Virus record (IMG/VR): IMGVR_UViG_3300014205_000176
DNA from: a virus
Taxonomy: Duplodnaviria > Heunggongvirae > Uroviricota > Caudoviricetes
DNA: 64,000 nucleotides
Reading direction: 5' to 3' (one strand)
Numbering within the stretch: position 1 is the first letter of the stretch; every line of letters begins with the position of its first letter. Positions 1-64,000 of this stretch are shown here, piece after piece. The notes under the pieces are model-generated. The model saw nothing but the letters and a program-made list of their open reading frames with translations. It made no database searches and was not told the DNA's origin. The translations under genes and the position numbers were made by a program.

Positions 1-307
1 ATTTGACGTACACCTTACCAGAGAACAACTTGATAGTGTCTCCGATTCCTTCGCCGGCCATATCGAAATGGAACGCGAACAGGAGGGTTACAAGTTCTGG
101 GGACCGCACGTTTGTGACGATTGCACGAGACTAAAAGAGCGAGTGAAGGATTTAGAAAAACAATTGGCCGACGCTTACGAAGGCGGAGAGCGTGCGGTAA
201 AGCGAATCCTTGGGCTCTTTCCGGACGACCCCATTGCAATAGACAAACATGGTAACGTTGAGAGGATGCGATGATACTTCTAATTCTAATTGGTTTATTG
301 ATCGTGA

Positions 308-1612
308 TTGTTCGCCCATGGGAATCAGAACCAGAATACGATTTTTCTCGCGGCTCAGTATTTCCAGAATATATGTAATAGAATGTCATTTGCAAAACCA
401 AAGAAGCTCCGGTGGAGAAGGCTTCTCTCCTTCGCTACTGATATTATCAACAAAACCCCGCACCGTAGCGATGGGATGTTGACGAAGGTTATCAAGACGC
501 TTGCAGTAATTGATTCATTCAATACCCAAATGACCAAGGGTGGAAAGTCATCCGCCATATCAAGCTTCTTTGGTGACCTTGACTTGGTAGAAGTAACCAA
601 CGATCAGTTCGTCAACCTCTTCTATTCTACAGGCCTAAGAGATAGCTTCACCATTACTAGGATTGAGGTTGGTGACTACTGCGAGATCGTCAAGGCAACC
701 CGTGCGGATATCGGAACCCTATACTTCGTTGAGTGGCATTGGGGACGGCGGCCTGAACCATCTGCAGACTTCTACCACACGCCGGGATTCAATTTCGAGA
801 AGGCCCTTGCTGTGCTGTGGGAGAACTTCCATGGCCGCATTCATCTAGGGATAACTCAAGGTCGGGAGGGAGAACTCAAATCCACCTATTCCGAAATCCC
901 CGAACCAAAAGAATATCTCTTTGGTAAAACAAGAGAGATGCTTCAAGAGTTCAAGGAACAACATCTACTCTACGTCAGAGACCACGTACCACGCACCTAC
1001 CTCTTCTGCGGCAAGCAAGGCATTGGTAAGACATCCTTCTGCCTTCGCTTAGCAGCGCTCACTGGAGGAAGGACTCTGCGCATTGATGCTTGTGGCATGA
1101 CGGAGGTGGGGGTTAGGGACCTAGACTTCATCGTCAATGGGTTGTGTCCGAACTTCCTGATTGTAGATGACATAGACCGTGCCCCAGACCTTACCAAGTC
1201 TTTACCAACGCTGTTCTCAATTCTCTCTGACTTCAAGCGCAAGCACCCAAATGTTACGGTGGCGATGACCATCAATGACATCAATCAACTTGATGTGGCT
1301 TTGATAAGGCCAGAGCGGATTGATGAGATCATCGAGCTGGAACCTCCCGATGGAGAAGATCGGACGGACATTCTAAAGGGGTACTTGGAGGCTTTCGGAG
1401 TTACCGGCGAGGTTGATATCGCCAAGCTCTCTGAAGCCACTGAGGGGCTGACTGCCGCCTACCTTCAGGAGATTGCCTTGCAGCTTCGATACCGCCCTCA
1501 GGAGAAGGTTCTGAAGCTTGTGACTAGGATGAATGAGCTGACCAAGGCAAAGGCTGTAGAGAAGGAATCTAAACCAGGTGACATTTGGCACAGGGCCTCA
1601 ACCAAGGCATGA
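308..1612 (+). CDS. AAA+ family ATPase
   Basis: Walker A 'CGKQGIGKTS' and Walker B 'FLIVDDID' in a 434-aa ORF; downstream AAA-like region ('VAMTINDINQLDVALIRPERID'). Confidence 0.6.
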   Translation: MFAHGNQNQNTIFLAAQYFQNICNRMSFAKPKKLRWRRLLSFATDIINKTPHRSDGMLTKVIKTLAVIDSFNTQMTKGGKSSAISSFFGDLDLVEVTNDQFVNLFYSTGLRDSFTITRIEVGDYCEIVKATRADIGTLYFVEWHWGRRPEPSADFYHTPGFNFEKALAVLWENFHGRIHLGITQGREGELKSTYSEIPEPKEYLFGKTREMLQEFKEQHLLYVRDHVPRTYLFCGKQGIGKTSFCLRLAALTGGRTLRIDACGMTEVGVRDLDFIVNGLCPNFLIVDDIDRAPDLTKSLPTLFSILSDFKRKHPNVTVAMTINDINQLDVALIRPERIDEIIELEPPDGEDRTDILKGYLEAFGVTGEVDIAKLSEATEGLTAAYLQEIALQLRYRPQEKVLKLVTRMNELTKAKAVEKESKPGDIWHRASTKA

Positions 1613-1615
1613 GTT

Positions 1616-2113
1616 ATGTTCAAGTCAATCGACCTATCTTCTTTAGAATCTACCTGGGCGTACGCACCTGGGGAAGAAGTTTCTCCTGGGGTTTGGGTAA
1701 CGTGGACACATAATTTTGAGAACTTTTATCTTACCAAAGAGTTTGAAAGTTTTTGTGAGTGTACTTTAGCAGCCACGGATGGGGTAGACCCTTTGAAATG
1801 GTTTGTGGATTCTGGTTTTCGCAGCACGTATGGTGTCTGTGATAGTCCTGAGCAATTCCTGGCCAGTGATGTTTACAAGTTCTACAACGAGCGGCCAGAA
1901 GAGTTCATTGCAACTTTGACGGAGGTTCGTAAGGATGACCAACCAAAGCAGGGTGGCTGGCGATGGCACAAGTGGGGACCGTACATTGGGACTCACGAGA
2001 AGCAGTTCGAGTACCTGGCTGATGAAGAGGGAATCGAGCGCGTGTTCTGCTACCACATCGTGTTGAGGGTGAGTCTCAAAGAACGCCTAGGAGCAATTAC
2101 CCCCGAGGATTAG
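1616..2113 (+). CDS. hypothetical protein
   Basis: 165-aa ORF tightly packed after the preceding gene, same strand. Confidence 0.4.
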   Translation: MFKSIDLSSLESTWAYAPGEEVSPGVWVTWTHNFENFYLTKEFESFCECTLAATDGVDPLKWFVDSGFRSTYGVCDSPEQFLASDVYKFYNERPEEFIATLTEVRKDDQPKQGGWRWHKWGPYIGTHEKQFEYLADEEGIERVFCYHIVLRVSLKERLGAITPED

Positions 2114-2117
2114 TTTT

Positions 2118-2360
2118 ATGACTGTAGAATTATCAGGTCAAGAATCTAAGGCGCTTTGCAAGTGGGCTGGCGTAGACCTTTCTCAAAGCTGCAATGATGA
2201 TGGATCTCCAAATCCATTATTGGTTGCTGGTGCTATACGCAATGTCATTAGGGCTTCGGAGCAGTTGGGTCCGAAGCTCGTTGCGATGCTTGCGGTGCGT
2301 GGTTTGATTGAGCCCGGCGAGACTCCAGTAGATGCTTTGGAAAGGTTGCTAGATTCATGA
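2118..2360 (+). CDS. hypothetical protein
   Basis: 80-aa ORF in the plus-strand gene train. Confidence 0.35.
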   Translation: MTVELSGQESKALCKWAGVDLSQSCNDDGSPNPLLVAGAIRNVIRASEQLGPKLVAMLAVRGLIEPGETPVDALERLLDS

Positions 2361-2671
2361 AGACTATATTCATCCTTGAAGATGATGATGAGGTGGCAAC
2401 CTCCGATCTTTGCCGCCCATTGAATCCATCTGGTGCGCTGGAACTGTCCGCATTTGGTAGGTATGTTCGGAACAACTCAACATGGATTCCGGTGACAGAA
2501 GTACTTGGTCCGATGTGGATGGGGAAGAAGTTGGGCGCGATAAAGAGGGAGCTAACTGAGAAGTCTGTCCATGAGTATGTGTTCGAATACGAAGTGATTC
2601 GAGGGGAAGTTCCGAGAGATCATTTGCTGGATGTAGATGCTTATAAGACTCAGATGCTACATGGGTTCTAA
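2357..2671 (+). CDS. hypothetical protein
   Basis: 104-aa ORF; 4-nt overlap with upstream gene typical of phage operons. Confidence 0.4.
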   Translation: MKTIFILEDDDEVATSDLCRPLNPSGALELSAFGRYVRNNSTWIPVTEVLGPMWMGKKLGAIKRELTEKSVHEYVFEYEVIRGEVPRDHLLDVDAYKTQMLHGF

Positions 2672-2673
2672 CT

Positions 2674-3060
2674 ATGACTTACGCTGAATGGATTGCGGCC
2701 TACATCGAATCTCAGAATGGTATTGTATATGGGCAATGCTCTTCTGCAGTTGCTGCGATGGTCAAGGTGTTTCCCGAGCTTCGCATTGTTCGGGGTCATG
2801 TGTTCGATTTGCAGTTGGGGCAACGAAGTCATTGGTGGTTGGTGACTGCAGCTGGTGAGATTGTAGATCCTACCAAAGGCCAATTCCCTTGCCTCATGGA
2901 GTATGAAGAGTGGGTGCCTGGTACTGAGGTGCGGGTTGGGGCTTGTATGCAGTGCGGGGCTGATATCTGGGAAGCTGTTGATTCGCTTGATGGGCCACCT
3001 ATTCATCGCAACTTTTGCAGTTCAGAATGTGAAGCTGAGTTGATTAGTGAATACAGATGA
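2674..3060 (+). CDS. hypothetical protein with C-terminal Cys cluster
   Basis: 128-aa ORF; 'CMQCGADIW...CSSEC' possible zinc-binding site. Confidence 0.4.
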   Translation: MTYAEWIAAYIESQNGIVYGQCSSAVAAMVKVFPELRIVRGHVFDLQLGQRSHWWLVTAAGEIVDPTKGQFPCLMEYEEWVPGTEVRVGACMQCGADIWEAVDSLDGPPIHRNFCSSECEAELISEYR

Positions 3061-3971
3061 TGCGTTACAGGAAAGACAAAATGAACAAGCTACAAAAAAT
3101 TGCCGAAGACACAATCGCTGCTATCGATGCCGAGAAGTACACCACTCCTTCAGGCCGCACGCTATCGCTCGACAAGCTGATGGCATCCTGCACTCGAAGG
3201 TCAGTTCTCTACAAGCCAGATGGCATTGCGGAACTGGAGAAGTCCAATGGTCTCACTCGGAAGATCGTGGTGGCTCCAGAGATCATGGTGACGAGGGAGT
3301 CAACGCTGGAGGCTGCGGCGCGGTTGGCTGGTGAGCGTCCCTGCATCCTCAACTTCGCTTCGGCAAAACACCCTGGTGGCGGCTTCCTGCGTGGGTCTCC
3401 GGCGCAAGAGGAGAGTATTGCGCGCAGCTCTGGGTTGTTCCCAACGCTGATTCGGCACCCTGAGTTCTACGAAGAGAACAAGAAGTCACAGAGAAATAAC
3501 ATTGGGTTGTATTTGGACTATGCCATTTACTCTCCGGATGTTCCAGTCATCCGCAATGATGCTGGTGAATGGTTAGAGGAACCATACTTTGTGTCTGTTG
3601 TTACATCGCCAGCTCCTAATCGTCATGCAATCTTCGATGATGAAGACAACAAGATGGATGACGATCAAGAGGAAGCAATGGAGATGAAGATTGAACAGAC
3701 TTTTTCAAAGAGAATGAAACAAGTACTCTCAATCATGGCAGCTCAAGGACATCGAACGATCATCCTGGGAGCGTGGGGATGCGGGGTATTTGGCAATGAT
3801 CCATTGATGGTTGCTGAATTGTTCAGAGACAACTTGAAGCTTCTGCCGTTTTTTGATAAAGTGGCGTTCCCAATATACGACCGGTCGGACTCAGAAACGC
3901 TCCGGTCATTCGTTCAAATCTTCGGGCCGGAGGTTGACCCACGGACCGGTTCGAAACCACAACCGAATTGA
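3057..3971 (+). CDS. bacterial-type poly(ADP-ribose) glycohydrolase-like macrodomain protein (DUF2263/TIGR02452-like)
   Basis: PARG signature GGG-x7-QEE ('HPGGGFLRGSPAQEES') plus 'ILGAWGCGVFGNDP' macrodomain-like segment. Confidence 0.6.
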   Translation: MMRYRKDKMNKLQKIAEDTIAAIDAEKYTTPSGRTLSLDKLMASCTRRSVLYKPDGIAELEKSNGLTRKIVVAPEIMVTRESTLEAAARLAGERPCILNFASAKHPGGGFLRGSPAQEESIARSSGLFPTLIRHPEFYEENKKSQRNNIGLYLDYAIYSPDVPVIRNDAGEWLEEPYFVSVVTSPAPNRHAIFDDEDNKMDDDQEEAMEMKIEQTFSKRMKQVLSIMAAQGHRTIILGAWGCGVFGNDPLMVAELFRDNLKLLPFFDKVAFPIYDRSDSETLRSFVQIFGPEVDPRTGSKPQPN

Positions 3972-4037
3972 GGAACTCCGGCATAGTCAACTGTATTGGA
4001 TTGACTTGAACTCAATCAACCATTTGGAGAGGCTGCT

Positions 4038-4388
4038 TTGATTGGCCGTCTCTTCACCAAGAACAAAATGTCAATCACAGTAGCAATTGAACCGCCAGGA
4101 TATCGCAAGCCCAATGTGAAGGCGGCATTGGAAATTGGATACGCTCCAGTCATGGCCTTTTATGGTGACTGCATGGGTGTTGCCTTGGTCAATAGAGACC
4201 CAGCTCAGCTTCACCTTTCTTTCGTTATGCTCTATGAGGATGATGGTTGGTGGTACGAATCCAAAGGTAACCCAATCGATTCGCATTGGATGCCTGAGAT
4301 GATCGAGGTTCTACAGGAAGCACATCGCTGGGTGAAAGCGCACGCCAGGAAGTCCAAGGATGGTTGCGGATGGGAGGCTAAGAAGTGA
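4038..4388 (+). CDS. hypothetical protein
   Basis: 116-aa ORF. Confidence 0.4.
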   Translation: MIGRLFTKNKMSITVAIEPPGYRKPNVKAALEIGYAPVMAFYGDCMGVALVNRDPAQLHLSFVMLYEDDGWWYESKGNPIDSHWMPEMIEVLQEAHRWVKAHARKSKDGCGWEAKK

Positions 4389-4714
4389 CCGACACACTAT
4401 GTGATTGTTGCGAAGTGCTCCACGAAATGTTATGTAAATGCTGCGAATTTGGAATAATCTCTCCTCCGGTGAGTAATTGTAAATTGTACAATCCATCCAC
4501 TGCCTGCCCAGCTGATGCTGCTGAGATAGTGATCACGGCCGTTGATGCGGTAAAGGCATACTACGCCGACCCTGGGCGATTGAGTACGAATGTAGTGGCC
4601 TCGATCGGTAGTAAGTGGCTCGAAGAGGCTATGAATAACTTGAGGTTAGCACTGATTGCCGGTGGCCATCTTCACTTACCTATGCCTACGGATGAGGTTG
4701 ATGACAATGATTAA
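4385..4714 (+). CDS. hypothetical Cys-rich protein
   Basis: 109-aa ORF with 'CDCCEVLHEMLCKCCE'. Confidence 0.4.
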   Translation: MTDTLCDCCEVLHEMLCKCCEFGIISPPVSNCKLYNPSTACPADAAEIVITAVDAVKAYYADPGRLSTNVVASIGSKWLEEAMNNLRLALIAGGHLHLPMPTDEVDDND

Positions 4715-5072
4715 AGGCAGAGCCTTCATCTCTGGACCGTACCGTGGTGATCTCACCGATGCTTGCATTGCAGCTAACCTTGCTAAAGCTAGGGTTGTAG
4801 CTCAAGAAGTAACACGATTGGGTTGGGTTCCGGTCTGTCCTAACCTAATGTTCACTGAGTTCGCTGAATTGCAGAATTGGAATTTCTGGTTAGAGGCCTC
4901 ACTTAAAGAACTTGACACATGTGACATCTTGGTGTTGGTTCCTGGTTGGCGAAATTCAACTGGGGTTAGTGGAGAAATAGTTCGTGCAGTAGAACGACAC
5001 ATGCCAGTGTTCAAGTCATCTGAAGATCTTGCTATCTATGAAGCAGACCTATTAGGAATGGCGATTCTATGA
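4701..5072 (+). CDS. nucleoside 2-deoxyribosyltransferase-like (DUF4406-like) protein
   Basis: Fold-level resemblance ('GPYRGD...VPVCPNLMF...LVLVPGWRNSTGVSGEI'). Start moved to the in-frame ATG at 4701 to avoid a long overlap with the upstream gene. Confidence 0.35.
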   Translation: MTMIKGRAFISGPYRGDLTDACIAANLAKARVVAQEVTRLGWVPVCPNLMFTEFAELQNWNFWLEASLKELDTCDILVLVPGWRNSTGVSGEIVRAVERHMPVFKSSEDLAIYEADLLGMAIL

Positions 5073-5701
5073 CTGACAAATCTGAAATGCCAGTAGCTGC
5101 TAGTATTATTGTGCAGTACTTGCAGCACCTATCTCAGGAACATTACTGCGCAAAATGGACTGCGGATATTGAGCATAGCATCTGGGAACATGTGATAGGG
5201 CCAGACCCAGCTCCAGAAGAGGATGGACGCTTTTGGAATAGAATTGGTAATGATCTCGTCCAGCTGCGCAAGCTAGCCGCTGAGTGCAAGGGCTGGGTTT
5301 GCTTCAATGACCTTGCAACTGGACCAGATGACTTCAGATCTTTTGTTCCGATAGAGGAATGGATCAAGCAGCATGCGGCTCATACCGGCAAGGAGATGAC
5401 CGAAGAGCAACGTCATCGACTGAATGCCTTTATGAACGAACGTCTGAGTGACAAGCAGCGCAAGCTACAAGACCATGCGGCAGCTGTAGTTCTGGCCATC
5501 CAAGCATCAGGGCGCACCGATGTTCATCTGGACTTCCTAGAGGTGTTGCGAATGATCCCATTGGAGTTGCGCGGCTGCCCAGATTGCGGCACTCATCCGG
5601 GCGGAGTTCATCATCCGAAGTGTAAGAGCCTGACCTATGAAAAGGTTCGTTCTGAAACGGTATATGATGATGCGTTCATAGAGAAGGTTCCATGGAGATA
5701 G
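5069..5701 (+). CDS. hypothetical protein
   Basis: 210-aa ORF; C-terminal 'CPDCGTHPGGVHHPKC'. Confidence 0.4.
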   Translation: MTDKSEMPVAASIIVQYLQHLSQEHYCAKWTADIEHSIWEHVIGPDPAPEEDGRFWNRIGNDLVQLRKLAAECKGWVCFNDLATGPDDFRSFVPIEEWIKQHAAHTGKEMTEEQRHRLNAFMNERLSDKQRKLQDHAAAVVLAIQASGRTDVHLDFLEVLRMIPLELRGCPDCGTHPGGVHHPKCKSLTYEKVRSETVYDDAFIEKVPWR

Positions 5702-5723
5702 GCCAGGTGATAAAGCAAATGCA

Positions 5724-6074
5724 GTGCGCAACCTGCGGAACATTGCGAAGAGCATTGAAGAGCAGGCCAACGCCATTGAGAATGGCACTCTCCCAAATCT
5801 CTTGAATGTAGGTTATGGTTGGAGAGATGATAATATTGGCCCAATTGACTTGGGATATGGAGCCTACCATCTGACGGTCTTGGAAGCTAGATGCTTGGTT
5901 TCGAAACTGCTTGGTGCCATCTATGCTCTTGGCGGTAATGGAAACACCCAAGGGCAAGCACATGAACCCATCGAACATGCATTCATTGACGCTCTGAAAA
6001 CTGGGCTGACGTTTCCGTTAGACGAAGAACAAATCCTCAAGGTATTGCAAGAAGCGAAGGCTCGGAATGGCTAA
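5724..6074 (+). CDS. hypothetical protein
   Basis: 116-aa ORF. Confidence 0.35.
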   Translation: MRNLRNIAKSIEEQANAIENGTLPNLLNVGYGWRDDNIGPIDLGYGAYHLTVLEARCLVSKLLGAIYALGGNGNTQGQAHEPIEHAFIDALKTGLTFPLDEEQILKVLQEAKARNG

Positions 6075-6549
6075 GACTTCATTACAGGCTCATGAAGGAT
6101 GGATCCCTAAGGATAGTTGCAAGGATCGTTTCCTCTACCGCATTAATTCGCGCAACCTATTCTTAGGTGTCTTCCGCGCGGCAACTGGTGGCTTCATTGG
6201 TTTGCGCACGAAGTTCGGCAGCGTGTATGCCTTCGAGGAATACCACTGGGACAATGAAGCTTTCGCAACGGTCAAGCCAGAAGAGCAACTGGAAGAGTTG
6301 CCGGCGGAGATTGTTTTGGATACAGGTCTAGGTTCGAGGTGTCATAACTGTCACAAGACCTGTGCGTACATCGATTTCCTTGATGGTCCTCGTGAGAAAG
6401 ACTATGGCGGCGAACGCAAAGTCTCGATACGTGGAGAGTGGAAGCATACCGAGCCAAGTGATTGCACTGAGGTTCTAGCTTACGGAGAACCAAATGCTCC
6501 GCTAGAAAAATGGCTACACGAAATGGAGGCTAAGTATGTCAGCGATTGA
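6067..6549 (+). CDS. hypothetical protein
   Basis: 160-aa ORF. Confidence 0.4.
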   Translation: MAKTSLQAHEGWIPKDSCKDRFLYRINSRNLFLGVFRAATGGFIGLRTKFGSVYAFEEYHWDNEAFATVKPEEQLEELPAEIVLDTGLGSRCHNCHKTCAYIDFLDGPREKDYGGERKVSIRGEWKHTEPSDCTEVLAYGEPNAPLEKWLHEMEAKYVSD

Positions 6550-6793
6550 TTATAAGAATCTGTTGTCTCCTATCGTGTATGGAAAGATCCGTTTCGTAGA
6601 GGACGATGGGGGCCGAGCTGCAGCCGGCTTTGAGGGTACGGCTGATGATTGTGCCACTCGTGCGATAGCGATTGTTGCCGAGCTTCCATACAAGGATGTT
6701 CATGCCGCACTAACCGAGTGGCAGGGTTGGGCCGCTGATGCTGGTGGGAATGGTTCTGACCATTTCACTTGCAGAAAGGTAGGATTATTGTAA
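6536..6793 (+). CDS. hypothetical protein
   Basis: 85-aa ORF. Confidence 0.3.
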   Translation: MSAIDYKNLLSPIVYGKIRFVEDDGGRAAAGFEGTADDCATRAIAIVAELPYKDVHAALTEWQGWAADAGGNGSDHFTCRKVGLL

Positions 6794-6902
6794 GGGTGTC
6801 TCATCATTTTGCGGCAGTCATTGATGGAGTCCTACACGACACCCACGACTGCTCTCGCTATGGCAAGCGCTGCGTATACGGATACTTCAAGAAGGAATCT
6901 AT

Positions 6903-7742
6903 ATGACCATAACTCGCTACAGCTTTTTCAATGTGCGATGTCTACCGAACTGTTCAGACAAGAACCTTTGCTTCACCGAACATGCACCACCAAAAAAGGA
7001 ATGCGACCATCCAATCTGTTGTTGCACGAGCAATGTTTCGATTCGTCCGACTGGGGAGCCATCATCGGTAACCCAGCACATTGAATTCGTACCGCTGCAG
7101 TTGGGGAAGTTTCGTCCAGAGTTTGGTCTGGATAATGGATGGCTTATCTTTCGTTGGGACATGACTCCTGAGGATATTGAGAAGTGTATCTATGATGATG
7201 ATAATCGCGATCCTCATGCGTACTTCATGTTCCATCCCGCTCAGCGCAGCGTAAAGATTCAGGTGATGGTTCCTGGGTATGGATTGACAGATTACTTCTT
7301 TGCCGATCTGTATATGGGTAACCAGATTGACGTCAGCAAGTTCATCAATGGGCACTCCGCGTCCGAGATGGTAAACCTCTCTGGTACAGCTCACAAGTTA
7401 TCACTATCTCCGATTACAAGCGAAGACCTCTGGCTGCACAAATGCAACTGGGGAGTGGAGGCGATGCGAGTCTTTGGAGATAGCGAAGAGGCGCGGGCCT
7501 GGAGAGATGCAATCATCCGAATGGAACGCCTTCATCAGCTGATGTCGAAGTACAGATCAAAAGAAACTTTCAGTTGGCCAATTGAAGATATTCGAGAGGA
7601 TGTCAGAGCCAACTTGGAGATCTTTGAAATCGCTAGTCGCGTCGCCAATTATTGCGAACAAGTAGTCTTTGAGTTGCAAACCACGCATCTGTTTCGGCTA
7701 CAACAGGAACTAGATCTGGTACTTAAGGACGCCCATGTTTGA
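6903..7742 (+). CDS. hypothetical protein
   Basis: 279-aa ORF. Confidence 0.4.
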   Translation: MTITRYSFFNVRCLPNCSDKNLCFTEHAPPKKECDHPICCCTSNVSIRPTGEPSSVTQHIEFVPLQLGKFRPEFGLDNGWLIFRWDMTPEDIEKCIYDDDNRDPHAYFMFHPAQRSVKIQVMVPGYGLTDYFFADLYMGNQIDVSKFINGHSASEMVNLSGTAHKLSLSPITSEDLWLHKCNWGVEAMRVFGDSEEARAWRDAIIRMERLHQLMSKYRSKETFSWPIEDIREDVRANLEIFEIASRVANYCEQVVFELQTTHLFRLQQELDLVLKDAHV

Positions 7743-8136
7743 TGCTCCTTATGAGGCTATATTCCTTCTTCCGGAACCTCTCTGCAAATCCTGTGGCGCG
7801 AAGATACCTCCATCAGATTCGGGAGCAGACTCATCCGCCTGCCCGCAATGTGGTGAGATCTTCCATTGGTCTCTGAGGGAGAAGGTTGCCACTGCGGCGA
7901 TCATGGCATACGTTTCTGCGGAGGTGGTTAAGGAAGAAGCCGCCCGTATTCTTCGCGAGTTCAAAGCTCGGCGCTGGTGCAAGAGGCACGGTTTCCAGAG
8001 AGTGTTGCCACTAGAACATCCACCGGGAAGGACACTTGAATACTGTGTCCATTGCATTGCTGTGGCGATGGCTCATCCACCGACAAAAAGTTCACCAGAT
8101 GATTGTCCTGGAGTATTCCTTCCGAGGAACCAATGA
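7735..8136 (+). CDS. hypothetical zinc-ribbon protein
   Basis: 'CKSCGAKIP...CPQCGE' plus 'CVHC' motifs. Confidence 0.4.
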   Translation: MFDAPYEAIFLLPEPLCKSCGAKIPPSDSGADSSACPQCGEIFHWSLREKVATAAIMAYVSAEVVKEEAARILREFKARRWCKRHGFQRVLPLEHPPGRTLEYCVHCIAVAMAHPPTKSSPDDCPGVFLPRNQ

Positions 8137-8504
8137 GTATTGCGGACAAGCTCATAGCGATGTTCGAGGAGCGCCAGTTAGAACAGATCCAGAACTCATG
8201 GTGTCTAGCTGACAAGGCGGCACGCAAGCATCGTCTGAAGACTCTCATCGCCTTGGTGTTGGAGCTTGAGGAGATCAAGAAGGTCAGCATCTTCTCGACT
8301 GCCTTTGGAGAGATGGCTATCGAGGCTGTCATCCAGGGAGATTGGCGCGAGCTGGAAGAGGTGGTGGGGTACCAGACGTTCAAGGCTGAGCACCCTGATA
8401 TACAAGCCGAGTTCGCACCACTATGGGAGAAGTTCCGGGCGATTGCGGAGACGGCGATTGCAGAAGAGCGGCGCAGGGACGGGAAAGCAAGCGAGGCTCA
8501 CTAA
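8103..8504 (+). CDS. hypothetical protein
   Basis: 133-aa ORF. Confidence 0.4.
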   Translation: MSWSIPSEEPMSIADKLIAMFEERQLEQIQNSWCLADKAARKHRLKTLIALVLELEEIKKVSIFSTAFGEMAIEAVIQGDWRELEEVVGYQTFKAEHPDIQAEFAPLWEKFRAIAETAIAEERRRDGKASEAH

Positions 8505-9166
8505 TGTATCGAGTACTTCCAGTTGAAGATTTTCCTAGCTACAAGGCATTCCCCGGAGCTAATCCTCCTGCTTGGTTAGTGGTAACTCCATACATTCCAG
8601 AGAAGGAGCCGAAGGAACTGGCCTACAAGCTGCGCGGCACAACAACAAGAGAACAATGGTACACCGTAGTCTCGTCGCACCCTACCAAAGGCTCTGCTGA
8701 TAAAGCTTACAGAAAACTGATGTCACAAGGCAGGGCTCATGGATTCAAAGAGATGGTTGGTGAGGTAGATGATAAGCCCTACCATCTTGCAATGACCGAG
8801 AGGCAGGCACAGGTATTGGTGAATGCTCTTGACTTGTACTCTCGAATTGGTATGGGGCAATTGACAGAGGTTACACACATCTTACGTATGACTGTTGTTG
8901 GTAACCCAAGCGGCACAGTAGATGCTCTTGACGCTGTTGAGAGATTGACTCGGGAGGCTGCTTCTCTTTGGATGGGTGGTTCCGGAGGCTACTATGGAAT
9001 TACTAGCGATAAGATCAGTGACGTGTTCAGAGTGGCATGGGATCTTCAGCAAGTAATCCGGTATCGCTTGGCCTGGGATCGAAAGCCCGAGGGTGGGATT
9101 CAGGTTCACTTCGATAATCCAATGAAGACTTCTGCTGAGGAGCTTGCGCTTATAAAGAAGGTTTGA
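8504..9166 (+). CDS. hypothetical protein
   Basis: Start placed at the ATG overlapping the upstream stop (TAATG); 220 aa. Confidence 0.4.
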   Translation: MYRVLPVEDFPSYKAFPGANPPAWLVVTPYIPEKEPKELAYKLRGTTTREQWYTVVSSHPTKGSADKAYRKLMSQGRAHGFKEMVGEVDDKPYHLAMTERQAQVLVNALDLYSRIGMGQLTEVTHILRMTVVGNPSGTVDALDAVERLTREAASLWMGGSGGYYGITSDKISDVFRVAWDLQQVIRYRLAWDRKPEGGIQVHFDNPMKTSAEELALIKKV

Positions 9167-9167
9167 T

Positions 9168-9725
9168 TTGATTATGGATGATATGCATCTGCCTTGTGCT
9201 GTTTGTGGAAAACCTGAGCCATGCGATGAGTGGGCGTGCCGTGTTGAAATGAATCGGCGCAAGGGTTGCCCCGAGTATACGCCGAACAACTTGCCCATTC
9301 GTTGCATCCGTGCAGATGGGATGATGCTGGAGCACGAGCACGGCGATCATCCTGACTACATCTTCCCAGTGGAGGTTGAGTATGTAGGCCCAAAAGATGA
9401 GCGGCGCTATCAGTTGGTTGATAGAGAAGGCAATGTAGAGATGATGGACGAGGGATGGAAATACTCCATTGATCATGAGGAACATGCACTTCTTTATACG
9501 AATGGAAGCATTGCAGTTACCATCTATGAAACATGTAGCTCAATGTGGTCGTTACTATCATATCCGAAGTTCAAAGATAGTAAGCGTATTGAGGATAAAC
9601 CGGCAGGATTGTGTATGGGAGGTAGTCTTTGGCTAAAGGATGAGTGGAAACTTACTGACGAATCCTTGAAGAAGATTGCTAGATATTTCAAAACAAAATT
9701 AGAGAATGGTTATGAAGAGAAGTGA
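9168..9725 (+). CDS. hypothetical protein
   Basis: 185-aa ORF with N-terminal Cys cluster. Confidence 0.4.
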   Translation: MIMDDMHLPCAVCGKPEPCDEWACRVEMNRRKGCPEYTPNNLPIRCIRADGMMLEHEHGDHPDYIFPVEVEYVGPKDERRYQLVDREGNVEMMDEGWKYSIDHEEHALLYTNGSIAVTIYETCSSMWSLLSYPKFKDSKRIEDKPAGLCMGGSLWLKDEWKLTDESLKKIARYFKTKLENGYEEK

Positions 9726-9926
9726 AGCGAAGGAGATGATCGTCGCTTATATTACTGATGTTCAGGGATGTAAAGCCACTGAGCTTGCGGCGGCTTGGGC
9801 GGCATCATACAACGGTGAACATGGACTATCGAGAGAAAAGCTTCTATCTTCCTGGTAACACACAGGTTATTATAGACGCAGAACAAAAGGTTGTAGCGCC
9901 AGAAGTGAAAGCCGGAGCTAAGTAAC

Positions 9927-10469
9927 ATGGTCATTTCATTAGAGCAGGCTCAGGATTTTATAACTAGCATCCTTCCGAAGGTACGAACCAACTTCGAGGG
10001 GAATGGTTTCTTACACCCTGTGGCTTTCATTGGCGCGCAGATAAATCCGGAGACTAGTGAACCATTTGTTGAGACTACCATCATTGCAATAACTCCAGAG
10101 ATGCTTGGTGTTAGCATGAGTAATAATCAAGGAGTCCAAATGTATACAATGGGACTTCGTCAGATCTCTAAGATGTGCAAGGCCATAATGGTTGTTAGTG
10201 TAATTGAGGCGTGGAGATTGATGTTTCCCAAGGGAGAAGATCCTCGTGCTGGCCGTAAAAATTTCCCAAGATCATTGGAGCATGCACCTGGTCGTGAAGA
10301 GTGCATTCAGGTCATGATGGAGCACCACAAACTAAATGGTAAGGTAATGATGTGGTGTGCCACTATAACCCGCGATAAACAAGAACGTGGTATATTGGCC
10401 GAGTTTACTGGTCCTGATACTATAGATGGATCGGGAAGGTTCCTTGGTATGGTGGAGACTCTGTCATGA
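9927..10469 (+). CDS. hypothetical protein
   Basis: 180-aa ORF. Confidence 0.4.
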   Translation: MVISLEQAQDFITSILPKVRTNFEGNGFLHPVAFIGAQINPETSEPFVETTIIAITPEMLGVSMSNNQGVQMYTMGLRQISKMCKAIMVVSVIEAWRLMFPKGEDPRAGRKNFPRSLEHAPGREECIQVMMEHHKLNGKVMMWCATITRDKQERGILAEFTGPDTIDGSGRFLGMVETLS

Positions 10470-10534
10470 TGGCGGATGTGATGTATCCATAATCTCATAG
10501 GCAGCGTGTACCGAAACTAGGGTAGGAGTTATCA

Positions 10535-10810
10535 ATGACTGTAAAGCTCATCAGGCACACCAGCGAATGTGATCACTCAGACGATCCAATCATGCCATTC
10601 AAACTTGAGATGGTACTTAAGGTACCGGAGTTCATGGAGGTTACATGGGTTTGTCTTTATGGCGGAACAGAAGAAATTGTTGCGCGAGGAGATAGTGTTG
10701 AAGAACTGCATGCCTGGATGGAAGAGCACAGCCTCAAGACGCATCCACGAATGAGCAGATACGCAATAGCCAATAACGATGGCGTGGTCGTAGATTCATT
10801 TGATCGATGA
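10535..10810 (+). CDS. hypothetical protein
   Basis: 91-aa ORF. Confidence 0.35.
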   Translation: MTVKLIRHTSECDHSDDPIMPFKLEMVLKVPEFMEVTWVCLYGGTEEIVARGDSVEELHAWMEEHSLKTHPRMSRYAIANNDGVVVDSFDR

Positions 10811-11067
10811 GGCTCCAGATGGAAGCATACAAGAGTACGTGTAATAGTTGTGGCAAGTCTTACTTCTGGAACGGGTACAAGACTGGTATCGGGAAGACAG
10901 AATCTCAACTCGAACAGATGAAGAATGAGCGTACCATCTGTAAGTATTGCCAATCTCCCGACCTTGTTACAGAACTGGACCACGAAAGTGAAGAGGGTCA
11001 GTTACAAGATGAGTTTGCGGCCTTTACAGCTAACACTGTACTATCTATACTGTTTGGTAAACCATAA
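10807..11067 (+). CDS. hypothetical zinc-ribbon protein
   Basis: 'CNSCGKS...CKYCQSP'. Confidence 0.35.
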   Translation: MRLQMEAYKSTCNSCGKSYFWNGYKTGIGKTESQLEQMKNERTICKYCQSPDLVTELDHESEEGQLQDEFAAFTANTVLSILFGKP

Positions 11068-11145
11068 TCGCTACTAAAAAGCTTCTACTAAAGAGCATGT
11101 TGTCGCCTTCAAATACCAGAATTAATAGATGAAGAGGATGAAGAA

Positions 11146-11400
11146 ATGCCAGGACCAGTATCAGATTCTTATCACCCAGAGTTTTCAACCGGCGAGCGTG
11201 CCACCAGAGTGCGTGAAGCAATCATGAAGGTACGTGATAGGTTGACATCAATCCTCGGAGATAGGTTATTGAACATCGTTGATGTTGTTGATGGTAACTT
11301 CAAAAGCGCAAGGTCGAGGAAGTACATGCATCTGAGCTTTACTGAGCAAGAGCTGCGCACAATTCGATTTGCCCTAAACAGAACTATAGATTCTATATAG
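11146..11400 (+). CDS. hypothetical protein
   Basis: 84-aa ORF with a purine-rich stretch upstream. Confidence 0.35.
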   Translation: MPGPVSDSYHPEFSTGERATRVREAIMKVRDRLTSILGDRLLNIVDVVDGNFKSARSRKYMHLSFTEQELRTIRFALNRTIDSI

Positions 11401-12018
11401 CTCGGCGAACTTCATCAACCGATCCAAACGCGAAGCCACACGATTTCCACCAACATGTTGCTTCATATTGAAAGCTATCGCATCTTGTCTTGCCTTTGGC
11501 GATAAGTACATTCCATGAAGCTTCTCTTGCTGATTCAGATCAGAGTATTGAGGTATCGGAAAGAACTGTGCTGGGTCTTGTATCTGCCCATTCTTCCATA
11601 CTTGGAAATGACAATGCGGCCATGTCTTCTGTGCATTGCCGGTGTTGCCAACTGTACCTAGAACGGTATTGGAATCCACCTTCTGCCCCTTCTGAACGTT
11701 CGCGGTGGCCAGATGGGCGTAGTAGGTCTTGACTCCATCGGCGTGCTCAACGTTGACCACGTTGCCACCAAGCGGGTCTGTTCCAACGTTGGTGACAACA
11801 CCAGGTGAAATGGGGTACAATGGGGTGCCTATCGGAGCCCTTAAGTCCACACCCTGATGCTTCCCGCCAAAGCCACCAGAGTTCTGCCAAATTCCCTTGA
11901 TCGGCGCTTGGAATGACTGCAGAATTGGGGCTGGTGGATTGGCCTTAGGCTTGGGCAATTCGAAGTTGAACAGATCTAAATCTTCATTCTTTGGTAAAGA
12001 AACCACAAATACATTCAA
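11374..12018 (-). CDS. M23 family peptidase (lysostaphin-like, LytM domain)
   Basis: 'HQGVDLRAPIGTPLYPISPGVV' and 'YAHL...GTVGNTGN...HCHFQV' M23 metal-binding motifs. Confidence 0.75.
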   Translation of the reverse strand: MNVFVVSLPKNEDLDLFNFELPKPKANPPAPILQSFQAPIKGIWQNSGGFGGKHQGVDLRAPIGTPLYPISPGVVTNVGTDPLGGNVVNVEHADGVKTYYAHLATANVQKGQKVDSNTVLGTVGNTGNAQKTWPHCHFQVWKNGQIQDPAQFFPIPQYSDLNQQEKLHGMYLSPKARQDAIAFNMKQHVGGNRVASRLDRLMKFAELYRIYSSV

Positions 12019-12027
12019 TAATATCCC

Positions 12028-12861
12028 ATGAGTATTGGCCCAAAGGATATGGCTTGGTTGGAGATTATGACAATACTATATCGTCCAGTTGGTTTCAAGG
12101 AACTTCGCCTCATCGCTGATTCTGGATTCCGATCATTTCCGCCGCGCCTTCCTGAGCAACCGTTCTTCTATCCTGTACTGAGTGTTGAGTACGCCAGGAA
12201 GATTGCCCATGACTGGAACACGAAGGATGAGTTCTCTGAATACATCGGTTGCGTTGTTCAGTTCGAGGTTGATGAGGCTGCCATCCAACGCTACCCAGCC
12301 CAGATTGCCGGAGGATCTCTGCATCAAGAGCTTCAAATCCCAGCGGAAGAATTGGTGGAATTCAACTCCAACATCATAGGAACTATCAAAGTTATAGAGA
12401 AATATATCGGAGAGAAGGCTGTTGGGGCTGAGTCTGATGACTTCCTATCCAAGACAAAAGCGGATGAAGTGGAGTGGATACAGGAGCTATCTATAGGATC
12501 TGATTGGAATATTAAACACTGTGACTTCTTACTAGACCCAGAGATAATGCAATCATTTGAAGATCTGGCTGCGTCATATATCAATAGGCATTCTATGTCT
12601 TCAAAATGGAATAAGAAGATAGATTATGCTGGAGTTAGGTTCTCTTTTGGAATGGCCTATCACGGGAATGATCTGAGTGTGTGGAGCGCAGGGCTTTCTC
12701 TTGAGGCTTCAATTCCTTACGGTAATTTCCTGAAGCCAGAGACAAAGGAGAATCTATCTCGTGAGTTCAAGCGCGTCTGTGACTTAATGATTGCCAGTGA
12801 ACTACCCACAGGACGAGCCTGTGGGCTTCCTTTCGGCCCTTCGGGCATCAAGGAATTTTAA
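12028..12861 (+). CDS. hypothetical protein (weak ADP-ribosyltransferase-like R ... QxE hints)
   Basis: 277-aa ORF with 'LYRPVGF' and 'VQFEVDE'; assignment not secure. Confidence 0.4.
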   Translation: MSIGPKDMAWLEIMTILYRPVGFKELRLIADSGFRSFPPRLPEQPFFYPVLSVEYARKIAHDWNTKDEFSEYIGCVVQFEVDEAAIQRYPAQIAGGSLHQELQIPAEELVEFNSNIIGTIKVIEKYIGEKAVGAESDDFLSKTKADEVEWIQELSIGSDWNIKHCDFLLDPEIMQSFEDLAASYINRHSMSSKWNKKIDYAGVRFSFGMAYHGNDLSVWSAGLSLEASIPYGNFLKPETKENLSREFKRVCDLMIASELPTGRACGLPFGPSGIKEF

Positions 12862-12958
12862 TTCGGCCTGTTCCACCATATAGATTTGGTCAAGCGAGCT
12901 AAGGTGTTGAAGAGATTGATTGGTGATAGATTAGATTCTGAAATATTTGTGGAGATAG

Positions 12959-13606
12959 ATGGAACCTGAAGAACCAAAGGTAGAGTTAAATGTTGATGGG
13001 ATGCACGATCCTAATCACGACATCACCTACATCGGCAAAGCCACCAAGATGGAAGATGGTACTTGGCGCTGCCTTGCTAACGTCGAGGGCGCACTCTGTT
13101 TGGTTGAGGTGAACATCAGGCCAAGCAAGGAAGACTTACGTGCCTCAGTGTTCTGCTGTTCCTTTTGTGGGAAGTCGAGCGCGGAGTGTGAAATTCTCAT
13201 CGCTGGGCCAATGGTAAACATTTGCAATGAGTGCATTGAATTGGCTCAGGATTGCGTGGACGATCAGAGGGCGAAGAAGACAGAGGGTAATTCTCCAGTC
13301 AGCTTTGTTGGTCACATCAAATCCGATTCGCCTTGTGAGACATGCCGCAATTGCATCCCTCCATTCAATTCAGTAGCGCCTTGGTGGAAGGGAAGTTGCA
13401 CCGAAGGGTTGGGCCTCAAGACGAAGGTCAAGACGTGCCCGCTCTACATCGAGGCCGAATGGAAGAAGCCTTTCGTGCCGCCGCTGGGAGAGTTCAGCGG
13501 CTGCCGATGCCCTGATTGTCCCGAGCGCGAAGGGACTGGCGAATGTTCCTGCTGTGCTGAGCGCCGAGACGAAGAAAAGAACCCCGGGCCGGACCCTTTT
13601 GTGTAA
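12959..13606 (+). CDS. ClpX-type C4 zinc-finger domain protein with Cys-rich C-terminus
   Basis: 'VFCCSFCGKSSAECEILIAGPMVNICNECIELAQDCV' closely resembles the ClpX N-terminal zinc-binding domain. Confidence 0.55.
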   Translation: MEPEEPKVELNVDGMHDPNHDITYIGKATKMEDGTWRCLANVEGALCLVEVNIRPSKEDLRASVFCCSFCGKSSAECEILIAGPMVNICNECIELAQDCVDDQRAKKTEGNSPVSFVGHIKSDSPCETCRNCIPPFNSVAPWWKGSCTEGLGLKTKVKTCPLYIEAEWKKPFVPPLGEFSGCRCPDCPEREGTGECSCCAERRDEEKNPGPDPFV

Positions 13607-13646
13607 TGACTTGACCAGTAAAGCCGACCAGTGATACCCTGCCCGA

Positions 13647-13937
13647 ATGCCTGATGACCAGGAAGTCAAGTACAAGTTGGCACAGCGTCAGTTGACTGAC
13701 GCTGAGGTCAAGCTCAGAAGCTACGCCGTTCTCGAAGCCAAGATCCTCATCCTGCTTCACAACCAAGGAGACCAGGATGTAGACGTTCTCGCCACCAAGC
13801 TCGGCTTCAAAGACGACATCGAGGCCAAAAGACCCTTACGCCTCGCCCTAGGAAGCCTCGTAAAAAAGGGACTCATCCGCCCTTCCTCTTGCGTAATCCC
13901 AGGAATCGCCGTCATAGACGACATCCGCCCAAGCTAA
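13647..13937 (+). CDS. hypothetical protein
   Basis: 96-aa ORF. Confidence 0.3.
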   Translation: MPDDQEVKYKLAQRQLTDAEVKLRSYAVLEAKILILLHNQGDQDVDVLATKLGFKDDIEAKRPLRLALGSLVKKGLIRPSSCVIPGIAVIDDIRPS

Positions 13938-13942
13938 CCATC

Positions 13943-14737
13943 ATGCCATACGGAACTCTCAATGCCGCCCAAGAAGAATGCTTGAAGAAGTTGGTGGCCG
14001 GTAAGGTTGTCTACGATCTTGGAGCTGGAGATTTGGTATTGGCGCACAAGCTCCTTGAACTGGGCGCTGCTAAAGTCGTTGCGATTGAGAAGGAACTCTT
14101 CTTTATTGACAACGTAGCCCCCGAGATTGAGGTTAGGCAACAATACTTCCAGCATATGGATGAGGACATGGACATCGCATTCGTAAGCTGGCCCGCAAAT
14201 TACGACAATGGATTGCGGGAAATTCTGAAGCGAACAAAAACAATAATCTATCTTGGTAAAAATACAGACGGATCAATGTGTGGAACTCCAGCTCTCTTCG
14301 AATACTTATCCACAAGGAAGATAGAAGAGCACGTTCCGTCCCGAGCAAACACTTTCATCTGCTACACCGATACCTTGGACAAGCCAAGGCACACCGCATG
14401 GCTACTGCAGGAAGAGGAAGCGGCCATCAATGCCAATGTTCACGCCGAGCCGGTTCGATACAAGAACCCCAGGTGCCAGCATATAGATGGTTGCCGCGAG
14501 GAGAGTTGGGACCATCCAGAAAAAGGTATGCTGTGCCTTTGTCAGGAGCACGCCGAGCTGGTCTTTGCTGGCATTGAGAAGGCCCCACCGCTGCGTAGGA
14601 ATAGGGACTATCAAGCAGTGGGTAGGAAGACCTTCTTGATTGATGGGGATGGTCCAATCGCCAGTACGGATTTCAGCAGCATTCCAATAGAAGAATCTTT
14701 GAAAATCTTAGAAGGCTTCGCAACCATACTTAAATGA
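13943..14737 (+). CDS. putative class I SAM-dependent methyltransferase-like protein with Cys-rich C-terminus
   Basis: Gly-rich Rossmann motif 'VVYDLGAGDLVLA'; start moved to the internal ATG after the upstream stop. Confidence 0.35.
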   Translation: MPYGTLNAAQEECLKKLVAGKVVYDLGAGDLVLAHKLLELGAAKVVAIEKELFFIDNVAPEIEVRQQYFQHMDEDMDIAFVSWPANYDNGLREILKRTKTIIYLGKNTDGSMCGTPALFEYLSTRKIEEHVPSRANTFICYTDTLDKPRHTAWLLQEEEAAINANVHAEPVRYKNPRCQHIDGCREESWDHPEKGMLCLCQEHAELVFAGIEKAPPLRRNRDYQAVGRKTFLIDGDGPIASTDFSSIPIEESLKILEGFATILK

Positions 14738-15114
14738 GAATCCTTTTCCTAGACGATAACCCGGCTCGCCATGACATAATGGATGCTCAATATCCATTGG
14801 ACGAGATCATCCACGTCTACGATATCGATACGTACCGAGATGCGCTGGAGAAGTACGACCACTTCGACATGATCAGCTTGGACCATGACCTGAATGATTT
14901 CGAACACCGCAGCTACATGGGTGATAGCGATCTGACGGGTAGGGATGCTTGTGGCTACCTGATGAAGTACTTACATAAGGCTCCAGCAGTAATCCACATT
15001 CATTCCTCTAACGAAGAGGGGGCTCGGGACATGGCTGAATTCCTGGATAGCCGCGGTGTAAAGAACAGATGGAAGATGTTTCCCGTGGAATTTGTAGAGG
15101 AATCAGAGACCTAG
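14734..15114 (+). CDS. stand-alone receiver (CheY-like REC) domain protein
   Basis: 'MRILFLDDN', 'FDMISLDHDL', 'AVIHIHSSNEEGA' match the REC acidic pocket and phospho-acceptor layout. Confidence 0.45.
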   Translation: MRILFLDDNPARHDIMDAQYPLDEIIHVYDIDTYRDALEKYDHFDMISLDHDLNDFEHRSYMGDSDLTGRDACGYLMKYLHKAPAVIHIHSSNEEGARDMAEFLDSRGVKNRWKMFPVEFVEESET

Positions 15115-15264
15115 CGCATATTCTATTATGAGGATATGGGCCTACCTACTCTTGAAAAGACATGGCAATATAACGTAAACCAGTATATAGCTCCAGGGGC
15201 TGATGTTACTGCAGATCGCCGGAACTTGTGGTTTCTAATAAAGCAATCACTAACTGGGTTCGCG

Positions 15265-15717
15265 TCAAACCCATAAATCCGAGACCCAGACGTCCACATC
15301 ATCAGCTTGGGTTACAATCAGGCGGCGCGAGAACTCATCGTTGTGCCAGAGCAATCCATTGAACAGCTTGTGCTGAACTGGTTTGACGAAGTGAGATTGG
15401 ACTAGAGTTCGAACTTCCCCAAGCTTTGTGCAGCGTAGCGAACGCCCAAGGAACTCTCTCAATTCTTCTGGGTAGTCTCGGTTCTTTGGGATGGGTTTGT
15501 TGAGCTTTGTCAGCGCCCAATGCACGTCCTCGATGTAGCCGGCTAGACCTACTGTTGGGCTGAGGTCAGGGATATTGGGAATCTCTGTAGTGGATTCGTA
15601 TGTATCTGTTTCAACTCCAAGCAACCAAAAGCCGCGGCGAGAATAGTCCAGCACTTCCGTTTCTGGATATCCATCACGGTGTCGTACGTAGAATTTTCGG
15701 GCCTTGAGATCATACAT
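15265..15717 (-). CDS. hypothetical protein
   Basis: 150-aa ORF; start of a minus-strand block. Confidence 0.4.
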   Translation of the reverse strand: MYDLKARKFYVRHRDGYPETEVLDYSRRGFWLLGVETDTYESTTEIPNIPDLSPTVGLAGYIEDVHWALTKLNKPIPKNRDYPEELREFLGRSLRCTKLGEVRTLVQSHFVKPVQHKLFNGLLWHNDEFSRRLIVTQADDVDVWVSDLWV

Positions 15718-15732
15718 TGTTTTACCAAAGAG

Positions 15733-16047
15733 TTATAACATGTCTTTCGGGAAGTCTGGCATCGGCACGGTCTGTCCTGCAAATTGATGTTTCGAATCTG
15801 CGCAGAACTCAATCTTACCTGCGTGAATGAAGTAGTGGCAAGAGCCAACGTGATTGATGGACGGATTGAAGGTTGGGGCTTCTAGGTTGCCATCGAACGT
15901 CCAGATTGCGCCGAGTCTGTTGGGCTTTTCGGTGTTGATGAGGTGCATCTGCTCGCAGCCTGGACACCAGTGTAGGTAGCACAGCCCGAAGCATTCCGTC
16001 CAGGATTCGTGGGATTCGGCCAGCACCGGGCTGAGCAGCTTAATCAT
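15733..16047 (-). CDS. hypothetical Cys/His-rich protein
   Basis: 'CYLHWCPGCEQMH...CHYFIH'. Confidence 0.35.
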   Translation of the reverse strand: MIKLLSPVLAESHESWTECFGLCYLHWCPGCEQMHLINTEKPNRLGAIWTFDGNLEAPTFNPSINHVGSCHYFIHAGKIEFCADSKHQFAGQTVPMPDFPKDML

Positions 16048-16708
16048 GGGAAGGAGCCGTTGGGTTCCAGTGGAATTCAGGGGAGCCTACGAGCAGAGCT
16101 TCCGGATCGACCCACTCCATGAGCTTCCTGGTGGTCTGGTAGCTCCAAGTAATATCGCCTGTACCGGTTGCGATTGCGTTCTTGTCACGTCCTCCACCGC
16201 CATGTAGAGCAACGTGCTTATCGTTTGGAGTTTCTAGCAAGAACTCAACGTGGTTGTTGTTAGAGCCTGGCGTGTAGTAATGCATTGAAGCGCCGAGCAC
16301 TGGAGGTCCGTCCTTAGGATAGGTGCGCAGAGCTTTCAAATCGATGGCAATTTGTCTAACCCAAGCGATTGCCATGCCGGTCTTGTACGGACGCTTTAGC
16401 AGTTCGTGTTGAACTCCAGCCAACCACCAAACACCAAGCATAAACATTCCGCAGTTCGTTGTGATCTGTACGACCTGATTCGGATCATCGACTTGGCGAG
16501 CGGTTAGAAGTGCCAAGTCTTCTTTGTTGTGGATTAGCGAATCACCAATGTAGCTCTTTACAATTTCAACAATGTCATTCGGGGTTGCCATACTTGGATA
16601 CGGCAATATGGGTTGGCCGGATGATTGGTCGAAACCAAAAATCTTGCCAAAGCTCGGATGGCTCGGGAAAGCTACACACTCTTCTGACGATTGAAACATT
16701 GACACCAA
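16040..16708 (-). CDS. hypothetical protein (possible cysteine peptidase-like)
   Basis: 222-aa ORF, 'TNCGMFMLGVWW'; no firm family assignment. Confidence 0.35.
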   Translation of the reverse strand: MVSMFQSSEECVAFPSHPSFGKIFGFDQSSGQPILPYPSMATPNDIVEIVKSYIGDSLIHNKEDLALLTARQVDDPNQVVQITTNCGMFMLGVWWLAGVQHELLKRPYKTGMAIAWVRQIAIDLKALRTYPKDGPPVLGASMHYYTPGSNNNHVEFLLETPNDKHVALHGGGGRDKNAIATGTGDITWSYQTTRKLMEWVDPEALLVGSPEFHWNPTAPSHD

Positions 16709-16733
16709 GTTATTTTTACGATACGATATTTAG

Positions 16734-18422
16734 ATGTTGACAAATTCTGCCAAAAGAGTTGCTGACACAATTGTTCACACCCTTATTTCATCTAATATAA
16801 ATCACTTCTTTGGAGTTCCAGGAGGCCCAATCTCTCCCATATTCGATGCCATTCTGGGCAACACCACTGCGACACTCATCGAATCGCGGCAAGAAACAGG
16901 CGCTGCCTTTGCCGCTGGGGGCTACAATCGCATCAGTGGACACGTTCCATGCGTCATGGTCACAGCTGGACCTGGAGCTACCAATGTAGTGACTGGTGTG
17001 ACAGCGGCTTACCTAGAGCATACCCCAATGATCGTGCTGGCTGGAGACGTTTCATGGACGAAGGGGGGCCGGATGCTTCAAGACTCTGGACCGCAGGGCA
17101 TTGATATGGAAGGAATGTTTCGCGGAGTTACCAAAGCTACTATTCGCATTCGACAAGCCAAGTCTGCTGCAGCTCATGTGATGGCTGCGATCCAAATTGC
17201 AACCAATCCTAATAACCCTGGCCCGGTTTTGATTGTTATTGCAATTGAAGTAGCATCTGAATTGGAAGTCACACCAGAAACTCAAATGATGGCATGCTAC
17301 TTGGACTACCGAATCAGTCAGGCAACTGTAGAAATGATTCGAGACAAGATAATCAATGCAGAGCGACCATTGCTAGTATTGGGAGCTGGGTGTCGGCCAT
17401 TTGCGCAATCTTTAGAGACGCTGCTATCTATCTTCAAAGTTCCGTTCGTTACTACGCCGAGAGGTAAAGGAGTTGTCAGCGAGTCCCACTCTTGTTCTTT
17501 GAGGCACGGTGGGCTGGCTGCTTCAATGTGGGCGCGTGAGTATTGTCAAAGGGGTGTTGACTTCGCATTGGTTTTGGGAACTGATCTTGACGATTGTTCT
17601 ATAGGCCCTACCAAGTACATCCGAGAAGGTGGAGAGTTGGTACATGTGGATTTGGATTCCACGGTCTTCAATCGTAACCTACCAACCACACTGGGATTGG
17701 TGACAAATGTTGGTAGTCTTCTCAACCAATTAATTGTGGCTACCTTCGATATGGCTATCAATCTGAAGGATGAGGTGCGAGAGATTAAGTCGCACTCTGC
17801 TTTCGACGTTTGGGATTTTGAGACTCAGCCCAGCGTCATCATCACACCATACAGAGCCATCTTTGATCTTCAAACTGCTTGCCCAGATGCACGTTTCGTT
17901 ACCGATATTGGGGAGCACATGCTTTTTGCACTACACTACCTAACGGCTACGAATCCCCAACAATTCACCATTCATTTAGGATTGGGAAGCATGGGGTCTG
18001 GTATTTGCTCAGCGATTGGAATGGCCATTGCTGATAGGGGAACGGGAGTAATTTGCATATGTGGAGATGGTGGAATGCAAATGAATGGTATGGAGGTGAT
18101 AACCGCAAAGATGCAGCGTCTTCCAATTCTGTTCGCGATATTTAATGACTCCAGATACAATATGGTATATCATGGTTACAAACAAGTCTACGGGAAAGAA
18201 ACACCAGTCGAAACTCCATTGATTGATTTTCGATCATGGGGGCTATCGATGGGGATTGCCTCTGAGCGCATCAATCATTCTGGTGAAATAACACCAAATT
18301 TAATTGGTGCTCTCATGCATGATGGACCGGCAATATTGGACATCAGGATTGACCGAAACTTTCACATTGCTGGCGGTGGAAGAAATGAAGCGCTACAACT
18401 AATGAGTCAACCGGAGAAATAA
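16734..18422 (+). CDS. thiamine-diphosphate-dependent enzyme (acetolactate synthase large subunit-like)
   Basis: N-terminal Pyr domain ('GVPGGPISPIFDAI...VTAGPGATNVVTGV...MIVLAGDV') and ThDP-binding motif 'GDGGMQMNGMEV...N'. Confidence 0.75.
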   Translation: MLTNSAKRVADTIVHTLISSNINHFFGVPGGPISPIFDAILGNTTATLIESRQETGAAFAAGGYNRISGHVPCVMVTAGPGATNVVTGVTAAYLEHTPMIVLAGDVSWTKGGRMLQDSGPQGIDMEGMFRGVTKATIRIRQAKSAAAHVMAAIQIATNPNNPGPVLIVIAIEVASELEVTPETQMMACYLDYRISQATVEMIRDKIINAERPLLVLGAGCRPFAQSLETLLSIFKVPFVTTPRGKGVVSESHSCSLRHGGLAASMWAREYCQRGVDFALVLGTDLDDCSIGPTKYIREGGELVHVDLDSTVFNRNLPTTLGLVTNVGSLLNQLIVATFDMAINLKDEVREIKSHSAFDVWDFETQPSVIITPYRAIFDLQTACPDARFVTDIGEHMLFALHYLTATNPQQFTIHLGLGSMGSGICSAIGMAIADRGTGVICICGDGGMQMNGMEVITAKMQRLPILFAIFNDSRYNMVYHGYKQVYGKETPVETPLIDFRSWGLSMGIASERINHSGEITPNLIGALMHDGPAILDIRIDRNFHIAGGGRNEALQLMSQPEK

Positions 18423-18423
18423 G

Positions 18424-19494
18424 ATGATACAAGCAAAAATCGCAGGTATGGGGCAATGGATTCCGGAAGAAGTTCGCACAAATGATGCGTGGCCATTAGG
18501 TTTCGCCGAGTTATCAAAGGCGTCATCTCAACGAGAACTGATCGATATTGAACAAAAAGCATCTTGTTTAGCTGATGAAATCACTTTACGAAACATGAAT
18601 GCTGAGGCCGGAGATCCTTTTCTTGGGGCTTGTGAACGTCGAATCGCTTCACCCGACATAACTCCCGCCGAGGCTGCAACTCATGCTGCCAGAGCAGCTA
18701 TCAAAGATGCTGGTGTAGACCCAAAAGATATCGATGCGGTACTATCATGGGATGCCGTACCCGAGCTTGTTGGACCATCATCATCTTCGCGTGTGGCTTA
18801 TTTAGTAGGCGCTCATAATGCGTATGGTGTGGGTATTGATGTGGCCTGCGCTTCGTTTATTAGCCAACTTGATTTGGCATCGGCGCTCATCAAAGCTGAA
18901 CATGCTAAGACAATTCTATTGACTCAAACGCACTTTATGACGCGGCCAATCAAGATGATGCATCCTGCATCTCCGACAGTCGGTGATATTGCCACAGCAG
19001 CTGTTGTTACAGCACAAACAGATTTAAGCAAGGGCATTTTACCAATGCATGCACGCAGCTATGGAGAAGCTTATTATGCCGTACTGTGGACTCGTGGCCA
19101 GAAAGTACAAAATACATGGTATCAAAAAGGTGGCGATTTCTATCTGGGAACAGCAGATTTAGATATAGTTCGAGAGTTGGTGCGAACCACCGTGCGTGGT
19201 GCCTCTGAGATGATTCTAGAGACTTTGGCAAAAAGCAATTGTCCTTTGGATGAGGTTAGTGCGCTGATTAGTATTCAACCTCGCAAATGGATTCCAGCGG
19301 CTATAGCTGAAGCGGCTGGGATTAAAGCTCCAGCTCCAACCACATTTGATAGGTTCTGTCACATTGGTGGTTGTGGCCTAGTGGCAAATCTTATTAAGGC
19401 CCGAGAAATGGGATTACTCACACCACAAGCGAAAACTATATTGTTCGGACAAGGAGCTGGATTTATCAAAGCCGCAATGCTAATTTTGTGGTGA
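18424..19494 (+). CDS. 3-oxoacyl-ACP synthase III (FabH)-like / thiolase-fold condensing enzyme
   Basis: 'GIDVACASFISQLDLA' active-site Cys context; 356 aa; 1-nt gap after the ThDP enzyme gene suggests co-translation. Confidence 0.55.
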   Translation: MIQAKIAGMGQWIPEEVRTNDAWPLGFAELSKASSQRELIDIEQKASCLADEITLRNMNAEAGDPFLGACERRIASPDITPAEAATHAARAAIKDAGVDPKDIDAVLSWDAVPELVGPSSSSRVAYLVGAHNAYGVGIDVACASFISQLDLASALIKAEHAKTILLTQTHFMTRPIKMMHPASPTVGDIATAAVVTAQTDLSKGILPMHARSYGEAYYAVLWTRGQKVQNTWYQKGGDFYLGTADLDIVRELVRTTVRGASEMILETLAKSNCPLDEVSALISIQPRKWIPAAIAEAAGIKAPAPTTFDRFCHIGGCGLVANLIKAREMGLLTPQAKTILFGQGAGFIKAAMLILW

Positions 19495-19529
19495 TGACTG
19501 ATTGGCCGGTCAGAATGTTTGATATCCTC

Positions 19530-19826
19530 TTATACCAAAGGAAGTTTTAGTTGATTTCCATTGCTATGTCGTGCTGAACAGGCCATCTTGATTTTCTGGA
19601 TTTCTACGTCTAGTACTTCAGTTCTCTTTTCCAGTGCTTCAATTTTCTTTAACGATGTTTCATAGAGCTTTATAGCCCATGGTGGTGGTTCATTAGAGGC
19701 GAGTTGAGATTCTATACGCTGCATAGCTCCGACAAGATAAGCTAATACATCATCTTGACTAATCATTGGTCCATTTGGGTTCGTTGGCAGTTCTGAATCG
19801 GTCATGATACTTTCTCCTTGTAGCAT
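19530..19826 (-). CDS. hypothetical coiled-coil protein
   Basis: 98-aa ORF convergent with the FabH-like gene. Confidence 0.4.
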   Translation of the reverse strand: MLQGESIMTDSELPTNPNGPMISQDDVLAYLVGAMQRIESQLASNEPPPWAIKLYETSLKKIEALEKRTEVLDVEIQKIKMACSARHSNGNQLKLPLV

Positions 19827-20433
19827 ACGATAATATTATATCGTCTGTAATAATCTAACTAATAAATTTCAATTCTTTCATTGAGAACATAGTAATTAAC
19901 CTCTGGGGACTTTACAATATTGAAATATAACATTTCAAATATGAACTTACCGTACGGCTGACCGATTGACGTGGATGTAGTCCGTTCTACCTCCAAAGAT
20001 CGGATCCTTTCTCAATAAACTTGACTACTAAACGCCAGATAGATAACTTGCTCGGCACATTGGGAAATGCGTTCGGAGACCGAATCCGGGGAGACTGCTT
20101 GCTTAGGGAGCCGGGTAGATGGTCTGAGGAGGCCGGGTGGATTCGACACTGCTAGTGATCAGCAACTTCGATTTGATAAAATTCGGATGTCCTCATTGCG
20201 GGTCTCTGGAGGGTGGAATATTTATCGAGAATGGAACCTGCTCTATTTGGAGTTGTGGGAATTGTGCAAAGGACTGTGCTGTGGTTGGAAAATCTATCGA
20301 AGAGGTTGCACAATTCACTCTTCGGAATACTGACATCAAAGATCTGATTGGAAATCATCCGTACCAAAATGGGGATTGCCAAATCAATTCCTATGCTTTG
20401 CGGATGAATAATCTTCCAATTGGTTAATTACTT

Positions 20434-20484
20434 AGGCTCATTGCTAATTGGATGCGGTTCTCGGTTCGAATCCGAGTGGGCCTA
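20434..20484 (+). ncRNA. tRNA-like minihelix (acceptor stem plus T-arm only); candidate Y-RNA-like (YrlA-type) module or tRNA remnant
   Basis: AGGCTCA (20434-40) pairs with TGGGCCT (20477-83); T-arm CTCGG-TTCGAAT-CCGAG (20460-76); discriminator A; no D or anticodon arm between. Confidence 0.3.
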
Positions 20485-20668
20485 CTTCACATGCAGTCTT
20501 AACTTTTCGCCGAAGGAGACAGGCTGCATGTGATTTTTCTATCCTGTGCTGATATTTATTCATTACCAAAAAGTATTGATATAGATATTGTGCGGGTTGA
20601 TTCCCGTTCACTAATAACAAGCCCATAAAACGCTCTGTTGGAGCAGCATGGGTTCGTAGAGGTATATC

Positions 20669-21667
20669 ATGGTACAAAAGAAAATTACAAAGACAACTAG
20701 CAAAGCAAAGAAAACCGCCTCTGATATCGTGGAAGATGTAACCACGGCAGCCCCAGTCGATGAGAAGGCTCGTAAAGTTCGTGCCCAATATAAAGACCAG
20801 GCTGTTGCAGACTCAGCATCGCTAACTGTTGAGAGGGTTACTCAATCACTAACCAAGGCCGGTCTTGATATTACTAAGACCTTACACTCTGTTCGGGAGC
20901 TTTTCGAGTCTGAGATTTCTGCACTTCAGACGATCAAGGAAGCAATCGAGGCAAAGCAAGAGGAATTGGGAGAGCTTTATGACAAGGAAGTTATAGCGGC
21001 TTCTTTGACAGAACTGGTTCTTCAATACGAAGCTCGCAAGGCTGACCTATTGAAGGCCGAGGAAGAGGCTCGCAAGGCATGGTCCAAAGAGCAGACTGAT
21101 CACGCGGCAGCTCTCCGAGAACGCACCGAGCAGGTGTCTAAGGAGCGCACTCGTGAACAAGAAGAGTTCGAATACGCCAAGGGTATTGCTCGCCGAAATG
21201 CAGAAGATGCGTGGAAGGCGGAACATTCAAAGCGTGTTCTGGAATTGAAGCAGGTAGAAGAAGCCCATCAAAAGAATTGGAGTGAGCGAGAGCAGGTTAT
21301 CCAGAAGACGGAAGCTGAAATTGCTGCATCCAAATCTAAGCTCGATAATTTCGACGCCACTGTCAAAGCAGATGTTGATAAGCAAGTTGCAATTATCGGG
21401 AATGCAATGAAGTCCAAGTACGAAACCGAAGCCAGAATTAAATCTCTGGAATTCGATGGCGAAAAGAAACTCCTTGAGAGAGACAATGCAACGCTCAAAG
21501 AATTGCTTGGAATCAAAGAGATGGAAATGGCTCAGCTGCGAGCTGCTCTAGAGAAGAAGGATTCCGAGGTAAAGGAAGTCGCAGTAGCGGCGCTGAATTC
21601 GCAGTCCGGCAAGCAAGCATTGGCTGCCGTGCAAGAAATGAATCAGAACCAAGGCGGCAAAAAGTAA
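20669..21667 (+). CDS. coiled-coil protein (Glu/Lys/Ala-rich)
   Basis: 332-aa ORF with a strong terminator downstream. Confidence 0.5.
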   Translation: MVQKKITKTTSKAKKTASDIVEDVTTAAPVDEKARKVRAQYKDQAVADSASLTVERVTQSLTKAGLDITKTLHSVRELFESEISALQTIKEAIEAKQEELGELYDKEVIAASLTELVLQYEARKADLLKAEEEARKAWSKEQTDHAAALRERTEQVSKERTREQEEFEYAKGIARRNAEDAWKAEHSKRVLELKQVEEAHQKNWSEREQVIQKTEAEIAASKSKLDNFDATVKADVDKQVAIIGNAMKSKYETEARIKSLEFDGEKKLLERDNATLKELLGIKEMEMAQLRAALEKKDSEVKEVAVAALNSQSGKQALAAVQEMNQNQGGKK

Positions 21668-21676
21668 AGATAGGAT

Positions 21677-21713
21677 CGAGGGGCGGAAAAAACACCGCCC
21701 CTCGGTTTGTTTG
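21677..21713 (+). terminator. rho-independent terminator
   Basis: 10-bp GC stem CGAGGGGCGG / CCGCCCCTCG with an 8-nt loop, followed by GTTTGTTTG. Confidence 0.65.
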
Positions 21714-21796
21714 ATTGACAGGGACCGTGGCAATGAATAGTATGCACGCTGTGCCGGGGGCGCTCCTAAGACGCCATCGAAGACACGGAGAATACA

Positions 21797-22537
21797 ATGC
21801 CAAAACTCAATCAGATAATTGCCATTGAAGATGGTGCGAAGAAGACAGGTTACGCAGATCTAACCAAGACACATCATGTCTTGCAGAAGCCAGATTTGTT
21901 TTCTGGGTTTGTGGCAACGTATGCTCCTCACACCGAAGACCCAACGCTGAAACAAGCTGACCAGCGCAAGGTCATCCAGCAAAGCGCTCCGGATATCGTC
22001 AAACTGGCTCAAGCTGGCCTGGCCGAGATGTGGAATGTGGTAGCCACCAAGGACATCGGCAACTGCTCTGCTAAGGCAGATGTAGTGGTGGATGGCGTAA
22101 CGTTGGCTTCACAAGTTCCAGTTACTCATTTGCTTTTCTTGGAGAAGCAATTGGGCGACATGAGAACATTCATTGCCAAACTTCCGGTATTGGATCCGGC
22201 AAAGGAATGGGAGTACGATCCTAATAAGGGAATGTACCAAACGAAATTCCACGAGCAGCGCATCAAGACTCGCAAGGTTCACAAGTCCTTGGTGAAGATT
22301 GAACCGGGGCCGCACTCTCCTGGACAAGCAGAAATCATTACCGTGGATGAGCCTGAAGGTGTTTGGACTCAGGTGGATATGTCTACAGCTTATCCACAAG
22401 ATGCCATTCGTCAGATGCTCGATCGAGTTGCCAAACTATCGGCAGCTGTGAAGTCGGCGCGTGAAGAAGCCAACTCCATTGATGTTACGAAAGCTACGAT
22501 GGCAGAAAAGCTTCTCAGTTTCATTTTTGGGACTTGA
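21797..22537 (+). CDS. hypothetical protein
   Basis: 246-aa ORF. Confidence 0.5.
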   Translation: MPKLNQIIAIEDGAKKTGYADLTKTHHVLQKPDLFSGFVATYAPHTEDPTLKQADQRKVIQQSAPDIVKLAQAGLAEMWNVVATKDIGNCSAKADVVVDGVTLASQVPVTHLLFLEKQLGDMRTFIAKLPVLDPAKEWEYDPNKGMYQTKFHEQRIKTRKVHKSLVKIEPGPHSPGQAEIITVDEPEGVWTQVDMSTAYPQDAIRQMLDRVAKLSAAVKSAREEANSIDVTKATMAEKLLSFIFGT

Positions 22538-22736
22538 TCCCAAGGGGAGGTTAGTGCTGATACCACTTTCCTTCCACCAGTTCGCCCACCACGTAGATCC
22601 GGAAGTTTTTGTCCGGGTAGGCAAACCCTACTATAATAGGTGGAGTTAGGTCTGTGGGTGAGCACCAATTTCTCTCTCCGGCTGTGAAAGGCTTGAGAGG
22701 GACGCCCCCTTGATGGGGGTTTCAGCAGACAAGTTG

Positions 22737-22760
22737 AATCTCAATCTCAATCTCAATCTG
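22737..22760. repeat. tandem hexamer repeat (AATCTC)x3 plus AATCTG
   Basis: Read directly from the sequence, inside a 620-nt non-coding stretch. Confidence 0.8.
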
Positions 22761-22790
22761 AAAGCACAAGCGCGCGGGAGAAATCCCATT

Positions 22791-22815
22791 GCAGGTTCGA
22801 GTCCTGCCCCGGCTA
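22791..22815 (+). ncRNA. tRNA-like T-arm plus 3' acceptor strand
   Basis: GCAGG-TTCGAGT-CCTGC followed by CCCGGCT-A; the complementary 5' strands AGCCGGG/GGCCGGG lie about 2.7 kb upstream (20099-20127). Confidence 0.3.
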
Positions 22816-22956
22816 CCGGCCCTTGAGGCCTGCCATAAAGGCAATATAGTCGGGTGCCCAAACTGGCAAAGGGGCGCGTGGGCAAGTCAATCTATTCTGC
22901 TAATCTCAGTAAAACAGAGCCGATCTAATCAAGTTGTAGTGTATATGTAGAGGAAA

Positions 22957-23020
22957 TGTTGGTTCGATTCCAACTCTCCCGACAAAGTGTATCAGCAAAG
23001 TTATCATCGTTAGTACATTT
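22957..23020 (+). ncRNA. tRNA-like T-arm followed by a long imperfect inverted repeat
   Basis: GTTGG-TTCGATT-CCAAC, then CTCCCGACAAAGTGTA ... TACATTTTGTCGGGAG (16-bp inverted repeat, 1 mismatch). Confidence 0.3.
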
Positions 23021-23099
23021 TGTCGGGAGATAGTATAAGGGAAACACACCTCGCTTCAAAATTAACACTACATTAAACGCCGTAGGTTGGATAGCTGAT

Positions 23100-23148
23100 G
23101 GGCGACGAGGGAAAAATGGTTAAAACTCCCAAGTCGCCCTTTCTATTT
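23100..23148 (+). terminator. candidate terminator hairpin
   Basis: GGGCGAC ... GTCGCCC stem around an internal GGGA/TCCC stem, followed by TTTCTATTT. Confidence 0.3.
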
Positions 23149-23158
23149 AAGGACTAAT

Positions 23159-23437
23159 ATGATTGGCCTAATCAAAGATCCTGAAGAACTTCGAGATTGG
23201 TTAAAGGGAAGGCGCAGGGCCAATCTCCGAGTGTGTTCAAATGCTCATCTTAGAATGCTTGGGTTTGCGGATGTATCAACCGCTGACTACATTACTTGCG
23301 ACATAACCACATTCATAAAAGCCAGAGACCTATATAAGGTATACATCAAAATCAACAAAGCTAAAGCTGAGGAGAATGATGGGGCTATGCTTCAGCACTG
23401 GTTGAAGGTGATTGTGATAAATAGTATCCAAAGATAG
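23159..23437 (+). CDS. hypothetical protein
   Basis: 92-aa ORF with AAGGA RBS. Confidence 0.4.
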   Translation: MIGLIKDPEELRDWLKGRRRANLRVCSNAHLRMLGFADVSTADYITCDITTFIKARDLYKVYIKINKAKAEENDGAMLQHWLKVIVINSIQR

Positions 23438-23465
23438 TGACACTGGAATTATATATTAGCATAAT

Positions 23466-23843
23466 GTGGCATCTCAATCATCGAGGTGCAAAATGGTTGA
23501 TGTACTACTGGCATCACTACTTGATGCAATAAGAGCGCAGAGTGATCTTCGAACAGGCAATACAGATCTGAGAGACGTCAATGATGCGTCCGCTCGCTTT
23601 ATCAAGGCGCTGAACTCATTGATCGATCAGCATATCAACGCCAATATCGAAGAGAGAAAGAAGTTCAGGAGCCAAGAGAAAGCTCAAGAGAAGGGTAGTA
23701 TACGGCCCCTCACCGCCCTGAATTCTGTACCTCCTCCACTAGAAGAAATAGATTTGGACGACCCTGATTACGTCAGAGAGTGGTTCAAGCAATACAAACA
23801 TTGGTACGACACAAAAAGAAAGGCAGCCTTAACTAGTGGATAA
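23466..23843 (+). CDS. hypothetical protein
   Basis: 125-aa ORF. Confidence 0.4.
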   Translation: MASQSSRCKMVDVLLASLLDAIRAQSDLRTGNTDLRDVNDASARFIKALNSLIDQHINANIEERKKFRSQEKAQEKGSIRPLTALNSVPPPLEEIDLDDPDYVREWFKQYKHWYDTKRKAALTSG

Positions 23844-23845
23844 TT

Positions 23846-24085
23846 ATGCCAAATGTCATTCAGAAATATTACTCTGGGGCCATCAGAGACAATGAGCTTC
23901 TTGATGCGATTGATGAAGCTGTCCAGGAATGGCATAACAGCGGAGCTGAAATCTCCGAACCCCTACATGTATTCTTAGGGATGTGTTTCCCCGAATATGC
24001 GCTCTGGGTAACATCACCAAGTAAGTTTGTTGCGCAGATGCACCACCAGAGTTACTTCCCAATGTTCTGGGGGCTTACTGATTAA
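23846..24085 (+). CDS. hypothetical protein
   Basis: 79-aa ORF. Confidence 0.35.
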   Translation: MPNVIQKYYSGAIRDNELLDAIDEAVQEWHNSGAEISEPLHVFLGMCFPEYALWVTSPSKFVAQMHHQSYFPMFWGLTD

Positions 24086-24087
24086 TC

Positions 24088-24777
24088 TTGCATCTTGGTA
24101 TGCGAGACAGCGTAAAGAATATATTCCCAGAGTTCAGTAGAAATTTCGAAGGCTATGTCCACTGGATGTATCAAGATGTCAAAGGCCTAATCACAATAGG
24201 TATTGGTAATCTGATTGATCCTGTTAGTTTGGCTGTATATCTTCCATTTACTAAAAAGGATGGGTCGAGAGCTTCGCAGGACGAAATCAAAGCTGAGTGG
24301 AAACAAATCAAAGATAGGGCTGAGCTGGCTAAACAGGGCCACAAAGCCGCGATGAAGTATTGTACCCTCAGGCTTTCTGATGATGCGATAGCAAATTTAG
24401 TTCGCACTAAGCTAGAACAAAATGAAGACTATCTTATCAAGCATTATTTCCCAGAGTTCAATGACTGGCCAGCAGATGCGCAGTTGGCAGTTCTTAGCAT
24501 GGCGTGGGCATTAGGATCAAACTTCCCAGCTACATGGACCAAGCTCAAGGCAGCCTGCATAGCTAGAAATTGGGAATTAGCAGCAGTGAGCTGTCATATT
24601 AATGAAGTGGGAAATGCCGGAGTCAAACCTCGCAACGAAGCAAATGTCAAGCTATTCAAATCAGCCGCCGCTCCAAAGGCACCTGAAGAGATGATCGATG
24701 CCGCCGAGAAGAATAGAATCATGAACCTGGTGGCATTGACAATGTCTCAAAGCATACGTGATGACGAGAATGCGTAA
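24088..24777 (+). CDS. GH24 lysozyme (T4 lysozyme-like endolysin)
   Basis: 'FEGYVHWMYQDVKGLITIGIGNLI' aligns with the T4 lysozyme catalytic E/D/T segment '[23 protein letters not shown]'; C-terminal 'LAVLSMAWALG...WELAAV' also similar. Confidence 0.75.
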   Translation: MHLGMRDSVKNIFPEFSRNFEGYVHWMYQDVKGLITIGIGNLIDPVSLAVYLPFTKKDGSRASQDEIKAEWKQIKDRAELAKQGHKAAMKYCTLRLSDDAIANLVRTKLEQNEDYLIKHYFPEFNDWPADAQLAVLSMAWALGSNFPATWTKLKAACIARNWELAAVSCHINEVGNAGVKPRNEANVKLFKSAAAPKAPEEMIDAAEKNRIMNLVALTMSQSIRDDENA

Positions 24778-24785
24778 GGAATAAT

Positions 24786-25016
24786 ATGATGGACACTCAT
24801 GATACAGTTCCTTCTCCGCCTCCGATAGAAACAATTCCTCCGGATACTATTCCGCATAATCCACTTCCGGAAATCACAGAGGTAGATAATCCACTTCCAG
24901 AAGAGCTTGTATCTACAGCTGTCACAATTACTCCACCAAGCTTTAATGTACCACTTATCATGTTGTTAATTACTGCCGCTGCCACGCTGTTGTCCATGTT
25001 TTATTGTTGCCATTAG
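24786..25016 (+). CDS. Pro-rich small membrane protein (holin/spanin candidate)
   Basis: Pro-rich N-terminus and C-terminal hydrophobic helix 'LIMLLITAAATLLSMFYCC'; directly downstream of the lysozyme gene. Confidence 0.4.
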   Translation: MMDTHDTVPSPPPIETIPPDTIPHNPLPEITEVDNPLPEELVSTAVTITPPSFNVPLIMLLITAAATLLSMFYCCH

Positions 25017-25062
25017 GCAGGCAATCAGGTACGATACCCGGCACCGGTAGCAGGAGCGCGCG

Positions 25063-25335
25063 ATGCTTAACCGGACAATACAGGTCGGAACAGTCACCCT
25101 GACGTTGGGTCTCAATAACGGATTTAATCGCTACGAAGGCGTTACGGAAAATTCTAGGGTACTGGTGCGCCATGACCCCTGGGGAACGTGGAGCGCGTGC
25201 GTAGTAAAGAGAAATGGTAAAGGCTCGATGATAACCATCTCTGGTGATTACTTCTCACCAGAAGCTGCTGGAAATGCATTGGTGGAAGCGGCAGCTGGTT
25301 TCCATAAAGCTCTCGGCGAATTCATTGGAAAGTAA
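25063..25335 (+). CDS. hypothetical protein
   Basis: 90-aa ORF. Confidence 0.35.
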   Translation: MLNRTIQVGTVTLTLGLNNGFNRYEGVTENSRVLVRHDPWGTWSACVVKRNGKGSMITISGDYFSPEAAGNALVEAAAGFHKALGEFIGK

Positions 25336-25341
25336 TAGCAC

Positions 25342-25647
25342 ATGAACCCTGATACGAATCAACTTGAAGCTCTCAGAGAGGTTTTTGAAAACAAATCTGT
25401 CGCAGATCAATTACGTGAACAACTAATAGGAATCTTCGATGGTGATTTTCAATCCGCATTGATACGCCCGGATGGCTCAAAAGTTCCAAAACACTGGGCG
25501 ATCTTCCAGGTTGGCGAGCTTGTTGTTCTCAAAGACTACACCTTCAAGATTGCTTACATGAATGACGGCACCATTATCTTAGAGCCGGTAGGACCAATTG
25601 AAGTGGGTAAGAGCTTCGCTGAAGAGCTTCTCAACAACAAAAAATAA
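25342..25647 (+). CDS. hypothetical protein
   Basis: 101-aa ORF. Confidence 0.4.
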   Translation: MNPDTNQLEALREVFENKSVADQLREQLIGIFDGDFQSALIRPDGSKVPKHWAIFQVGELVVLKDYTFKIAYMNDGTIILEPVGPIEVGKSFAEELLNNKK

Positions 25648-25658
25648 CTCTTTGGTAA

Positions 25659-26042
25659 ATGGTTAGTAAAATCATCTTTCATCGAAATAGAAAACTTCCA
25701 TCAACAGGAAGCGTTGTCGATGATTTCAAAGGAACTATTCTTGTTCACTATCCAGAAACGAAGCTTGATTTTGAGAAGACTGTTTCTGTAAAGGCATCAT
25801 TCCCCGGATCGATTGAGACTGTAAAAGTCTATGTGTTTGATGCCCATAATCCAGAATGGTTCTTTGATAAGTTCTTCTGTTGGCATAGGCGGGTAGTTGA
25901 GTACGGAGAGCATAGATTACTAACCTATACTTTAGCTGGATACTCTTTAGATAACCCTCATGGTCTTGCGCGCAATCCAGAAGAAGCCGTTGAGATGATG
26001 GCTAAACTTGATAAGGACTATACCGTTGTCAAAGGTAATTAG
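25659..26042 (+). CDS. hypothetical protein
   Basis: 127-aa ORF. Confidence 0.4.
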   Translation: MVSKIIFHRNRKLPSTGSVVDDFKGTILVHYPETKLDFEKTVSVKASFPGSIETVKVYVFDAHNPEWFFDKFFCWHRRVVEYGEHRLLTYTLAGYSLDNPHGLARNPEEAVEMMAKLDKDYTVVKGN

Positions 26043-26334
26043 AGAATACATCTCGTGTGATGAACAGCTTCGGCGCTGGGTTGATGGAGAATCTGTTCAT
26101 AGACTCATCTCTAGCGATGAAGATAGCGAATGCTGCCCAGACTTCTCTTGTTGTAAACCGGAATTTCTGCAGCCAGTTGAGGTGAGACAGGCCTTCGCAG
26201 CCGCTGATGATGAGAAGCGCCACGAGTTTCTGATGACGTTCCTTGGAGCGGCTATTCAGTGTGCAGCGCAAGAGGGACATAAAAAGGATTTGGAAGTGTA
26301 TCTGGCGGGCAAAGACCCCACGAAGGAAGTTTGA
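26008..26334 (+). CDS. hypothetical Cys-rich protein
   Basis: 108-aa ORF, 'CCPDFSCC'. Confidence 0.35.
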   Translation: MIRTIPLSKVIREYISCDEQLRRWVDGESVHRLISSDEDSECCPDFSCCKPEFLQPVEVRQAFAAADDEKRHEFLMTFLGAAIQCAAQEGHKKDLEVYLAGKDPTKEV

Positions 26335-26335
26335 T

Positions 26336-27295
26336 ATGAGCACAGCAGCTGACGAAATCAAGGGCAAATACTTCAGGATCCTAGACCATGGCTTCATCTC
26401 CCTAGTTGATTACATGGGAGATGATTCTTCTATTGTTCAAGCCGCCCGTGTTAGTTACGGCGCAGGTACTAAGAACACAGGTACAGACCGCGGGCTCCTT
26501 CGTTACATGCTGAAGCACGGCCACACCTCTCCCTTCGAGCAGGTCATCCTCAAGTTCCATGTGAAGCTTCCTGTGTTCGTGGCCCGGCAATTGATCCGTC
26601 ACCGCACCGCCAGCATCAACGAGTACTCTATGAGATACTCTCTTCCCGTGATGCAGTTCTACATGCCGAATGCCAACGACATGGGAACCCAGTCCAAGAA
26701 GAATAAACAGGGTAGAGCTGAACCAGTATCAGCTGAGCAAGCGGCTCTTATCCAAAACAAATGGAAGGAGATGCAGGTCTCCGCCATTGAATTCTACGAG
26801 TATCTAACCTCTCAAGAAGTAGATATGGCGCGGGAGATTGCTCGCATTGGGTTGCCGCTCTCCATATATACTGAGTGGTATTGGACCATTGATCTCCACA
26901 ACCTATTGCACTTCATGGGTCTGCGTAGCGATAGCCATGCACAGTGGGAGATTCAACAGTTCAGCAATGTTAAAGCCGCAATGGTGAAGCGCGTAACTCC
27001 AGCAGCCTATGAAGCTTGGATTGATTACAAGTTCCAAGGCTACAAGTTCAGCCGTATGGAGATGATTGTATTGCTAGAATCATTGGCGGGAATCACCACA
27101 GCCAACAATATCCAAGAGCGTTGTGTGAATCTTGGAATGACTACAAGAGAAATTTCAGAGTTCACAGAGGTTATAAAAGCAACCTCTCTGGAACGTTTCG
27201 AGAAACCCATTGACTTCGATCTTAATCCGGCAGATGGATTGTCTGGAGAGGTATTGTTGGCCGAGGCCCAGCGGTTTATTCCCAGGAGTTTGTGA
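26336..27295 (+). CDS. thyX: flavin-dependent thymidylate synthase ThyX
   Basis: ThyX signature 'RHRTASINEYSMRYS' (RHRx7-8S) and N-terminal 'LDHGFISLVDYMGDD'; start moved to the ATG after the upstream stop. Confidence 0.8.
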   Translation: MSTAADEIKGKYFRILDHGFISLVDYMGDDSSIVQAARVSYGAGTKNTGTDRGLLRYMLKHGHTSPFEQVILKFHVKLPVFVARQLIRHRTASINEYSMRYSLPVMQFYMPNANDMGTQSKKNKQGRAEPVSAEQAALIQNKWKEMQVSAIEFYEYLTSQEVDMAREIARIGLPLSIYTEWYWTIDLHNLLHFMGLRSDSHAQWEIQQFSNVKAAMVKRVTPAAYEAWIDYKFQGYKFSRMEMIVLLESLAGITTANNIQERCVNLGMTTREISEFTEVIKATSLERFEKPIDFDLNPADGLSGEVLLAEAQRFIPRSL

Positions 27296-27603
27296 TGGGT
27301 GGAGGAATCCCAAAAACACTAGCGGCTCACATGCGGGCTGGAGAGAATCCAAATTGGCCCAAACGATTTGTGTTTGCGTCAACATCCAGACATATAGAAA
27401 CAGCATCTACGAGTGTTTGGAATGAAGGAGAGCTTTGGAGAGTCGTCGGAGTGCCTGGCGAAGTTCCAACCGGTAAACATTGGAAGGTAACTTTGGAAGA
27501 AATTCCATCCGATACTTTATTTACTGCAACGGAAGAGGAAATGGATAAGGCTATTTCCAATTCAAAACAAAAAATTATAGACGAAGAGCTTGCGAAAGAT
27601 TGA
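27292..27603 (+). CDS. hypothetical protein
   Basis: 103-aa ORF. Confidence 0.35.
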   Translation: MMGGGIPKTLAAHMRAGENPNWPKRFVFASTSRHIETASTSVWNEGELWRVVGVPGEVPTGKHWKVTLEEIPSDTLFTATEEEMDKAISNSKQKIIDEELAKD

Positions 27604-28315
27604 TATATACCAATGCATGGTTTGTGTAATTTATGTTATAAGCAACACTATAAATAGTAAGGTATATGTTGGGCAAACTTGGCGCGGTGTGGAAAAGAGA
27701 TTTACAAACCACAAGAATGATAAAAGATTTTGTATCAAGTTAGTAAGGGCATTTGCTAAGCTAGGTAAAGATAATTTCTCGGCAAAGCACCTGGCTTATT
27801 GTGAAACGCAAGCGCAAGCCGACTCATCTGAGATATGGTTTATTAAATATTTTGATAGCATAAAGCAGGGATACAATATTAGGGGAGGCGGTTCTCGCGG
27901 CAAGATGTCTGAAGATACTAAACGCAAGATATCGAAAGCACATATTGGGTTGAATACTTGGACAAGAGGCAGTAAAGCTTCACAAGAAACCAAAGATAAG
28001 CTTTCAGGCTTACTTATCGGAAATACTAGAAGGTGTGGAAAATTAGCATCTAAAGAGACAAAGTCTAGGATGTCGCTGTCTAGAATTGGAAACAAAAACA
28101 GACTTGGAATAAAACACTCAGAAGAAACCAAAGCAAAGATATCAAAAACTTCTAGTGGTGCCAATAATGGAAATTCTAAAACAAACTACGACACCGCTTG
28201 TCAAATAAGAGATGATGCTAAAACAATTAAAAGTCAAAGGACTCTGGCATTAAAATATAGATTGTCGAAAACCACAATAGGAAGGATATTGCGTAATGAG
28301 TGTTGGACAAAATGA
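27590..28315 (+). CDS. GIY-YIG homing endonuclease with tandem NUMOD3-like DNA-binding motifs
   Basis: 'IYVISNTINSKVYVGQT...R...H' GIY-YIG core; repeated 'K?SKAHIG / RMSLSRIGNKN / ETKAKISK' NUMOD3-like units. Confidence 0.7.
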   Translation: MRKIDIYQCMVCVIYVISNTINSKVYVGQTWRGVEKRFTNHKNDKRFCIKLVRAFAKLGKDNFSAKHLAYCETQAQADSSEIWFIKYFDSIKQGYNIRGGGSRGKMSEDTKRKISKAHIGLNTWTRGSKASQETKDKLSGLLIGNTRRCGKLASKETKSRMSLSRIGNKNRLGIKHSEETKAKISKTSSGANNGNSKTNYDTACQIRDDAKTIKSQRTLALKYRLSKTTIGRILRNECWTK

Positions 28316-28922
28316 GTTATTCTTTTCATGCGACATAGAATCAGATGGTCCCATCCCTGGCCGTAATTCAATGTTGTCATTTGGCTGCGCTGTATTCACC
28401 GGCACAGGTAAGATGATCGATACCTACTATGCAAACCTCGATGTTCTTCCAGAAGCTACACCAGATGCAGATACAATGAACTGGTGGAAGACACAACAAG
28501 CGGCGTGGGAAGCTTGCCGACAGAACACTCGTCCAGCCGAAGTTGTCATGCCGGAGTTCGTGCAGTGGGTGAAGAAAGTATCTGGAAAAGACAAACCAGT
28601 CTTCGTTGGCTACCCAACAGGATTTGATTTTACCCACATGTATTGGTACATGATAGCTTTTGCTGGAGAAAGCCCATTCTCTTTCTCAGCTCTTGATATC
28701 AAGACAATGGCCATGGTTGTCTTGGGTACAGATTTCAGGAATACAACAAAGAGAGCATTCCCAAAATCTTGGTTCGGCAAGAGCCGTCACAGCCACGTTG
28801 CTCTTGATGATGCAATTGAACAAGGAGAATTGTTCTGCAACATCTTGGCTGAGACTCGGAAACAGCCAAAGCCACAACCATTTGCTGAACGTGGATATGC
28901 GCCAAGAGGCTTAAGTAAGTAG
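28296..28922 (+). CDS. DEDDh 3'-5' exonuclease (DnaQ/RNase T-like)
   Basis: Exo I 'FFSCDIESDG', Exo II 'YPTGFDFTHMYWYM', Exo III 'HVALDDAIEQGELF'. Confidence 0.6.
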   Translation: MSVGQNELFFSCDIESDGPIPGRNSMLSFGCAVFTGTGKMIDTYYANLDVLPEATPDADTMNWWKTQQAAWEACRQNTRPAEVVMPEFVQWVKKVSGKDKPVFVGYPTGFDFTHMYWYMIAFAGESPFSFSALDIKTMAMVVLGTDFRNTTKRAFPKSWFGKSRHSHVALDDAIEQGELFCNILAETRKQPKPQPFAERGYAPRGLSK

Positions 28923-28924
28923 TC

Positions 28925-30406
28925 ATGTTCGTTCATAATGTTCGATACGGGTTCGCTACCAACTCCAGCAGCACCCACTCAATTGTTCTAATCAAAAAGG
29001 GAGTGAGGGTACGTGACGATTCCGAGGATCAGGAATTCGGATGGAACTTCTTTACCTGCGCTAGCGAAGAGGCCAAGCGTCAGTACCTAGGTCAAGTCGT
29101 AAAGATTAATCTGGCCCATCTTGCCGACCTTGAAGATGAGGATGCGGCCATCATTGCTTCGAAGTGGGCCGGTGTTGAAGTTAATCCTTCTGGATACATC
29201 GATCACCAAAGCATCATAGCTATACCAAGCAATGTTAATTGGGGACGTTACCATCTTCGACGTGATTTCTTTGATGATCTGTTGGCATTCATCCTTCGTA
29301 AAGATGTAGCTATCCTTGGCGGGAATGATAATGAAGAGGACAGGCATCCGCTTATCCGTGATGGTAAGGCCAGGAATGTTCTCAAGAGATATCAATGGGA
29401 TGACGAAGAGATTGGCAGCCCAGTCCTCAATCTAATGCTTGAGAGCGGTAGTAAACATCTTCGTGCCAGATATGATAAGGTAGGTAAGTTCTGGTCTTTA
29501 TTCTGCGGTCGAAGTGGAACAAAGGTTCGTACTTCATTTACAGAAGATGCTAATGCAGATAAGTCTGAAGTGCCTGAGTTGGTAGATGTTAAGATAACAG
29601 ACTATTGCAAACAAGGCTGCTATTACTGCTACCAAGGATCAACTCCAAAAGGCAAACACGCCAGTAAGGAACTTGTCCGCAACGTTGCTTATGCCTTGAA
29701 AGAACTGGAAACTTTCGAGGTGGCCCTGGGTGGTGGTGAGTCAACTGAACACCCAGATCTTTTAGAAATTATAGATGACTTCCATCACATGGGAATTGTT
29801 GTCAACTTAACTACAAGAAATGAAGATTGGGTAATTAATAACCTACCAACAATCAAGGATAAGATTGGCGGTATTGGTCTCAGCGTAGACTCAAGCCATG
29901 GCCTACTTGATAAGCTGGCAAAATTACGAACGCATCTTCCAAATGTCAATTGTGATTCTGGGTTGAAGTTAACTGTGCAGGTAGTAGTGGGGTCTTGTTC
30001 ACAGTATGAGATGGAAGACATCTTAGAGACTTGTAAAACATTCCATCTCACCGTACTACTACTAGGCTGGAAGAATACCCATCGAGGAGCTAGGGCGCGA
30101 AGAGAAGAAGTAAATCTCATTACACTACTTGATCGCTTCTGGAAAACTCATGAAGAGAAAAGCTTCTGGGATGGCCCCTCTGTTTCTTTTGATACTAGTA
30201 TTGTGATTGAGATGAGAGAATGGCTTGAGGTTAATGGAGATAGGTGGAGATTCACTACTCGTGAAGGTGCCCACTCAATGTACATCGATTGTGTTAGCGA
30301 GACGATGCACAAGTCATCATACGAAGCAGAAGCATCAGGGGCTGTACTTAATCATAATCAGCTGGAAATGTCAGTTAATATCAAAAATTACTTCTCTACT
30401 CTGTAG
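28925..30406 (+). CDS. radical SAM domain protein
   Basis: CX3CX2C cluster 'CKQGCYYC' followed by 'ALGGGEST' glycine-rich SAM motif; about 200-aa N-terminal extension of unknown function. Confidence 0.55.
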   Translation: MFVHNVRYGFATNSSSTHSIVLIKKGVRVRDDSEDQEFGWNFFTCASEEAKRQYLGQVVKINLAHLADLEDEDAAIIASKWAGVEVNPSGYIDHQSIIAIPSNVNWGRYHLRRDFFDDLLAFILRKDVAILGGNDNEEDRHPLIRDGKARNVLKRYQWDDEEIGSPVLNLMLESGSKHLRARYDKVGKFWSLFCGRSGTKVRTSFTEDANADKSEVPELVDVKITDYCKQGCYYCYQGSTPKGKHASKELVRNVAYALKELETFEVALGGGESTEHPDLLEIIDDFHHMGIVVNLTTRNEDWVINNLPTIKDKIGGIGLSVDSSHGLLDKLAKLRTHLPNVNCDSGLKLTVQVVVGSCSQYEMEDILETCKTFHLTVLLLGWKNTHRGARARREEVNLITLLDRFWKTHEEKSFWDGPSVSFDTSIVIEMREWLEVNGDRWRFTTREGAHSMYIDCVSETMHKSSYEAEASGAVLNHNQLEMSVNIKNYFSTL

Positions 30407-30412
30407 GTTATT

Positions 30413-31039
30413 ATGGAACAATTTTTAGCATGGTACAATTTGATATTCTACCTCCCATTAGCTATCGGAGTGTTGTTCGCTTTGGGGGCTGGTATTGATT
30501 TAGGTCATGATGTAGAGTTACATGGTGATGTCGATGTACATGCTGACCATGATGCTGAGCATGACCACGATGGCGATGGTGAGACACACGGTATCTTGGG
30601 GTTCTTGGGAATTGGAAAGGTTCCTTTAGCAATATCAATGATGGCTTTGTTCTTGATATTCGCCGGCACTGGTTTGATAGCTAACATCATCTTTGGGTTC
30701 CTGATAAAAGCCTGGAGTGGTTTTGCGCTTATATCAGTCGGAGCTGCAGTGGTTGTTTCATTCTTTGGTACGGCCTTTGTTAGCCGTACTGTAGCGCGAT
30801 GGATGCCAACTACAGAGACTGATTCAGTTACAAAGCATGACTTACTTGGCTGTTCCGGAAAAGTTATACTTGAGTGCTCTCCGAAAGGGATTGCTCAAAT
30901 TCACAATAGGAAGGGGGATATGTTTCAGATTCAATGTAAGTCTGATCAGCCCCTGGAATATGGAGCCAAGATAATCACAATAGACTACGATTCTGCATCG
31001 GATTACTTCACGGTAGAACTTGATCCAACAGTTGGATAA
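30413..31039 (+). CDS. NfeD-like membrane protein (C-terminal OB-fold); partner of the SPFH/flotillin protein
   Basis: Multiple TM helices, His/Asp-rich loop, C-terminal 'GKVILECSPKGIAQIHNRKGDMFQIQ' OB-fold-like segment; immediately upstream of the flotillin gene. Confidence 0.5.
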   Translation: MEQFLAWYNLIFYLPLAIGVLFALGAGIDLGHDVELHGDVDVHADHDAEHDHDGDGETHGILGFLGIGKVPLAISMMALFLIFAGTGLIANIIFGFLIKAWSGFALISVGAAVVVSFFGTAFVSRTVARWMPTTETDSVTKHDLLGCSGKVILECSPKGIAQIHNRKGDMFQIQCKSDQPLEYGAKIITIDYDSASDYFTVELDPTVG

Positions 31040-31054
31040 GAAGGGACATTTTCA

Positions 31055-32965
31055 ATGAGTTTGTTTTTCCTATTGCTATTCGCAATTATTCTCATCGCTG
31101 CGCCAATTGCCATCAGCGCGTTCACTCACATTCATGTCAGCGGGCTATCATCTGTAATGATGACAGGTGTGGGAATCCTGTTGTTATTGGTGTGTGCAAT
31201 CCTCATTACCATCACCAAACTCTACGTTCGAACAAAGGCCAGTGAAGCGTTCGTTCGCACTGGTATGGGTGGCCTGAAGGTCATTCGAGATGGCGGCTCT
31301 CTGGTGCTCCCAGTGGTTCACCAAATCGTTAAGGTATCTCTGGAAACTATCAAGCTCGAAGTCTTGAGAGTTGCGGCGGATGCACTCATCACCAGCGACA
31401 AACTAAGGGCAGATATCAAGGCCGAGTTCTTCGTTCGAATTCAACCAGAAGATACGGCAATCCAAGCCGCAGCACGTTCTCTTGGTGACAAGGTTAGTGA
31501 GGAGAACTCAACGAAGGGCAGCAACTACAAGCAGAGTGTCATCGCCTTACTTGAAGACAAGCTCATCTCTGCCCTACGAACAAGCGCAGCATGCAAGACA
31601 CTTGAGCAACTCAACAGCGAACGCAATGAGTTCCTCAAGGAAGTGACGCAGTTGGTGACAGACGATCTGAAGCACAACGGATTCTTGCTTGAGACGGTTA
31701 CCATTTCGCGCCTTGACCAAACCGATGTATCAAATCTCAAGGAGAGCAACATCTTCGACGCACAGGGCGCGCGAACCATCGCAGAGATCACGCAGCGTAA
31801 CTTGACTGAGAAGAACAAGATCCTTCGTGAAGGTGATCAGGCTCGTACTGCTCAGGACGTTCAGACTCGTACAGCTGTTCTTGAGTTGGAACGAAAGCGT
31901 GCGGAGGCTGAGGCAACGCAGGCTGCTGCAATTGCTACCATCACAGCCGAACAAGATCGCGTCACCAAAGAGAAGCAGATGGCGGCTCAGCTATCTGTCG
32001 ATGTTGCAACTGCTGACAACGCAAAGCAAACGGAAGTTGCCCGCATCAACCAGAAGCAGGCAATTGAAGTTTCTCAACGTGCGCAAATAGAAGCAATCGT
32101 TGAAGCTGATAAAAAAGTTGAAATCGCCAAGCGAAATCAGCTCAAGGCAATTGCTGATTCAGATGCCGAGAAGGCCCAAGCAGAAGCTAAGTTGGCAGAT
32201 GCAGAAGCTGACCGCGCGAAGGCTCGACAGAACATTGTCACTGTTGAATTGGTAGCTGCTGCAGATCGTGAGCGGCAGAAGACCATCATCGAAGCTCAAG
32301 CTATTGCAGAACGTAACTACGTAACTGCACAGAAGGCAGCTGATGGTGACGCCTATCGAATCAAGGTGGAAGCCGATGCTAAGAAGGCTAGTGCGGATGC
32401 TGAGGCAGAAGCCACCACGAAGAAGGCAACTGCAGAGGCCACTGCAAACCAACGCCGAGCCGAAGGTAACAAGGCTCTGTTGGTGGCGGAAGCTGAAGGT
32501 GCTCAAGCCAAGGCGCTCGCCGAAGCTGCAGGCCAGAAAGCTTTGGCCATGGTACCGGTCGAAGTCAACGCACGCCAAGTGGAAGTTGATCAGCAACGAG
32601 TCCAGGAAGTCTTGGTGCCTGAGTTGAAGGCTCGTGCAGAGAACGGTGAAGCTGCCCAAAACTTCGAGCTTGCCAAGTTCCGCATCGAACAAGAAGCTCG
32701 TGTTCGCATCGAAGCCGCTCATGCCACAGCTCAGTTCTATGGCAAGATCCAAGCTAACGTCTATGGTACTCCGGAAGATGTAGCTAAGATGAGCGAGACA
32801 TTCACGAAGGGTATGGGTCTTTCGCAAATGTTCGGTGGTTTCATGGCTGGGGCTGATGGTTCCACCGTCGAAACCGTGCAGAAGATCATGGGTGCAGTGG
32901 ATGGTTTGGCCACGGCAGCTGCGAACAAGCTGTCTGGAAAAGGCTCAGCTTCAGACGCAGAATAA
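31055..32965 (+). CDS. flotillin-like SPFH (band 7) domain protein with long Ala/Glu-rich coiled coil
   Basis: N-terminal TM helices, SPFH core ('FVRTGMGGLKVIRDGGSLVLPVVHQIVKVSLETIKLEV...ITSDKLRADIKAEFFVRI'), then EA-rich repeats as in FloT/YuaG. Confidence 0.7.
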   Translation: MSLFFLLLFAIILIAAPIAISAFTHIHVSGLSSVMMTGVGILLLLVCAILITITKLYVRTKASEAFVRTGMGGLKVIRDGGSLVLPVVHQIVKVSLETIKLEVLRVAADALITSDKLRADIKAEFFVRIQPEDTAIQAAARSLGDKVSEENSTKGSNYKQSVIALLEDKLISALRTSAACKTLEQLNSERNEFLKEVTQLVTDDLKHNGFLLETVTISRLDQTDVSNLKESNIFDAQGARTIAEITQRNLTEKNKILREGDQARTAQDVQTRTAVLELERKRAEAEATQAAAIATITAEQDRVTKEKQMAAQLSVDVATADNAKQTEVARINQKQAIEVSQRAQIEAIVEADKKVEIAKRNQLKAIADSDAEKAQAEAKLADAEADRAKARQNIVTVELVAAADRERQKTIIEAQAIAERNYVTAQKAADGDAYRIKVEADAKKASADAEAEATTKKATAEATANQRRAEGNKALLVAEAEGAQAKALAEAAGQKALAMVPVEVNARQVEVDQQRVQEVLVPELKARAENGEAAQNFELAKFRIEQEARVRIEAAHATAQFYGKIQANVYGTPEDVAKMSETFTKGMGLSQMFGGFMAGADGSTVETVQKIMGAVDGLATAAANKLSGKGSASDAE

Positions 32966-33020
32966 TCGCGAAACCTATCGATAGCTGCAGCTATTCCAAA
33001 GCTGTGGTGCGATTAGGCGA

Positions 33021-33425
33021 ATGAAGAAAAGGAACCGTGTGGCCCCCGAGCGGTTGAGATTCGGGGGCGCTTCTATGACAAAGAAGAAGTGCATAGAAAG
33101 ATGGCTCGCCAACAACCCTGTCAATCAGCAGGTTATCGTTAAATTGTTGGGTAGCGAAGATGGAAGGTTAACTATTGCGTGTAGTTTATTGAACCCACTT
33201 AATAGACGTATTGCATATCTAAGAGATAAGCTTGAGTCTGGAAGATGTTTGTTGGGTTATAAAACTTGTCTAGAAGATATAGCTAGTAACTTGGATAATA
33301 CAATTTCTTATCTTGAAGAGTTTTTGGCCATACTATATAAAAGAGAATTGAGCCGCCCATTGATAAAGCAACTGCGGTCAATTTTAGAAGAGGCTAAGCA
33401 GTTCAAGTCTGGGTTGCCACAATGA
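33021..33425 (+). CDS. hypothetical alpha-helical protein
   Basis: 134-aa ORF immediately upstream of the cas block. Confidence 0.35.
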   Translation: MKKRNRVAPERLRFGGASMTKKKCIERWLANNPVNQQVIVKLLGSEDGRLTIACSLLNPLNRRIAYLRDKLESGRCLLGYKTCLEDIASNLDNTISYLEEFLAILYKRELSRPLIKQLRSILEEAKQFKSGLPQ

Positions 33426-33922
33426 TAGATAATCACATTCAACTCTGTGCCGAACAACTTCCAGAAAGCTCTCGTCCAGAGTTCATTCGATATGTGAATG
33501 ATCTATTAGATAAAGACCAATGGTACGGTATAGGCCCTGATTTCTTGGGCTTCATGGATGATTACGTTTCGTTGAGAGATTTGATCGAGCGGCATATTGT
33601 CGAGCCCTCTGATGGAATTATCAGCTGGAAAGAGTCGAACTTCATCATCTACGACGTTGGATGCGCCACAGCAATACAACATGTCTTCTTTGGTAAATGT
33701 AAAGGCTATGTAGGAATTAGTCCTCCAGGGCCACCTATTCCACAGTTCTTCTTACCAAGATGTAGTTTTTATAGTGGGTATCTATCCGAGGTTGTAGATG
33801 AGATGGATATCGATTACGAGAACTCTTTCGGCATAGCCAATATGTCCATCCTGTATGACCGGCGCGAGAGTGATGAACTGGAAATATTCAATAGAGTTTT
33901 CAAGCGAAAGTTTATCATATGA
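33422..33922 (+). CDS. hypothetical protein
   Basis: 166-aa ORF. Confidence 0.4.
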   Translation: MIDNHIQLCAEQLPESSRPEFIRYVNDLLDKDQWYGIGPDFLGFMDDYVSLRDLIERHIVEPSDGIISWKESNFIIYDVGCATAIQHVFFGKCKGYVGISPPGPPIPQFFLPRCSFYSGYLSEVVDEMDIDYENSFGIANMSILYDRRESDELEIFNRVFKRKFII

Positions 33923-33934
33923 AGGGAGCTACAG

Positions 33935-34390
33935 ATGGAACCTGAAGCTTACGTTACTGAGGTTGATGGGAAGTTAGTCTTGGTTGATCCAATGGCCTGT
34001 GCTATGATTGACGCTATCACCCAGCACAACAAAAGCCTTTGCCGCAGCACCCTCGAACTACAACTGGATCGGGCTAAGCATTTCGCTCGAAGGGTCCGGG
34101 AGTTGGGTCGGCGGCCATCCGAAGTGGTTATCGTGCTGCTCAACGTTGACGATCCTCAGGGCGGCGCAGTGGCAGACATCCTGATGCCCGGCCACGATTG
34201 GCAACAGTTCCGTGATCGTGGGGAGGTTCCGTTCGCGCGTGGGCTTGCCGGACGTGAGGGGCTTCAGGGAATCTTGGATGAACTTGACCCGCTGGAAGGC
34301 CAGAAGCTACGAGAGGCATGGATGGTCAACACTGTGGTTGTAATGGACCACGGCGCGGTTGAGGTGTTCAAAGAGGGAGAGGATTTTTAG
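33935..34390 (+). CDS. hypothetical protein
   Basis: 151-aa ORF ending 1 nt before the cas3 start. Confidence 0.4.
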   Translation: MEPEAYVTEVDGKLVLVDPMACAMIDAITQHNKSLCRSTLELQLDRAKHFARRVRELGRRPSEVVIVLLNVDDPQGGAVADILMPGHDWQQFRDRGEVPFARGLAGREGLQGILDELDPLEGQKLREAWMVNTVVVMDHGAVEVFKEGEDF

Positions 34391-34391
34391 T

Positions 34392-36737
34392 ATGCTAGCT
34401 AATTCAGACCACAGACAAGAACTTACAAAACACTGCGTTGGTGCGATGATGTTAGCTATGCATTGCGCCAAGCACCTTGGGATTTCCGATGACGATCTAA
34501 TCAACGTGATTGGTTTGTCGGCATTCCTTCATGACATTGGGAAGTGTACCGTATATTTTAACAACATTTCCTTGGCTAGTGACTATAGCGAGGAGAATAA
34601 ACAGAAGCATTATCCTAAATACTCTGGACAGCATGAATATCCAAGGCACAATGAGATTTCATGGGTATATGCGACATTTCATGCAAAGGCCAAGGGTCGT
34701 GGTGTTCGGTTCAAAGACATCGGGCCGCAGGCGATCTATTGGCATCACGGTACGTTGCTGAATTCGTACGAGATTTTAGATCAAACCTCTCCTAGAAACA
34801 CACACACCGTCATTGGCGAGCTGAAACTATTCGATGAAAACGAATGGACGAAGATATCAGAGACAATTGATGGTATTCTGAAGTCTGTTCAGTTCCCATT
34901 TGATGTCACCAAGTACCTAGAGGATGACGTTGATGACGAACCTCGCAATATTCCAAGGTTGTTTACCGATGATGGTGATGAAAGTAGCCTGACCAACGCT
35001 CATCGCATGATTGCCAGGAGTTGCGTTATCTTCTCCGACCACATTGTATCCAAGCTATCGATAGAAGAGCTGGATGACCTGATTGAAAATAGTGCTGATT
35101 CATACTTCCCTAAGGGAAGGGATATAAGGTACGAAAATTTTCAATGTCCAATCACATATGACCAGGAACGATTTCAGATTCAAAAGGACATTGTAAACTC
35201 TTGTGAACGAACGACATTAGTAAAAGGTTCTGCGGGATTTGGTAAGTCGCTGGTTGGTTTGATGTGGGGAGCCCAGAAGTCCGGACCGGTGTATTGGGTA
35301 TGCCCAAGAAATGCAGTTGCTGAAGGTGTATATTTAAATCTATTGAAGGAGATTGATATCCTTGGACTTGGTACAATCTCCATTGAACTGTACCACGCAG
35401 GAGAGCGTAAAGCTACCAACTCACCAAGTGTACCAGATTGTGGTTGTGACATTGTGGTAACCAATATTGACAACCTTCTATCGCCAATGGTTGATTCAAA
35501 ATCGATTGCGAGGTTGTTTGATGTTACAGCTCGCAATGTGGTGCTTGATGAGTTTCATGAATTCCTTAATGATGAGGCTTTGTTTGGGGCGTTTGTCATC
35601 TATATGAGGGCGCGCAATCTGGTATGTGCGAACAGTCATACACTGCTACTCTCAGCTACCCCATCGATAATGCATAAATTCTGGGAAGGTGAAGGTAACT
35701 CTAGAAGGACAAAAATCCTTCCAAATCCAACTGAACATTATCTAGCACAGCATAAGAAGCTTTACAAGATATCTTTCGATGAAGACTTTGTTGAACACCC
35801 AATTGGTGGCTCTTTGACAATGTACTCATCGATCAGAAATGTTCAAGGGTGCTACGGCAACGGATACACTAGCATCGTTCATAGTAACTACGGAGAACCA
35901 GATCGCCATGCGATAATGAATGGAATTCTTAAGTCATTTGGGAAGGGTGGTGATAAGAATGGCACTGTGGTTTCAGCGCCGATTCTACAGGCCGCTCTTG
36001 ACATCAGCTTCAGAGGGCTATTCAAAACCATAGAATCACCAGAATCCGATATACAAACTTTCGGAAGAATCAACCGATGGGGAGAACAAGACGGTGTATG
36101 TGAACTCGTCATGCTTAAACTTAGGAGTAATAAAGGTGAGAGGTCGGCCATCAGCGAACGGTACAGCTGTCATCTATCGGATCTTTGGAGCCGTATGTTA
36201 GAGGGCGAGGCATCCGAACCAGTTGATTTGGATTTCCTATACCGATTGTATAACAAATTCAATAAGGTTTACAACGATGAGCTAGTTGCGTTTATTAAAA
36301 ATAAGTATCTGATATCAATTGATAAGTTGAAGACATTCTTCCCAAGGGCGCGCAAACATCAGAGTGGCAAGAGTAAAGTTGTAACTGCCAAGACGCTGAG
36401 GAATAGTTCGAGTTCGTGTTTTATTGTGGTGAAAAACAGAACAACTGGAGTTTGGTGCCCTTTCACATTCAATATTCAAGACATCGAACTGAAGGATCTG
36501 ATTGCTGATAATAGAAGAAGAATAGAATCTTCTACATTGAAAACGGTATGGGAATCGTTAGAGGCCACAGGTGAGTTTGACTATGCCGAACTAACGAAAA
36601 TGTTCTTTGGTAAGAAGAAACCAAAGAGGCTAACGGTTGAAAACCTGAAGCCATTTGCTCGTTGTGGAGAAACACCACTACCAATCTTTACGTGGTACTA
36701 CGATGCAACGCTTGGTCTCGTCAAAGCGCGAGTGTGA
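34392..36737 (+). CDS. cas3: Cas3 (HD nuclease fused to SF2 helicase)
   Basis: HD motifs 'AMHCAKH...FLHDIGK'; helicase motif I 'GSAGFGKS', motif II 'VVLDEFHEF' (DExH), motif III 'LLSATP'; 781 aa from the ATG after the upstream stop. Confidence 0.8.
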   Translation: MLANSDHRQELTKHCVGAMMLAMHCAKHLGISDDDLINVIGLSAFLHDIGKCTVYFNNISLASDYSEENKQKHYPKYSGQHEYPRHNEISWVYATFHAKAKGRGVRFKDIGPQAIYWHHGTLLNSYEILDQTSPRNTHTVIGELKLFDENEWTKISETIDGILKSVQFPFDVTKYLEDDVDDEPRNIPRLFTDDGDESSLTNAHRMIARSCVIFSDHIVSKLSIEELDDLIENSADSYFPKGRDIRYENFQCPITYDQERFQIQKDIVNSCERTTLVKGSAGFGKSLVGLMWGAQKSGPVYWVCPRNAVAEGVYLNLLKEIDILGLGTISIELYHAGERKATNSPSVPDCGCDIVVTNIDNLLSPMVDSKSIARLFDVTARNVVLDEFHEFLNDEALFGAFVIYMRARNLVCANSHTLLLSATPSIMHKFWEGEGNSRRTKILPNPTEHYLAQHKKLYKISFDEDFVEHPIGGSLTMYSSIRNVQGCYGNGYTSIVHSNYGEPDRHAIMNGILKSFGKGGDKNGTVVSAPILQAALDISFRGLFKTIESPESDIQTFGRINRWGEQDGVCELVMLKLRSNKGERSAISERYSCHLSDLWSRMLEGEASEPVDLDFLYRLYNKFNKVYNDELVAFIKNKYLISIDKLKTFFPRARKHQSGKSKVVTAKTLRNSSSSCFIVVKNRTTGVWCPFTFNIQDIELKDLIADNRRRIESSTLKTVWESLEATGEFDYAELTKMFFGKKKPKRLTVENLKPFARCGETPLPIFTWYYDATLGLVKARV

Positions 36738-36759
36738 AGAAAGTAACAGATAGGATAAC

Positions 36760-37836
36760 ATGATTAAATCAATTTTCATAAAGGCAGTTATTGAAGGTTC
36801 TGGGATTGTCAACTTCGATTCCAACGACCAACGCTTCATTTGGAACCGACAGCGCAATGTAGAAAGCGTTTGGCACAACAACGTGTCCTTTGGCAAAGGT
36901 CGTTACTATCCAGAGGTGGGGAGTGACGGTGACGATAGGGAATACCTAAAAAAAGTAGGTGTCATATCAGCGGACTGCATTCGTCACAGTATGTATGAGG
37001 ATTGTATGTTCATTCATCTTCCGAATGTCATGCATGATGATGGTTTGTTACTCAGCACGGTGGCTCATCCGGCATTTCTGGAGCGCGGGTATATGTTTGC
37101 TCGTGACAATCGCTCAAGTTGGAAGCGAAAGTCTGCATTTGCATTATCCTATGCCAGGGCAGTGACTAGTTCGGCCCCGATGCTAGAGACATACTCGAAC
37201 AGTCAACCAAAAACTGGCGAGAACAAAACGGAAGACGTGGCAGAAACATCATTCTTCAAGCGAGAAGTTCGAGGCGATACTACCTATGAACTTTCCGGGG
37301 CTATTGATGTGAGCGAGTTGGCATTCATTTCGCTTAGCGATGTCCATGACCGGTTGAGTTTCGACCTAGACTACGCCGCCAGATATCGCGAGCTTCTGAA
37401 AGGGCGGATGGGCTCAGAAATTCCGGAGCCTGCGTTCTTCCAGAAGAATGGTGATGTGTATGATATTCCCGAGTGTGGAATTTTGCTTACGCAGGCACAG
37501 GTCAAATTCCTAACCACGAACATTCTTCGGCGATTGGCGCTATTCAATGTAGTTCGAACTGTTACTGGAAGCGCCAAGACGGCGTCGGTGAGCATCAAGA
37601 TCGTCAGCGACCCTCTGGAGGATTTATTCGGCAATCCAGATGGTTGGGTTGAGATTTTTGATGGTAAAAAATTCGATGTTAGCGCTTTTGATGGCGAGTC
37701 TTTTGCAACGGCCTACACCAAAGTGAAGCTGCAGGAAGAGGCATTACAAAAATGCGATAGTTACAAGAAGAAGTTTGGCTACGAGAAGCCGGTGAAGGAA
37801 GAGAAACCTGCCAAGCCAGCGGCAAAGAAAAAGTAG
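36760..37836 (+). CDS. cas7: Cas7-like backbone subunit
   Basis: N-terminal 'IEGSGIVNFDSNDQ' and 'ISADCIRHSMYED' resemble the conserved Cas7 (I-B/I-C lineage) 'NPNGDP ... TDVCLKRKIR' segments; position between cas3 and cas5. Confidence 0.5.
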   Translation: MIKSIFIKAVIEGSGIVNFDSNDQRFIWNRQRNVESVWHNNVSFGKGRYYPEVGSDGDDREYLKKVGVISADCIRHSMYEDCMFIHLPNVMHDDGLLLSTVAHPAFLERGYMFARDNRSSWKRKSAFALSYARAVTSSAPMLETYSNSQPKTGENKTEDVAETSFFKREVRGDTTYELSGAIDVSELAFISLSDVHDRLSFDLDYAARYRELLKGRMGSEIPEPAFFQKNGDVYDIPECGILLTQAQVKFLTTNILRRLALFNVVRTVTGSAKTASVSIKIVSDPLEDLFGNPDGWVEIFDGKKFDVSAFDGESFATAYTKVKLQEEALQKCDSYKKKFGYEKPVKEEKPAKPAAKKK

Positions 37837-37885
37837 ATCAGTGCCTCCATCAACCTTAATTCCTTGTTTACATGCAGGGGAAATC

Positions 37886-38773
37886 ATGCCGCCATACGAT
37901 TACGCATTAGTGCTCAGGTTTGAGAATGCGGGAATCTTTCCAAAGCGTTGGAAGGATGTAGATGGAACGATGACCAGTAGATCGAAGGATGATCGAATAT
38001 TTATTGGTAAGTCTCGTAATAATAGAGTCCAATCTCAATGGGTTGAGCAACAAGTGAACACGATTCACGCTACATTTATTGAGAATGTGATTAGGGTTTT
38101 GTGTGGTATGCGTCCAATCAGCAGGTACCGTCCAACCTGTGTAAATAGTTATGGTAACTTCGTCGCAATTGCCAAGCGTTCTTTTGTTCATATAGACAAT
38201 GCTACAAAAGAGGATAAGGAAGGGAACGTAGTATATCTAACCGAGAAGATGACTATTAGAAAGTGTATGCATAATAGTTGGTCATATGCTATTCCAAGCT
38301 GGATTAGGTTTAAATACCTTTTACCAGATGAGTTATATGTAGAATTGGTCGTGGTTGCTAGCGATATTTGCGGTGGCAATGCCGAGGAGATGCTGTTTGA
38401 GAAGGTTGCAAACACTCTCTTGAAGAGCAAGGATGCTAGGGTTAATAAGTTGGTGGTTAAGGCTAGGGAAAGTAGATGTGAGCCATTGGCGAAGCTCTTA
38501 GAAGGGAACAAGGATAATGGTTTATATCAGGCTGGCTATCAAGGTCTTGGCCCATACCTCAGGACGCTAGTGACTAAAGGTGTATGCGATGTGATTCGGT
38601 TAGACGGGCGGATTTGCATACCAGTTTTCACCAAAGAGTTGGGTCTGTTTGGTAATGGCAATGGGTGCGCCACTATTTTTGATGGTGGTTTGGTCCGAAT
38701 TGATCGGGTTTGTGACTTGCAGAACACAACGCTTGATATGGTAGTTGCTGGATACCACAAGGCTCAACAATGA
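37886..38773 (+). CDS. cas5: Cas5-like subunit
   Basis: N-terminal 'YALVLRFENAGIFPKRW' matches the Cas5 'hxhxAxxAxFRxP' opening. Start moved to the ATG with AGGGGAAATC RBS; stop overlaps the cas6 start. Confidence 0.45.
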   Translation: MPPYDYALVLRFENAGIFPKRWKDVDGTMTSRSKDDRIFIGKSRNNRVQSQWVEQQVNTIHATFIENVIRVLCGMRPISRYRPTCVNSYGNFVAIAKRSFVHIDNATKEDKEGNVVYLTEKMTIRKCMHNSWSYAIPSWIRFKYLLPDELYVELVVVASDICGGNAEEMLFEKVANTLLKSKDARVNKLVVKARESRCEPLAKLLEGNKDNGLYQAGYQGLGPYLRTLVTKGVCDVIRLDGRICIPVFTKELGLFGNGNGCATIFDGGLVRIDRVCDLQNTTLDMVVAGYHKAQQ

Positions 38774-39297
38774 AAGTCTACATCATTCATCGGGCGTACG
38801 AGGACGGATACAAGAATCATCAAATGGCTAAGGAAATCTTCCCTGGCGATGGTAAGTTGTTGTTCCAAAAGGTTGGCTCTCGGTTGGTAGTGGAAACAGA
38901 TCTGGAAATTGACCCTAAGTTTGCTGATAACTTTGAAATACAATTCGCCAAGACAACCGATCAGGCGTTATCGAGTCTTTCTGGTGACGTACAGTTTGCG
39001 ATTCGGCTCAACGCGGTCAAGTCCAACAAGAGACGAAGGTTTCCGGTTTATCGGGACCGGCTTCATGCTTGGGTAGATGGTAAGTTGTCTGGCATTGGGG
39101 CAGATATTCGGTCCAAGGTGGTCATTGACGAAGGTATGATGGTGAGTGATCGCAAGGGAATGAAATGTTGTCACTCATCAGTGTTTGTGATGGGCTTTTT
39201 GAACGTGACGGATCTTGAAAGATTTGCTAGTGTGGTACATACTGGCATCGGGCACGGGAAGGCTTTTGGTTTTGGTTTGATGAACGTTTTTGGATGA
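38770..39297 (+). CDS. cas6: Cas6 crRNA endoribonuclease
   Basis: C-terminal glycine-rich loop 'GIGHGKAFGFGLMNVFG' (GhGxxxxxGhG); located directly upstream of the CRISPR array. Confidence 0.65.
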   Translation: MKVYIIHRAYEDGYKNHQMAKEIFPGDGKLLFQKVGSRLVVETDLEIDPKFADNFEIQFAKTTDQALSSLSGDVQFAIRLNAVKSNKRRRFPVYRDRLHAWVDGKLSGIGADIRSKVVIDEGMMVSDRKGMKCCHSSVFVMGFLNVTDLERFASVVHTGIGHGKAFGFGLMNVFG

Positions 39298-39493
39298 TTT
39301 ATTGCGAGCGGTTGGGTGGTGCAATATCTGCTGCAACCGCTCGCAATTCTCACAACTCACTATAATCACAGAGAAAATCCTAGCTATCGCGGTTGAAGTT
39401 TGGTGTATGGATGTGTAGTTCTTTTGGCGAATAAGATAGGCGCTCGCGAAGGCTAGTTCAAGTGATTGAAAAGACAGTGGAGTTGAGGGGTAT
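39298..39493 (+). promoter_or_regulatory. CRISPR leader with strong hairpin and consensus -10 box
   Basis: Perfect 13-bp inverted repeat TTGCGAGCGGTTG (39302-14) / CAACCGCTCGCAA (39334-46), then TATAAT at 39361-66, about 130 nt upstream of the first repeat. Confidence 0.4.
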
Positions 39494-40689
39494 ATTTAAA
39501 TCCCTTCCGACAAGTGAAGGGGTCGAAACAGCTGGGCTTTCCAAGGCTGGCGTCGTTCACCTGAAATTTAAATCCCTTCCGACAAGTGAAGGGGTCGAAA
39601 CGCGTACAGGGACGCGTTGAGGCTTGCTGGTCTCGGTATTTAAATCCCTTCCGACAAGTGAAGGGGTCGAAACTCTGATGGTACGACATATGAAGCCCCA
39701 CACCAATATTTAAATCCCTTCCGACAAGTGAAGGGGTCGAAACAGCTTCTTCGGTGCCGTCTTGAAATAGAACTCAAGATTTAAATCCCTTCCGACAAGT
39801 GAAGGGGTCGAAACGACTAGACGAACAACTCAAACAACAGCTGGAACGATTTAAATCCCTTCCGACAAGTGAAGGGGTCGAAACGCCAACCCCTTAAGAG
39901 CTTGGCGCAAAGGACTTCGGTATTTAAATCCCTTCCGACAAGTGAAGGGGTCGAAACATGGTGGCCGTGGTCAGTGTTCTCCAACCAGCACCAATTTAAA
40001 TCCCTTCCGACAAGTGAAGGGGTCGAAACTGCATGCTTGGATGCGAGGGTAGGCGTAGGCGCTTAAATTTAAATCCCTTCCGACAAGTGAAGGGGTCGAA
40101 ACGAGACCATGATGTGGCATAGAACGCTTTGTAGACAGGATTTAAATCCCTTCCGACAAGTGAAGGGGTCGAAACCGACCATAGTGGAAAGTCTTTGATG
40201 TTTTTTGCCGAGATTTAAATCCCTTCCGACAAGTGAAGGGGTCGAAACGCCGGTACGAACGCGGCTGCAGAAACGGATCCAGATTCAAGTCCCTTCCAAT
40301 AAGTGAAGGGGTAGAAACAGTTCAGGGTGTTGTCTCAGAATATTGCTAAAGGTGATTTAAGTCCCTTCCAATAAGTGAAGGGGTAGAAACGAGATTGCGT
40401 ATCATCACTGCGTTTATGCGTATGGATTCAAGTCCCTTCTAATAAGTGAAGGGGTAGAAATGATTCTATGCCAGGTCGATACGACAGCGTCGAAGACATT
40501 CAAGTCCCTTCCAATAAGCCTTCCAAGTGAAGGGGTCGAAAACGTCGAATGGTGTACCAATATACTGGAGCCAATATCAAGTCCCTTCCGATAAGTGAAG
40601 GGGTCGAAAAAATGAAGGGTTGAAACGTGATTCAACAGGCGCGCAAAGGAAAGTCTAATCATCCCTTCTAATAGTGAAGGTGTCGAACG
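39494..40689 (+). CRISPR. CRISPR array of about 17 repeats (36 bp) and 16 spacers (34-38 nt)
   Basis: 11 near-identical repeats ATTTAAATCCCTTCCGACAAGTGAAGGGGTCGAAAC (39494-40248; internal 6-bp stem CCCTTC/GAAGGG, 8-nt 3' tag GTCGAAAC). Then 3 copies of a variant repeat ATTCAAGTCCCTTCCAATAAGTGAAGGGGTAGAAAC (40283-40461), one repeat with a 10-nt internal insertion (40498-40543), and 2 further degenerate copies up to about 40689. Confidence 0.95.
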
Positions 40690-40703
40690 AGTGGCCGGTA
40701 TGC

Positions 40704-41192
40704 TTACGAATGTTCGGCCAGCATCTTTTGAAGTTCCTGGTGACGGTTCTTCTTCTGATCCTTGCGCCACTCCTTCTGCTTTTCTTGGTAGGCTTTCACG
40801 CAGGCCGGACAGCGACAGCGGTGCTTCCGATACATCCAGTATGTACCGTGCGTAGGCTTTGGTGTAGAATAGTCCCAAGCTTCTTTCGTCTTCTCTCTAT
40901 GGCAATCCTCGCATAAGATCTGGAGGTTCTTGATTTCACTCTCGAATCTCTTATCATTCACCGAGTGAAGGTCTGATGCGCGCATGGTCTTCTTGGACTT
41001 GTCTTTGTGGTCGAGGTGGAAGTGCCCCTCTTTACTTCCGCAGCGAGTACATCGGCCGCCCAATCGGTCAATCACTTCCTGGCGCTTCTGGTGATATCGA
41101 TTGGCCATATACTCCCTCATGTAGTCTGCACGGGGATGATTAGCCGCCTCAGAATACAACTGGGCATACTTCAAAAGACATTCAAAGTCCAT
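40704..41192 (-). CDS. HNH endonuclease
   Basis: 'GGRCTRCG...HLDHKDKS...N...LCEDCHREKT' HNH motif with zinc ligands; minus strand immediately after the array trailer. Confidence 0.7.
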   Translation of the reverse strand: MDFECLLKYAQLYSEAANHPRADYMREYMANRYHQKRQEVIDRLGGRCTRCGSKEGHFHLDHKDKSKKTMRASDLHSVNDKRFESEIKNLQILCEDCHREKTKEAWDYSTPKPTHGTYWMYRKHRCRCPACVKAYQEKQKEWRKDQKKNRHQELQKMLAEHS

Positions 41193-41262
41193 AATAGCAA
41201 TGCGGCATTATGAGCAAGAAAGAGTTGACTGACCCATTTTTCTCAGATACCATTAGATCATC

Positions 41263-41652
41263 ATGACAAAGCCCAGATCCACATTTGGCAGTTCAATTCC
41301 TGAGTTGAAGGAAGTAATCACCCAATATGGCTGCGGTCTGGGTCGTGGTGGACCTCCATATGTGGTGGTTGGCCAGTACTTCTCGAAGGCCTCGGGGCCG
41401 ATTGGTGGAATCCTGGCTGCTGCCCAAAACGAGATCCACGCCCGAATCATCCTGCGCGAAGTCAACAAGAACGGCAGTGCGGTTGTTCACCGAACCGAGC
41501 ATCATTCCAACCCAACCTTCTCCATTGCGGAATTCAAGAAGCAGCTCAAGGCGAAGATGGAAGCCCAAAAGCTCGCAGATGAGCAAGCTGAAGTTGCGGA
41601 GAAGCTTGCTTCCGAAAAGCCAGCCTTCAAACTGGAACTGGTGAAGCCATGA
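41263..41652 (+). CDS. hypothetical protein
   Basis: 129-aa ORF; possible TTGACT-17-TACCAT promoter at 41225-41253. Confidence 0.4.
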   Translation: MTKPRSTFGSSIPELKEVITQYGCGLGRGGPPYVVVGQYFSKASGPIGGILAAAQNEIHARIILREVNKNGSAVVHRTEHHSNPTFSIAEFKKQLKAKMEAQKLADEQAEVAEKLASEKPAFKLELVKP

Positions 41653-41855
41653 AACCCTACGGCCTAAATCGAATCGAAGCTGGTGACCTTGACGTTGCGG
41701 GCTGTGTCAATGGAGGCCGAGCTACGCACGTCTACAGCATTACCCAGCGAGCTTTCCGATCGCTGCGTGAGGGCGCTAAGAACGTTCGCCGCCGCATCCA
41801 CAAGCGCCGCGCCCGTGCCGAGTCGAAGAAGCTTTGTTCCGAAGTTGATGAGTAG
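41649..41855 (+). CDS. hypothetical basic protein
   Basis: 68-aa ORF. Confidence 0.3.
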   Translation: MKPYGLNRIEAGDLDVAGCVNGGRATHVYSITQRAFRSLREGAKNVRRRIHKRRARAESKKLCSEVDE

Positions 41856-41867
41856 AAAGAATATCCA

Positions 41868-43775
41868 ATGAGTCTCAAATCCCTTCTAGATCAGATTGAT
41901 ACCCACGACACCGCCTATTACAACGAAGGCAAACCTACCATATCTGATCCTGAATACGATGGGCTCAAGGATCGTTTGGGTACTTTGGTCAAGGCATTCA
42001 CCAAGGCCAACGATTCTGCTACTGAAGAACTCCAGGCGCGTGCAGCTAGGACACTCGTACGTGTCGGCGCTCCCCCACCAGAACACGGCGACTGGCCCAA
42101 GTACACGCACGAAGTCCCCATGGACTCGTTGAACAAGGTGAATCTTCCGGCAGAGCTGCTGGGATGGTACGAGAAGTGTGGCAGGCCAGTTGAACTCCTT
42201 GAGACTGAAAAGCTTGACGGCATGTCGATCAGCTTGAAGTACGAGAAGGGCCGTCTATTCAGTGCAGCTACTCGTGGCGATGGAGATGTGGGGGAAAATA
42301 TTACCGCCAACGTCAGTTTGATGGACGTACCGCTGCGGTTGAGCACTCCTTTCTCTGGTCACATTCGCGGTGAAATCGTTCTGCTGAAGAGTGTTTGGAA
42401 GAAGCATCTATCGACCATGGCCAACACTCGCAATGCTACAGGACTTGCGAAGCGCCATGATGGAACAGACTGTCAGCACCTTACCATCATTGCCTACACT
42501 ATCGAGGGCAAGGATTTCAAGAAGGAATCTGAAGCCTACGAATACATCAAGAGCCTGGGATTCCGGATCCCGAACTACCGAATTGGAACAGTCCAAGATG
42601 CCAATGTGATGTGGCAAGAGTACATGGACAAGACTCGGGAAACTCTTGATTGGGACATTGACGGCCTTGTGATCTTCATCAATGATCGAGCAGCGCGTTT
42701 CGCTCTCGGCGATGAGGGGCGCGGTCCCAAGGGCGCAATCGCTTTCAAGTTCGAAGCTCCCGAAGCAAGAACCAAGGTCACTGACATCGTGCCTCAGGTT
42801 GGTGACACCGGCATCATCACTCCGGTTGCTGAATTTGAGGAAGTGGAATTGCTCGGCGCGAAAATCAAGCGGGCCTCATTACACAACTTCTCTTTGGTAA
42901 AAGAACTCGGCGTCAACATTGGAGCTGAGATTTTGGTAACTCGCGCCAATGACGTCATTCCGTACGTCAAGGAAGTTACCAAACCAAACAACGGATACTT
43001 CCACATTCCAGAGAAGTGCCCAGCTTGCGGTACTAAGACCGTGCGCGTTGGAGAGTACGTTCGCTGCCCGAATAAGCAAACCTGTCCGCCACAAGTCATC
43101 GGCAGATTGAATAAGTGGATTGGAGAACTTGGCATCCTAGAATGGGGCGAGTCCATCCTCACCAAGCTTATTGCTTCCGGCAAAGTCAAGGACATTGCTG
43201 ACATCTATCGCCTCACGGCGGCTGACATCACAAGCCTTGATCGCATGGGGGATAAGGGCGCTGCAGGTTTACTGAAGGAACTCGACAAGTATCGCGCAGT
43301 GACTTTAGAGAACTTCGTAGGTGGACTCTGCATTGATGGCGTGGCCACTTCAACGGTCAAGTCAGTCATTGATCAAGGACATGACTCTCTTGACAAGCTT
43401 CGAGCACTATCACAGCGGCAGTTGGAAAGTGTCCCGGGGTTTGGTGAGAAGCGAGCCCGAGCACTCTTCGAAGGACTGAAAGAGAATAAGGGAAGAATGG
43501 ATGACATCCTCAGCGCCGGGGTAATCATCAAAGCAAAGATCAAAGGCGCATTTACCGGCAAGCACTTCTGCTTCACCGGAACAATGGAAACGCCACGCAA
43601 GAACCTTCAGCAAATGGTCATTGCTGCCGGCGGAGAAGTTGATAAGTCAGTCAGCAAGAGCACAACTCATCTTGTAATAGATGATGTGGCAAGTACCAGC
43701 AGTAAGGCGGTGGCAGCCCGCAAGCTGGGTACCAAGCTGATATCCGAGGCAGAGTTCCTCGCAATGATCAAGTAG
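41868..43775 (+). CDS. ligA: NAD+-dependent DNA ligase LigA
   Basis: Adenylation motif 'EKLDGMSISL' (KxDG), OB fold, zinc finger 'CPACGTK...C', HhH and C-terminal BRCT ('FCFTGTMETPRKNLQQMVIAAGGEV'). Confidence 0.85.
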   Translation: MSLKSLLDQIDTHDTAYYNEGKPTISDPEYDGLKDRLGTLVKAFTKANDSATEELQARAARTLVRVGAPPPEHGDWPKYTHEVPMDSLNKVNLPAELLGWYEKCGRPVELLETEKLDGMSISLKYEKGRLFSAATRGDGDVGENITANVSLMDVPLRLSTPFSGHIRGEIVLLKSVWKKHLSTMANTRNATGLAKRHDGTDCQHLTIIAYTIEGKDFKKESEAYEYIKSLGFRIPNYRIGTVQDANVMWQEYMDKTRETLDWDIDGLVIFINDRAARFALGDEGRGPKGAIAFKFEAPEARTKVTDIVPQVGDTGIITPVAEFEEVELLGAKIKRASLHNFSLVKELGVNIGAEILVTRANDVIPYVKEVTKPNNGYFHIPEKCPACGTKTVRVGEYVRCPNKQTCPPQVIGRLNKWIGELGILEWGESILTKLIASGKVKDIADIYRLTAADITSLDRMGDKGAAGLLKELDKYRAVTLENFVGGLCIDGVATSTVKSVIDQGHDSLDKLRALSQRQLESVPGFGEKRARALFEGLKENKGRMDDILSAGVIIKAKIKGAFTGKHFCFTGTMETPRKNLQQMVIAAGGEVDKSVSKSTTHLVIDDVASTSSKAVAARKLGTKLISEAEFLAMIK

Positions 43776-43776
43776 G

Positions 43777-45108
43777 GTGGCGGGGAGCCGCCTCCCCAAG
43801 GACCACATGAAACGTTCGAATCGAGCAGCGACCCGCGATTGGGTTAATGAACAACGTGCCCAAGAGCGCGCGAGAAAGCTGCGTCTTGAAGAAGAGGAAG
43901 CAAAGAAACTTGCTCTGGTACAAGCGGCAATTGCCAAGAACAACAAGCAGAAATCCCCTCTTGAAGAATGGGATCTGGAATCAAACGAATTCTGGATAAC
44001 CATTGAGAAGAGGGCTCCAAGGCTTTTTGATTCTGATTACATTGGTCAGTTGCGCCTTGTATCAGTGTTGGAACACCATCGGCCAATTGCTGATTGGGAG
44101 CCGCGAGGCAAGGGGAAGACTACTATCTTCAATTCCCTTTGTGATCATTTGCTGGCCAAATTCCCAACCCCGCCATTTATCTGGTCAGCATTTTGGGAGC
44201 TGGATGTGATTGATGTGATCCGCCGAATAGGGCGGGCTCGCGAAGGAGAACAGAAACCAGATGCTGAGGGTCGATACGTTGACATCGAGTTCTCACCAAT
44301 CATCCAAGCAATCGTTCGTATCGCTCGCGGTGATAGCTTCGCCAAAATGTGCAAGTCTGGTGACTTCCCTGTTACACTGACCAATAAGCAGTGCCATCAA
44401 TTCCTAGCATCTAATTCTGAAAGTACATTCCTCTCTGCCCTGCGCCGTACGCAAATCCAAACTTGGGGTGGTGATAATCGTCTGTTGCGTGTGTTGATGA
44501 ATCGTGAAAATGGGCGGCGCTTGGCTGGAATTGTTGATGAAACGTTCCTTGATTCCGTGATCGCTTGGTTCTCCAAGAACCCGATGTTGGACTTGGAACA
44601 GTTCAGCCCAATCATGGATTTCATCTGGACCAAGCGGTTCGAGGACAAGAAGTTCTCCATGAAGGGCCGCTCGGCAATGGCGATCATGCGCGCCATGGAA
44701 GATTGGCACCAGGATCTTGCCAAGCGAAAGATCGTTCACGGCAAAGAGTACAAGTCATCTGGGTTCAAGTCCGGGCACTACGAATTCAATCATCGTGAGC
44801 CTTCGGGTAACTACGTACAGTGCATCTACGACATCACAGAAATCCTCAATTCCAAAGAACTGCACGCCGAGGGTAAGGCCCAAAGGCATTGCGTGTTGTC
44901 ATATTCAGGTTCGATTGAACAAGGCTACTGTTCTATTTGGTCAATGAAAGTTAATGGTGAGCGTGCTATTACTATCGAAGTGCGCTCAAGAAGCATTGTT
45001 CAAGCCAGAGGCCATTGCAATCGCAAAGCCTCCTCTGAAGAATTTAAGATCATGCAACGTTGGGCTACGGAAAACGGATTTGAAATTCGGCTGCCAAGTT
45101 GGGGATAA
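43777..45108 (+). CDS. hypothetical protein
   Basis: 443-aa ORF. Confidence 0.5.
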   Translation: MAGSRLPKDHMKRSNRAATRDWVNEQRAQERARKLRLEEEEAKKLALVQAAIAKNNKQKSPLEEWDLESNEFWITIEKRAPRLFDSDYIGQLRLVSVLEHHRPIADWEPRGKGKTTIFNSLCDHLLAKFPTPPFIWSAFWELDVIDVIRRIGRAREGEQKPDAEGRYVDIEFSPIIQAIVRIARGDSFAKMCKSGDFPVTLTNKQCHQFLASNSESTFLSALRRTQIQTWGGDNRLLRVLMNRENGRRLAGIVDETFLDSVIAWFSKNPMLDLEQFSPIMDFIWTKRFEDKKFSMKGRSAMAIMRAMEDWHQDLAKRKIVHGKEYKSSGFKSGHYEFNHREPSGNYVQCIYDITEILNSKELHAEGKAQRHCVLSYSGSIEQGYCSIWSMKVNGERAITIEVRSRSIVQARGHCNRKASSEEFKIMQRWATENGFEIRLPSWG

Positions 45109-45109
45109 T

Positions 45110-45289
45110 ATGGGGATTACCAAACAACAGAAGCGCTGTCGTGATTGTCGCCACTATCACGCTACCCATCCAAAGCACTGTGTCCCGGAACGATCACATT
45201 GGTGTTGCAAGTACGGAGCTGATGCCAAGAAGGTTCAGGGTCGATGTATTCAGGAGAATGGTAAGGAAGATGATATTAAACCTGTTTGA
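45110..45289 (+). CDS. small Cys-rich protein
   Basis: Internal ATG after the upstream stop; 'CRDCRHYH...HCVPERSHWCC'. Confidence 0.3.
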   Translation: MGITKQQKRCRDCRHYHATHPKHCVPERSHWCCKYGADAKKVQGRCIQENGKEDDIKPV

Positions 45290-45493
45290 TGCAACTCCAG
45301 AAGATTCAGAAACCACAGATCACGGTCCGCTAGGCAATGCACATGCAGCTCGGGTTGAGGTTGATTACCCATATCAAATTGAGCAGTGGGTGATTGAGAT
45401 GGGGACTGATCATCCTGAAATTATTCGCGCTGAGTATGAAGATCTCCGGCGCAAATGGACGAGAGACTCACCAACCACCTTTGTCGAGGTCCC

Positions 45494-46057
45494 ATGGTAA
45501 CTAAGAAGGTTCTGAACCGAAAAGGCAAGTACCTAAGTCTCATCCTTCGACATGAGCCGGACCAAGCCGGGATCACTCTCGACAGCGGCGGCTGGACTGA
45601 CGTGGGGGCTCTGCTCCTTGCAATCAAGTTGTCATTGCCTGAGCTGGAGGAGATTGTTGCGGCGGACGAGAAGGGGCGCTTTGAATTCAGCGATGACCGA
45701 ACTAAGCTTCGAGCAAGCCAAGGACATTCGGTAGAGGTTGATCTCGGGTATGAGATCAAGATTCCTCCACAGTATTTGTATCACGGGACATCTCGAAACA
45801 ACTTTGCCGGCATCCGAGATAATGGCCTGATGAAGATGGACAGACATGATGTCCACATGTTCGATAGTCATCAGCAAGCTCTTGAAGTGGCAACTAAGCG
45901 CAGACCAAATCCTGCTGTCTTAAAAATCGCGGCACAAGAAATGGCAACGAATGGTTACCAGTTCAAGTTGTCAACCAATAACGTTTGGCTGACTGAGATA
46001 GTTCCGCCAAGGTACCTGTGGGTAGATGAGAGTCTTTTGGTCAGTATTGACATCTGA
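45494..46057 (+). CDS. kptA: RNA 2'-phosphotransferase Tpt1/KptA
   Basis: 'LSLILRHEP', 'GGWTDV', 'RASQGHS', 'YLYHGTS' Tpt1 motifs; start moved to an internal ATG. Confidence 0.75.
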   Translation: MVTKKVLNRKGKYLSLILRHEPDQAGITLDSGGWTDVGALLLAIKLSLPELEEIVAADEKGRFEFSDDRTKLRASQGHSVEVDLGYEIKIPPQYLYHGTSRNNFAGIRDNGLMKMDRHDVHMFDSHQQALEVATKRRPNPAVLKIAAQEMATNGYQFKLSTNNVWLTEIVPPRYLWVDESLLVSIDI

Positions 46058-46080
46058 GATGCTTCGAGTATCATCGTCCC

Positions 46081-46371
46081 ATGACCCCAAGGGATCGGCC
46101 TCCAACGCATCCTGGCGTTCTGATCCGTGATGCGATTCATGAGCTTGGAATGACTCAGGCAGAGCTAGCTCGGAGGCTCAGGATACCGCTGCAGCGATTG
46201 AACACGATTGTGAGGGGCAAGCGCGGGGTGACCGCCGACACTGCTCTGCGGCTGTCCAAAGTCTTCGGAACCACTCCAGAGCTTTGGCTGAACCTGCAAA
46301 TGGCGGTGCGGCTTTGGAATGCTCGGCAAACCGCCCACCTATCCGGACTAAAGCCTCTGCGCTTGACTTAA
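46081..46371 (+). CDS. HigA-like XRE-family HTH antitoxin-type protein
   Basis: 'GMTQAELARRLRIPLQRLNTIVRGKRGVTADTALRLSKVFGTTPELWLNLQ' is a typical HigA/VapI HTH. Confidence 0.6.
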   Translation: MTPRDRPPTHPGVLIRDAIHELGMTQAELARRLRIPLQRLNTIVRGKRGVTADTALRLSKVFGTTPELWLNLQMAVRLWNARQTAHLSGLKPLRLT

Positions 46372-46403
46372 GGCATACTCTATGCCAGAATCATGAAGGA
46401 ACT

Positions 46404-46616
46404 ATGCCATCACCCAGTCAAGGACAAGGACTGTTGTCTTGTAGTATTTGCGGTCATGAACTTGAATTCAGAGGAAAGAACGGTGCGATTCTAAACACCA
46501 AGTGTTCCCATTGCGGAATGTCCTCTGATTCTTTGGTTGACAACGCTCCGCCGCCACGAACCAAAGAGATCAAGGTATATTACAGAGGCAAGGCTCCAAT
46601 GAGTGTCCCGCCCTGA
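46404..46616 (+). CDS. small zinc-ribbon protein
   Basis: 'CSICGHE...CSHCGM'. Confidence 0.35.
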   Translation: MPSPSQGQGLLSCSICGHELEFRGKNGAILNTKCSHCGMSSDSLVDNAPPPRTKEIKVYYRGKAPMSVPP

Positions 46617-46640
46617 AGGAACTTGGAGCCATAGGAAATT

Positions 46641-47426
46641 ATGGCTCGAACACTACAGCAGAGAATGATATCATATGAGGAATCTACCGATACTAGAATA
46701 ATTAGTAGAATTCCAGTCATAATCAAAATTGATGGTTTCTCATTTGCGCGAGCAACAAGAAACATACAGAAACCATTTTGTCACAAAACAATGGCAATGC
46801 TCAATGGAACAATGCTTTCCCTAGTCAAGCAAATTGATGGGGCGGTATTTGGTCTACAGTATTCCGATAAGATCATTCTCGTTCTCCGAAATGACCGCAG
46901 CGAGAACGAAGATCCATGGTTTGGAAATGATGTGCAATCTATGTGCTCGGCTTCAGCTTCCAAAGCGACGTACGAGTTCATGAACCAACTATGGGAAATA
47001 GATGAGCCTCCGACACTTGAGGGCAGCATTGCATTCAGGTCAAAGGTATTTGGGATTCCAAGTATCACAGAGGTAATAAACTACATCATCTACCAACAGT
47101 ACTGCTGTATGCAGTATGCCATCAATGAGGCTGTGTACTCAATCTTGGGTAGAAGATCTGTCATTGATGGAATGGATATCGAGGCGCGCAAAAAGATCCT
47201 TGACGATGCCGGTGTTTCGTTTGATGCTTTCCCAGCATCATTCCGTCACGGGTCTGCAGCCTACGTAACGCCAAAGCTAGTCCACACCTCTCACGGCGAA
47301 ACAACCCATCACAAATGGATGTTGGATTTCAATGTCCCTCTGTTTGTGGATGATAAGGACCGAGAAAGACTTCGAACTATCCTCAAGACTGGCAGCGACA
47401 TCTTCATACCTGAGCGTGATCTATGA
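46641..47426 (+). CDS. Thg1-like nucleotidyltransferase (tRNA-His guanylyltransferase family / TLP)
   Basis: 'VIIKIDGFSFARATRNIQKPFCHKTMAMLNGTM...VFGLQYSDKIILVL' follows the Thg1 pattern 'VVRLDGRNFHRF...KPND...M...YGQSDEYSFVF'. Confidence 0.55.
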   Translation: MARTLQQRMISYEESTDTRIISRIPVIIKIDGFSFARATRNIQKPFCHKTMAMLNGTMLSLVKQIDGAVFGLQYSDKIILVLRNDRSENEDPWFGNDVQSMCSASASKATYEFMNQLWEIDEPPTLEGSIAFRSKVFGIPSITEVINYIIYQQYCCMQYAINEAVYSILGRRSVIDGMDIEARKKILDDAGVSFDAFPASFRHGSAAYVTPKLVHTSHGETTHHKWMLDFNVPLFVDDKDRERLRTILKTGSDIFIPERDL

Positions 47427-47758
47427 TTCCAGAAGATCATCTTCAGATACTTATCTCAGTTCTCCAAGAGAATTGTACTGATGGTAAGGTCGTTGATCGC
47501 GGAAAACTGTTCTCTAGGTTTGAGGGCAGAGCCAAGTCTGGAATGGAAATATTCAAGTTCAAGAAGGCACTATCGTTCTTAATTAACAATGGAACGATTA
47601 CAGGCTACAAGATTAAGATTGGCCGAAATGGCGGAGTGTATAAAGCAGAACCAATGGAGCGCGTATCAATTACTTGTTCCTCTGGTAAATTCATTGGGGA
47701 AGTTTCTAGACAAGAACTGTCACGATTAATTTCTGGCCTAAAACAAACCAAGAGGTAA
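47423..47758 (+). CDS. hypothetical protein
   Basis: 111-aa ORF. Confidence 0.4.
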   Translation: MIPEDHLQILISVLQENCTDGKVVDRGKLFSRFEGRAKSGMEIFKFKKALSFLINNGTITGYKIKIGRNGGVYKAEPMERVSITCSSGKFIGEVSRQELSRLISGLKQTKR

Positions 47759-47759
47759 T

Positions 47760-48275
47760 ATGGAAACCACACTACTCATTGATCCAGAAGCGAAGACTAG
47801 AATTGCACTCATCAAAGTACCAAGGGATGCCGCCGGCAAACCGTTCTTCATCGGCAAGCTGCAATTCCCGGGGACCATGGAATTCGAGCAAGGCGTATCA
47901 TTCATGGTGTTCGTTGCCGAGGAGGGCGTCGAGGAGTTGCAAATAGCTCCAATCGACCCAGCTAGACGCAACAAGACGAGTAGAGACGGGAGATGTGCAT
48001 CACTCCTAAACAACGCCCGGTTCTCTATCGACCTGCATCCCATGATCGATCAGCACGGCTCTACCTATTACGTTGGCGAAGCAATCGGTCTTTCAAAGAT
48101 GGATCTCCGCCCCGGCATCTTCTTCACCATCTTCACTTCGATTTCTGGTCAAGAGCAAATTCAAATCTCAAGACTTCAAGTCAAAGTTCGCCCGAGATAC
48201 GACGACACTGCACCGCGCAGCAGTCCACGCGCCACCAATACCTTCGACCCAAAACGCTTTAGCGAAACAGGATAA
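47760..48275 (+). CDS. hypothetical protein
   Basis: 171-aa ORF. Confidence 0.4.
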   Translation: METTLLIDPEAKTRIALIKVPRDAAGKPFFIGKLQFPGTMEFEQGVSFMVFVAEEGVEELQIAPIDPARRNKTSRDGRCASLLNNARFSIDLHPMIDQHGSTYYVGEAIGLSKMDLRPGIFFTIFTSISGQEQIQISRLQVKVRPRYDDTAPRSSPRATNTFDPKRFSETG

Positions 48276-48321
48276 TCGGTCGAGAGCCCTAGATGAGCGG
48301 GCATGGTTAGCTGAGGCAACC

Positions 48322-48570
48322 ATGCGCACATACCTAATTGCGATATCACTATTAACTGCATGCGGAACTACGCCAGCTAAATCTCCAGAGCAGATTGTAG
48401 ACGCAACAGAAATCAGGCAGTCAACATTTGATTCCGAAAACACACCACCTGAAAAGGTAGATGATGACGATGACATGGAACCTTTTCAAGATCATTTAAT
48501 CCAAACTACCTTTGCGAATGGCCTGCTCCAAGAACATATCGATAGAGCAATAGAAATGTTGTTGAAATGA
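48322..48570 (+). CDS. small lipoprotein
   Basis: Signal peptide with lipobox 'MRTYLIAISLLTAC'; start chosen at the internal ATG. Confidence 0.4.
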   Translation: MRTYLIAISLLTACGTTPAKSPEQIVDATEIRQSTFDSENTPPEKVDDDDDMEPFQDHLIQTTFANGLLQEHIDRAIEMLLK

Positions 48571-48773
48571 AACTACTCGACATCCCGCAAGACTCAAAGA
48601 TCAAGTGTCAATGTTCTGACGGTTCAAAGTACTTGATCTTTCGCCACATCGATGGTATGTATAGCTTCTGCGTCACCGAGAAGGGTGGGGTGGCGCATCT
48701 ATACTGTATGACCGAATTGTCCGAACTGCCGGACGGTTCTTATAAGCTCGAAGAGGACCCGCTCGCGGGATAG
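48567..48773 (+). CDS. hypothetical protein
   Basis: 68-aa ORF. Confidence 0.35.
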   Translation: MKLLDIPQDSKIKCQCSDGSKYLIFRHIDGMYSFCVTEKGGVAHLYCMTELSELPDGSYKLEEDPLAG

Positions 48774-57577: not shown

Positions 57578-58534
57578 ATGGGATGGAGAGATCTTCTAGA
57601 GACTGAAGGCAACAGCATTACTTTGCCTTGGACTGGCGGGAGATCTCTCTGCCTCAACGGACAAGTCTGGAATATTGAGAACAGACTACCAATCGAACAT
57701 GGTTGGTATTCTTTTGTAATTTCTGGACGGAAGGCTACGCGCTACGAGATCTCGGCAGCTGGAGCCAATCCAAACATCCTGACCAACATAGTCACTGGGT
57801 ACTTGGTAGGTAACCGCTTGGTACCCGATGATGCGCGGGTTGACCCAGATCCAAAGACGATTGCAGCCAATTCCGAGCAGGTTTTTCTGGTTGATGACGG
57901 CCTTGACCGGTTCGCCCGAGTCTCTGCCGGCCGTACCTGCGATGATGGCCCCCTGATCTTCAGGCAGCAAGAGATGCCGCTGGGTCCGGAGGATGAAGTT
58001 CTCCAAGCTTTTTTTGAAGATTCTTTGAATATCTATCAATGTAGGGATATAAAAGGAGTAGTACCGGCGTTAGATGCAGCTTTCCGCATGGAGATTTGGC
58101 AAAAGATAGAAGCCGAACGAAGACGCCAGGAGCTTGAACGTCTTAGACGTGAAGAAGAGGAACGTCGTGCTCGTGAAGAGCGGCGACAAGCATTGATTGC
58201 TAACCTTGGAAATGCAGAGACGCGACGAGAGCTTGCAAAGATTGACTTTGGCGAAGCTGCTCGGGCGGCTTTAGCGGTAGGAAATGCACAATATTTAGAC
58301 CATCGCAAAGCCCCGAGACGTGGGGAGATGGTGGTTAGATACAGATTAGACAGAAGACGTTTTGAATGTGTCTGTGATGAACGGACTTTACGCATTATTG
58401 ACGCAGGTATATGTCTTACATCACATACCACCGGAGTCAAAGGAGATACATTATTTACTCTTGAAAGTTTACCATCTGTTGTATCCGAGGCAATAAGGGA
58501 AGATGTATTAGTTGTATATAGACATGTTGATTAA
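57578..58534 (+). CDS. hypothetical protein with Arg/Glu-rich coiled coil
   Basis: 318-aa ORF. Confidence 0.45.
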   Translation: MGWRDLLETEGNSITLPWTGGRSLCLNGQVWNIENRLPIEHGWYSFVISGRKATRYEISAAGANPNILTNIVTGYLVGNRLVPDDARVDPDPKTIAANSEQVFLVDDGLDRFARVSAGRTCDDGPLIFRQQEMPLGPEDEVLQAFFEDSLNIYQCRDIKGVVPALDAAFRMEIWQKIEAERRRQELERLRREEEERRAREERRQALIANLGNAETRRELAKIDFGEAARAALAVGNAQYLDHRKAPRRGEMVVRYRLDRRRFECVCDERTLRIIDAGICLTSHTTGVKGDTLFTLESLPSVVSEAIREDVLVVYRHVD

Positions 58535-58558
58535 TCTTTATTAACAAAGGATTTATTT

Positions 58559-58951
58559 ATGATGGAAGCTGGAGTATTGCTAGGGCCGAATAATTCTGTT
58601 ATTCATTGGCATACACCTAATGCTCGAAGCGGTGGATCTTTACCAGACAGTGTTGATCTTTGGCAAATTATTTGGGAAAATTGTGCTATAGTTAGCGGGT
58701 TTGCTCATACCCACCCTGGTAGTGGAGTTCCTGGACCGTCACATACTGATATTACGACTTTCATTGCAGTTGAAAAAGGATTAGGGAAACATTTAAATTG
58801 GTTTATTCTAAGTTCAGACTCACAAGCATTATGTCTCTTCGATAATGAAATGGGCGAATTGCCAAGCGGAATCATCACCGTTGAACTTTATGTCGAGAAC
58901 ACGACCAAGATGACCTGGATGAGTAAGCTAAGAGAACTCTCACACTATTAA
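58559..58951 (+). CDS. JAB/MPN (JAMM) metalloprotease domain protein
   Basis: 'GFAHTHPGSGVPGPSHTDI' JAMM motif HxHx7Sx2D. Confidence 0.55.
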   Translation: MMEAGVLLGPNNSVIHWHTPNARSGGSLPDSVDLWQIIWENCAIVSGFAHTHPGSGVPGPSHTDITTFIAVEKGLGKHLNWFILSSDSQALCLFDNEMGELPSGIITVELYVENTTKMTWMSKLRELSHY

Positions 58952-58961
58952 GGATAATGAC

Positions 58962-59234
58962 ATGGTAAACATCGCAGCTAATGAAGCAATTGTAAACGTT
59001 ACTTGGGCAGGAAACAACGGAGACCTTCGAGATCCCGTTTCTTTCGATGCTACCGATGAGGAAATAAGGGCCTGGGTAACTGAGGCTGTTCGTACTGGTG
59101 GTGTAGCAAATATTCCAGCAGATCCAAATGCTGATTTCACTGATTTTGTTATTGATCGGTATGCAGCAACTGAAGAGACACCTTTCTGTAGGTTGTTCGC
59201 CCGTCCGAAAACACCATTCGGACTTGATATATAG
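58962..59234 (+). CDS. hypothetical protein
   Basis: 90-aa ORF between the JAB and E1-like genes. Confidence 0.35.
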   Translation: MVNIAANEAIVNVTWAGNNGDLRDPVSFDATDEEIRAWVTEAVRTGGVANIPADPNADFTDFVIDRYAATEETPFCRLFARPKTPFGLDI

Positions 59235-59598
59235 TCGTATGTGAATAAAATTAACATAGATATATAAACGAACTTTCCGAGAAATATAAATCTGAAAAAT
59301 TCTTCTCACTTAAGGTGAGATACAGACTCGGGTACGGTTGGGTGAGTAAGCCAGTTGAAACTTTTCCATTCATGTAATACAGCTCTGACTCCGGTGAAAC
59401 TGTACGTGTATGAGTAGGATCAGCTGGCCTTGAGTAGGAGGTAATGGTGCTTCCTCTCTTGTGTAAATAAAGATAATCAATACAGGACTAACACCGATAA
59501 TGATACTACAATTAGCGGTTAGCTGTTAGATTTGTCAGGATTAAGCAATCAGCCATAAGTCATTAGACTTTAGCAATCAGCCAACTTGTATTTACGTT

Positions 59599-59838
59599 AT
59601 GAACCCTTCCGTACCCGTTATATTAAAGGTAATCAAACCTACTTTGACTTATAGGGTTGTAGAGACGGATAATCTCGGAAGGGATTATCCAGATGAAAAA
59701 TTTAAGTGTTTCGGTATTCCTAATAAAGAAATGGCTGACGTCATTTGTGAGGCCATTAATAAACGATATAGTTGTTCATTTAGATACCATATTGTGGTTG
59801 ATAGTAATTATCAATTAGCACCTGGATTTGAACCATGA
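59599..59838 (+). CDS. hypothetical small protein
   Basis: 79-aa ORF. Confidence 0.35.
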   Translation: MNPSVPVILKVIKPTLTYRVVETDNLGRDYPDEKFKCFGIPNKEMADVICEAINKRYSCSFRYHIVVDSNYQLAPGFEP

Positions 59839-60341
59839 ATTACATCAACTCAATTAACTATGAATCCGTTGATGCTCAGACGATTGGTATTATTATTGTA
59901 ATTCCAGTTACCGGAATGGAGAAGCGGCCTTTTATAGCCACATATCATAAATGTGAGGGTTGCGAGCGCCAAGCGCAATATGAGAATTTCTGTTCTAAGT
60001 GTGGTGGTAAGATTATTGAAGTTACGGAAAAAGTAAAATACCATAATAGTTATCAAATGGAAGATGTCCCAATTCCTGATGTTCGTCAAGAAATGAACGA
60101 TCTTGGAATTGAAAATCATCTACCATTTAATGAAGACCAAGAAGATATGGTTTGGAAATTTGTCTTTAAATGTTATGCAACTATTGGTGATCGAAGCTAC
60201 CACGTTCCATTTATTGAAGAGTTGGATCTTAAACAGATTCATAGCGACCTAGAAGAAGCAAAAGAGAAATTTAAGGAAGTACTCGAAAAGTACAATGGTA
60301 AAGTTGTGTTCGGTATTGCTGGTGATTTCGCAGATTGGTAA
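59835..60341 (+). CDS. hypothetical zinc-ribbon protein
   Basis: 'CEGCERQ...CSKCGGK'. Confidence 0.4.
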   Translation: MNYINSINYESVDAQTIGIIIVIPVTGMEKRPFIATYHKCEGCERQAQYENFCSKCGGKIIEVTEKVKYHNSYQMEDVPIPDVRQEMNDLGIENHLPFNEDQEDMVWKFVFKCYATIGDRSYHVPFIEELDLKQIHSDLEEAKEKFKEVLEKYNGKVVFGIAGDFADW

Positions 60342-60379
60342 TAATGGCAGCTCAACGCCATACAAATTGAGACGTAAAT

Positions 60380-60952
60380 ATGTCAAAGAGAGCAGTTATC
60401 GTTGGCGTTGGAGCCCTTGGATCTCACGTTGCTCAGCTATTGAGGAATGTAGCAGATCTTCGCCTTGTAGATTTTGATCGTATTGAAACCAGAAATATTC
60501 TATCCCAATTCCATGCCAAAACTAATATTGGTAGGGCAAAGGCAATTTCATTACAACAGACCATGAATTTCCTATTCGGCACCAAAGTTTCCATCATCTG
60601 CAATAAGCTGGTCGAGAATAACGCCGAACAACTTCTTGGGGAAGTAGATCTTATCATCGATTGCTTAGATAATGCCGAGGCGCGCAGGATCGTCCAGAAC
60701 TACGCCCGCAAGGAGAAGGTCCCGTGCCTTCATGGTGGATTAGCTGCCGATGGACAATTCGGAATTTCCATCTGGGATGAGAACTACGAGATTCAAGACG
60801 GCCCGGTTGGAGCGCCTACATGTGAGAATGGAGACCAGCTTCCGTTCATTGCGGTGGTATCTTCTTACATCACCATTTCTGCGCAGGAATTTCTTGTCAG
60901 GAATAAGAGATATGGATTCATGATCTCTCCACAGAATGCGACAAGAGTATGA
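60380..60952 (+). CDS. ThiF/MoeB-like E1 (ubiquitin-activating-like) adenylyltransferase
   Basis: 'VIVGVGALGSHVAQLL', 'DFDRIETRNILSQF', 'IIDCLDNAEARRIV' E1/ThiF nucleotide-binding fold. Confidence 0.6.
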   Translation: MSKRAVIVGVGALGSHVAQLLRNVADLRLVDFDRIETRNILSQFHAKTNIGRAKAISLQQTMNFLFGTKVSIICNKLVENNAEQLLGEVDLIIDCLDNAEARRIVQNYARKEKVPCLHGGLAADGQFGISIWDENYEIQDGPVGAPTCENGDQLPFIAVVSSYITISAQEFLVRNKRYGFMISPQNATRV

Positions 60953-61158
60953 TAGTACGAGAATTGATTGAAAAACTTTCATCTCTGGACCCAGAACTTC
61001 CTGTAATTATGGTTCATAGAGAAACTGCCCAAGACACTTTATTACTCGATGTTGTGATTGTAAGTGTCGGAAAGCACTCTAAGGGCCTCGGAATACCACA
61101 AGGCACACCAGCTGCTTTTCTAAATGAAACTAAAGAACCTTATATCAATTCAAAGGTT

Positions 61159-61425
61159 ATGAAAAGCATACTATTAATAATCCTAATATCTCTTGTTGGT
61201 TGCACTGAAAACGCTCGTGCTCGTGCAGGCGGCGGCCATATGAACGTCAACCTTCCAATGTGTAGAAGGCTTGTCACAGCTACATGGAAGGAAGCTGACC
61301 TTTGGTATCTCACAGAACCAATGGGCGCGAACAAGCCAAGAACAACTACCTTCAACGAAATTTCCAATTACGGTATTAACCAAGGATCAGTTTCGTTTAT
61401 TGAGAAATGTGACGAGGATAGATAG
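61159..61425 (+). CDS. small lipoprotein
   Basis: Lipobox signal 'MKSILLIILISLVGC' with AAGG RBS. The six-frame ORF extends upstream to 60949 with no intervening stop, so the true start is uncertain. Confidence 0.35.
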   Translation: MKSILLIILISLVGCTENARARAGGGHMNVNLPMCRRLVTATWKEADLWYLTEPMGANKPRTTTFNEISNYGINQGSVSFIEKCDEDR

Positions 61426-62366
61426 TGATTCAGAACTTCATCTTTGATATGGAGACCGCAGACCCTGATGATGTGTTTACGCTAGCTTTTCTAGCAACGC
61501 ATCCTAGGTCGAATCTAGTGGCGGTCACCATTCATCCTGGTGGCAAAGATCAAGTTGGCCTCGTCAAACATGTATTGAATCTTCTTGGTAAAAAGATTCC
61601 GGTTGGGGTAGGAACTCCAAAAGGGAATAAGCCAAGAGTGTCTCAATTCCATTATGATTGGTTTGGTAGAGTCCCAGATCAAGATCCTGATGGAACGGCA
61701 ATTGAAGTAATTCATGACGTCATAACCCCACCGCGCGGAATATCTTTCGAGCCACGAGAGTTTCACTTGGTGACCGGAGCTGCTCTAACCAATATTGCAG
61801 ATTCGGCTCACGCCCTGACAAACATTCCTGAAGGTGGGCGAGTATCTCCTGGGTTTTTTACCAAATGGACTTGTCAAGGTGGCTTTGCTGGAGATAATAT
61901 TGTCCCTCCTGAATTGCGCCTTCCTAAGTTTGATGGGCGTCTTACCTGTCCAACCTTCAATCTTGGTGGCGATTGGCGAGCAGCCGAGTATCTAACCAGA
62001 GGTGGTGGTCCACCAATTGAAGTTAGGAATTTCGTCCCCAAGAATGTTTGCCACGGAATCATCCACGGCCCAGAGGCTAATGAGCAGATCCCAAATGGCG
62101 CGCACCCAGGTCTTGATTTCATTAAGGCTGGGATGAATCATTACTTCAAGAAACATCCAGGCGGAAAAGCTTTGCACGATGTGATTGCAGCCGCAGCGGC
62201 AATCGAACCAGCCATCGGAACTTGGAAATCGGTATCTCTTTACAGAACCCATAACAATGAATGGGGCTGTAAAGAATATTCTAAATATCAATCTAATGTG
62301 CAATTTGGCTCTGAGATAATGATTAAGCTTGATATTTCTGCGTTCAATAAAGTTCTAGTGGCTTAA
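61425..62366 (+). CDS. nucleoside hydrolase-like protein (IUNH family)
   Basis: N-terminal aspartate cluster 'IFDMETADPDDVF' resembles the IUNH DXDXXXDD motif. Confidence 0.4.
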   Translation: MIQNFIFDMETADPDDVFTLAFLATHPRSNLVAVTIHPGGKDQVGLVKHVLNLLGKKIPVGVGTPKGNKPRVSQFHYDWFGRVPDQDPDGTAIEVIHDVITPPRGISFEPREFHLVTGAALTNIADSAHALTNIPEGGRVSPGFFTKWTCQGGFAGDNIVPPELRLPKFDGRLTCPTFNLGGDWRAAEYLTRGGGPPIEVRNFVPKNVCHGIIHGPEANEQIPNGAHPGLDFIKAGMNHYFKKHPGGKALHDVIAAAAAIEPAIGTWKSVSLYRTHNNEWGCKEYSKYQSNVQFGSEIMIKLDISAFNKVLVA

Positions 62367-62881
62367 TGAAAGAAATTCAATTAACACAAGGACAGGTTGC
62401 GCTTGTAGATGACGATGATTTTGAATCGGTAAATAAGTATAAATGGTACGCTTATTATGATAAGCGCTGGGATGTGTATTACGCTCAACGCAAAGAGAGT
62501 AAGAAAACTATAAGAATGCACAGAGCGATCTTTGGTATCACAAATTCCAAAGTGCATATTGACCACATAGACCATAATGGAACTAATAATCAAAGATATA
62601 ATCTTAGAATATGTCTAGGATCAGAAAATCAGATTAATAGAAGAAAATGGGCCGGATCCTCTAAATATAAAGGGGTGTGTTTTTTTAGAAGAGATTTAAA
62701 GTGGTTCGCTTACATAACATCAGAAGGACAGCAAATCCATCTTGGTAGTTTTGACAACGAAATAGATGCTGCGTTCGCTTATGATAACGCAGCTAAAAGA
62801 TTGCACGGCAAATGCGCATTGTTAAATTTCACTTCATGCTCATCATTAGATAATAATTGCACTGATAATACTTTATGTTGA
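62366..62881 (+). CDS. HNH homing endonuclease with AP2 domain (paralog of 56996-57532)
   Basis: 'IDHIDHNGTNNQRYNL' plus 'YKGVCFFRRDLKWFAYI...LGSFDNEIDAAFAYDNAAKRLHGKCALLNF'. Confidence 0.65.
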   Translation: MKEIQLTQGQVALVDDDDFESVNKYKWYAYYDKRWDVYYAQRKESKKTIRMHRAIFGITNSKVHIDHIDHNGTNNQRYNLRICLGSENQINRRKWAGSSKYKGVCFFRRDLKWFAYITSEGQQIHLGSFDNEIDAAFAYDNAAKRLHGKCALLNFTSCSSLDNNCTDNTLC

Positions 62882-63084
62882 CTATCCATTTGCAGTCGAG
62901 AGGCCTTAGCCTCACTCCAATAAATCCCAGAAGAAGAGAAACGGACTTGACAGCGGCTGGGATTCGGATAGAATGCTCACCCGGTTCGAAAAAAAATCGA
63001 ATCGTATACTAATAAGTTCGTATATTTTCTCAATGGCGCTTCACAGAGGGTTGGTCCCTCACCTACTACATAAGTTGGAAAACT

Positions 63085-63565
63085 CAGCTTTATGCCTCGC
63101 GTCCGGTAAAATGGATTCACTTTTGTGAAGCTTACACGCCGTGGTTCGACTCCACAAAGCGCCACGATCCTTTGACACTACTCCCCCGTAATCAAAGGAT
63201 AAGTGATCAGGGCCTTGAACAGTTCTGGTTGCACTAAAGCTATCAACATACCGTGCTTACACGCTCATAACGTACGTCCGGACAGAGTTCCGGACAACCC
63301 AAAAGCACTGTTACTCGATAGCTTAAATTCTTGGGGTTATATCGAGGTTTGGTACCTCAACTGACAGTTAATCAGAATATAATTTCGCATTAGCACTCGC
63401 GTCCTTCAGAAGATGCATAAGTTAAAGCGTACAAGCTCGTGGTTCGATTCCACGTAACCCCGCCAACGCAGTCAAATTCGAGATGCATACACGCAATTAT
63501 GCCAAATGGTTAGGCATTTCTCTTGAAAAGAAAAAATAGTAGGTTCAATTCCTGCATTTGCAACA
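63085..63565 (+). ncRNA. cluster of tRNA-like T-arm/acceptor motifs (candidate tRNA genes or Y-RNA-like modules)
   Basis: No ORF over 70 aa over about 730 nt. T-arm-like units GTGG-TTCGACT-CCAC (63141-55), CGTGG-TTCGATT-CCACG followed by TAACCCC-G-CCA (63438-65) with complementary GGGGTTA at 63333-39, and GTAGG-TTCAATT-CCTGC (63543-59); the repeated word CTCGCGTCC occurs twice. Confidence 0.3.
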
Positions 63566-63614
63566 AAAACAAGCATTTCTCCTCGACTGCGTAAACATTA
63601 CAAATTGGTTCAAG

Positions 63615-64000
63615 TTGAAAATTTGCGATAAGTGCCATAAAGAATTAGAAGTAGAAAAGTTTGAATGGACAAATAAATGTAAGAAGTACAGGCGAAATAC
63701 ATGTATGGCTTGTCGCAGACTCAGGCCTTGTCGCGCCAATCATAAACAAAAAGTGAACGCATATCAGCGAAGATATAGATCAACTCACCCAGCTTGGGCT
63801 ATATTAAGAGACTCACAACAATCAGATAAAAAGAAGAGTTTGTCTAATGATTTAGATCTGGAGTATGTAGGTTTGCAAATTAATCAGCCATGCTCATATT
63901 GTGGAGAAACAAAACTAAGAATGACCCTTGACCGAATTGATAATTCAATAGGTCACTTGAAATCAAATGTTATACCTGCCTGTATTCGTTGTAATTATAC
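63615..64000 (+). CDS. HNH endonuclease (3' partial, start uncertain)
   Basis: 'CDKCHKE...CMACRR...CSYCGETK...LDRIDNSIGHLKSNVIPACIRCNY' reaching the window edge; first in-frame ATG is 63705, TTG at 63615 is a possible start. Confidence 0.45.
   Translation, partial: MKICDKCHKELEVEKFEWTNKCKKYRRNTCMACRRLRPCRANHKQKVNAYQRRYRSTHPAWAILRDSQQSDKKKSLSNDLDLEYVGLQINQPCSYCGETKLRMTLDRIDNSIGHLKSNVIPACIRCNY

Follow-up and report, generated by a model that had tools for sequence, protein, structure and literature searches.

A bacterial-type PARG gene of an uncultivated huge phage lies in a conserved block with PARP and MacroD-type macrodomain genes

What would a phage-encoded poly(ADP-ribose) glycohydrolase (PARG) degrade, and which enzyme would have made its substrate? 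Functional poly(ADP-ribose) (PAR) metabolism outside eukaryotes, together with its role there, is still called open in reviews (PMC4245714, PMC8120803). Phage PARGs and phage PARPs have each been known before, and a PARG alone in a large phage is not new; bacterial-type PARGs with an intact signature have already been reported from phage G and from pandoraviruses (Perina et al. 2014, PMC4245714). A linked set of PARP, PARG and MacroD-type hydrolase on a phage appears not to have been described in the literature searched. The PARG considered here is encoded in a 64-kb stretch of DNA, referred to below as the window, and we moderately favour the reading that it is a catalytically competent enzyme of an uncultivated huge phage of ~460 kb, most likely serving as the chain-degrading eraser of the phage's own PARylation cycle.

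The gene lies in an uninterrupted open reading frame that, in its longest form, covers 3057..3971 of the plus strand (304 aa). The true start is most likely the ATG at 3081, giving a coding sequence of 3081..3971 and a product of 296 aa, since the ATG at 3057 lacks a clear ribosome-binding site and overlaps the preceding ORF's stop codon, an AGGAAAG is present at 3069-3075, 5′ of the ATG at 3081, several homologues begin with MNKLQKIAE, and the public gene call, MCK9567538.1, to which the product is identical, is also 296 aa long. The first-pass annotation had read this ORF as encoding a PARG macrodomain of bacterial type whose catalytic signature is intact, and had named profile searches and structural modelling among the ways to check it; both bear the assignment out. 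The protein matches PF10021 (PARG_cat_microb) with an E-value of 2.9e-42 (145 bits against a cut-off of 23.5) over positions 1-146 of the 146 in the profile, and TIGR02452 with 238 bits (cut-off 50), residues 15-282 corresponding to profile positions 2-260 of 266. Canonical PARG (PF05028) gives a weak local match at residues 231-250, a PHROGs search assigned no family to the protein, and the best match among solved structures is the PARG of T. curvata (3SIG, E 1.8e-56).

The catalytic loop HPGGGFLRGSPAQEES (GGG-FLRGSPA-QEE, residues 99-111 of the 296-aa protein) can be read in the DNA at 3375..3413 of the plus strand. It aligns column for column with GGG-FLSGAHA-QEE of T. curvata PARG, with both Glu of QEE falling on E114/E115 of that enzyme (3SIG, as well as the E115A mutant 3SIJ), and G99, G100, Q109, E110 and E111 are invariant among 30 homologues. 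The GGG-X7-QEE signature is not a chance motif, because the whole protein matches PF10021, TIGR02452 and 3SIG. A second loop, GAWGCGVFGNDP (residues 230-241, at 3768..3803 of the same strand), has the same letters in T. curvata PARG, and G230, A231, W232, G233, C234, G235 and F237 within it are invariant in the homologue alignment; going by the T. curvata structure, we take it to be the macrodomain diphosphate-binding loop. In this family a C-terminal 'ribose cap' (R268 in T. curvata PARG, T267 in D. radiodurans PARG) limits the enzyme to exo-glycohydrolase action; the HMMER alignment to 3SIG stops at chain residue 261, before the cap residue.

The AF2 model of the protein (pLDDT 91, pTM 0.90) presents a macrodomain fold with an N-terminal helical extension like that of T. 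curvata PARG. In a Foldseek search, the model retrieved 3SIH, 3SIJ and 3SIG at the top (TM 0.80-0.84 by query and 0.89-0.91 by target, with 0.84/0.91 in the superposition of 3SIH), followed by the PARG of D. radiodurans; the top 13 matches are all bacterial PARG structures, and generic macrodomains come next, at TM ~0.4. Judged by its sequence, the ORF encodes a genuine bacterial-type PARG, apparently an active one. T. curvata PARG (DUF2263, Slade et al. 2011) is likewise a single-domain macrodomain enzyme, about 40% identical in the structural alignment, whereas the protein studied here is phage-encoded and carries a YEENKKSQRNN segment longer by 3 residues and, after SPAPNR, an acidic variable insertion, DDEDNKMDDDQEEAME (3636..3683, plus strand), longer by 11 residues than its counterpart. 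In the AF2 model a long helix (residues 194-221) begins with this insertion, which is found throughout the phage PARG clade, varying in length (columns 225-265 of the homologue alignment). D. radiodurans PARG (DRB0099, 5ZDA-5ZDG) belongs to the same family, with an E-value of about 5e-38 over residues 75-278, but lacks the N-terminal roughly 70 residues common to the phage and T. curvata proteins.

Before a phage role is considered, the nature of the replicon has to be addressed. NCBI gives the source name as 'Candidatus Pacearchaeota archaeon', and no virion gene (capsid, portal or terminase) was found within the 64-kb window, which would suit a contig derived from a DPANN archaeal genome, as labelled in GenBank, or from a bacterial one, with the PARG being an ordinary cellular TIGR02452 protein. 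We consider this extremely unlikely in view of the gene content. Counting non-overlapping ORFs of 90 aa or more, 68 of 79 lie on one strand, and most are without a known family; many window ORFs match PHROGs, several encode HNH, GIY-YIG or LAGLIDADG homing endonucleases, and one match is to an endolysin. Furthermore, the window genes at 5069..9166 are syntenic with a 392-kb IMG/VR viral contig, at 40-86% protein identity, and relatives of the PARG and the PARP are located on IMG/VR contigs of 110-450 kb. A CRISPR-Cas locus is also present, with no Cas1/Cas2 seen in the window, and CRISPR-Cas systems devoid of these two genes are typical of huge phages. Its spacers matched neither the fetched loci nor other parts of the window, and megablast of 25 kb against phage genomes returned nothing. 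An NAD-dependent ligase of bacterial type is encoded, and in archaea no PARG was found by Perina et al. (PMC4245714). Gene content and the IMG/VR relatives, both indirect evidence, thus indicate that the replicon is a huge phage, as the first-pass annotation had supposed, despite the archaeal label in GenBank.

The sequence upstream of window position 1 was reached through three public contigs, L001, L002 and L106, whose overlaps with the window (13,971, 9,892 and 3,308 bases, respectively) show 100% identity. On the same molecule as the PARG, and upstream of the window, two further genes of ADP-ribose metabolism are present. The order on L106 is a macrodomain gene (7633-8163), a PARP gene (10001-11521), a LAGLIDADG endonuclease, a radical SAM enzyme, an R2K ATP-grasp enzyme, an AAA ATPase, four small ORFs and the PARG (from 21294). 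The PARP (P0244, MCK9567519.1) has 506 aa with the architecture WGR–PARP_reg–PARP, is encoded on the same strand as the PARG and ends 9.8 kb upstream of it; in the public record, MCK9567519.1 and MCK9567538.1 stand on one contig of 463,377 bp, 19 accession numbers apart. The full-length PARP was found with a profile of its IMG/VR relatives and a cluster look-up; a search with a 75-aa C-terminal PARP fragment gave three fragments only among proteins, and none in a scan of genome contigs. In the 463-aa copy P0225, PARP_reg and PARP score well above their cut-offs and WGR marginally so (22.8 against 22), while all three domains are clear in relatives. Polymer-forming PARPs have an H-Y-E catalytic triad; the His of WHGTRS and the Tyr of GDGKYFA align with the catalytic His and Tyr of PARP1 (H862 and Y896). 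The computed alignments to PARP1 end before the position of the catalytic Glu; the motif NDEMITYD, including its Glu, is invariant in five relatives, and this Glu is presumably the catalytic one by its likeness to the PARP1 motif NEYIVYD. The macrodomain protein, encoded 1.8 kb upstream of the PARP, is of YmdB/MacroD type, with a YmdB match and the motifs NAAN…GGGVDG and ISTG; it matches E. coli YmdB (5CB3) with an E-value of 1.5e-40 and human MacroD1/2 with 1e-32 to 1e-33, and its relatives match Pfam Macro with 2.5e-40.

This arrangement is not confined to a single contig. The block macrodomain–PARP–…–AAA ATPase–PARG is present in at least three related metagenomic genomes (L100, L103 and L104/L105), in which the PARG is 63-85% and the PARP 76-89% identical to those of the window phage, and in close relatives the three genes fall within about 13 kb. 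Contigs of 233,817, 71,137 and 28,588 bp are common to the PARP and PARG clusters; IMG/VR contigs are genome fragments, and among the matches listed no contig name is common to the IMG/VR PARG loci and PARP loci. Outside the closest relatives the linkage is rarely seen. Of the 79 other IMG/VR PARG loci listed, L011 is the sole one with a PARP inside 10 kb of the PARG, and there the PARP is intact while the PARG is a frameshifted remnant devoid of the catalytic loop; a PARP can therefore apparently persist without a PARG eraser. More distant members of the PARG clade (L003/L004 and L005) have no PARP within 10 kb, carrying instead a cRec-domain (PF20274) gene upstream of the PARG, and in two homologues PARG and cRec are fused into one protein. 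For Bacillus phage G and the Lak phages the searches returned PARG matches and no PARP match, and only LR756511 in this comparison holds both genes, about 400 kb apart.

According to the reading that we favour, DNA breaks would switch on the PARP, an analogy drawn from PARP1-3 and the H. aurantiacus enzyme, and the PARP would use NAD+ to assemble poly(ADP-ribose) on other proteins or on itself. Starting at the chain end, the PARG would next cleave the ribose–ribose bonds and set ADP-ribose free, and the YmdB/MacroD-type macrodomain would take off the last, protein-linked ADP-ribose. Such a cycle could help to maintain a very large phage genome, or it could provide timed modification of host or phage proteins. 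Precedents exist in bacteria: PAR is made in vitro by the PARPs of H. aurantiacus and C. difficile CD160, and each organism's own bacterial-type PARG removes it (PMC8120803, PMC5966428). In the phage, conserved synteny speaks for a possible coupling in which PARG would remove the PAR made by PARP, while the absence of a nearby PARP from most viral bacterial-type PARG loci speaks against it. With about 18 genes and 9.8 kb between them, PARP and PARG do not form an operon pair, and they could be linked simply because a single phage lineage has inherited one syntenic region from a common ancestor. A proposal of the first-pass annotation, that the enzyme acts on modification of the phage's own proteins, comes closest to this reading, in that a PARP and a MacroD-type hydrolase are indeed linked to the PARG; the pairing of PARP and PARG in one pathway is our inference from that linkage.

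A more ambitious form of the proposal, which we put forward tentatively and hold to be possible rather than probable, is that a huge-phage lineage carries a complete, eukaryote-like PAR signalling cycle, with a PARP2/3-like writer sensing breaks via its WGR domain and PARG and MacroD-type erasers, used in bacterial cells to signal and repair breaks in a very large genome. Genes for an ATP-dependent DNA ligase, an FtsK-type translocase and a calcineurin-like phosphoesterase accompany the three in this region, and in a more distant relative Ku is found there. Under this proposal, phages could be a mobile reservoir of the sporadic bacterial PARPs and PARGs.

A different partner for the PARG is suggested by genes within the window itself, which encodes a Tpt1/KptA protein (45455..46057; 7KW8 with E 2e-41, phrog_5470 with E 2.7e-56), a Thg1-like enzyme (46641..47426) and a PhoH–RtcB fusion (48777..51035). 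The PARG could accordingly be a nucleic-acid repair or immunity enzyme that removes ADP-ribose from the 2′-OH of RNA, as placed there by RhsP2-type toxins, or from 5′-phosphate ends of RNA or DNA, the adducts being derived from host toxins or from a side reaction of the phage Tpt1/KptA, with the RNA-repair set, and not the PARP, as its partner. The bacterial-type PARGs of S. coelicolor and D. radiodurans reverse the 2′-OH RNA ADP-ribosylation by RhsP2, shielding E. coli from this toxin, and strip ADP-ribose from 5′-phosphate ends made by Tpt1-type enzymes; in D. radiodurans, ligase and kinase/phosphatase genes belong to the same operon as the PARG gene (PMC11833690). The macrodomain protein could serve a Tpt1 pathway equally well. 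Likewise, RlaP, Thg1, NADAR, Nudix, DHH and Ro60-vWA proteins occur directly beside other viral PARGs, and cRec genes adjoin the PARG in clade relatives, but these neighbour counts are small and inflated by near-identical contigs. In the window, moreover, more than 41 kb separate the RNA-repair genes from the PARG, against a PARP–macrodomain–PARG arrangement conserved within about 13 kb in the close relatives, and we regard the reading as a repair or immunity enzyme as rather unlikely. The roles of PAR eraser and repair enzyme are not exclusive, because the same bond is cleaved in both.

The first-pass annotation had also raised the reversal of host defences, in which case the PARG would take off ADP-ribose that the host has put on phage DNA (DarT) or would degrade immune signals derived from NAD, of the Thoeris/CBASS type. 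A role in breaking down signals made from ADP-ribose has been proposed for macro, NADAR and cRec domains of jumbo phages (PMC7824862), and the PARG–cRec fusions and cRec neighbours mentioned above belong to the clade of the window PARG. In the window itself, however, no cRec gene adjoins the PARG; the one candidate, the small ORF at 2357..2671, starts with MKTIFILEDDD and looks receiver-like, but it failed as a cRec partner, having no Pfam match and aligning poorly with cRec proteins. For the adducts that DarT places on DNA bases, the reversing enzymes named are macrodomain antitoxins (DarG) and NADAR hydrolases, and not PARG (PMC11833690, PMC8120803); DarG is grouped with TARG1-type hydrolases (PMC8120803). 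All our sequence and fold searches place the phage protein in the PARG clade and not in the DarG/TARG1 antitoxin clade. No DarT-like gene was seen among the PARG neighbours, no PADLOC model matches the PARG, the PARP or the macrodomain protein, and the cited literature reports no degradation of such signals by a bacterial-type PARG. With nothing found in its favour at this locus, counter-defence is in our estimation very unlikely.

The cycle of a PARP writer with PARG and MacroD-type erasers, which we continue to favour, has its closest counterparts in H. aurantiacus and C. difficile CD160, where a writer of WGR–PARP_reg–PARP architecture is likewise combined with a MacroD-type hydrolase and a bacterial-type PARG. 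In the phage, the three genes are gathered in a conserved block of about 13 kb, whereas the papers cited on these bacteria describe no such clustering (PMC8120803, PMC5966428). D. radiodurans has no recognisable PARP (PMC8120803), while the phage has one. Among viruses, a bacterial-type PARG in a very large genome is a feature shared with Bacillus phage G (gp114, 38% identical to the window PARG over 87% of the protein), the Lak megaphages, the huge phages LR756502 and LR756511, and pandoraviruses; in the survey of Perina et al., PARG and PARP occurred in different viruses, while the clade of the window carries both, linked. The conserved block of one writer and two putative erasers would represent a compact, self-contained system of three small proteins. 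If the three enzymes do work as a cycle, PARylation would join the toolkit that huge phages bring into their hosts, and such phages would be a plausible vehicle for the patchy, horizontally transferred PARPs and PARGs of bacteria.

The immediate surroundings of the PARG add some detail. Downstream, at 4707..5072 of the plus strand (121 aa as called, with the longest start at 4656), a protein with a nucleoside 2-deoxyribosyltransferase-like fold is encoded, scoring above the cut-offs of DUF7768, DUF1937 and DUF4406 and matching phrog_355 'nucleoside 2-deoxyribosyltransferase' with E 3e-22. The DUF4406-like neighbour noted in the first-pass annotation is thus real, but the small nucleotide-metabolism cluster that it was thought to form with the PARG is not borne out, as no counterpart stands next to the PARG in the related loci compared; the gene is probably unrelated to the PARG. 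Between the AAA gene and the PARG lie four small, packed ORFs on the plus strand (1616-2113, 2118-2360, 2357-2671 and 2674-3060). The family search gave no informative match for them, and three of the four are kept in the same order in L104, at 69-83% identity. A scan of 1..6500 revealed no sigma-70-type promoter or intrinsic terminator above shuffled expectation, which is consistent with co-transcription.

An AAA ATPase is the commonest direct neighbour of viral PARGs (6 of 124 neighbours), yet these proteins have no detectable kinship to the ATPase of the window and several come from near-identical contigs, and we rejected it as a general PARG partner. The window's own AAA+ ATPase (383..1612, plus strand, 409 aa; PF00004, E 7.7e-11) is found upstream of the PARG in every close relative. 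In L100 and L103 it is 80-88% identical and directly abuts the PARG, and in L104/L105 and in the window it is separated from the PARG by a few small ORFs, a purely positional association that may point to a functional link between the two proteins.

The identification of the predicted poly(ADP-ribose) glycohydrolase (PARG) is confirmed by a match reaching far past the catalytic motif. The open reading frame on the plus strand (3057..3971, 304 aa) carries the GGG-X7-QEE PARG signature HPGGGFLRGSPAQEES at 3375..3413, and the protein matches both the microbial-type PARG catalytic domain of Pfam, PF10021 (145 bits, cut-off 23.5), and NCBIfam TIGR02452, covering nearly the full profile (238 bits, cut-off 50). 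The closest solved structure is Thermomonospora curvata PARG (3SIG, E 1.8e-56), to which both catalytic glutamates align and from which the GAWGCGVFGNDP loop does not differ, while an 11-residue acidic insertion (DNA 3636..3683), of variable length within the phage clade, is absent from the T. curvata enzyme. An AlphaFold2 model built with 30 homologues as input (mean pLDDT 91) was compared with the PDB by Foldseek, where the best 13 matches were all bacterial PARG structures (3SIH, TM 0.84/0.91) and generic macrodomains ranked after them, with TM of about 0.4. The bacterial-type PARG macrodomain with intact GGG-x7-QEE read in the first-pass annotation is thus borne out, and neither the profile search nor the structural model placed the protein in a non-macrodomain family. 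The coding region is most likely 3081..3971, shorter than the open reading frame; an AGGAAAG ribosome-binding site is located 5-11 nt upstream of ATG 3081, MNKLQKIAE is the N-terminus of several homologues, and the public gene call, MCK9567538.1, comprises 296 aa.

Public contigs overlapping the window at 100% identity (L001 over 13,971 bases, L002 over 9,892 and L106 over 3,308) continue upstream of it, into negative positions. On L106, genes for a calcineurin-like phosphoesterase, an ATP-dependent DNA ligase, an FtsK-type ATPase, a Macro-domain protein and a PARP are followed by a LAGLIDADG endonuclease, small ORFs, a radical SAM enzyme and an R2K-clade ATP-grasp enzyme, and finally by an AAA ATPase (window 383..1612), four small ORFs and PARG. 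The 506-aa PARP (P0244, MCK9567519.1; L106 10001-11521, window -8212..-6692) has WGR, PARP_reg and PARP domains and precedes PARG by 19 accession numbers on the same 463-kb contig. Among solved structures it comes closest to PARP1, PARP2 and PARP3; alignment to PARP1 covers both the catalytic His (WHGTRS) and the catalytic Tyr (GDGKYFA), and NDEMITYD, invariant in five relatives, is presumably the counterpart of the PARP1 catalytic-Glu motif NEYIVYD. The Macro-domain protein (L106 7633-8163, window -10580..-10050) belongs to the YmdB/MacroD type, with E 1.5e-40 to 5CB3 and about 1e-33 to human MacroD1/2, and holds the NAAN…GGGVDG and ISTG motifs.

The LAGLIDADG homing endonuclease gene is free-standing and lies on the opposite strand, 3 nt past the PARP stop codon. 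It follows PARP in this genome (both within L106 10001..12315, window -8212..-5898) and in the related locus L100 (3102..5410), and is missing there in L103 and L104. In this lineage, PARP is separated from AAA–PARG by the radical SAM enzyme and one or two copies of the R2K-clade ATP-grasp (PF14243/PF18299), at L001 5736..6866 (window -1185..-55), L100 8188..9848 and L103 15478..17416; both families are predicted modifiers of proteins or peptides.

The Macro–PARP–…–AAA–PARG order was also found in three other metagenomic genomes, with distances from PARP to PARG of 7.2 kb in L100 (71-kb contig), 7.8 kb in L103 (28.6 kb) and 8.5 kb in L104/L105, and with identities to the proteins of this genome of 63-85% for PARG and 76-89% for PARP. 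Another PARP/PARG pair, separated by more than 10 kb, is present on one 233,817-bp contig. In L011 (IMG/VR 3300021077_000115), a diverged (45% identity) yet intact PARP is located 7.3 kb upstream of a frameshifted PARG remnant (9950..10548), which retains only residues 120-296 and has lost the GGG-QEE catalytic loop; this is the only one among the 79 other IMG/VR PARG loci listed with a PARP no more than 10 kb away. Viral PARGs do not show this link in general. The PARP search gave no match in phage G or Lak phages, which have PARG, and no PARG match was obtained in genomes with annotated phage PARPs (Klebsiella FBKp34, Xanthomonas XacN1, Cellulophaga phi4:1), while LR756511, the only huge phage among those compared with both genes, holds them about 400 kb apart. 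In the distant PARG-clade members L003/L004 and L005, no PARP was found within 10 kb, a cRec-domain gene is positioned upstream of PARG, and Ku and a ligase are about 9 kb off. This separate cRec gene lies at most 2 kb upstream of PARG (L003 9505..9816, L005 8056..8373), and the PARG homologues P0035 and P0036 include a fused cRec domain (PF20274, 'cyclic-phosphate processing receiver'). Such fusions and neighbours hint at a second, PARP-independent setting for these PARG-clade enzymes.

We consider it somewhat probable that the phage encodes a PARylation cycle of its own, in which PARG serves as the chain eraser. The WGR–PARP would build poly(ADP-ribose) out of NAD+, probably triggered by DNA breaks, in analogy to PARP1-3 and the DNA-dependent H. 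aurantiacus enzyme. A presumably active PARG, putatively paired with this PARP, would cut the ribose–ribose bonds of the chain, and the MacroD-type enzyme would take off the protein-proximal ADP-ribose unit. The direct observations are the family membership, the intact motifs, the predicted fold, the physical linkage and the conserved synteny; activity, pairing, trigger and purpose are inferred. Biochemical precedent for PARP/PARG(/MacroD) sets comes from H. aurantiacus and C. difficile CD160 (PMC8120803, PMC5966428). The main alternative, less likely in our estimate, is repair of ADP-ribosylated nucleic acids, as bacterial-type PARGs reverse RhsP2-type 2'-OH RNA ADP-ribosylation, guarding cells against the RhsP2 toxin, and remove the ADP-ribose caps that Tpt1-type enzymes place on 5'-phosphates (PMC11833690). 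RNA-repair and NAD/ADP-ribose enzymes are among the neighbours of other viral PARGs, and the window itself has an RNA-repair set (45455..51035) composed of a Tpt1/KptA RNA 2'-phosphotransferase (45455..46057; E 2e-41 to 7KW8), a Thg1-like enzyme (46641..47426) and a 752-aa PhoH–RtcB fusion (48777..51035). However, over 41 kb separate this set from PARG, whereas conservation close to PARG is seen for the PARP block. Since the same bond is cleaved, the PAR-eraser and repair roles are not necessarily exclusive. An NAD-dependent DNA ligase (41868..43775) and a PcfJ-like protein (43777..45108) are also encoded; with PARP included, the phage has a total of three NAD+-consuming enzymes.

Beyond the identity of PARG, the interpretation in the first-pass annotation is upheld only in part. 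Its leading proposal was reversal of DarT modification or destruction of CBASS/Thoeris signals, for which no specific support was obtained: PADLOC gave no match for PARG, no cRec gene adjoins it in the window, and DarT reversal is credited to DarG-type macrodomains or NADAR enzymes (PMC11833690, PMC8120803). The DUF4406-like gene pointed out as its neighbour does exist (4707..5072), but is not conserved beside PARG in related loci.

A protein identical to PARG is encoded on a 463,377-bp contig labelled 'Candidatus Pacearchaeota archaeon' in GenBank. Despite this label, a cellular origin is highly improbable, as the layout and content of the window are not cell-like: 68 of the 79 non-overlapping ORFs of at least 90 aa share one strand, many of the ORF matches are to phage families (including several HNH, GIY-YIG and LAGLIDADG homing endonucleases and an endolysin family), and L011, a 392-kb IMG/VR viral contig, is syntenic with window genes 5069..9166 at 40-86% protein identity. 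Most window ORFs of at least 90 aa have no family match. PARG relatives were found on IMG/VR contigs of 100-520 kb, as well as in Bacillus phage G, Lak megaphages and published huge-phage genomes. Gene content and IMG/VR relatives suggest that the 463-kb source contig of MCK9567538.1 is a huge phage binned into an archaeal MAG. The viral nature of the replicon is well supported but indirect, because capsid, portal and terminase genes are missing from the 64-kb window.

PARG in a large phage is of an already known kind, since Perina et al. 2014 described bacterial-type PARGs in Bacillus phage G and pandoraviruses, with the signature intact, and PARPs in four other dsDNA viruses, separate from the PARG-bearing ones (PMC4245714). 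Phage PARPs and macro domains come up in later surveys (PMC7824862, PMC9503650, PMC11662467), and in a limited literature collection our full-text search brought up no phage described as having PARP, PARG and MacroD genes linked. What is added, a modest novelty, is that huge phages carry a conserved block of writer and erasers, which can be put to the test with three small recombinant proteins. Ordinary when alone in a big phage, PARG becomes more interesting as one arm of what looks like a full PAR cycle carried by a phage.

Elsewhere, the window holds a CRISPR-Cas locus resembling a type I-F variant (34359..40610), with Cas3fv (34359..36737; PADLOC E 5.8e-59), Cas7fv (36760..37836), a 310-aa ORF that may be Cas5fv (37841..38773), Cas6 (38770..39297) and an array (39494..40610) of 16 repeats of 36 nt (ATTTAAATCCCTTCCGACAAGTGAAGGGGTCGAAAC), the distal ones degenerate, with spacers of 34-37 nt. 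Cas1 and Cas2 were not seen within the window, and the spacers had no match in the related loci compared. Phage-atypical metabolic genes at 16734..19494 and 26243..27295 encode an acetolactate-synthase-type thiamine-diphosphate enzyme (562 aa; phrog_11199), a KAS III-like condensing enzyme (356 aa) and ThyX. An SPFH/Band 7 protein (31055..32965), a vWA protein (55102..57036) and an inosine-uridine nucleoside hydrolase (61425..62366) are encoded as well.

Follow-up and report, generated by a model that had tools for sequence, protein, structure and literature searches.

Here we describe a pair of adjoining genes, encoding a ThDP-dependent carboligase (T) and a KAS-III-fold enzyme (K), in a stretch of 64,000 nucleotides of the tailed-phage record IMGVR_UViG_3300014205_000176, referred to below as the window. 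The six open reading frames of the locus have the coordinates, strands and lengths (562 and 356 aa for the two enzymes) given in a first-pass annotation made from the DNA letters, and the features are as follows.

15265-15717, minus strand: truncated remnant of an R2K-clade ATP-grasp protein, 150 aa, corresponding to the first 148 of 246 aa; outside the cassette
15733-16047, minus strand: DUF6527 protein of a type common in phages, 104 aa (Pfam PF20137, E 3.7e-13; phrog_3362, E 1e-21), kept in the related phage L076; outside the cassette
16040-16708, minus strand: flanking gene, 222 aa, divergent from the ThDP gene, with a tblastx match to L076 4796-5359
16699-16727, plus strand: candidate sigma-70-like promoter, TTGACA-17 nt-TACGAT, a consensus match only
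16734-18422, plus strand: ThDP-dependent carboligase T, 562 aa (open reading frame list, Pfam)
18413-18426, plus strand: translational-coupling junction between T and K, with GGAG at 18413-18416, TAA at 18420-18422, one base, and ATG at 18424
18424-19494, plus strand: non-canonical KAS-III-fold (thiolase superfamily) enzyme K, 356 aa (open reading frame list, Pfam)
19530-19826, minus strand: flanking gene, 98 aa, convergent with the KAS-like gene, GC 0.40, without a counterpart in L076

The Shine-Dalgarno sequence GGAG of the K gene lies within the 3' end of the T gene and a single nucleotide separates the two genes, which bears out their earlier description as a co-translated pair. The candidate promoter was the top match, at 10 of 12 positions, in a scan of 14600-20700, a region in which the number of sigma-70-like sites does not exceed the shuffled expectation. 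Between its end and the start codon of T lie 6 nt, with no Shine-Dalgarno sequence visible ahead of that codon, and the ThDP transcript may therefore be leaderless.

The pair and its neighbours had been read as a strand-switched island in an otherwise plus-strand genome. The second half of that description is approximately correct, the window being mostly plus-strand but with further minus-strand genes at 11374-12018, ~40414-41192 and 56996-57532. T and K both lie on the plus strand, as does most of the genome, so that only the flanking genes are strand-switched. Nor is the island a single unit, its flanks being made up of unrelated phage genes (the truncated R2K ATP-grasp gene, the DUF6527 gene and others) common to a relative without the KAS-like gene. 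The product of 15265-15717, which has no Pfam match of its own, is 90% identical to the N-terminus of the protein encoded at 2065-2805 on the minus strand of L076, where PF18299/PF14243 match residues 80-231. The product of 16040-16708 has no match in Pfam, NCBIfam, PHROG or PADLOC; its candidacy as a homolog of DUF2378, a family that recurs below among the bacterial relatives, was rejected at an hhalign probability of 0.1% against the DUF2378 profile. A search of all seven island proteins with the PADLOC defence-system models returned no matches.

T carries all three domains of ThDP enzymes (Pfam TPP_enzyme_N, TPP_enzyme_M and TPP_enzyme_C, with E-values of about 1e-30, 1e-22 and 1e-30). With E. 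coli IlvI as the anchor of a motif alignment, its catalytic Glu (RQET) and its ThDP/Mg motif GDGGMQMNGMEVITAKMQRLPILFAIFND, tested with the pattern GDG-X24-27-N(N/D), align with the RHEQ and GDG...NN of IlvI; the GDG...ND motif and the catalytic Glu are common to the whole superfamily of ThDP decarboxylases and carboligases and hence do not discriminate within it. The best NCBIfam model is that of acetolactate synthase (TIGR00118), whose cutoff of 538 bits is far above the 287 bits that T scores, and for all 25 of the models listed T falls well under the cutoff. The Trp of the AHAS acceptor pocket (M-V-[KR]-Q-W) is absent, T having MVYHGY where IlvI has MVKQWQ, and the same 'HG' for 'QW' occurs in every phage and Polyangia homolog aligned, in the ThDP partners of an outgroup, and in BbmA (G484) and CsmA. 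No ilvH/ilvN-type regulatory subunit lies beside T, which is followed by the KAS-like enzyme where E. coli has ilvH after ilvI, and no ACT-domain small subunit is among the Pfam matches of the window. The best PDB matches of T are BbmA (E 1e-67, 230 bits) and CsmA (1e-65, 222 bits), as against 1e-53 and 183 bits for ALS; identity is 28% to BbmA/CsmA versus 26% to E. coli IlvI, and BbmA itself is ~35% identical to ordinary ALS. Judged by its sequence, T is an enzyme of ALS-like fold and not an AHAS. CsmA and a 'BpmA' have been named as homologs of CybE (PMC12395478), the latter of which we take to be the BbmA listed in the PDB; in furanolide pathways, BbmA and CsmA act as CybE-type synthases that make α-hydroxy-β-keto acids. 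We call T 'CybE-like' only tentatively, from a lead of 45 bits in score, a single motif in the pocket and its pairing with K.

K matches ACP_syn_III and ACP_syn_III_C in Pfam and scores far below the FabH cutoffs in NCBIfam (104 bits against 249 for PRK09352, and 90 against 292 for TIGR00747). Its AF2 model (pLDDT 89.8, pTM 0.91) finds FabH, PqsD, OleA, CorB and BioZ as top Foldseek matches, with TM-scores of 0.74-0.81 at ~22% identity, and the modelled structure is of the thiolase/KAS-III fold. Pfam and AF2/Foldseek thus agree with the superfamily calls of the first-pass annotation, an ALS-like ThDP enzyme followed by a FabH-fold enzyme. Active-site positions were read from alignments anchored on E. 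coli FabH, with its triad at 112, 244 and 274 as expected. K keeps the nucleophile (Cys142 at the position of FabH C112) and the oxyanion-loop glycines; Ile, part of a conserved S-[IV]-Q-P-R-x-W motif, occupies the position of FabH His244, and His313, a residue that does not vary among 16 family members, that of Asn274. Throughout the core K family the Cys is kept and His244 and Asn274 are replaced, and K also has a conserved Cys317 and a family-specific N-terminal insertion at residues ~20-65. Given the missing His at FabH-244 and the His for Asn at FabH-274, K is not equipped for canonical decarboxylative condensation. We predict that it works together with the ThDP enzyme, transferring an acyl group or closing a ring.

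Cellular relatives of the pair form a family of 64 loci among GTDB species representatives. All loci with a lineage-level label belong to Polyangia/Myxococcota, and among named genomes the family occurs only in Polyangia (64 species). T is immediately upstream of K in every complete locus, and the spacing is an ATGA overlap or a gap of 1-3 nt in essentially all bacterial and viral loci (60 homologous loci). In Polyangia, the genes for DUF2378, the ThDP enzyme, the KAS-like enzyme and a soluble hybrid histidine kinase constitute a previously undescribed four-gene module. The hybrid kinases are orthologous (42-90% identity) and adjoin ~54 loci, DUF2378 adjoins ~51, and both are present in about 50 of the 64; at least five gene orders occur, with T-K unbroken in all of them. 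No recognisable ligand-binding or sensor domain was found in the kinase, and a kinase in this position may control the synthase instead of sensing the synthase's product. A sensor role for DUF2378 is unsupported; the family has no PDB relative that we could find, and hhalign relates it to H-NOX at a probability of only 6%. Genes for acyl-donor supply (CoA ligase, ammonia lyase, ACP) are linked to the pair neither in the window nor in the bacterial module. The nearest outgroup clade of KAS-like enzymes (P0203, P0244), 27-30% identical to K, has the same signature of Cys, no His, and His, and an overlapping ThDP gene upstream; those ThDP partners likewise match BbmA best. An Enhygromyxa protein (P0205) considered as an anchor was rejected as an unlinked paralog.

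In viruses, the pair belongs to its genome. The T-K neighbourhood has an identical gene order in five independent assemblies (ENA, two from Logan, JGI and NCBI), and the host contamination or chimerism that had been named as a possible refutation was not borne out. T has a dN/dS of 0.057 relative to L076 and K a pN/pS of 0.26 relative to L078, from which we take both to be real genes, not chance open reading frames. Both recur in related huge phages, with 64-85% identity, five more phage-like contigs carry the pair or the ThDP gene amid different flanks, and a second viral lineage (L070) also has the T-K pair. Three related phage contigs have T without K, so the pair is not obligatory for the phage. 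Within GenBank phages no close homolog of T or K was found, and only three phage-clade clusters of KAS-like proteins exist among 5.8 billion proteins, in keeping with the earlier view that the pair is unusual for a phage.

HMM and phylogenetic placement, which the first-pass annotation had suggested together with a comparison of local GC and codon usage, left both enzymes below equivalog cutoffs; the phage sequences are monophyletic in the T and the K trees (60/60 support in both), and the K phage clade is nested within a subgroup of Polyangiaceae in 49 of 60 replicates. GC of the two genes is 0.47 and 0.46, equal to the window mean, against 0.59-0.67 in Polyangia (median of the loci 0.67), and GC, GC3 and codon usage fall inside the window's distribution (|z| <= 1.6). 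This ameliorated composition, together with purifying selection, the five assemblies and conservation in related huge phages, argues against contamination and against a recent moron, the add-on that had been thought likely. The pair was apparently acquired long ago from Polyangia (Myxococcota) by a huge-phage lineage, and on indirect grounds the phage's host may be one of the Polyangia, although the large GC gap (0.47 against 0.59-0.67) speaks against this. The phage carries the synthase genes without their bacterial neighbours: neither a kinase nor DUF2378, and neither a CoA ligase nor an ammonia lyase, was found in the window, and AMP-binding and Lyase_aromatic are absent from the 25 families listed of the 36 Pfam families matched by its 59 open reading frames.

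Among the closest known systems are CybE/CybF of the cyanobacterin, nostoclide and maculalactone clusters, where a ThDP carboligase gene directly adjoins a KAS-III-fold gene. The CybE homologs BbmA and CsmA, nearest to T among solved structures, share with it the Gly that replaces the Trp of AHAS. CybF (GenBank BK059219) has the fold of a 3-oxoacyl-ACP synthase, and there are myxobacteria with just co-localised cybE and cybF homologs (PMC8777810); in Plesiocystis pacifica and Enhygromyxa salina these adjoin without an ammonia lyase or CoA ligase (PMC8777810, Table S6 for the adjacency). The resemblance is limited by the ~28% identity of T to BbmA/CsmA and by the 28-30% identity of K to its nearest ThDP-linked outgroup clade. 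Moreover, no cybB/cybC-type ammonia lyase or CoA ligase is linked in the window or conserved in the Polyangia loci, and the Polyangia/phage family is a separate clade linked to the hybrid kinase and DUF2378, which are absent from furanolide clusters.

In carbazole (NzsH/NzsJ, CqsB3/CqsB1) and xenocyloin (XclA/XclB/XclC) biosynthesis, the acyloin or α-hydroxy-β-keto acid produced by an ALS-like ThDP enzyme is acylated by a KAS-III-like enzyme, the same ThDP-then-KAS-III-like logic as we propose for T-K. Those clusters differ in having extra genes of their own that are not seen at T-K (carbazole synthase, ACP, a second KAS III, prenyltransferases), and range over Actinomycetota and Xenorhabdus, not Polyangia. 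IlvB/G/I and FabH of primary metabolism share the folds, the ThDP/Mg motif and catalytic Glu of T, and the nucleophilic Cys and oxyanion-loop glycines of K; T and K, however, score below all curated cutoffs, are without the pocket Trp, the regulatory subunit and the His244/Asn274 pair, and stand in another genomic context. With CqsA/CqsS and LuxM/LuxN the Polyangia loci have in common that the synthase genes stay beside a hybrid histidine kinase through many rearrangements. The enzymes themselves are unrelated, a ThDP and a thiolase fold as against the PLP-dependent CqsA or LuxM, and the Polyangia kinase is soluble, with no recognised sensor domain; signalling by T-K is entirely a matter of conjecture. 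Phages are also known to cross-talk with quorum sensing, as in VqmA of phage VP882 and the agr genes of phage phiCDHM1. The present case would resemble such interference with host quorum sensing in that the phage holds one half of a host communication module; there is precedent for crosstalk of this kind (PMC9112912).

From these observations we are fairly confident that T and K came from Polyangia as a pair specialised in the synthesis of a small molecule, and that they do not serve primary metabolism. We infer the chemistry by analogy with every characterised pairing of a ThDP and a KAS-III enzyme (CybE/CybF, NzsH/NzsJ and XclA/XclB/C), and the balance tips slightly towards the acyl-acyloin/butenolide type. 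The ThDP enzyme would join two 2-oxo acids to give an α-hydroxy-β-keto acid, an acyloin precursor; an acyl group from an acyl-thioester would then be loaded onto Cys142 of the KAS-III-fold enzyme, and, with His313 as base, would be transferred to the acyloin, possibly with cyclisation. The end product may be an acylated acyloin or a butenolide/furanolide-like molecule. The linkage of the Polyangia pair to DUF2378 and a soluble hybrid histidine kinase suggests, tentatively, that this product is a signal; nostoclides, which are furanolides, are cell-density-dependent mediators in Nostoc (PMC9324945). Polyangia would in that case both make and sense the molecule, and a phage with the synthase half alone might, during infection, make the host's signal or an analogue of it while standing outside the host's sensing. 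Taken as a whole, a coupled two-enzyme synthase from Polyangia, of acyl-acyloin/butenolide type and possibly making a host signal for the phage, seems to us to have an even chance of being right. It is also the reading best supported by the evidence, and it matches the earlier proposal of an acyloin-type small molecule that may be a signal, with product and role assigned conditionally. A wider and rather doubtful extension would be a lineage-wide Polyangia circuit, in which a T-K butenolide or acyl-acyloin autoinducer meets a DUF2378 receptor and the soluble hybrid kinase, and huge phages broadcast or counterfeit the signal. If true, the phage could manipulate social behaviour, development, predation or secondary metabolism in a myxobacterial host population; it would encode a small-molecule autoinducer synthase, and there would be a first clue to the host of this huge-phage lineage.

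The same enzyme evidence would serve an alternative that we think unlikely, in which the pair makes a furanolide/butenolide-type antibiotic or allelochemical that would defend the niche of the infected cell against competing bacteria, grazers or superinfecting phages, the kinase and DUF2378 being regulators of production only. Cyanobacterin is a photosystem II inhibitor, furanolide derivatives are antibacterial and cytotoxic (PMC12395478, PMC9324945), and deoxyenhygrolides come from marine myxobacteria (PMC8777810). The module, however, is compact, widely conserved and apparently vertically inherited, with no conserved tailoring, resistance or export genes, a pattern that fits a signalling circuit better than an antibiotic cluster, and no linked genes for cinnamoyl- or coumaroyl-CoA supply were found.

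Very improbable is auxiliary primary metabolism, with T an acetolactate/acetohydroxy-acid synthase that boosts flux of branched-chain amino acids or 2-oxo acids and K priming (branched-chain) fatty-acid synthesis. The top NCBIfam names, acetolactate synthase and beta-ketoacyl-ACP synthase III, and the concordant JGI annotations fit it, and the occurrence of the ThDP gene alone in several related phages would be expected of a self-sufficient metabolic role. Yet the proteins reach about half of each equivalog cutoff, the acceptor-pocket Trp and ilvH/ilvN-type subunit are absent, K is without the His/Asn pair needed for decarboxylation of malonyl-ACP, and the family, confined among named genomes to Polyangia, is linked to the kinase and DUF2378 instead of ilv or fab genes. 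The suggested rewiring of branched-chain or fatty-acid metabolism thus fails on the defining features of both AHAS and FabH.

That the locus is host DNA in a phage contig, or the whole contig a cellular replicon, is scarcely credible: the 463-kb contig is listed at NCBI as 'Candidatus Pacearchaeota archaeon', capsid and terminase genes were not found within the 64-kb window, and the closest homologs of T and K are bacterial, but the agreement of the five assemblies already contradicts a chimera, the composition and codon usage of the pair fit the window and are far from those of the Polyangia loci, the five further phage-like contigs have different flanks, PHROG-type genes and homing endonucleases abound in the window, and a DUF7873 neighbour in it has homologs in 72 cultured phages.

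The pair is best explained as a cassette that would have been captured from a Polyangia-specific module combining a synthase with a sensor, and among mechanisms the evidence best supports synthesis in two steps, which would yield an acylated acyloin or a butenolide-type small molecule. Gene linkage, together with what furanolides do in Nostoc (PMC9324945), suggests that the product may act as a signal and that the phage may gain from it, with an antibiotic role for the product among the rivals to a signal. The enzyme pairing is of a known kind; the novelty lies in the family, in the four-gene context that it has in bacteria and in its occurrence in huge phages. Biosynthesis of secondary metabolites or signals is, to our knowledge, rare among phage auxiliary genes, and a two-enzyme synthase that is conserved and under selection in huge phages would widen the known chemistry of viruses.

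The ThDP enzyme gene (T) and the KAS-like gene (K) form a coupled pair, as the first-pass annotation had claimed: a GGAG motif (18413-18416) lies within the 3' end of T, followed by its TAA stop codon (18420-18422) and the ATG of K at 18424. All six open reading frames that it named were found exactly as described, and its family calls were right, the 562-aa product carrying three ThDP-enzyme domains and the 356-aa product two KAS-III domains. The description of a strand-switched island holds for the inverted neighbours and fails for the two enzymes, which both lie on the plus strand, while the notion of an otherwise plus-strand genome is an approximation, further minus-strand genes being found elsewhere in the window. 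The top promoter-like match of the region, TTGACA-17-TACGAT (16699-16727), is a consensus match only and ends 6 nt upstream of the T start codon.

Genes of the pair and its flanks
15265-15717, minus strand: 150-aa ORF, truncated R2K-clade ATP-grasp (PF18299/PF14243), first 148 of 246 aa, 90% identity to L076:2065-2805 (minus strand) on a related huge-phage contig
Flank of the pair, minus strand: 104-aa ORF, DUF6527 protein, phage-typical
Flanks of the pair, minus strand: 222-aa and 98-aa ORFs, no assigned function
16734-18422, plus strand: T, ThDP enzyme
18424-19494, plus strand: K, KAS-like enzyme

A role in primary metabolism, offered earlier as rewiring of host branched-chain or fatty-acid pathways, is rejected because neither enzyme is of the housekeeping type: the top curated model for the T protein is indeed biosynthetic ALS, but its score of 287 bits falls well short of the cutoff of 538, the K protein reaches 104 bits against the FabH cutoff of 249, and pocket or catalytic residues are changed in both. 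In an alignment anchored on E. coli IlvI, the T protein keeps the catalytic Glu and the GDG...ND motif and has 'YHG' where the AHAS acceptor pocket has 'KQW'. His-Gly at this site is common to all phage and Polyangia homologs, to the ThDP partners of the outgroup, and to the structurally solved relatives BbmA (G484) and CsmA; no gene for a regulatory small subunit was found downstream of T. BbmA and CsmA are also the top PDB matches, above all ALS structures, for the window protein, its Polyangiaceae homolog and the outgroup partners, although identity is 28% to BbmA/CsmA versus 26% to IlvI, and BbmA itself is ~35% identical to ordinary ALS.

The confidently predicted model of the K protein (pLDDT 89.8) has a FabH fold (TM ~0.8, 22% identity). 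FabH-anchored alignments show that Cys142 is kept, that Ile/Val, as part of a conserved QPRxW motif, stands in place of His244, and that the Asn274 position corresponds in the K family to an invariant His313, followed by Cys317. Lacking the His/Asn pair, K is predicted from its sequence to be unable to carry out the canonical decarboxylative condensation of malonyl-ACP, while formation of an acyl-enzyme on Cys142 is plausible. The K family, with its unusual catalytic layout (Cys kept, His244 absent, His in place of Asn274), is a candidate source of new thiolase-fold chemistry akin to that of the Morita-Baylis-Hillman-type furanolide synthases.

In furanolide pathways, CybE joins two 2-oxo acids into an alpha-hydroxy-beta-keto acid, and CybF, annotated as a 3-oxoacyl-ACP synthase, O-acylates the CybE product with coumaroyl- or cinnamoyl-CoA, the furanolide ring being closed via a Morita-Baylis-Hillman-type step (PMC8777810, PMC12395478, PMC13288894). 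CsmA and 'BpmA' are homologs of CybE (PMC12395478), and we take the latter to be the protein listed in the PDB as BbmA. By analogy, we claim that the pair would work like a CybE/CybF-type pair, an acyloin being formed first and then acylated or cyclised. The claim is restricted to this manner of working and does not extend to family membership, as T stands at only 28% to BbmA/CsmA and CybF enters the comparison through its published description.

Among myxobacteria, co-localised homologs of cybE and cybF, and nothing more, are described from Plesiocystis and Enhygromyxa (PMC8777810). An Enhygromyxa salina protein (P0205, 374 aa) considered, for its matching length, as the published cybF homolog was withdrawn, its contig (PVNK01000231) showing it to be an unlinked paralog with no ThDP neighbour. 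The nearest outgroup of the K family (P0203, P0244) has the Cys/no-His/His signature too, and there as well a ThDP gene overlaps the K-like gene from upstream. Next to the outgroup pairs (L072:9101-13375 and L073:8855-12058) lies a large AAA_16 (STAND-type) ATPase gene, which suggests that this clade has another regulatory partner; a gene of the same type lies beside the unlinked Enhygromyxa paralog (L071:4184-7981).

The K family is small, with 44 members at E <= 1e-30 among 1.84 billion representatives; in GTDB, taken as a single genome for each species, it occupies 64 loci. All K loci with a lineage-level label belong to Polyangia (Polyangiaceae, Sorangium, Sandaracinaceae, Polyangiales), and T lies directly upstream of K, the two genes overlapping by ATGA or standing 1-3 nt apart, in every locus complete at its 5' side. 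Coupling this tight, present at more than 60 loci, suggests that the two proteins form a complex. In ~50 of the 64 loci, targeted tblastn placed next to the pair a DUF2378 gene (D) and an orthologous hybrid histidine kinase gene (H), the latter encoding a soluble HisKA-HATPase-REC protein of 42-90% identity without a TM segment. The four-gene module thereby formed runs through uncultured Polyangia (bacterial loci L005-L069 and L075; for example L005:10001-15156 and L010:5362-10651).

Arrangements of the four-gene module
D-T-K-H: 21 loci
T-K with convergent H and D: 14 loci
T-K-H with D on the opposite strand: 8 loci
H divergent from D-T-K: 4 loci
T-K-D-H: 2 loci

T-K is intact in every arrangement, across at least five gene orders, and this persistence of linkage through rearrangement is strong evidence that the four genes are functionally joined. 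No description of the module was found in the literature searched, where mentions of DUF2378 concern other matters; the module is a testable candidate for myxobacterial chemical signalling and gives DUF2378 its first functional context. Some MAGs carry two copies (L023 and L037; L062 and L065). DUF2378 was also considered as an H-NOX/V4R-like sensor and dropped, with an hhalign probability of 6% (against an H-NOX sequence) and an empty PDB profile search. The 222-aa and 150-aa phage neighbours were rejected as its equivalents.

In the phage, the pair is fully ameliorated in composition: GC is 0.469 for T and 0.462 for K against a window mean of 0.470, with GC3 and codon-usage z-scores within ±1.6 of the window, and GC in the Polyangia loci has a median of 0.67. 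The phage clades of K (the window protein, P0002 and P0003) and of T (the window protein, P0051-P0056, P0088 and P0090) are each monophyletic in 60/60 bootstrap replicates. The phage K clade is nested within a Polyangiaceae subgroup with the T-K-H/D- arrangement (49/60), closest to the lower-GC loci L006 and L075 (GC 0.59); the T tree does not separate sister from nested placement (35/60). The nesting suggests this subgroup as the possible host group of the 463-kb phage. Searches of the window for kinase, DUF2378, CoA ligase and ammonia lyase genes gave none.

T has a dN/dS of 0.057 relative to its 85%-identical counterpart in L076, and K a pN/pS of 0.26, with synonymous sites saturated. Three related phage contigs carry T with neither K nor a remnant of it (L074:10001-11713, L076:6001-7695 and L077:6001-7695), and their T is under strong purifying selection; synteny between the window and L076 stops exactly at the T 3' end. 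An HNH endonuclease gene follows T in L074. A second, independent viral contig, rich in homing endonucleases (L070:6304-9874; IMG/VR UViG_3300017933_000003, GC 0.38), holds a coupled T-K pair that has diverged deeply (42% and 37% identity), followed, through overlapping stop and start codons, by a 'Metalloenzyme' gene of the alkaline-phosphatase superfamily and an AAA_28 kinase-like gene.

Contamination or chimerism, named earlier as what would refute a phage cassette, is excluded because five independent assemblies show one and the same local gene order. The exact T protein is encoded on the 463-kb contig to which the window belongs, labelled 'Candidatus Pacearchaeota archaeon' by NCBI, probably a binning error since the gene content indicates a huge bacteriophage. 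Functions of phage type are encoded across the window (NAD-dependent ligase, RtcB, ThyX, Tpt1, Thg1 and numerous HNH/GIY-YIG homing endonucleases), and 72 cultured phages have homologs of the DUF7873 protein adjoining the island. That the replicon is a huge phage is thus well supported, if short of proof here, as the 64-kb window contains no capsid or terminase gene. Among GenBank phages, the sole matches were ALS and FabH genes (~28% identity) in host-contaminated records.

The flanking ORFs are ordinary phage genes of an indel-prone region and lie outside the cassette; the R2K ATP-grasp gene is intact in L076, whose additional genes on both sides of it mark the region as an indel hot spot. 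A defence-system reading was dropped, as PADLOC models gave 0 matches among the island proteins.

Upstream of T by a few genes, three related phage contigs carry a small cREC_REC gene (PF20274, cyclic-phosphate-processing receiver): window 14734-15114 (plus strand), L076:362-742 and a 435-kb JGI contig. The window is densely supplied with genes for RNA repair, tRNA and nucleotides, at 26243-27295, 41868-43775, 48777-51035 and elsewhere; these include RtcB fused to a PhoH-like N-terminal region, Tpt1/KptA, Thg1, a microbial PARG, NAD-dependent ligase, ThyX, ThiF-family and radical SAM proteins, a CRISPR_assoc (PF08798) protein and two AP2-domain endonucleases. A tRNA gene is also present:

63492-63564: tRNA-Ser(tga)

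What the first reader, a model, noticed from the sequence alone, without database searches (positions are those of the whole stretch)
19830..23158. tRNA-like minihelices and complementary acceptor halves 2.7 kb apart in large non-coding stretches
Two unusually long non-coding stretches (about 840 nt and 620 nt) flank two ordinary genes. Together they contain three tRNA-like units. The first is an armless minihelix AGGCTCA…CTCGG-TTCGAAT-CCGAG-TGGGCCT-A (20434-20484). The second is a T-arm plus 3' acceptor strand GCAGG-TTCGAGT-CCTGC-CCCGGCT-A (22791-22815). The third is a T-arm followed by a 16-bp inverted repeat (22957-23020). The 3' strand CCCGGCT has perfectly complementary 5' partners AGCCGGG and GGCCGGG at 20099-20127, the latter followed by TGGATTCGAC, which matches the tmRNA/tRNA D-loop-analogue sequence. 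This could be Y-RNA-like (YrlA-type) tRNA mimics that partner the Ro60 homologue, a disrupted or intron-containing tmRNA/tRNA, or att-site remnants.
Basis: seen in the sequence. Interest (0 to 1): 0.6.

Follow-up and report, generated by a model that had tools for sequence, protein, structure and literature searches.

The report
Twin tRNA-mimic RNA partnered with DUF7873
Two of the three "tRNA-like units" belong to one conserved, roughly 480-base structured RNA with two rearranged tRNA-shaped domains that always sits just after a gene of unknown function (DUF7873) in huge phages and many soil bacteria, while the third unit is a broken tRNA-Met gene and the supposed long-range pairing is chance.

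Summary
The T-arm motifs are real: GGTTCRANTCC occurs 8 times in the window against 0.22 expected. The finding splits into three unrelated things.

1. The "tmRNA-like" GGCCGGG-TGGATTCGAC is the ribosome-binding site and GTG start of a conserved 96-aa zinc-ribbon ORF (20137-20427). The AGCCGGG partner 2.7 kb away occurs at chance frequency.

2. Unit 1 (20434-20484) is a derivative of a tRNA-Met(CAU) gene that has lost its anticodon arm. The gene is intact at the same position in sister phages and absent from others.

3. Units 2 and 3 are the two heads of one non-coding RNA, about 22672-23149, with its own promoter-like site and a terminator-like hairpin. Each head is a circularly permuted tRNA-like domain of the YrlA type: T-arm, then a 7-bp closed acceptor stem, then a D-arm, closed by an anticodon-stem-like helix.

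This RNA directly follows the DUF7873 gene in the intact phage loci retrieved and in 79 of 80 sampled bacterial genomes (Streptomyces, Frankia, Chloroflexota, Planctomycetota). Covariation is strong: 96.7% of cells paired and 20 of 20 pairs with compensatory changes.

It is not a Y RNA in the strict sense. There is no Ro60-binding motif, no TROVE protein, and Rfam YrlA scores 18 bits against a cut-off of 69. It is not in Rfam and I found no paper describing it. Its function is unknown. My inference is a DUF7873 ribonucleoprotein that engages tRNA-recognising machinery.

The parts
20126..20427 (+). Small zinc-ribbon protein gene: Shine-Dalgarno GAGGAGG at 20126-20132, GTG start at 20137, 96 aa with CPHCG...C..C motifs. 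The 'tmRNA-like' GGCCGGG-TGGATTCGAC is its ribosome-binding spacer and first codons.
   Evidence: ORF listed. 64% aa identity (E 4e-48) to L001:3319-3621. 78% to L004 and 43% to L021 by tblastn. No tmRNA by ARAGORN or Rfam.
20434..20484 (+). Unit 1: a 51-nt tRNA-Met(CAU) derivative lacking the anticodon arm. It keeps a 7-bp acceptor stem (AGGCTCA/TGGGCCT), a D-arm remnant, the T-arm and discriminator A.
   Evidence: Sister phages L024 (2618-2693) and L025 (34-109) carry an intact 76-nt tRNA-Met(CAT) at the same place, between the same ORF and the same terminator. L114 has another version with a degenerate anticodon arm. It is absent from L001, L004, L026, L110 and L112.
20488..20539 (+). Terminator-like hairpin after unit 1: CACATGCAG...CTGCATGTG followed by ATTTTTC.
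   Evidence: Read from the sequence. Conserved in L024, L025 and L026. Its 27-nt loop is too long for the terminator scan (loop 3-8).
21797..22537 (+). DUF7873 gene (246 aa), the invariable upstream neighbour and presumed protein partner of the RNA.
   Evidence: Pfam PF25283, E 1.3e-80. 2010 homologues. The RNA lies directly downstream in phage and bacterial loci.
22609..22637 (+). Sigma-70-like promoter TTGTCC-17-TATAAT, just upstream of the conserved RNA.
   Evidence: Consensus scan, 10 of 12 matches. This is a pattern match only. The surrounding segment 22540-22671 is missing from L001.
22672..22720 (+). 5' hairpins of the RNA: P1 (22672-22701) and P2 (CCCCCT...GGGGGT, 22705-22720).
   Evidence: RNAalifold on the window plus 4 relatives, with compensatory changes in P1. 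Coordinates.
22724..22761 (+). P3 5' strand AGCAGA (22724-22729), which pairs with TCTGCT at 22896-22901, followed by a single-stranded 6-nt-periodic leader (AATCTC x3.8, 22737-22759).
   Evidence: Read by eye from the sequences, the helix changes between clades (GGAGYR/YRCUCC in other phages and bacteria). Periodic repeats are seen in the loci inspected by eye.
22768..22878 (+). It comprises a closing stem (22769-22773 with 22874-22878), a variable-arm hairpin GGGAGAAATCCC, the T-arm (22791-22807), acceptor 3' strand CCCGGCT plus A (22808-22815), a 31-nt loop with two small hairpins, acceptor 5' strand AGTCGGG (22848-22854) and the D-arm (22855-22873).
   Evidence: Covariance model R1, built without the window lineage: 34.7 bits, E 1e-12. 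Rfam YrlA partial match, 18.2 bits. Compensatory changes relative to L001. Family-wide covariation.
22896..22957 (+). Linker: P3 3' strand TCTGCT, then the 5' strands of the helices that enclose module B, namely P4 (22915-22927), P5 (GTTGTAGTGT, 22933-22942) and P6 (GAGG, 22950-22953).
   Evidence: The equivalent nested helices covary in 20 bacterial sequences.
22958..23053 (+). It comprises the T-arm (22958-22974), an acceptor stem extended to about 20 bp in this clade (22975-22996 with 23009-23030) and a D-arm-like segment TAGTATAAGGGAAACAC (23031-23047).
   Evidence: R1 hit at 22937-23055, 21.9 bits, E 5e-7. Three compensatory pairs in the T-stem and several in the acceptor hairpin relative to L001.
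23054..23097 (+). 3' strands of P6, P5 and P4, with the conserved internal-loop motif ATTAAACGCCG (23072-23082).
   Evidence: TTAAACGCC-like motifs appear in most phage and many bacterial loci at a fixed distance after the module B D-arm.
23100..23149 (+). Terminator-like hairpin at the 3' end of the RNA: GGGCGACGAGGGA...TCCCAAGTCGCCC followed by TTTCTATTT.
   Evidence: with compensatory changes among relatives. Homologous terminator-like hairpins follow the RNA in bacterial loci. Its 14-nt loop is too long for the terminator scan (loop 3-8).

Best explanation
SHOWN. The 621-nt gap after the DUF7873 gene is a gene for one structured RNA of about 480-500 nt, roughly 22645/22672-23149 on the + strand. 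In each, the order is anticodon-stem-like closing helix, then variable region, T-arm, a 7-bp acceptor stem closed by a loop, D-arm, and back to the closing helix. The nucleotides that build the tRNA elbow are nearly invariant. The two heads sit inside further conserved helices (P1-P6), a 6-nt-periodic single-stranded leader and a conserved UUAAACGCC internal loop. The transcript ends in a terminator-like hairpin.

The DUF7873-plus-RNA pair is conserved from huge phages to Streptomyces, Frankia, Chloroflexota and Planctomycetota.

INFERRED. The RNA forms a ribonucleoprotein with DUF7873. It presents two L-shaped tRNA mimics to machinery that recognises the acceptor/T-arm and elbow of tRNA, such as RNase P, T- and D-loop modifying enzymes, the CCA-adding enzyme or the ribosome. 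This is analogous to the effector-binding tRNA-like domain of YrlA, but independent of Ro60.

The 7-bp acceptor stems make RNase P nicking of the acceptor loops plausible, which would give a multi-piece RNA. A whole tRNA-Thr nested in one such loop in a relative supports this. In phages the pair lies within tRNA and tmRNA clusters, so I infer a role in tRNA or translation upkeep during infection.

SHOWN, and separate from the RNA. Unit 1 is a decaying tRNA-Met(CAU) gene. The 'tmRNA 5' end' is the ribosome-binding site and start codon of a conserved zinc-ribbon ORF.
For: Structure.
- Model R1 was seeded from 20 bacterial sequences and 1 distant phage sequence. In the window's 64 kb it hits two sites below E 0.01: 22774-22891 (E 1e-12) and 22937-23055 (E 5e-7).
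- On 146 distinct sequences, 96.7% of cells are paired, 20 of 20 pairs have changes on both sides, and the covariation score is 0.684, against 0.178 for shuffles (0 of 500 reach the observed value) and 0.07-0.10 for slid controls.
- Module B is nested in three further covarying helices.
- A full model for the phage clade has 119 pairs, 45 of them with compensatory changes.
- tRNA tertiary positions are nearly invariant: U8 150/150, A14 149/149, G18 144/147, G19 146/146, U54, C56 and A58 150/150, U55 147/150.

Linkage.
- The RNA lies directly 3' of DUF7873 in the 16 intact phage loci searched and in 79 of 80 bacterial loci. The one exception is a truncated contig.
- The same arrangement is seen in Reticulibacter and Pseudofrankia chromosomes, where the other neighbouring genes differ.
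- It is also seen in Gordonia phage Phendrix and Klebsiella phage vB_KpM_FBKp24.
- In L004 the C-terminal half of DUF7873 and the RNA are lost together.

Processing hint. In L003 a complete tRNA-Thr lies inside the acceptor loop of module A. M. smegmatis YrlA, which also has a 7-bp acceptor stem, is cut by RNase P and receives CCA (PMC4201824).

Unit 1 and the ORF.
Against: - There is no expression, binding or processing data. Physical association of DUF7873 with the RNA is inferred from gene adjacency alone.
- NCCA after the acceptor 3' strand is frequent but not conserved: ACCA in 16 of 72 copies of module A. A CCA end is therefore not a family feature.
- The closing stem of module A in the window was misaligned by the model, because this clade has an extra variable-arm hairpin.
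- The D-stem of module B in the window has one mismatch.
- The alignment used for the covariation counts was fitted to the model, which favours the structure.
Confidence: 0.72

Rival explanations
1. Units 2 and 3 are genuine Y RNAs (YrlA or YrlB type) that bind a phage Ro60/Rsr homologue and tether it to an effector.
For: YrlA is the only Rfam family matched. Scores are 18.2 bits in the window, 29.3 bits full-length in L003 and 31-39 bits in bacterial loci. The domain order is the same and the tertiary nucleotides are conserved. The window also encodes RtcB and a 644-aa protein with a C-terminal VWA domain, a layout like that of Ro60. Some jumbo phages are known to carry TROVE proteins (PMC7824862).
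Against: All scores are far below the YrlA gathering score of 69. The window RNA has no GNCGAAN0-1G match, and matches across the family are scattered. The VWA protein has no TROVE hit even at E<=10, has no Ro60 match in PDB sequences, and lies 32 kb away. The RNA tracks DUF7873, and no TROVE gene is seen within 8 kb of it in bacterial chromosomes.
Confidence: 0.06
2. The conserved region is a cis-acting 3' UTR of the DUF7873 mRNA. The tRNA-like heads would recruit RNase P or RNase Z to define or stabilise the mRNA 3' end, or would feed back on its translation. It would not be a trans-acting RNP.
For: The RNA is always on the same strand directly after the stop codon, only 13 nt away in L001. 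Most loci show no obvious separate promoter. tRNA-like 3' processing signals are known, for example MALAT1 mascRNA. Nested and adjacent tRNAs in phage loci imply RNase P activity on these transcripts.
Against: The window has its own promoter-like site between gene and RNA, in a clade-specific insertion. About 450 nt with two complete elbows, six further helices and an invariant internal loop, conserved across phyla, is far more than a processing signal needs. The two ideas are not mutually exclusive.
Confidence: 0.15
3. The region is a decayed tandem array of tRNA genes with no present function, and the model matches are the 'dimeric tRNA' artefact: the T-arm of one tRNA plus the D-arm of the next.
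For: Chen et al. warn of exactly this artefact (PMC4201824). R1 does hit tandem tRNA junctions in phage tRNA arrays. ARAGORN-89-nt 'tRNAs' over the 5' domain plus T-arm A in 30 bacterial loci. Unit 1 nearby really is a decaying tRNA.
Against: The acceptor 3' strand pairs with the strand immediately downstream in 99.2% of cells, and all 7 pairs covary. That pairing would not exist between neighbouring tRNAs. The downstream acceptor strand of module A cannot pair with the acceptor 3' strand of module B. The upstream complement is 7 of 7 in only 17 of 72 loci and does not covary. The architecture is conserved from phages to four bacterial phyla, next to one specific gene.
Confidence: 0.03
4. A permuted (two-piece) or disrupted tmRNA: T-arm plus acceptor 3' strand upstream, acceptor 5' strand downstream, followed by a tag reading frame.
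For: The gene order resembles permuted tmRNA genes. ARAGORN calls a permuted 'tmRNA*' across the homologous RNA in L112. A GCC codon follows UUAAAC. Related phages carry tmRNA genes nearby.
Against: There is no ARAGORN tmRNA call and no Rfam tmRNA-family hit in the window, even at E<=10. The L112 'tag' is the N-terminus of the next conserved protein gene. Frames after GCC differ in length, for example 14 codons in the window and 3 in L001. That segment is the 3' strand of covarying helices. L002 and L011 carry a standard tmRNA as well as this RNA. The 5' 'GGATTCGAC' is coding sequence.
Confidence: 0.02
5. Unit 1 is not merely a pseudogene but a selected 'anticodon-less' minihelix, for example an RNase P or RNase Z punctuation site at the 3' end of the zinc-ribbon mRNA.
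For: The acceptor stem stays 7 of 7 paired despite three differences from the intact L024 tRNA: G1-C72 to A1-U72, U6-G67 to C6-G67, and G7-C66 to A7-U66. A second lineage (L114) independently keeps the acceptor, D-arm and T-arm while its anticodon arm is degenerate, and there the element abuts the next start codon.
Against: The element is absent from five close relatives. Only two degenerate examples are known. The 5' half has diverged much more than the 3' half, as expected under relaxed constraint.
Confidence: 0.3

Closest known systems
YrlA, the bacterial Y RNA-like RNA (Rfam RF02553; Chen et al. 2014, PMC4201824; crystal structure described in bioRxiv 10.1101/312249)
   Same: Both have a circularly permuted tRNA-like domain: anticodon-like closing helix, variable region, T-arm, loop-closed acceptor stem, D-arm. 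Both conserve U8, A14, G18, G19, U54, U55, C56 and A58. Both occur in bacteria and phages. M. smegmatis YrlA also has a 7-bp acceptor stem and is cut by RNase P.
   Different: This RNA has no Ro60-binding helix or GNCGAAN0-1G motif and no neighbouring rsr gene. It carries two heads in one RNA of about 450 nt, with six extra helices and a periodic leader. It is linked to DUF7873 instead. Rfam scores are 18-39 bits against a cut-off of 69.
tmRNA, including permuted two-piece tmRNA
   Same: Both have a tRNA-like domain without an anticodon arm, embedded in a larger RNA with a dedicated small protein partner (SmpB there). In two-piece genes the T-arm and acceptor 3' strand precede the acceptor 5' strand. 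Both are found in phage tRNA clusters.
   Different: The acceptor here is closed by a loop. There is no conserved CCA, no G3:U70 pair, no tag reading frame and no pseudoknot series. No tmRNA model matches. The RNA coexists with a normal tmRNA in L002 and L011.
GOLLD and ROOL, large ornate RNAs of phages
   Same: Large, highly structured non-coding RNAs that, from my own knowledge, are often encoded in phages next to tRNA genes. Their function is unknown.
   Different: Neither Rfam model matches at E<=10. This RNA is built around two tRNA mimics, has a fixed protein-gene neighbour, and is common in bacterial chromosomes.
Permuted tRNA genes of Cyanidioschyzon merolae, and tRNA-like 3' processing signals such as mascRNA
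   Same: The gene order places the T-arm and acceptor 3' half before the acceptor 5' half and D-arm. tRNA-shaped elements of this kind serve as RNase P or RNase Z substrates. The second comparison is relevant to unit 1 and to loop nicking.
   Different: There is no anticodon loop to restore by circularisation, because the closing helix runs on into other helices. No splicing-type motifs were seen. Unit 1 is in normal order and descends from a conventional tRNA-Met gene.

Membership tests
YrlA / bacterial Y RNA | tRNA-like domain in permuted order (closing helix, T-arm, closed acceptor stem, D-arm) | tested here: met
   R1 hits at 22774-22891 and 22937-23055. Family covariation: 96.7% paired, 20 of 20 pairs with compensatory changes.
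YrlA / bacterial Y RNA | Conserved nucleotides for the tRNA tertiary fold (U8, A14, G18, G19, T-loop UUCRA) | tested here: met
   Near-invariant across 150 aligned modules. Present in both window modules.
YrlA / bacterial Y RNA | Ro60-binding module: conserved helix with GNCGAAN0-1G on the 5' strand (PMC4201824) | tested here: not met
   No match in 22538-23160. Across 72 family members, matches occur in 26 but at scattered positions.
YrlA / bacterial Y RNA | Encoded next to an rsr (TROVE-domain Ro60) gene | tested here: not met
   The neighbour is DUF7873. The VWA protein at 55102-57036 has no TROVE hit. No TROVE gene lies within 8 kb in L022 or L023.
YrlA / bacterial Y RNA | Reaches the Rfam gathering score (69 bits) | tested here: not met
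   18.2 bits in the window and 29-39 bits in relatives.
YrlA / bacterial Y RNA | Bound by Ro60 in vivo | not testable with these tools
   Needs co-immunoprecipitation.
tmRNA (one-piece or permuted) | Detected by ARAGORN or by the Rfam tmRNA, alpha, beta or cyano models; acceptor stem made of the free 5' and 3' ends; tag reading frame | tested here: not met
   No hit at E<=10. 'GGATTCGAC' is the start of a conserved ORF. There is no conserved frame after UUAAAC-GCC.
tRNA (unit 1) | Complete cloverleaf with anticodon arm | tested here: not met
   Not called by ARAGORN or Rfam. About 24 nt are missing relative to the L024 tRNA-Met.
tRNA (unit 1) | Orthologous position and sequence to a genuine tRNA gene | tested here: met
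   L024 and L025 carry tRNA-Met(CAT) between the same ORF and the same terminator.
GOLLD / ROOL / other curated large RNAs | Match to the Rfam covariance model | tested here: not met
   cmscan of 19700-23300 at E<=10, and of related loci, lists none.
DUF7873-associated twin tRNA-mimic RNA (defined here) | Lies directly 3' of a DUF7873 gene on the same strand | tested here: met
   The gene ends at 22537 and the conserved RNA starts at 22672. The same arrangement holds in 79 of 80 bacterial loci and the 16 intact phage loci searched.
DUF7873-associated twin tRNA-mimic RNA (defined here) | Two permuted modules about 150-170 nt apart, the second nested in helices P4-P6, a UUAAACGCC internal loop, and a terminator | tested here: met

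The most novel reading that the evidence does not exclude
DUF7873 and its twin tRNA-mimic RNA form a previously undescribed, widespread ribonucleoprotein of Actinomycetota, Chloroflexota, Planctomycetota and large phages. It would be a Ro60-independent branch of the Y-like tRNA mimics. RNase P may nick its two acceptor loops to give a multi-piece RNA with tRNA-like ends, and it may act on the tRNA or translation machinery. DUF7873 could be the kind of elbow- or stem-binding 'effector' long postulated for the YrlA tRNA-like domain.
Probability: 0.45. Interest if true: 0.8.

Novelty: new variant of a known kind. Interest (0 to 1): 0.7.

Why it matters
Permuted tRNA mimics were known only as the effector-binding half of Ro60-bound Y RNAs, and what that tRNA-like domain binds is still an open question.

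Here the same kind of domain appears twice in a much larger RNA that covaries strongly. That RNA is tied to a different protein, DUF7873, which is about 45% identical between this phage and Streptomyces. DUF7873 is present in at least 566 bacterial species genomes and in cultured phages of Klebsiella, Gordonia, Arthrobacter, Vibrio and Rhizobium.

This gives a new, experimentally tractable RNA-protein pair with which to ask what closed tRNA mimics do. It explains a recurrent unannotated gap of about 500 nt in phage tRNA clusters. It also flags systematic mis-annotations over this RNA: false 'tRNA', 'tRNA-Sup' and permuted 'tmRNA' calls.

Tried and rejected
- tmRNA, or a split tmRNA/tRNA spanning 20.1-22.8 kb. 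Rejected: ARAGORN and Rfam are negative, the 5' motif is coding sequence, and the 7-mer occurs at chance frequency.
- Partnership with Ro60. Rejected: no TROVE domain and no Ro-binding motif.
- att-site remnant. Rejected for unit 1, because a whole tRNA gene sits there in sister phages.
- Nucleotide search of the phage collection found nothing.
- PADLOC defence models gave no hit.
- An alternative 'normal-order' tRNA using an upstream acceptor strand, which ARAGORN calls in 30 bacterial loci. Rejected: that complement is 7 of 7 in only 17 of 72 loci and does not covary.
- Encoded CCA as a conserved feature. Rejected: it is a minority state.
- A tag-peptide frame after UUAAAC-GCC is not conserved.
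- Literature searches for DUF7873, YrlA with phage, permuted tRNA with phage, tRNA-like with jumbo phage, and two or tandem tRNA-like domains found no description of this RNA. One review was not held in the library.

Full report
**Setting**

The window looks like part of a very large phage. It encodes ThyX, an endolysin-like protein, NAD-dependent DNA ligase, RtcB, Cas3- and Cas7-like proteins and a radical SAM enzyme. Its relatives are IMG/VR viral contigs of 84-393 kb. ARAGORN and Rfam at gathering thresholds find only one tRNA in 64 kb, at 63492-63564.

**Checking the observation**

All three T-arm units exist at or within a base of the stated coordinates. The T-loop motif GGTTCRANTCC occurs 8 times in the window against 0.22 expected.

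The rest of the observation does not hold.
- AGCCGGG occurs 4 times in the window against 4.4 expected by chance.
- The first "non-coding stretch" is not non-coding.

**The first stretch (19827-20668)**

ORF 20137-20427 (96 aa, GTG start) is preceded by the Shine-Dalgarno sequence GAGGAGG. It encodes a CxxC...CxxC zinc-ribbon protein. That protein is 64% identical to an ORF at the syntenic place in L001 (E 4e-48), 78% identical in L004 and 43% in L021.

The "tmRNA D-loop-analogue" TGGATTCGAC is therefore G-TG GAT TCG AC, that is, the start codon and the next codons. No tmRNA model matches, even at E<=10. Upstream of the ORF is a divergent-promoter region. It contains a TTGACT-17-TAACTT element that is conserved with L001 and L004; this is my own reading.

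**Unit 1 (20434-20484)**

Unit 1 lies 6 nt after the ORF's stop codon. It is followed by a hairpin plus T-run at 20488-20539.

In sister phages L024 and L025, which are 87-88% identical over the whole region, the same slot holds an intact 76-nt tRNA-Met(CAT), followed by the same terminator. The window copy lacks about 24 nt, covering the D-stem 3' strand and the anticodon arm. L114 has a second variant with a degenerate anticodon arm. L001, L004, L026, L110 and L112 have no tRNA there at all.

Unit 1 is therefore a derivative of a dispensable phage tRNA gene. Its acceptor stem stays perfectly paired through three changes: A1-U72, C6-G67 and A7-U66. This leaves some room for a retained role as a processing minihelix. 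I give that about 0.3.

**The second stretch (22538-23158)**

This stretch really is free of conserved ORFs. From 22672 to 23152 it is 80% identical to L001, as conserved as the neighbouring protein gene, and the differences are compensatory. For example, the T-stem of unit 3 changes from GTTGG/CCAAC to GCCGA/TCGGC, and the acceptor of unit 2 changes from CCCGGCT/AGTCGGG to CCCGGCG/CGTCGGG.

The acceptor 3' strand of each unit pairs with a strand a few tens of nucleotides downstream, not upstream, and a D-arm follows. This is the circularly permuted order known from YrlA. YrlA is the only Rfam family that matches, and only weakly: 18.2 bits at E 2.8 in the window, and 29.3 bits full-length in L003.

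**Comparative evidence**

The gene just upstream (21797-22537) is a DUF7873 protein (E 1.3e-80). Using it as an anchor, I retrieved 17 viral loci, 80 of at least 566 matching bacterial species genomes, two bacterial chromosomal contexts and several closer relatives. The same two-module element follows the gene in nearly all of them.

I built covariance model R1 from 20 bacterial sequences and one distant phage sequence. It encodes a 5-bp closing stem, a 5-bp T-stem, a 7-bp acceptor stem and a 3-bp D-stem.
- R1 finds the element 3' of DUF7873 in 79 of 80 bacterial loci; the exception is a truncated contig.
- It finds the element in the 16 intact phage loci searched.
- In the window it hits 22774-22891 (34.7 bits, E 1e-12) and 22937-23055 (21.9 bits, E 5e-7), plus one weak tandem tRNA-like junction at 63416.

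On 146 distinct sequences, 96.7% of cells form pairs and all 20 pairs show changes on both sides. The covariation score is 0.684, against 0.178 in shuffles (0 of 500 reach the observed value) and 0.07-0.10 when the partners are slid. The alignment was fitted to the model, which favours the structure, but the margin is large.

The tRNA tertiary positions U8, A14, G18, G19, U54, U55, C56 and A58 are essentially invariant.

**Full architecture**

Module B is nested in three more covarying helices. A full model for the window clade has 119 pairs, 45 of them with compensatory changes. Mapped onto the window, the RNA reads as follows:
- hairpins P1 and P2;
- helix P3 (AGCAGA at 22724-22729 with TCTGCT at 22896-22901), which encloses a 6-nt-periodic leader (AATCTC x3.8) and module A;
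- helices P4-P6, which enclose module B;
- an internal loop ATTAAACGCCG (23072-23082);
- a terminator-like hairpin (23100-23149).

A sigma-70-like site, TTGTCC-17-TATAAT, lies at 22609-22637.

**Membership**

The element shares its fold with YrlA but fails the features that define a Y RNA.
- The window has no GNCGAAN0-1G motif, and family matches have no consistent position.
- No TROVE gene is nearby. The 644-aa protein at 55102-57036 shows only a VWA domain.
- Scores are far below the Rfam cut-off.

It is not a tmRNA, GOLLD or ROOL RNA. It is also not the "dimeric tRNA" artefact, because the two acceptor strands of a module covary with each other. The upstream complement that makes ARAGORN call false tRNAs in 30 bacterial loci is 7 of 7 in only 17 of 72 loci and does not covary.

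**Mechanism (inferred)**

DUF7873 is about 45% identical between this phage and Streptomyces, has more than 2000 homologues, and keeps the RNA as its only constant neighbour. In L004 the C-terminal half of the gene and the RNA are lost together. I therefore infer a ribonucleoprotein.

The heads offer the acceptor/T-arm helix and elbow that RNase P, T- and D-loop modifying enzymes, the CCA-adding enzyme and the ribosome recognise.

Three observations make nicking of the acceptor loops plausible: the 7-bp acceptor stems, the precedent of M. smegmatis YrlA (PMC4201824), and a complete tRNA-Thr nested in the acceptor loop of module A in L003. However, NCCA after the 3' strand is only a minority state.

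In phages the pair sits among tRNA and tmRNA genes, which suggests a role in tRNA or translation upkeep.

The DUF7873 model (pLDDT 87.6) gave no informative structural neighbour. The biochemical activity therefore remains open.

**Novelty**

The RNA is not in Rfam 15, and I found no paper in the searchable library that describes it or DUF7873. That library is incomplete. I classify it as a new variant of a known kind (YrlA-type tRNA mimics), with a new architecture and a new protein partner.

Noticed in passing
window 39494-40610, with 34359-37836: A CRISPR array of 16 repeats of about 36 nt (ATTTAAATCCCTTCCGACAAGTGAAGGGGTCGAAAC) with spacers of about 35 nt lies next to Cas3-like and Cas7/DevR-like genes. 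This looks like a phage-encoded CRISPR-Cas system.
   Followed up: partly
window 63035-63165 and 63333-63464: Two paralogous tRNA-like genes have perfect 7-bp acceptor stems, D-arms and T-arms. Each carries an insert of about 60 nt between the anticodon arm and the T-arm, sharing CTCGCGTCC. The anticodon-like loops are CAU-like and GUU-like. Neither ARAGORN nor Rfam calls them.
   Followed up: partly
L003 4807-4999: A complete tRNA-Thr(TGT) gene is nested inside the acceptor-stem loop of module A of the DUF7873-associated RNA. The module's own T-loop there is TTGGAGT.
   Followed up: partly
L002 5707-7436: A 393-kb phage contig carries two tRNAs with anticodon UCA (opal-suppressor type, which ARAGORN labels tRNA-SeC) and a standard tmRNA close to the DUF7873 RNA. 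Stop-codon recoding is possible.
   Followed up: no
L109 3518-3597 (Klebsiella phage vB_KpM_FBKp24, MW394391.1): The GenBank record annotates a 'tRNA-Sup-TTA' that overlaps module B of the RNA (R1 hit 3548-3666). This is probably a mis-annotation.
   Followed up: partly
L028-L107 (30 bacterial loci), e.g. L031 2257-2344: ARAGORN-89-nt 'tRNA-Phe/Leu/Val/???' genes made of the RNA's 5' domain plus T-arm A. It also calls a permuted 'tmRNA*' over the RNA in L112. Both are likely recurrent false annotations.
   Followed up: yes
L004 4240-5010: In a 392-kb relative, DUF7873 is interrupted by an insertion carrying a 184-aa ORF. The gene's C-terminal half and the RNA are missing.
   Followed up: partly
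L110 4842-6620; L111 1893-3671: An IS605-type OrfB/TnpB (Cas12f-like) gene is inserted right after the RNA in a close relative whose DUF7873 is 93% identical.
   Followed up: no
window 48777-51035: RtcB is 752 aa. The Pfam RtcB match is in two stretches, the best covering residues 410-752, so most of the first 400 or so residues appear to be an extension or insert.
   Followed up: no
window 16734-19494: A thiamine-pyrophosphate enzyme (562 aa) and a KAS III-like condensing enzyme (356 aa) lie side by side in a phage-like genome.
   Followed up: no
window 20669-21667; L001 3611-3720: The 332-aa coiled-coil-like gene between unit 1 and DUF7873 is present in the window, L004, L024 and L114. In L001 and L026 it is deleted down to its last 40 or so nt. 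L001 shows a 29-nt direct repeat at the junction.
   Followed up: partly

Follow-up and report, generated by a model that had tools for sequence, protein, structure and literature searches.

A candidate type I CRISPR-Cas module of the I-F2 kind, lacking Cas8 and Cas11, on a huge phage

A compact CRISPR-Cas module was found on a huge phage. Most probably it is an interference-only type I system of the I-F2 (I-Fv) kind, working without Cas8 and Cas11, which the phage would use against competing phages. The window, that is, the whole stretch of 64,000 nucleotides analysed here (IMGVR_UViG_3300014205_000176), carries four genes between 34392 and 39297 in the order cas3-cas7-cas5-cas6, followed by a 196-nt leader and a CRISPR array (Table 1). 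Order and coordinates are as given by an earlier reading of the DNA alone (the sequence-only reading), which had delimited the locus as 33021-41192. The module does lie inside that span, but the right end takes in a minus-strand HNH endonuclease gene. The starts of cas3 (34392) and cas5 (37886) were preferred on the basis of upstream context and public gene calls. Together, the four interference genes amount to 1,609 codons, or 4.9 kb. Their G+C content (43-47%) equals that of the remainder of the window (46.7%), which argues that the module is a long-standing resident.

Table 1. Features of the CRISPR-Cas locus and its direct neighbours, in window coordinates
Feature	Position	Strand	Description
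orfC	33935-34390	+	151 aa; no function assigned by any family; abuts cas3
cas3	34392-36737	+	781 aa; HD nuclease and SF2 (DExH) helicase; stand-alone, no Cas2 domain
cas7	36760-37836	+	358 aa; Cas7fv-like backbone subunit
cas5	37886-38773	+	295-aa RAMP protein; inserted helical domain at about residues 139-225; modelled fold nearest Cas5fv
cas6	38770-39297	+	175 aa; predicted crRNA endoribonuclease of Cas6e/CasE type
Leader	39298-39493	+	from the end of cas6 to repeat 1; within a 99%-identical block common to L008 that extends through repeat 1
CRISPR array	39494-40691	+	11 identical 36-nt repeats, 5 degenerate repeats and 1 vestige
HNH endonuclease gene	40704-41192	-	neighbour, outside the CRISPR-Cas system

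The carrier is a huge phage of at least 390-460 kb. Over the stretches compared, the window is 100% identical to a 211,871-bp ENA contig, and the contigs on which its proteins occur reach 463 kb (463,377 bp; range 212-463 kb). The sister genome, a viral genome of IMG/VR (UViG), is 391,957 bp long, and IMG/VR viral genomes in the range of 100-392 kb add to the phage context. The gene content is of phage type (endolysin, homing endonucleases, ThyX, an RNA-repair cluster), with dense coding on one strand. Long contigs, viral genomes and phage-type genes thus bear out the phage origin proposed earlier. Inside the 64-kb window there are no capsid, portal or terminase genes, and the window had no sequence match in the isolate phage collection.

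Cas3 combines an HD nuclease with an SF2 helicase, the signature of type I, and the adjoining of RAMP effector genes (cas7, cas5, cas6) and a CRISPR array is likewise a type I trait. In Cas3, the Pfam domains Cas3_HD, DEAD and Cas3-like_C_2 all scored over cutoff, as did NCBIfam cas3_HD (6e-13, 49.2 bits, cutoff 43.45), and the Cas3 of type I-F2 (PDB 9g44_A) was matched at 3e-32. The alignment to the PADLOC Cas3fv profile (5.8e-59) covers positions 108-770 of 951, so that the N-terminal part of the profile is missing; the protein begins directly with the HD domain. The motifs HDIGK (47), GFGKS (282), DEFH (386), SAT (421) and QTFGRINR (555) are intact.

Judged from its sequence, Cas7 is a homologue of Cas7fv, but one outside the NCBIfam equivalog. 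It matched NCBIfam NF040577 Cas7fv at 9.6e-19 with 67.8 bits, far under the 200-bit cutoff, and also PADLOC Cas7fv (6.7e-14), Pfam DevR (5e-7) and PDB 5o6u_C (Cas7fv; 9e-9), while its precomputed Pfam label is PF28157, Cas7fv-like. Cas6 was assigned by Pfam PF08798 (4.4e-15), PADLOC Cas6e (1e-16) and NCBIfam casE_Cse3 TIGR01907 (2e-10), where its 41.3 bits fall just below the 45.2-bit cutoff. Its PDB matches to CasE/Cse3 are weak, and there is also a weak match to a type IV Cas6 (8e-14). Across six relatives, neither His17 nor the C-terminal GIGxxxxxGxG loop varies. The genes at 36760 and 38770, called Cas by the sequence-only reading, therefore do fall into Cas families, Cas7fv-like and Cas6e/CasE-type, and not into non-Cas families. 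For 37886, the third gene of that reading, the picture is divided. By sequence, the 295-aa product matched none of the curated Cas families in the profile libraries tried, but its high-confidence structure model comes nearest to the Cas5fv found in the Cascade of type I-F2 (I-Fv). It is thus shown to be a Cas5 by predicted fold only.

The array opens with 11 identical repeats, ATTTAAATCCCTTCCGACAAGTGAAGGGGTCGAAAC, the last ending at 40248. Five degenerate repeats follow (40283, 40355, 40426, 40498 and 40575), the copy at 40498 with an internal duplication of 11 nt, and a vestige at about 40656-40691 brings the total to 17. Spacers measure 34-37 nt, apart from one of 30 nt in the decayed section. 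Repeat decay increases away from the leader, and decay at the leader-distal end is normal in active arrays. Each intact repeat can form a 6-bp stem (CCCTTC/GAAGGG; 7 bp when a U-G pair is counted) followed by an 8-nt 3' tail, GTCGAAAC. The stem is preserved by compensatory changes in the repeats of relatives: CCCTGC/GCAGGG, CTCTTC/GAAGAG and CCCTAC/GTAGGG. The repeat number, the 36-bp repeat, the 6-bp stem and the 8-nt tag noted earlier were all recovered. Their proposed likeness, and that of Cas6, to the I-B/I-D/III group was not: the hairpin with its 8-nt tail is I-E-style, and Cas6 matched Cas6e models only, by which the I-B/I-D/III Cas6 class (PF01881/Cas6b) is ruled out. A consensus scan of 39298-39493 for a leader promoter was uninformative.

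No further subunit came to light. Two screens detected no Cas1, Cas2, Cas4, Cas8 or Cas11 among the other ORFs of the window: a PADLOC screen of its 87 ORFs, limited to matches better than about E 5e-7, and the precomputed Pfam labels, which span 6.7-61 kb and, as at related loci, include no Cas1, Cas2, Cas4 or Cas8. In PADLOC and Pfam screens of 87, 124 and 60 flank ORFs, none of these proteins was among the 25 strongest families listed, and none was found within about 10 kb of about a dozen distinct related loci. These loci also share no fifth gene conserved with the module. In all, the adaptation-gene screens cover 64 kb of a genome of at least 392 kb, plus the flanks of relatives, and within this range the large subunit and adjacent adaptation genes are missing, as reported from the sequence before. 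The module has no Cas8 or Cas11 gene, as in I-F2; a subunit translated from inside another gene may still exist.

The suggestion that the three upstream ORFs (33021-34390) hide such a subunit found no backing. They had no match in Pfam, NCBIfam, PADLOC or PHROGs, and none of them stands beside the module at the loci searched (L003-L007, L009-L019, L027-L029), orfC being absent next to it in L003, L006, L009, L010, L011 and L016. Homology between the window and the sister phage L008 starts exactly at 33935, so that orfA and orfB are already absent from L008. The third ORF, orfC, accompanies the cas operon in L008 only; rather than a core component, it is probably an accessory gene or a neighbour.

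The family of this module counts at least 390 protein clusters at 50% identity. Genes cas3, cas7 and cas6 were present in every relative examined, and cas5 was recognised in all but one (L028). At L003-L007, L009, L010, L011-L019, L016 and L027-L029, cas3, cas7 and cas6 adjoin an array, in flanks that vary by locus; in L030-L035 the four genes recur, as judged by gene content only. The motif positions examined in Cas3, Cas5 and Cas6 are conserved. The type of Cas6 differs between branches, Cas6e versus canonical Cas6/Cas6b, with Cas6b-type enzymes in the distant relatives L010, L011 and L016 as well as in L030-L035.

One spacer points to the use of the module. Spacer 1 (39530-39565), leader-proximal and the newest, matches the small tailed phage L022 over 36 of 36 nt, at the 3' end of a gene assigned to the PHROG major head protein (1.8e-17), with genes for protease, portal and TerL as neighbours. 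The protospacer is in sense orientation relative to the head gene, so base pairing between crRNA and mRNA is ruled out, which leaves DNA as the target. Its 5' flank on the spacer-sense strand is TTT, a single protospacer being too few to define a PAM, whereas the GG PAM of I-F2 would appear as CC in this orientation. A target was obtained for one of the six spacers tried, and the whole array had no match in isolate phage and plasmid collections. The use against competitors envisaged earlier is thus supported by a single exact match to another phage's major head gene.

Taken as an interference-only module of the I-F2 kind, the system could work as follows. The array would be transcribed from the leader. 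Cas6, as its family, the invariant His17 and the repeat structure suggest, would bind the 6-7-bp hairpin and cut at its 3' base, leaving a crRNA whose 5' handle is 8 nt long (GTCGAAAC), whose guide measures 34-37 nt and whose 3' hairpin remains on Cas6. About six Cas7fv-like subunits would coat the guide and Cas5 would cap the 5' handle, as homology and fold suggest. By analogy with I-F2, where the AH domain of Cas5fv takes this role (PDB 5O6U/9G44; PMC12956352), the helical insert of Cas5 may replace the large subunit in reading the PAM and opening the duplex, with Cas7 guiding the displaced strand. Finally, the stand-alone Cas3 would dock onto the R-loop at its Cas5/Cas7 face and degrade the target DNA.

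The closest known system is type I-F2 (I-Fv) of Shewanella putrefaciens CN-32 (PDB 5O6U, 5O7H, 9G44; PMC4937334, PMC12956352), which likewise has a four-protein effector set. The resemblance seen in the sequence-only reading holds in gene order, in the lack of Cas8 and Cas11, and in detectable homology of Cas3 and Cas7, the latter far below the NCBIfam equivalog cutoff. It fails elsewhere. The window has a Cas6e-type enzyme with no Cas6f match, whereas I-F2 has Cas6f; its Cas3 stands alone, with no Cas1 in the window or the flanks of relatives, whereas I-F2 has a Cas2-Cas3 fusion and an adjacent cas1. The repeats of the window measure 36 nt where those of I-F2 have 27-28 nt, its spacers 34-37 nt instead of 32 nt, and no similarity of its Cas5 to Cas5fv is detectable in sequence. 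Furthermore, I-F2 resides on plasmids or genomic islands, and the present module on huge phages. In short, the module would work like I-F2 but misses its Cas6f, its Cas2-3 fusion with Cas1 and its repeat and spacer sizes.

Other systems share less with it. Type I-E (E. coli, T. thermophilus, T. fusca) is ruled out: only the Cas6e-type enzyme is common to both, the window has no match to Cas8e (Cse1) or Cas11 (Cse2) and no Cas1-Cas2, and its Cas7 is Cas7fv-like and not a Cas7e. Type IV is ruled out as well, by the presence of an HD-Cas3 and by the lack of Csf1 or DinG in the module; all that it has in common with type IV is that adaptation genes are missing and that there is the weak type IV Cas6 match. 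Another phage system, that of Vibrio phage ICP1, includes Cas1. It is a type I-F1 system used offensively against a host-borne anti-phage element, and it has Cas8f (Csy1) and a Cas2/3 fusion (PMC10161043), both of which the window lacks. With the CRISPR systems of huge phages (PMC7162821), the module has in common phage genomes above 200 kb, no Cas1, Cas2 or Cas4 near the effectors, compact arrays, and spacers directed at other phages. The class 1 example given there is an I-C-like variant without Cas6, with a Cas5d-like processing enzyme and another helicase replacing Cas3, whereas the window encodes Cas6, a true HD-Cas3 and a Cas7fv-like backbone; the term "I-F" does not occur in the text of that paper.

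Could the interference-only appearance be an artefact of a 64-kb view, with cas1-cas2, and possibly cas4, elsewhere in a 390-460-kb genome? In favour of such a complete adaptive system is the spacer turnover seen in L021 against the window: sister phages whose cas DNA is 99% identical to that of the window have different spacers, from which it follows that spacer acquisition has occurred. New spacers must then be supplied by adaptation proteins encoded elsewhere, be it by the host or in another region of the phage genome, or arise when arrays recombine. The limited extent of the screens also leaves room for this explanation. Nevertheless, we consider it unlikely, since no Cas1, Cas2 or Cas4 family was detected among the other ORFs of the window or within about 10 kb of the module at about a dozen related loci, Cas3 has lost the Cas2 domain fused to it in I-F systems, and adaptation genes are missing from nearly all the CRISPR systems so far described in huge phages (PMC7162821).

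It is quite improbable that the module binds DNA without degrading it and serves to repress host or competitor genes in a programmable way, with Cas3 as a helicase or vestigial. Repression has been proposed for some huge-phage systems (PMC7162821), and type IV-A systems, which likewise sit on mobile elements and are without adaptation genes, act by silencing and not by cutting. However, Cas3 retains its full set of HD and helicase motifs and is conserved in every relative, and the 3' end of a capsid gene, the single known target, is a poor spot for transcriptional repression. Even less credible is the view that the locus was taken from a host and is now decaying, as a relic with a fossil array and disused genes. 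Six of the 17 repeats are indeed degenerate, no target was obtained for most spacers, and among the relatives the array of L004 is lost or collapsed and that of L009 heavily degenerate. Against this stand four intact ORFs with conserved motif positions, the 11 identical repeats, a newest spacer that perfectly matches a contemporary phage, and, in the large family described above, the recurrence of the gene set in every relative examined.

Beyond its likeness to I-F2, the module might represent an unclassified type I branch, ranking as a subtype or a variant and at home in huge phages, a proposal we make tentatively and regard as somewhat doubtful. Such a branch would be defined by a Cas8- and Cas11-less Cascade with a Cas7fv-like backbone, a Cas5 family invisible to curated profiles, a swappable Cas6 (Cas6e, canonical Cas6/Cas6b, or Cas6f in bacterial I-F2) and arrays renewed without phage Cas1-Cas2. 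The renewal may rely on borrowed host adaptation machinery or on array recombination.

The proposed interference-only module of the I-F2 kind is relevant in several respects. Its gene set is smaller than that of S. putrefaciens I-F2, which is itself being engineered as a "hypercompact" type I tool, and it appears to read another PAM. Counting hundreds of clusters, most of them on very large phages, the Cas8-less Cascade is widespread and no Shewanella oddity. Because its Cas5 is missed by the curated profile libraries tried, profile-based typing tools may miss or mis-type the family. The presence of Cas6e or Cas6b on one Cas3/Cas7/Cas5 chassis is a natural experiment in recombining crRNA processing with an effector backbone. 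The spacer match to a capsid gene in a small tailed phage provides a concrete case of phage-against-phage CRISPR targeting, and spacer turnover without nearby adaptation genes turns the way in which phage arrays acquire spacers into a directly testable question.

The interval 33021-41192 comprises seven co-directional ORFs on the plus strand, a CRISPR array and an HNH gene on the minus strand. This ORF layout and the array copies confirm the locus as described by the sequence-only reading, including its count of 17 repeats. The spacers are 34-37 nt long and no two are alike, and the repeat copy at 40498 has an internal duplication of 11 nt. Because array decay increases with distance from cas6, and a gap of 196 nt (39298-39493) separates cas6 from the first repeat, the leader should lie beside cas6 and the array be transcribed on the plus strand. 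A promoter and terminator scan was uninformative, with promoter-like sites fewer than in shuffles. In its folded form the repeat has a stem of 6 bp, or 7 with a U-G pair, and then the 8 nt GTCGAAAC; the stem is preserved in the repeats of relatives by compensatory changes (CCCTGC/GCAGGG, CTCTTC/GAAGAG, CCCTAC/GTAGGG). The HNH endonuclease gene, which may be a homing element, and the array trailer are both conserved at 88% in the sister phage; the gene lies inside the interval, yet outside the CRISPR system.

Coordinates of CRISPR-Cas features and neighbouring genes (window positions, unless a related locus is named)
Feature	Coordinates	Strand	Description
cas3	34392-36737	+	781 aa; Pfam Cas3_HD, DEAD, Cas3-like_C_2
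cas7	36760-37836	+	NCBIfam Cas7fv 9.6e-19, 67.8 bits (cutoff 200)
cas5	37886-38773	+	295 aa; assigned by predicted fold, operon position and linkage
cas6	38770-39297	+	Cas6e/CasE kind; PF08798 4e-15, TIGR01907 2e-10, PADLOC Cas6e 1e-16
CRISPR repeats, identical copies	39494-40248	+	11 copies of ATTTAAATCCCTTCCGACAAGTGAAGGGGTCGAAAC, 36 nt
CRISPR repeats, mutated copies	40283, 40355, 40426, 40498, 40575	+	five, progressively mutated
Vestigial repeat	~40656-40691	+	brings the total to 17 repeats
HNH endonuclease gene	40704-41192	-	abuts the decayed array end
Auxiliary metabolic genes	16734-19494		thiamine-pyrophosphate enzyme, condensing enzyme
Defence-type enzymes	28925-30406 and 60380-60952		radical-SAM protein; ThiF/E1-like protein
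Membrane-associated cargo	30413-32965		directly upstream of the cas region
RNA/DNA repair cluster	45455-51035 and 41868-43775		
Sister phage (L008), contig end	11640-12981		past the first repeat
Arrays between cas5 and cas6	L006 7643-7963; L007 4113-4433		5 repeats
Near-twin loci	L003 8063-8848; L004 8871-9111		
Canonical Cas6/Cas6b-type cas6	L010 10770-11519; L011 10854-11558; L016 10885-11601		

Cas3 matched the NCBIfam cas3_HD model above its cutoff, and its top PADLOC match was by far Cas3fv (5.8e-59), with Cas3b as runner-up (5e-19). The sole solved structure related to it by sequence was 9g44_A (3e-32), which is Cas3 from the I-F2 Cascade-Cas3 complex of S. putrefaciens (PMC12956352). 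Since the alignment to the 951-position Cas3fv profile begins at position 108 and the HD domain opens the protein, the Cas2 domain that is fused to Cas3 in I-F systems is missing here. The motifs HDIGK, GFGKS, DEFH, SAT and QxxGRxxR are intact. Cas7 additionally matched PADLOC Cas7fv, Pfam DevR, the newer Pfam family PF28157 ("Cas7fv-like") and the solved Cas7fv chains (9e-9). As for Cas6, the I-B/I-D/III-like enzyme proposed earlier was not borne out, because its matches are to Cas6e/CasE models and to neither Cas6f nor canonical Cas6. Among the six relatives compared, neither His17 nor the GIGxxxxxGxG loop at the C-terminus varies, and we take His17 to stand at the place of the catalytic His20 of E. 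coli CasE.

The 295-aa protein we call Cas5 on the grounds of its predicted fold, its operon position and its invariable linkage, not of sequence homology. No match was found in Pfam, NCBIfam, PADLOC, PHROGs or PDB, including with profiles of 14 and 150 sequences; the same two profiles gave no sequence-profile link to solved Cas5 structures, and an NCBIfam search with the 150 family members matched no Cas model. A second structure model, built from 150 sequences (pLDDT 95.3, pTM 0.84), predicts helices inserted at about 139-225 into a RAMP core (strands 6-46 and 231-277). In build this predicted fold resembles Cas5fv of I-F2, whose AH domain stands in for Cas8 in PAM reading (PMC12956352).

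A divergent subunit had been suspected in the three ORFs upstream of cas3 (33021-34390). None of them has a family match in Pfam, NCBIfam, PADLOC or PHROGs. The sister phage (L008) is 99% identical to the window over 33935-39529 and unrelated left of 33935, so the first two ORFs are unlinked to the module and only the third is common to both phages. None of the three was found beside the module in L003-L007, L009-L019 or L027-L029, and in L009 the gene ahead of cas3 is divergently transcribed. Given this lack of conservation across the loci searched, a Cas8 or Cas11 hidden in the upstream ORFs is rejected. The sequence-only reading also stated that the window has no Cas1, Cas2 or Cas4 and no recognisable large subunit, and here the searches agree. 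Precomputed Pfam labels contained no Cas1, Cas2, Cas4 or Cas8 family, either in the window (6.7-61 kb) or in related loci located through their encoded proteins. Likewise, when 87 ORFs of the window and 184 from the flanks of relatives were scanned with PADLOC and Pfam, none of these was among the 25 strongest families, a view in which weak matches are invisible.

The leader-proximal spacer 1, presumably the newest, matches the 16.3-kb IMG/VR contig 3300037067_023194 over 36/36 positions; by our rough estimate, the chance of such a 36-mer match in ~1e11 bases is ~1e-10. Its protospacer is located at the 3' end of a gene (290 aa) that matches the PHROG "major head protein" (1.8e-17) and whose neighbours encode a portal, a large terminase and a head protease, so that an ordinary small tailed phage is the target. 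This match supports the proposed use of the system against competing phages. Spacer and coding strand share the same sense; a crRNA from this spacer would be unable to pair with the mRNA, and only DNA can be the target, in keeping with type I. An RNA-targeting system is thus ruled out, crRNA and target mRNA having the same sense. On the spacer-sense strand the flanks read ACGCGTTT-protospacer-GACCAAG, giving a T-rich candidate 5' PAM (n=1). The GG PAM of I-F2 would read CC on this flank, which the single protospacer does not have.

Other spacer searches were negative. Spacers 2, 3, 4, 5 and 6 had no match in IMG/VR (5-of-6 periodic patterns), nor had the whole array in isolate phages and PLSDB plasmids (E 0.1). 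Comparison of the window spacers with the window and related loci gave just chance 12-13-mers and no self-targeting, and the 79 spacers of relatives had no cross-targets among the related loci. To find a host array that shares the repeat, repeat patterns were searched for in JGI metagenome contigs and the genome collection, with zero matches. An array end from the sister-phage sample (L021) carries two spacers unrelated to all those of the window, followed by the trailer and the HNH gene at 88% identity, which indicates that spacer content has turned over between phages with 99% identical cas DNA. Assemblies L001 and L002 terminate at repeat 1; past the first repeat, the contig of the sister phage runs on in sequence that is visibly GC-rich and unmatched in the window, probably a chimeric assembler join at the array.

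The module is carried by a huge phage. In both stretches compared (38777-61035 and 6734-28422), a 211,871-bp ENA contig is 100% identical to the window, and the Cas proteins of the window were found on a 463,377-bp NCBI contig binned as "Candidatus Pacearchaeota", a label we regard as a binning error. The sister genome (IMG/VR UViG 3300021077_000115) has 391,957 bp. Eighty of the 96 window ORFs lie on one strand. Only a minority of the ORFs belongs to a family, among them ThyX, an endolysin, several homing endonucleases of the HNH and GIY-YIG kinds, an NAD-ligase and an RtcB/Thg1/Tpt1 RNA-repair cluster. The 64-kb window contains neither capsid nor terminase genes, and its assignment to a virus therefore rests on gene content and on IMG/VR. 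The locus had no match, at the nucleotide or the protein level, among 50,697 isolate phage records.

Further cargo surrounds the module. The RNA/DNA repair cluster encodes RtcB, a Tpt1-like RNA 2'-phosphotransferase, the tRNA-His guanylyltransferase Thg1 and the NAD-dependent ligase LigA, a set that looks like a means of countering tRNA nucleases of the host. In the RtcB product of 752 aa, the RtcB domain was matched in two stretches, with a PhoH-like ATPase segment (~89-426) before or inside it. A radical-SAM protein matching PADLOC viperin (pVip) models (1e-10) and a ThiF/E1-like protein, the most likely source of many PADLOC "E1-E2" matches, are phage-encoded defence-type enzymes. Next to the cas region, a YqiJ_N/NfeD-like membrane protein precedes an SPFH/Band-7 protein of 636 aa whose tail is a long coiled coil, together an unusual phage cargo. 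The auxiliary metabolic genes encode a thiamine-pyrophosphate enzyme of the acetolactate-synthase kind and then a KAS-III-like condensing enzyme, with a best identity in isolate phage records of only ~28%; tblastn of the former against phages matched only acetolactate-synthase-like genes and contaminant records.

Word-indexed searches found merely 14 relatives of Cas5 and 32 of Cas7. An exhaustive HMM search with the Cas5 profile against 1.84 billion cluster representatives yielded 390 members at E ≤1e-3 and 265 at ≤1e-10. All four members sampled at random (P0060, P0100, P0130, P0190) sit in cas3 - Cas7fv-like - Cas5 - Cas6 blocks, with no Cas1 or Cas2 near the modules and in phage-like contexts of many small one-strand ORFs; the P0060 neighbourhood (L031/L032) includes IF3, SmpB and sigma-70 genes. 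In IMG/VR, relatives occur on viral contigs of 100-336 kb with arrays of up to 37 repeats, and in one clade the array precedes cas3. Relatives are also present in three metagenome-assembled genomes (Bacteroidetes, Terrimicrobiaceae, Bacteroidaceae), some with cellular-looking neighbours; a viral location need not apply to every family member. In L006 and L007, the array stands between cas5 and cas6 instead of 3' of cas6. L003 and its near-twin L004 share the same 294-aa Cas5 and neighbour genes of equal size, but past cas6 the former has an 11-repeat array and the latter just ~240 nt, reflecting either array loss or assembly collapse. Flank ORFs within 10 kb of the module (L003, L006, L009, L010, L011, L016) matched PADLOC type IV DinG (6e-52), Csx1 (2e-45) and several Cas12f/TnpB models, the last probably explained by the IS605 OrfB genes of L003, L005 and L031.

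The Cas6 type varies within the family. The clade of the window (with L003, L006, L009, L028 and L029) has a Cas6e-type enzyme. The canonical Cas6/Cas6b type is found in L010, L011-19 and L016 (PADLOC 1e-31 to 1e-38) and, by PF01881, in L030-L035; L027 has a 234-aa ORF at the cas6 position. Repeats of the Cas6/Cas6b group are ~36-37 nt long, mostly ending in ...ATCACAAC or ...GTCTCAAC, with spacers of ~29 nt. The repeat class thus changes along with the Cas6 type within one Cas3/Cas7/Cas5 effector family, a clean case of processing-enzyme swapping. With Cas6f in bacterial I-F2, the backbone is known with three processing enzymes.

An I-F2-like Cascade is the best-supported reading of the module. 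Agreement with I-F2 is partial for two features: Cas7 scores under the Cas7fv equivalog cutoff, and Cas5fv is matched by fold alone. Three tested defining features of I-F2 are absent here: Cas6f, the Cas2-3 fusion with Cas1, and the repeat/spacer geometry. A type IV system is ruled out by the HD-Cas3. In an I-F2-like complex, Cas6e would cleave at the hairpin base and remain bound there, Cas5 would hold the 8-nt handle and read the PAM with its helical domain, and about six Cas7 subunits would cover the 34-37-nt guide; Cas3 would then dock directly onto the R-loop complex and degrade the DNA. We infer all these biochemical steps from PDB 5O6U/9G44 and the family assignments, and observed directly only which parts are present and that they are linked, along with the hairpin, the intact motifs and a single target.

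Huge phages with CRISPR-Cas systems that lack adaptation genes and are aimed at other phages are known (PMC7162821), as is a Cas8-less Cascade (I-F2), and therefore this kind of system is not new. The 2025 classification (PMC12669027) names I-F1 to I-F4 in the passages searched; "Cas6e" is absent from it, and of the three times it mentions "phage", none is about a type I variant. No paper in the literature searched links I-F2/I-Fv with huge, jumbo or mega-phages, and a description may exist in other papers or in supplementary tables. The system is real and widespread, has been overlooked by curated Cas5 profiles, and is apparently functional.
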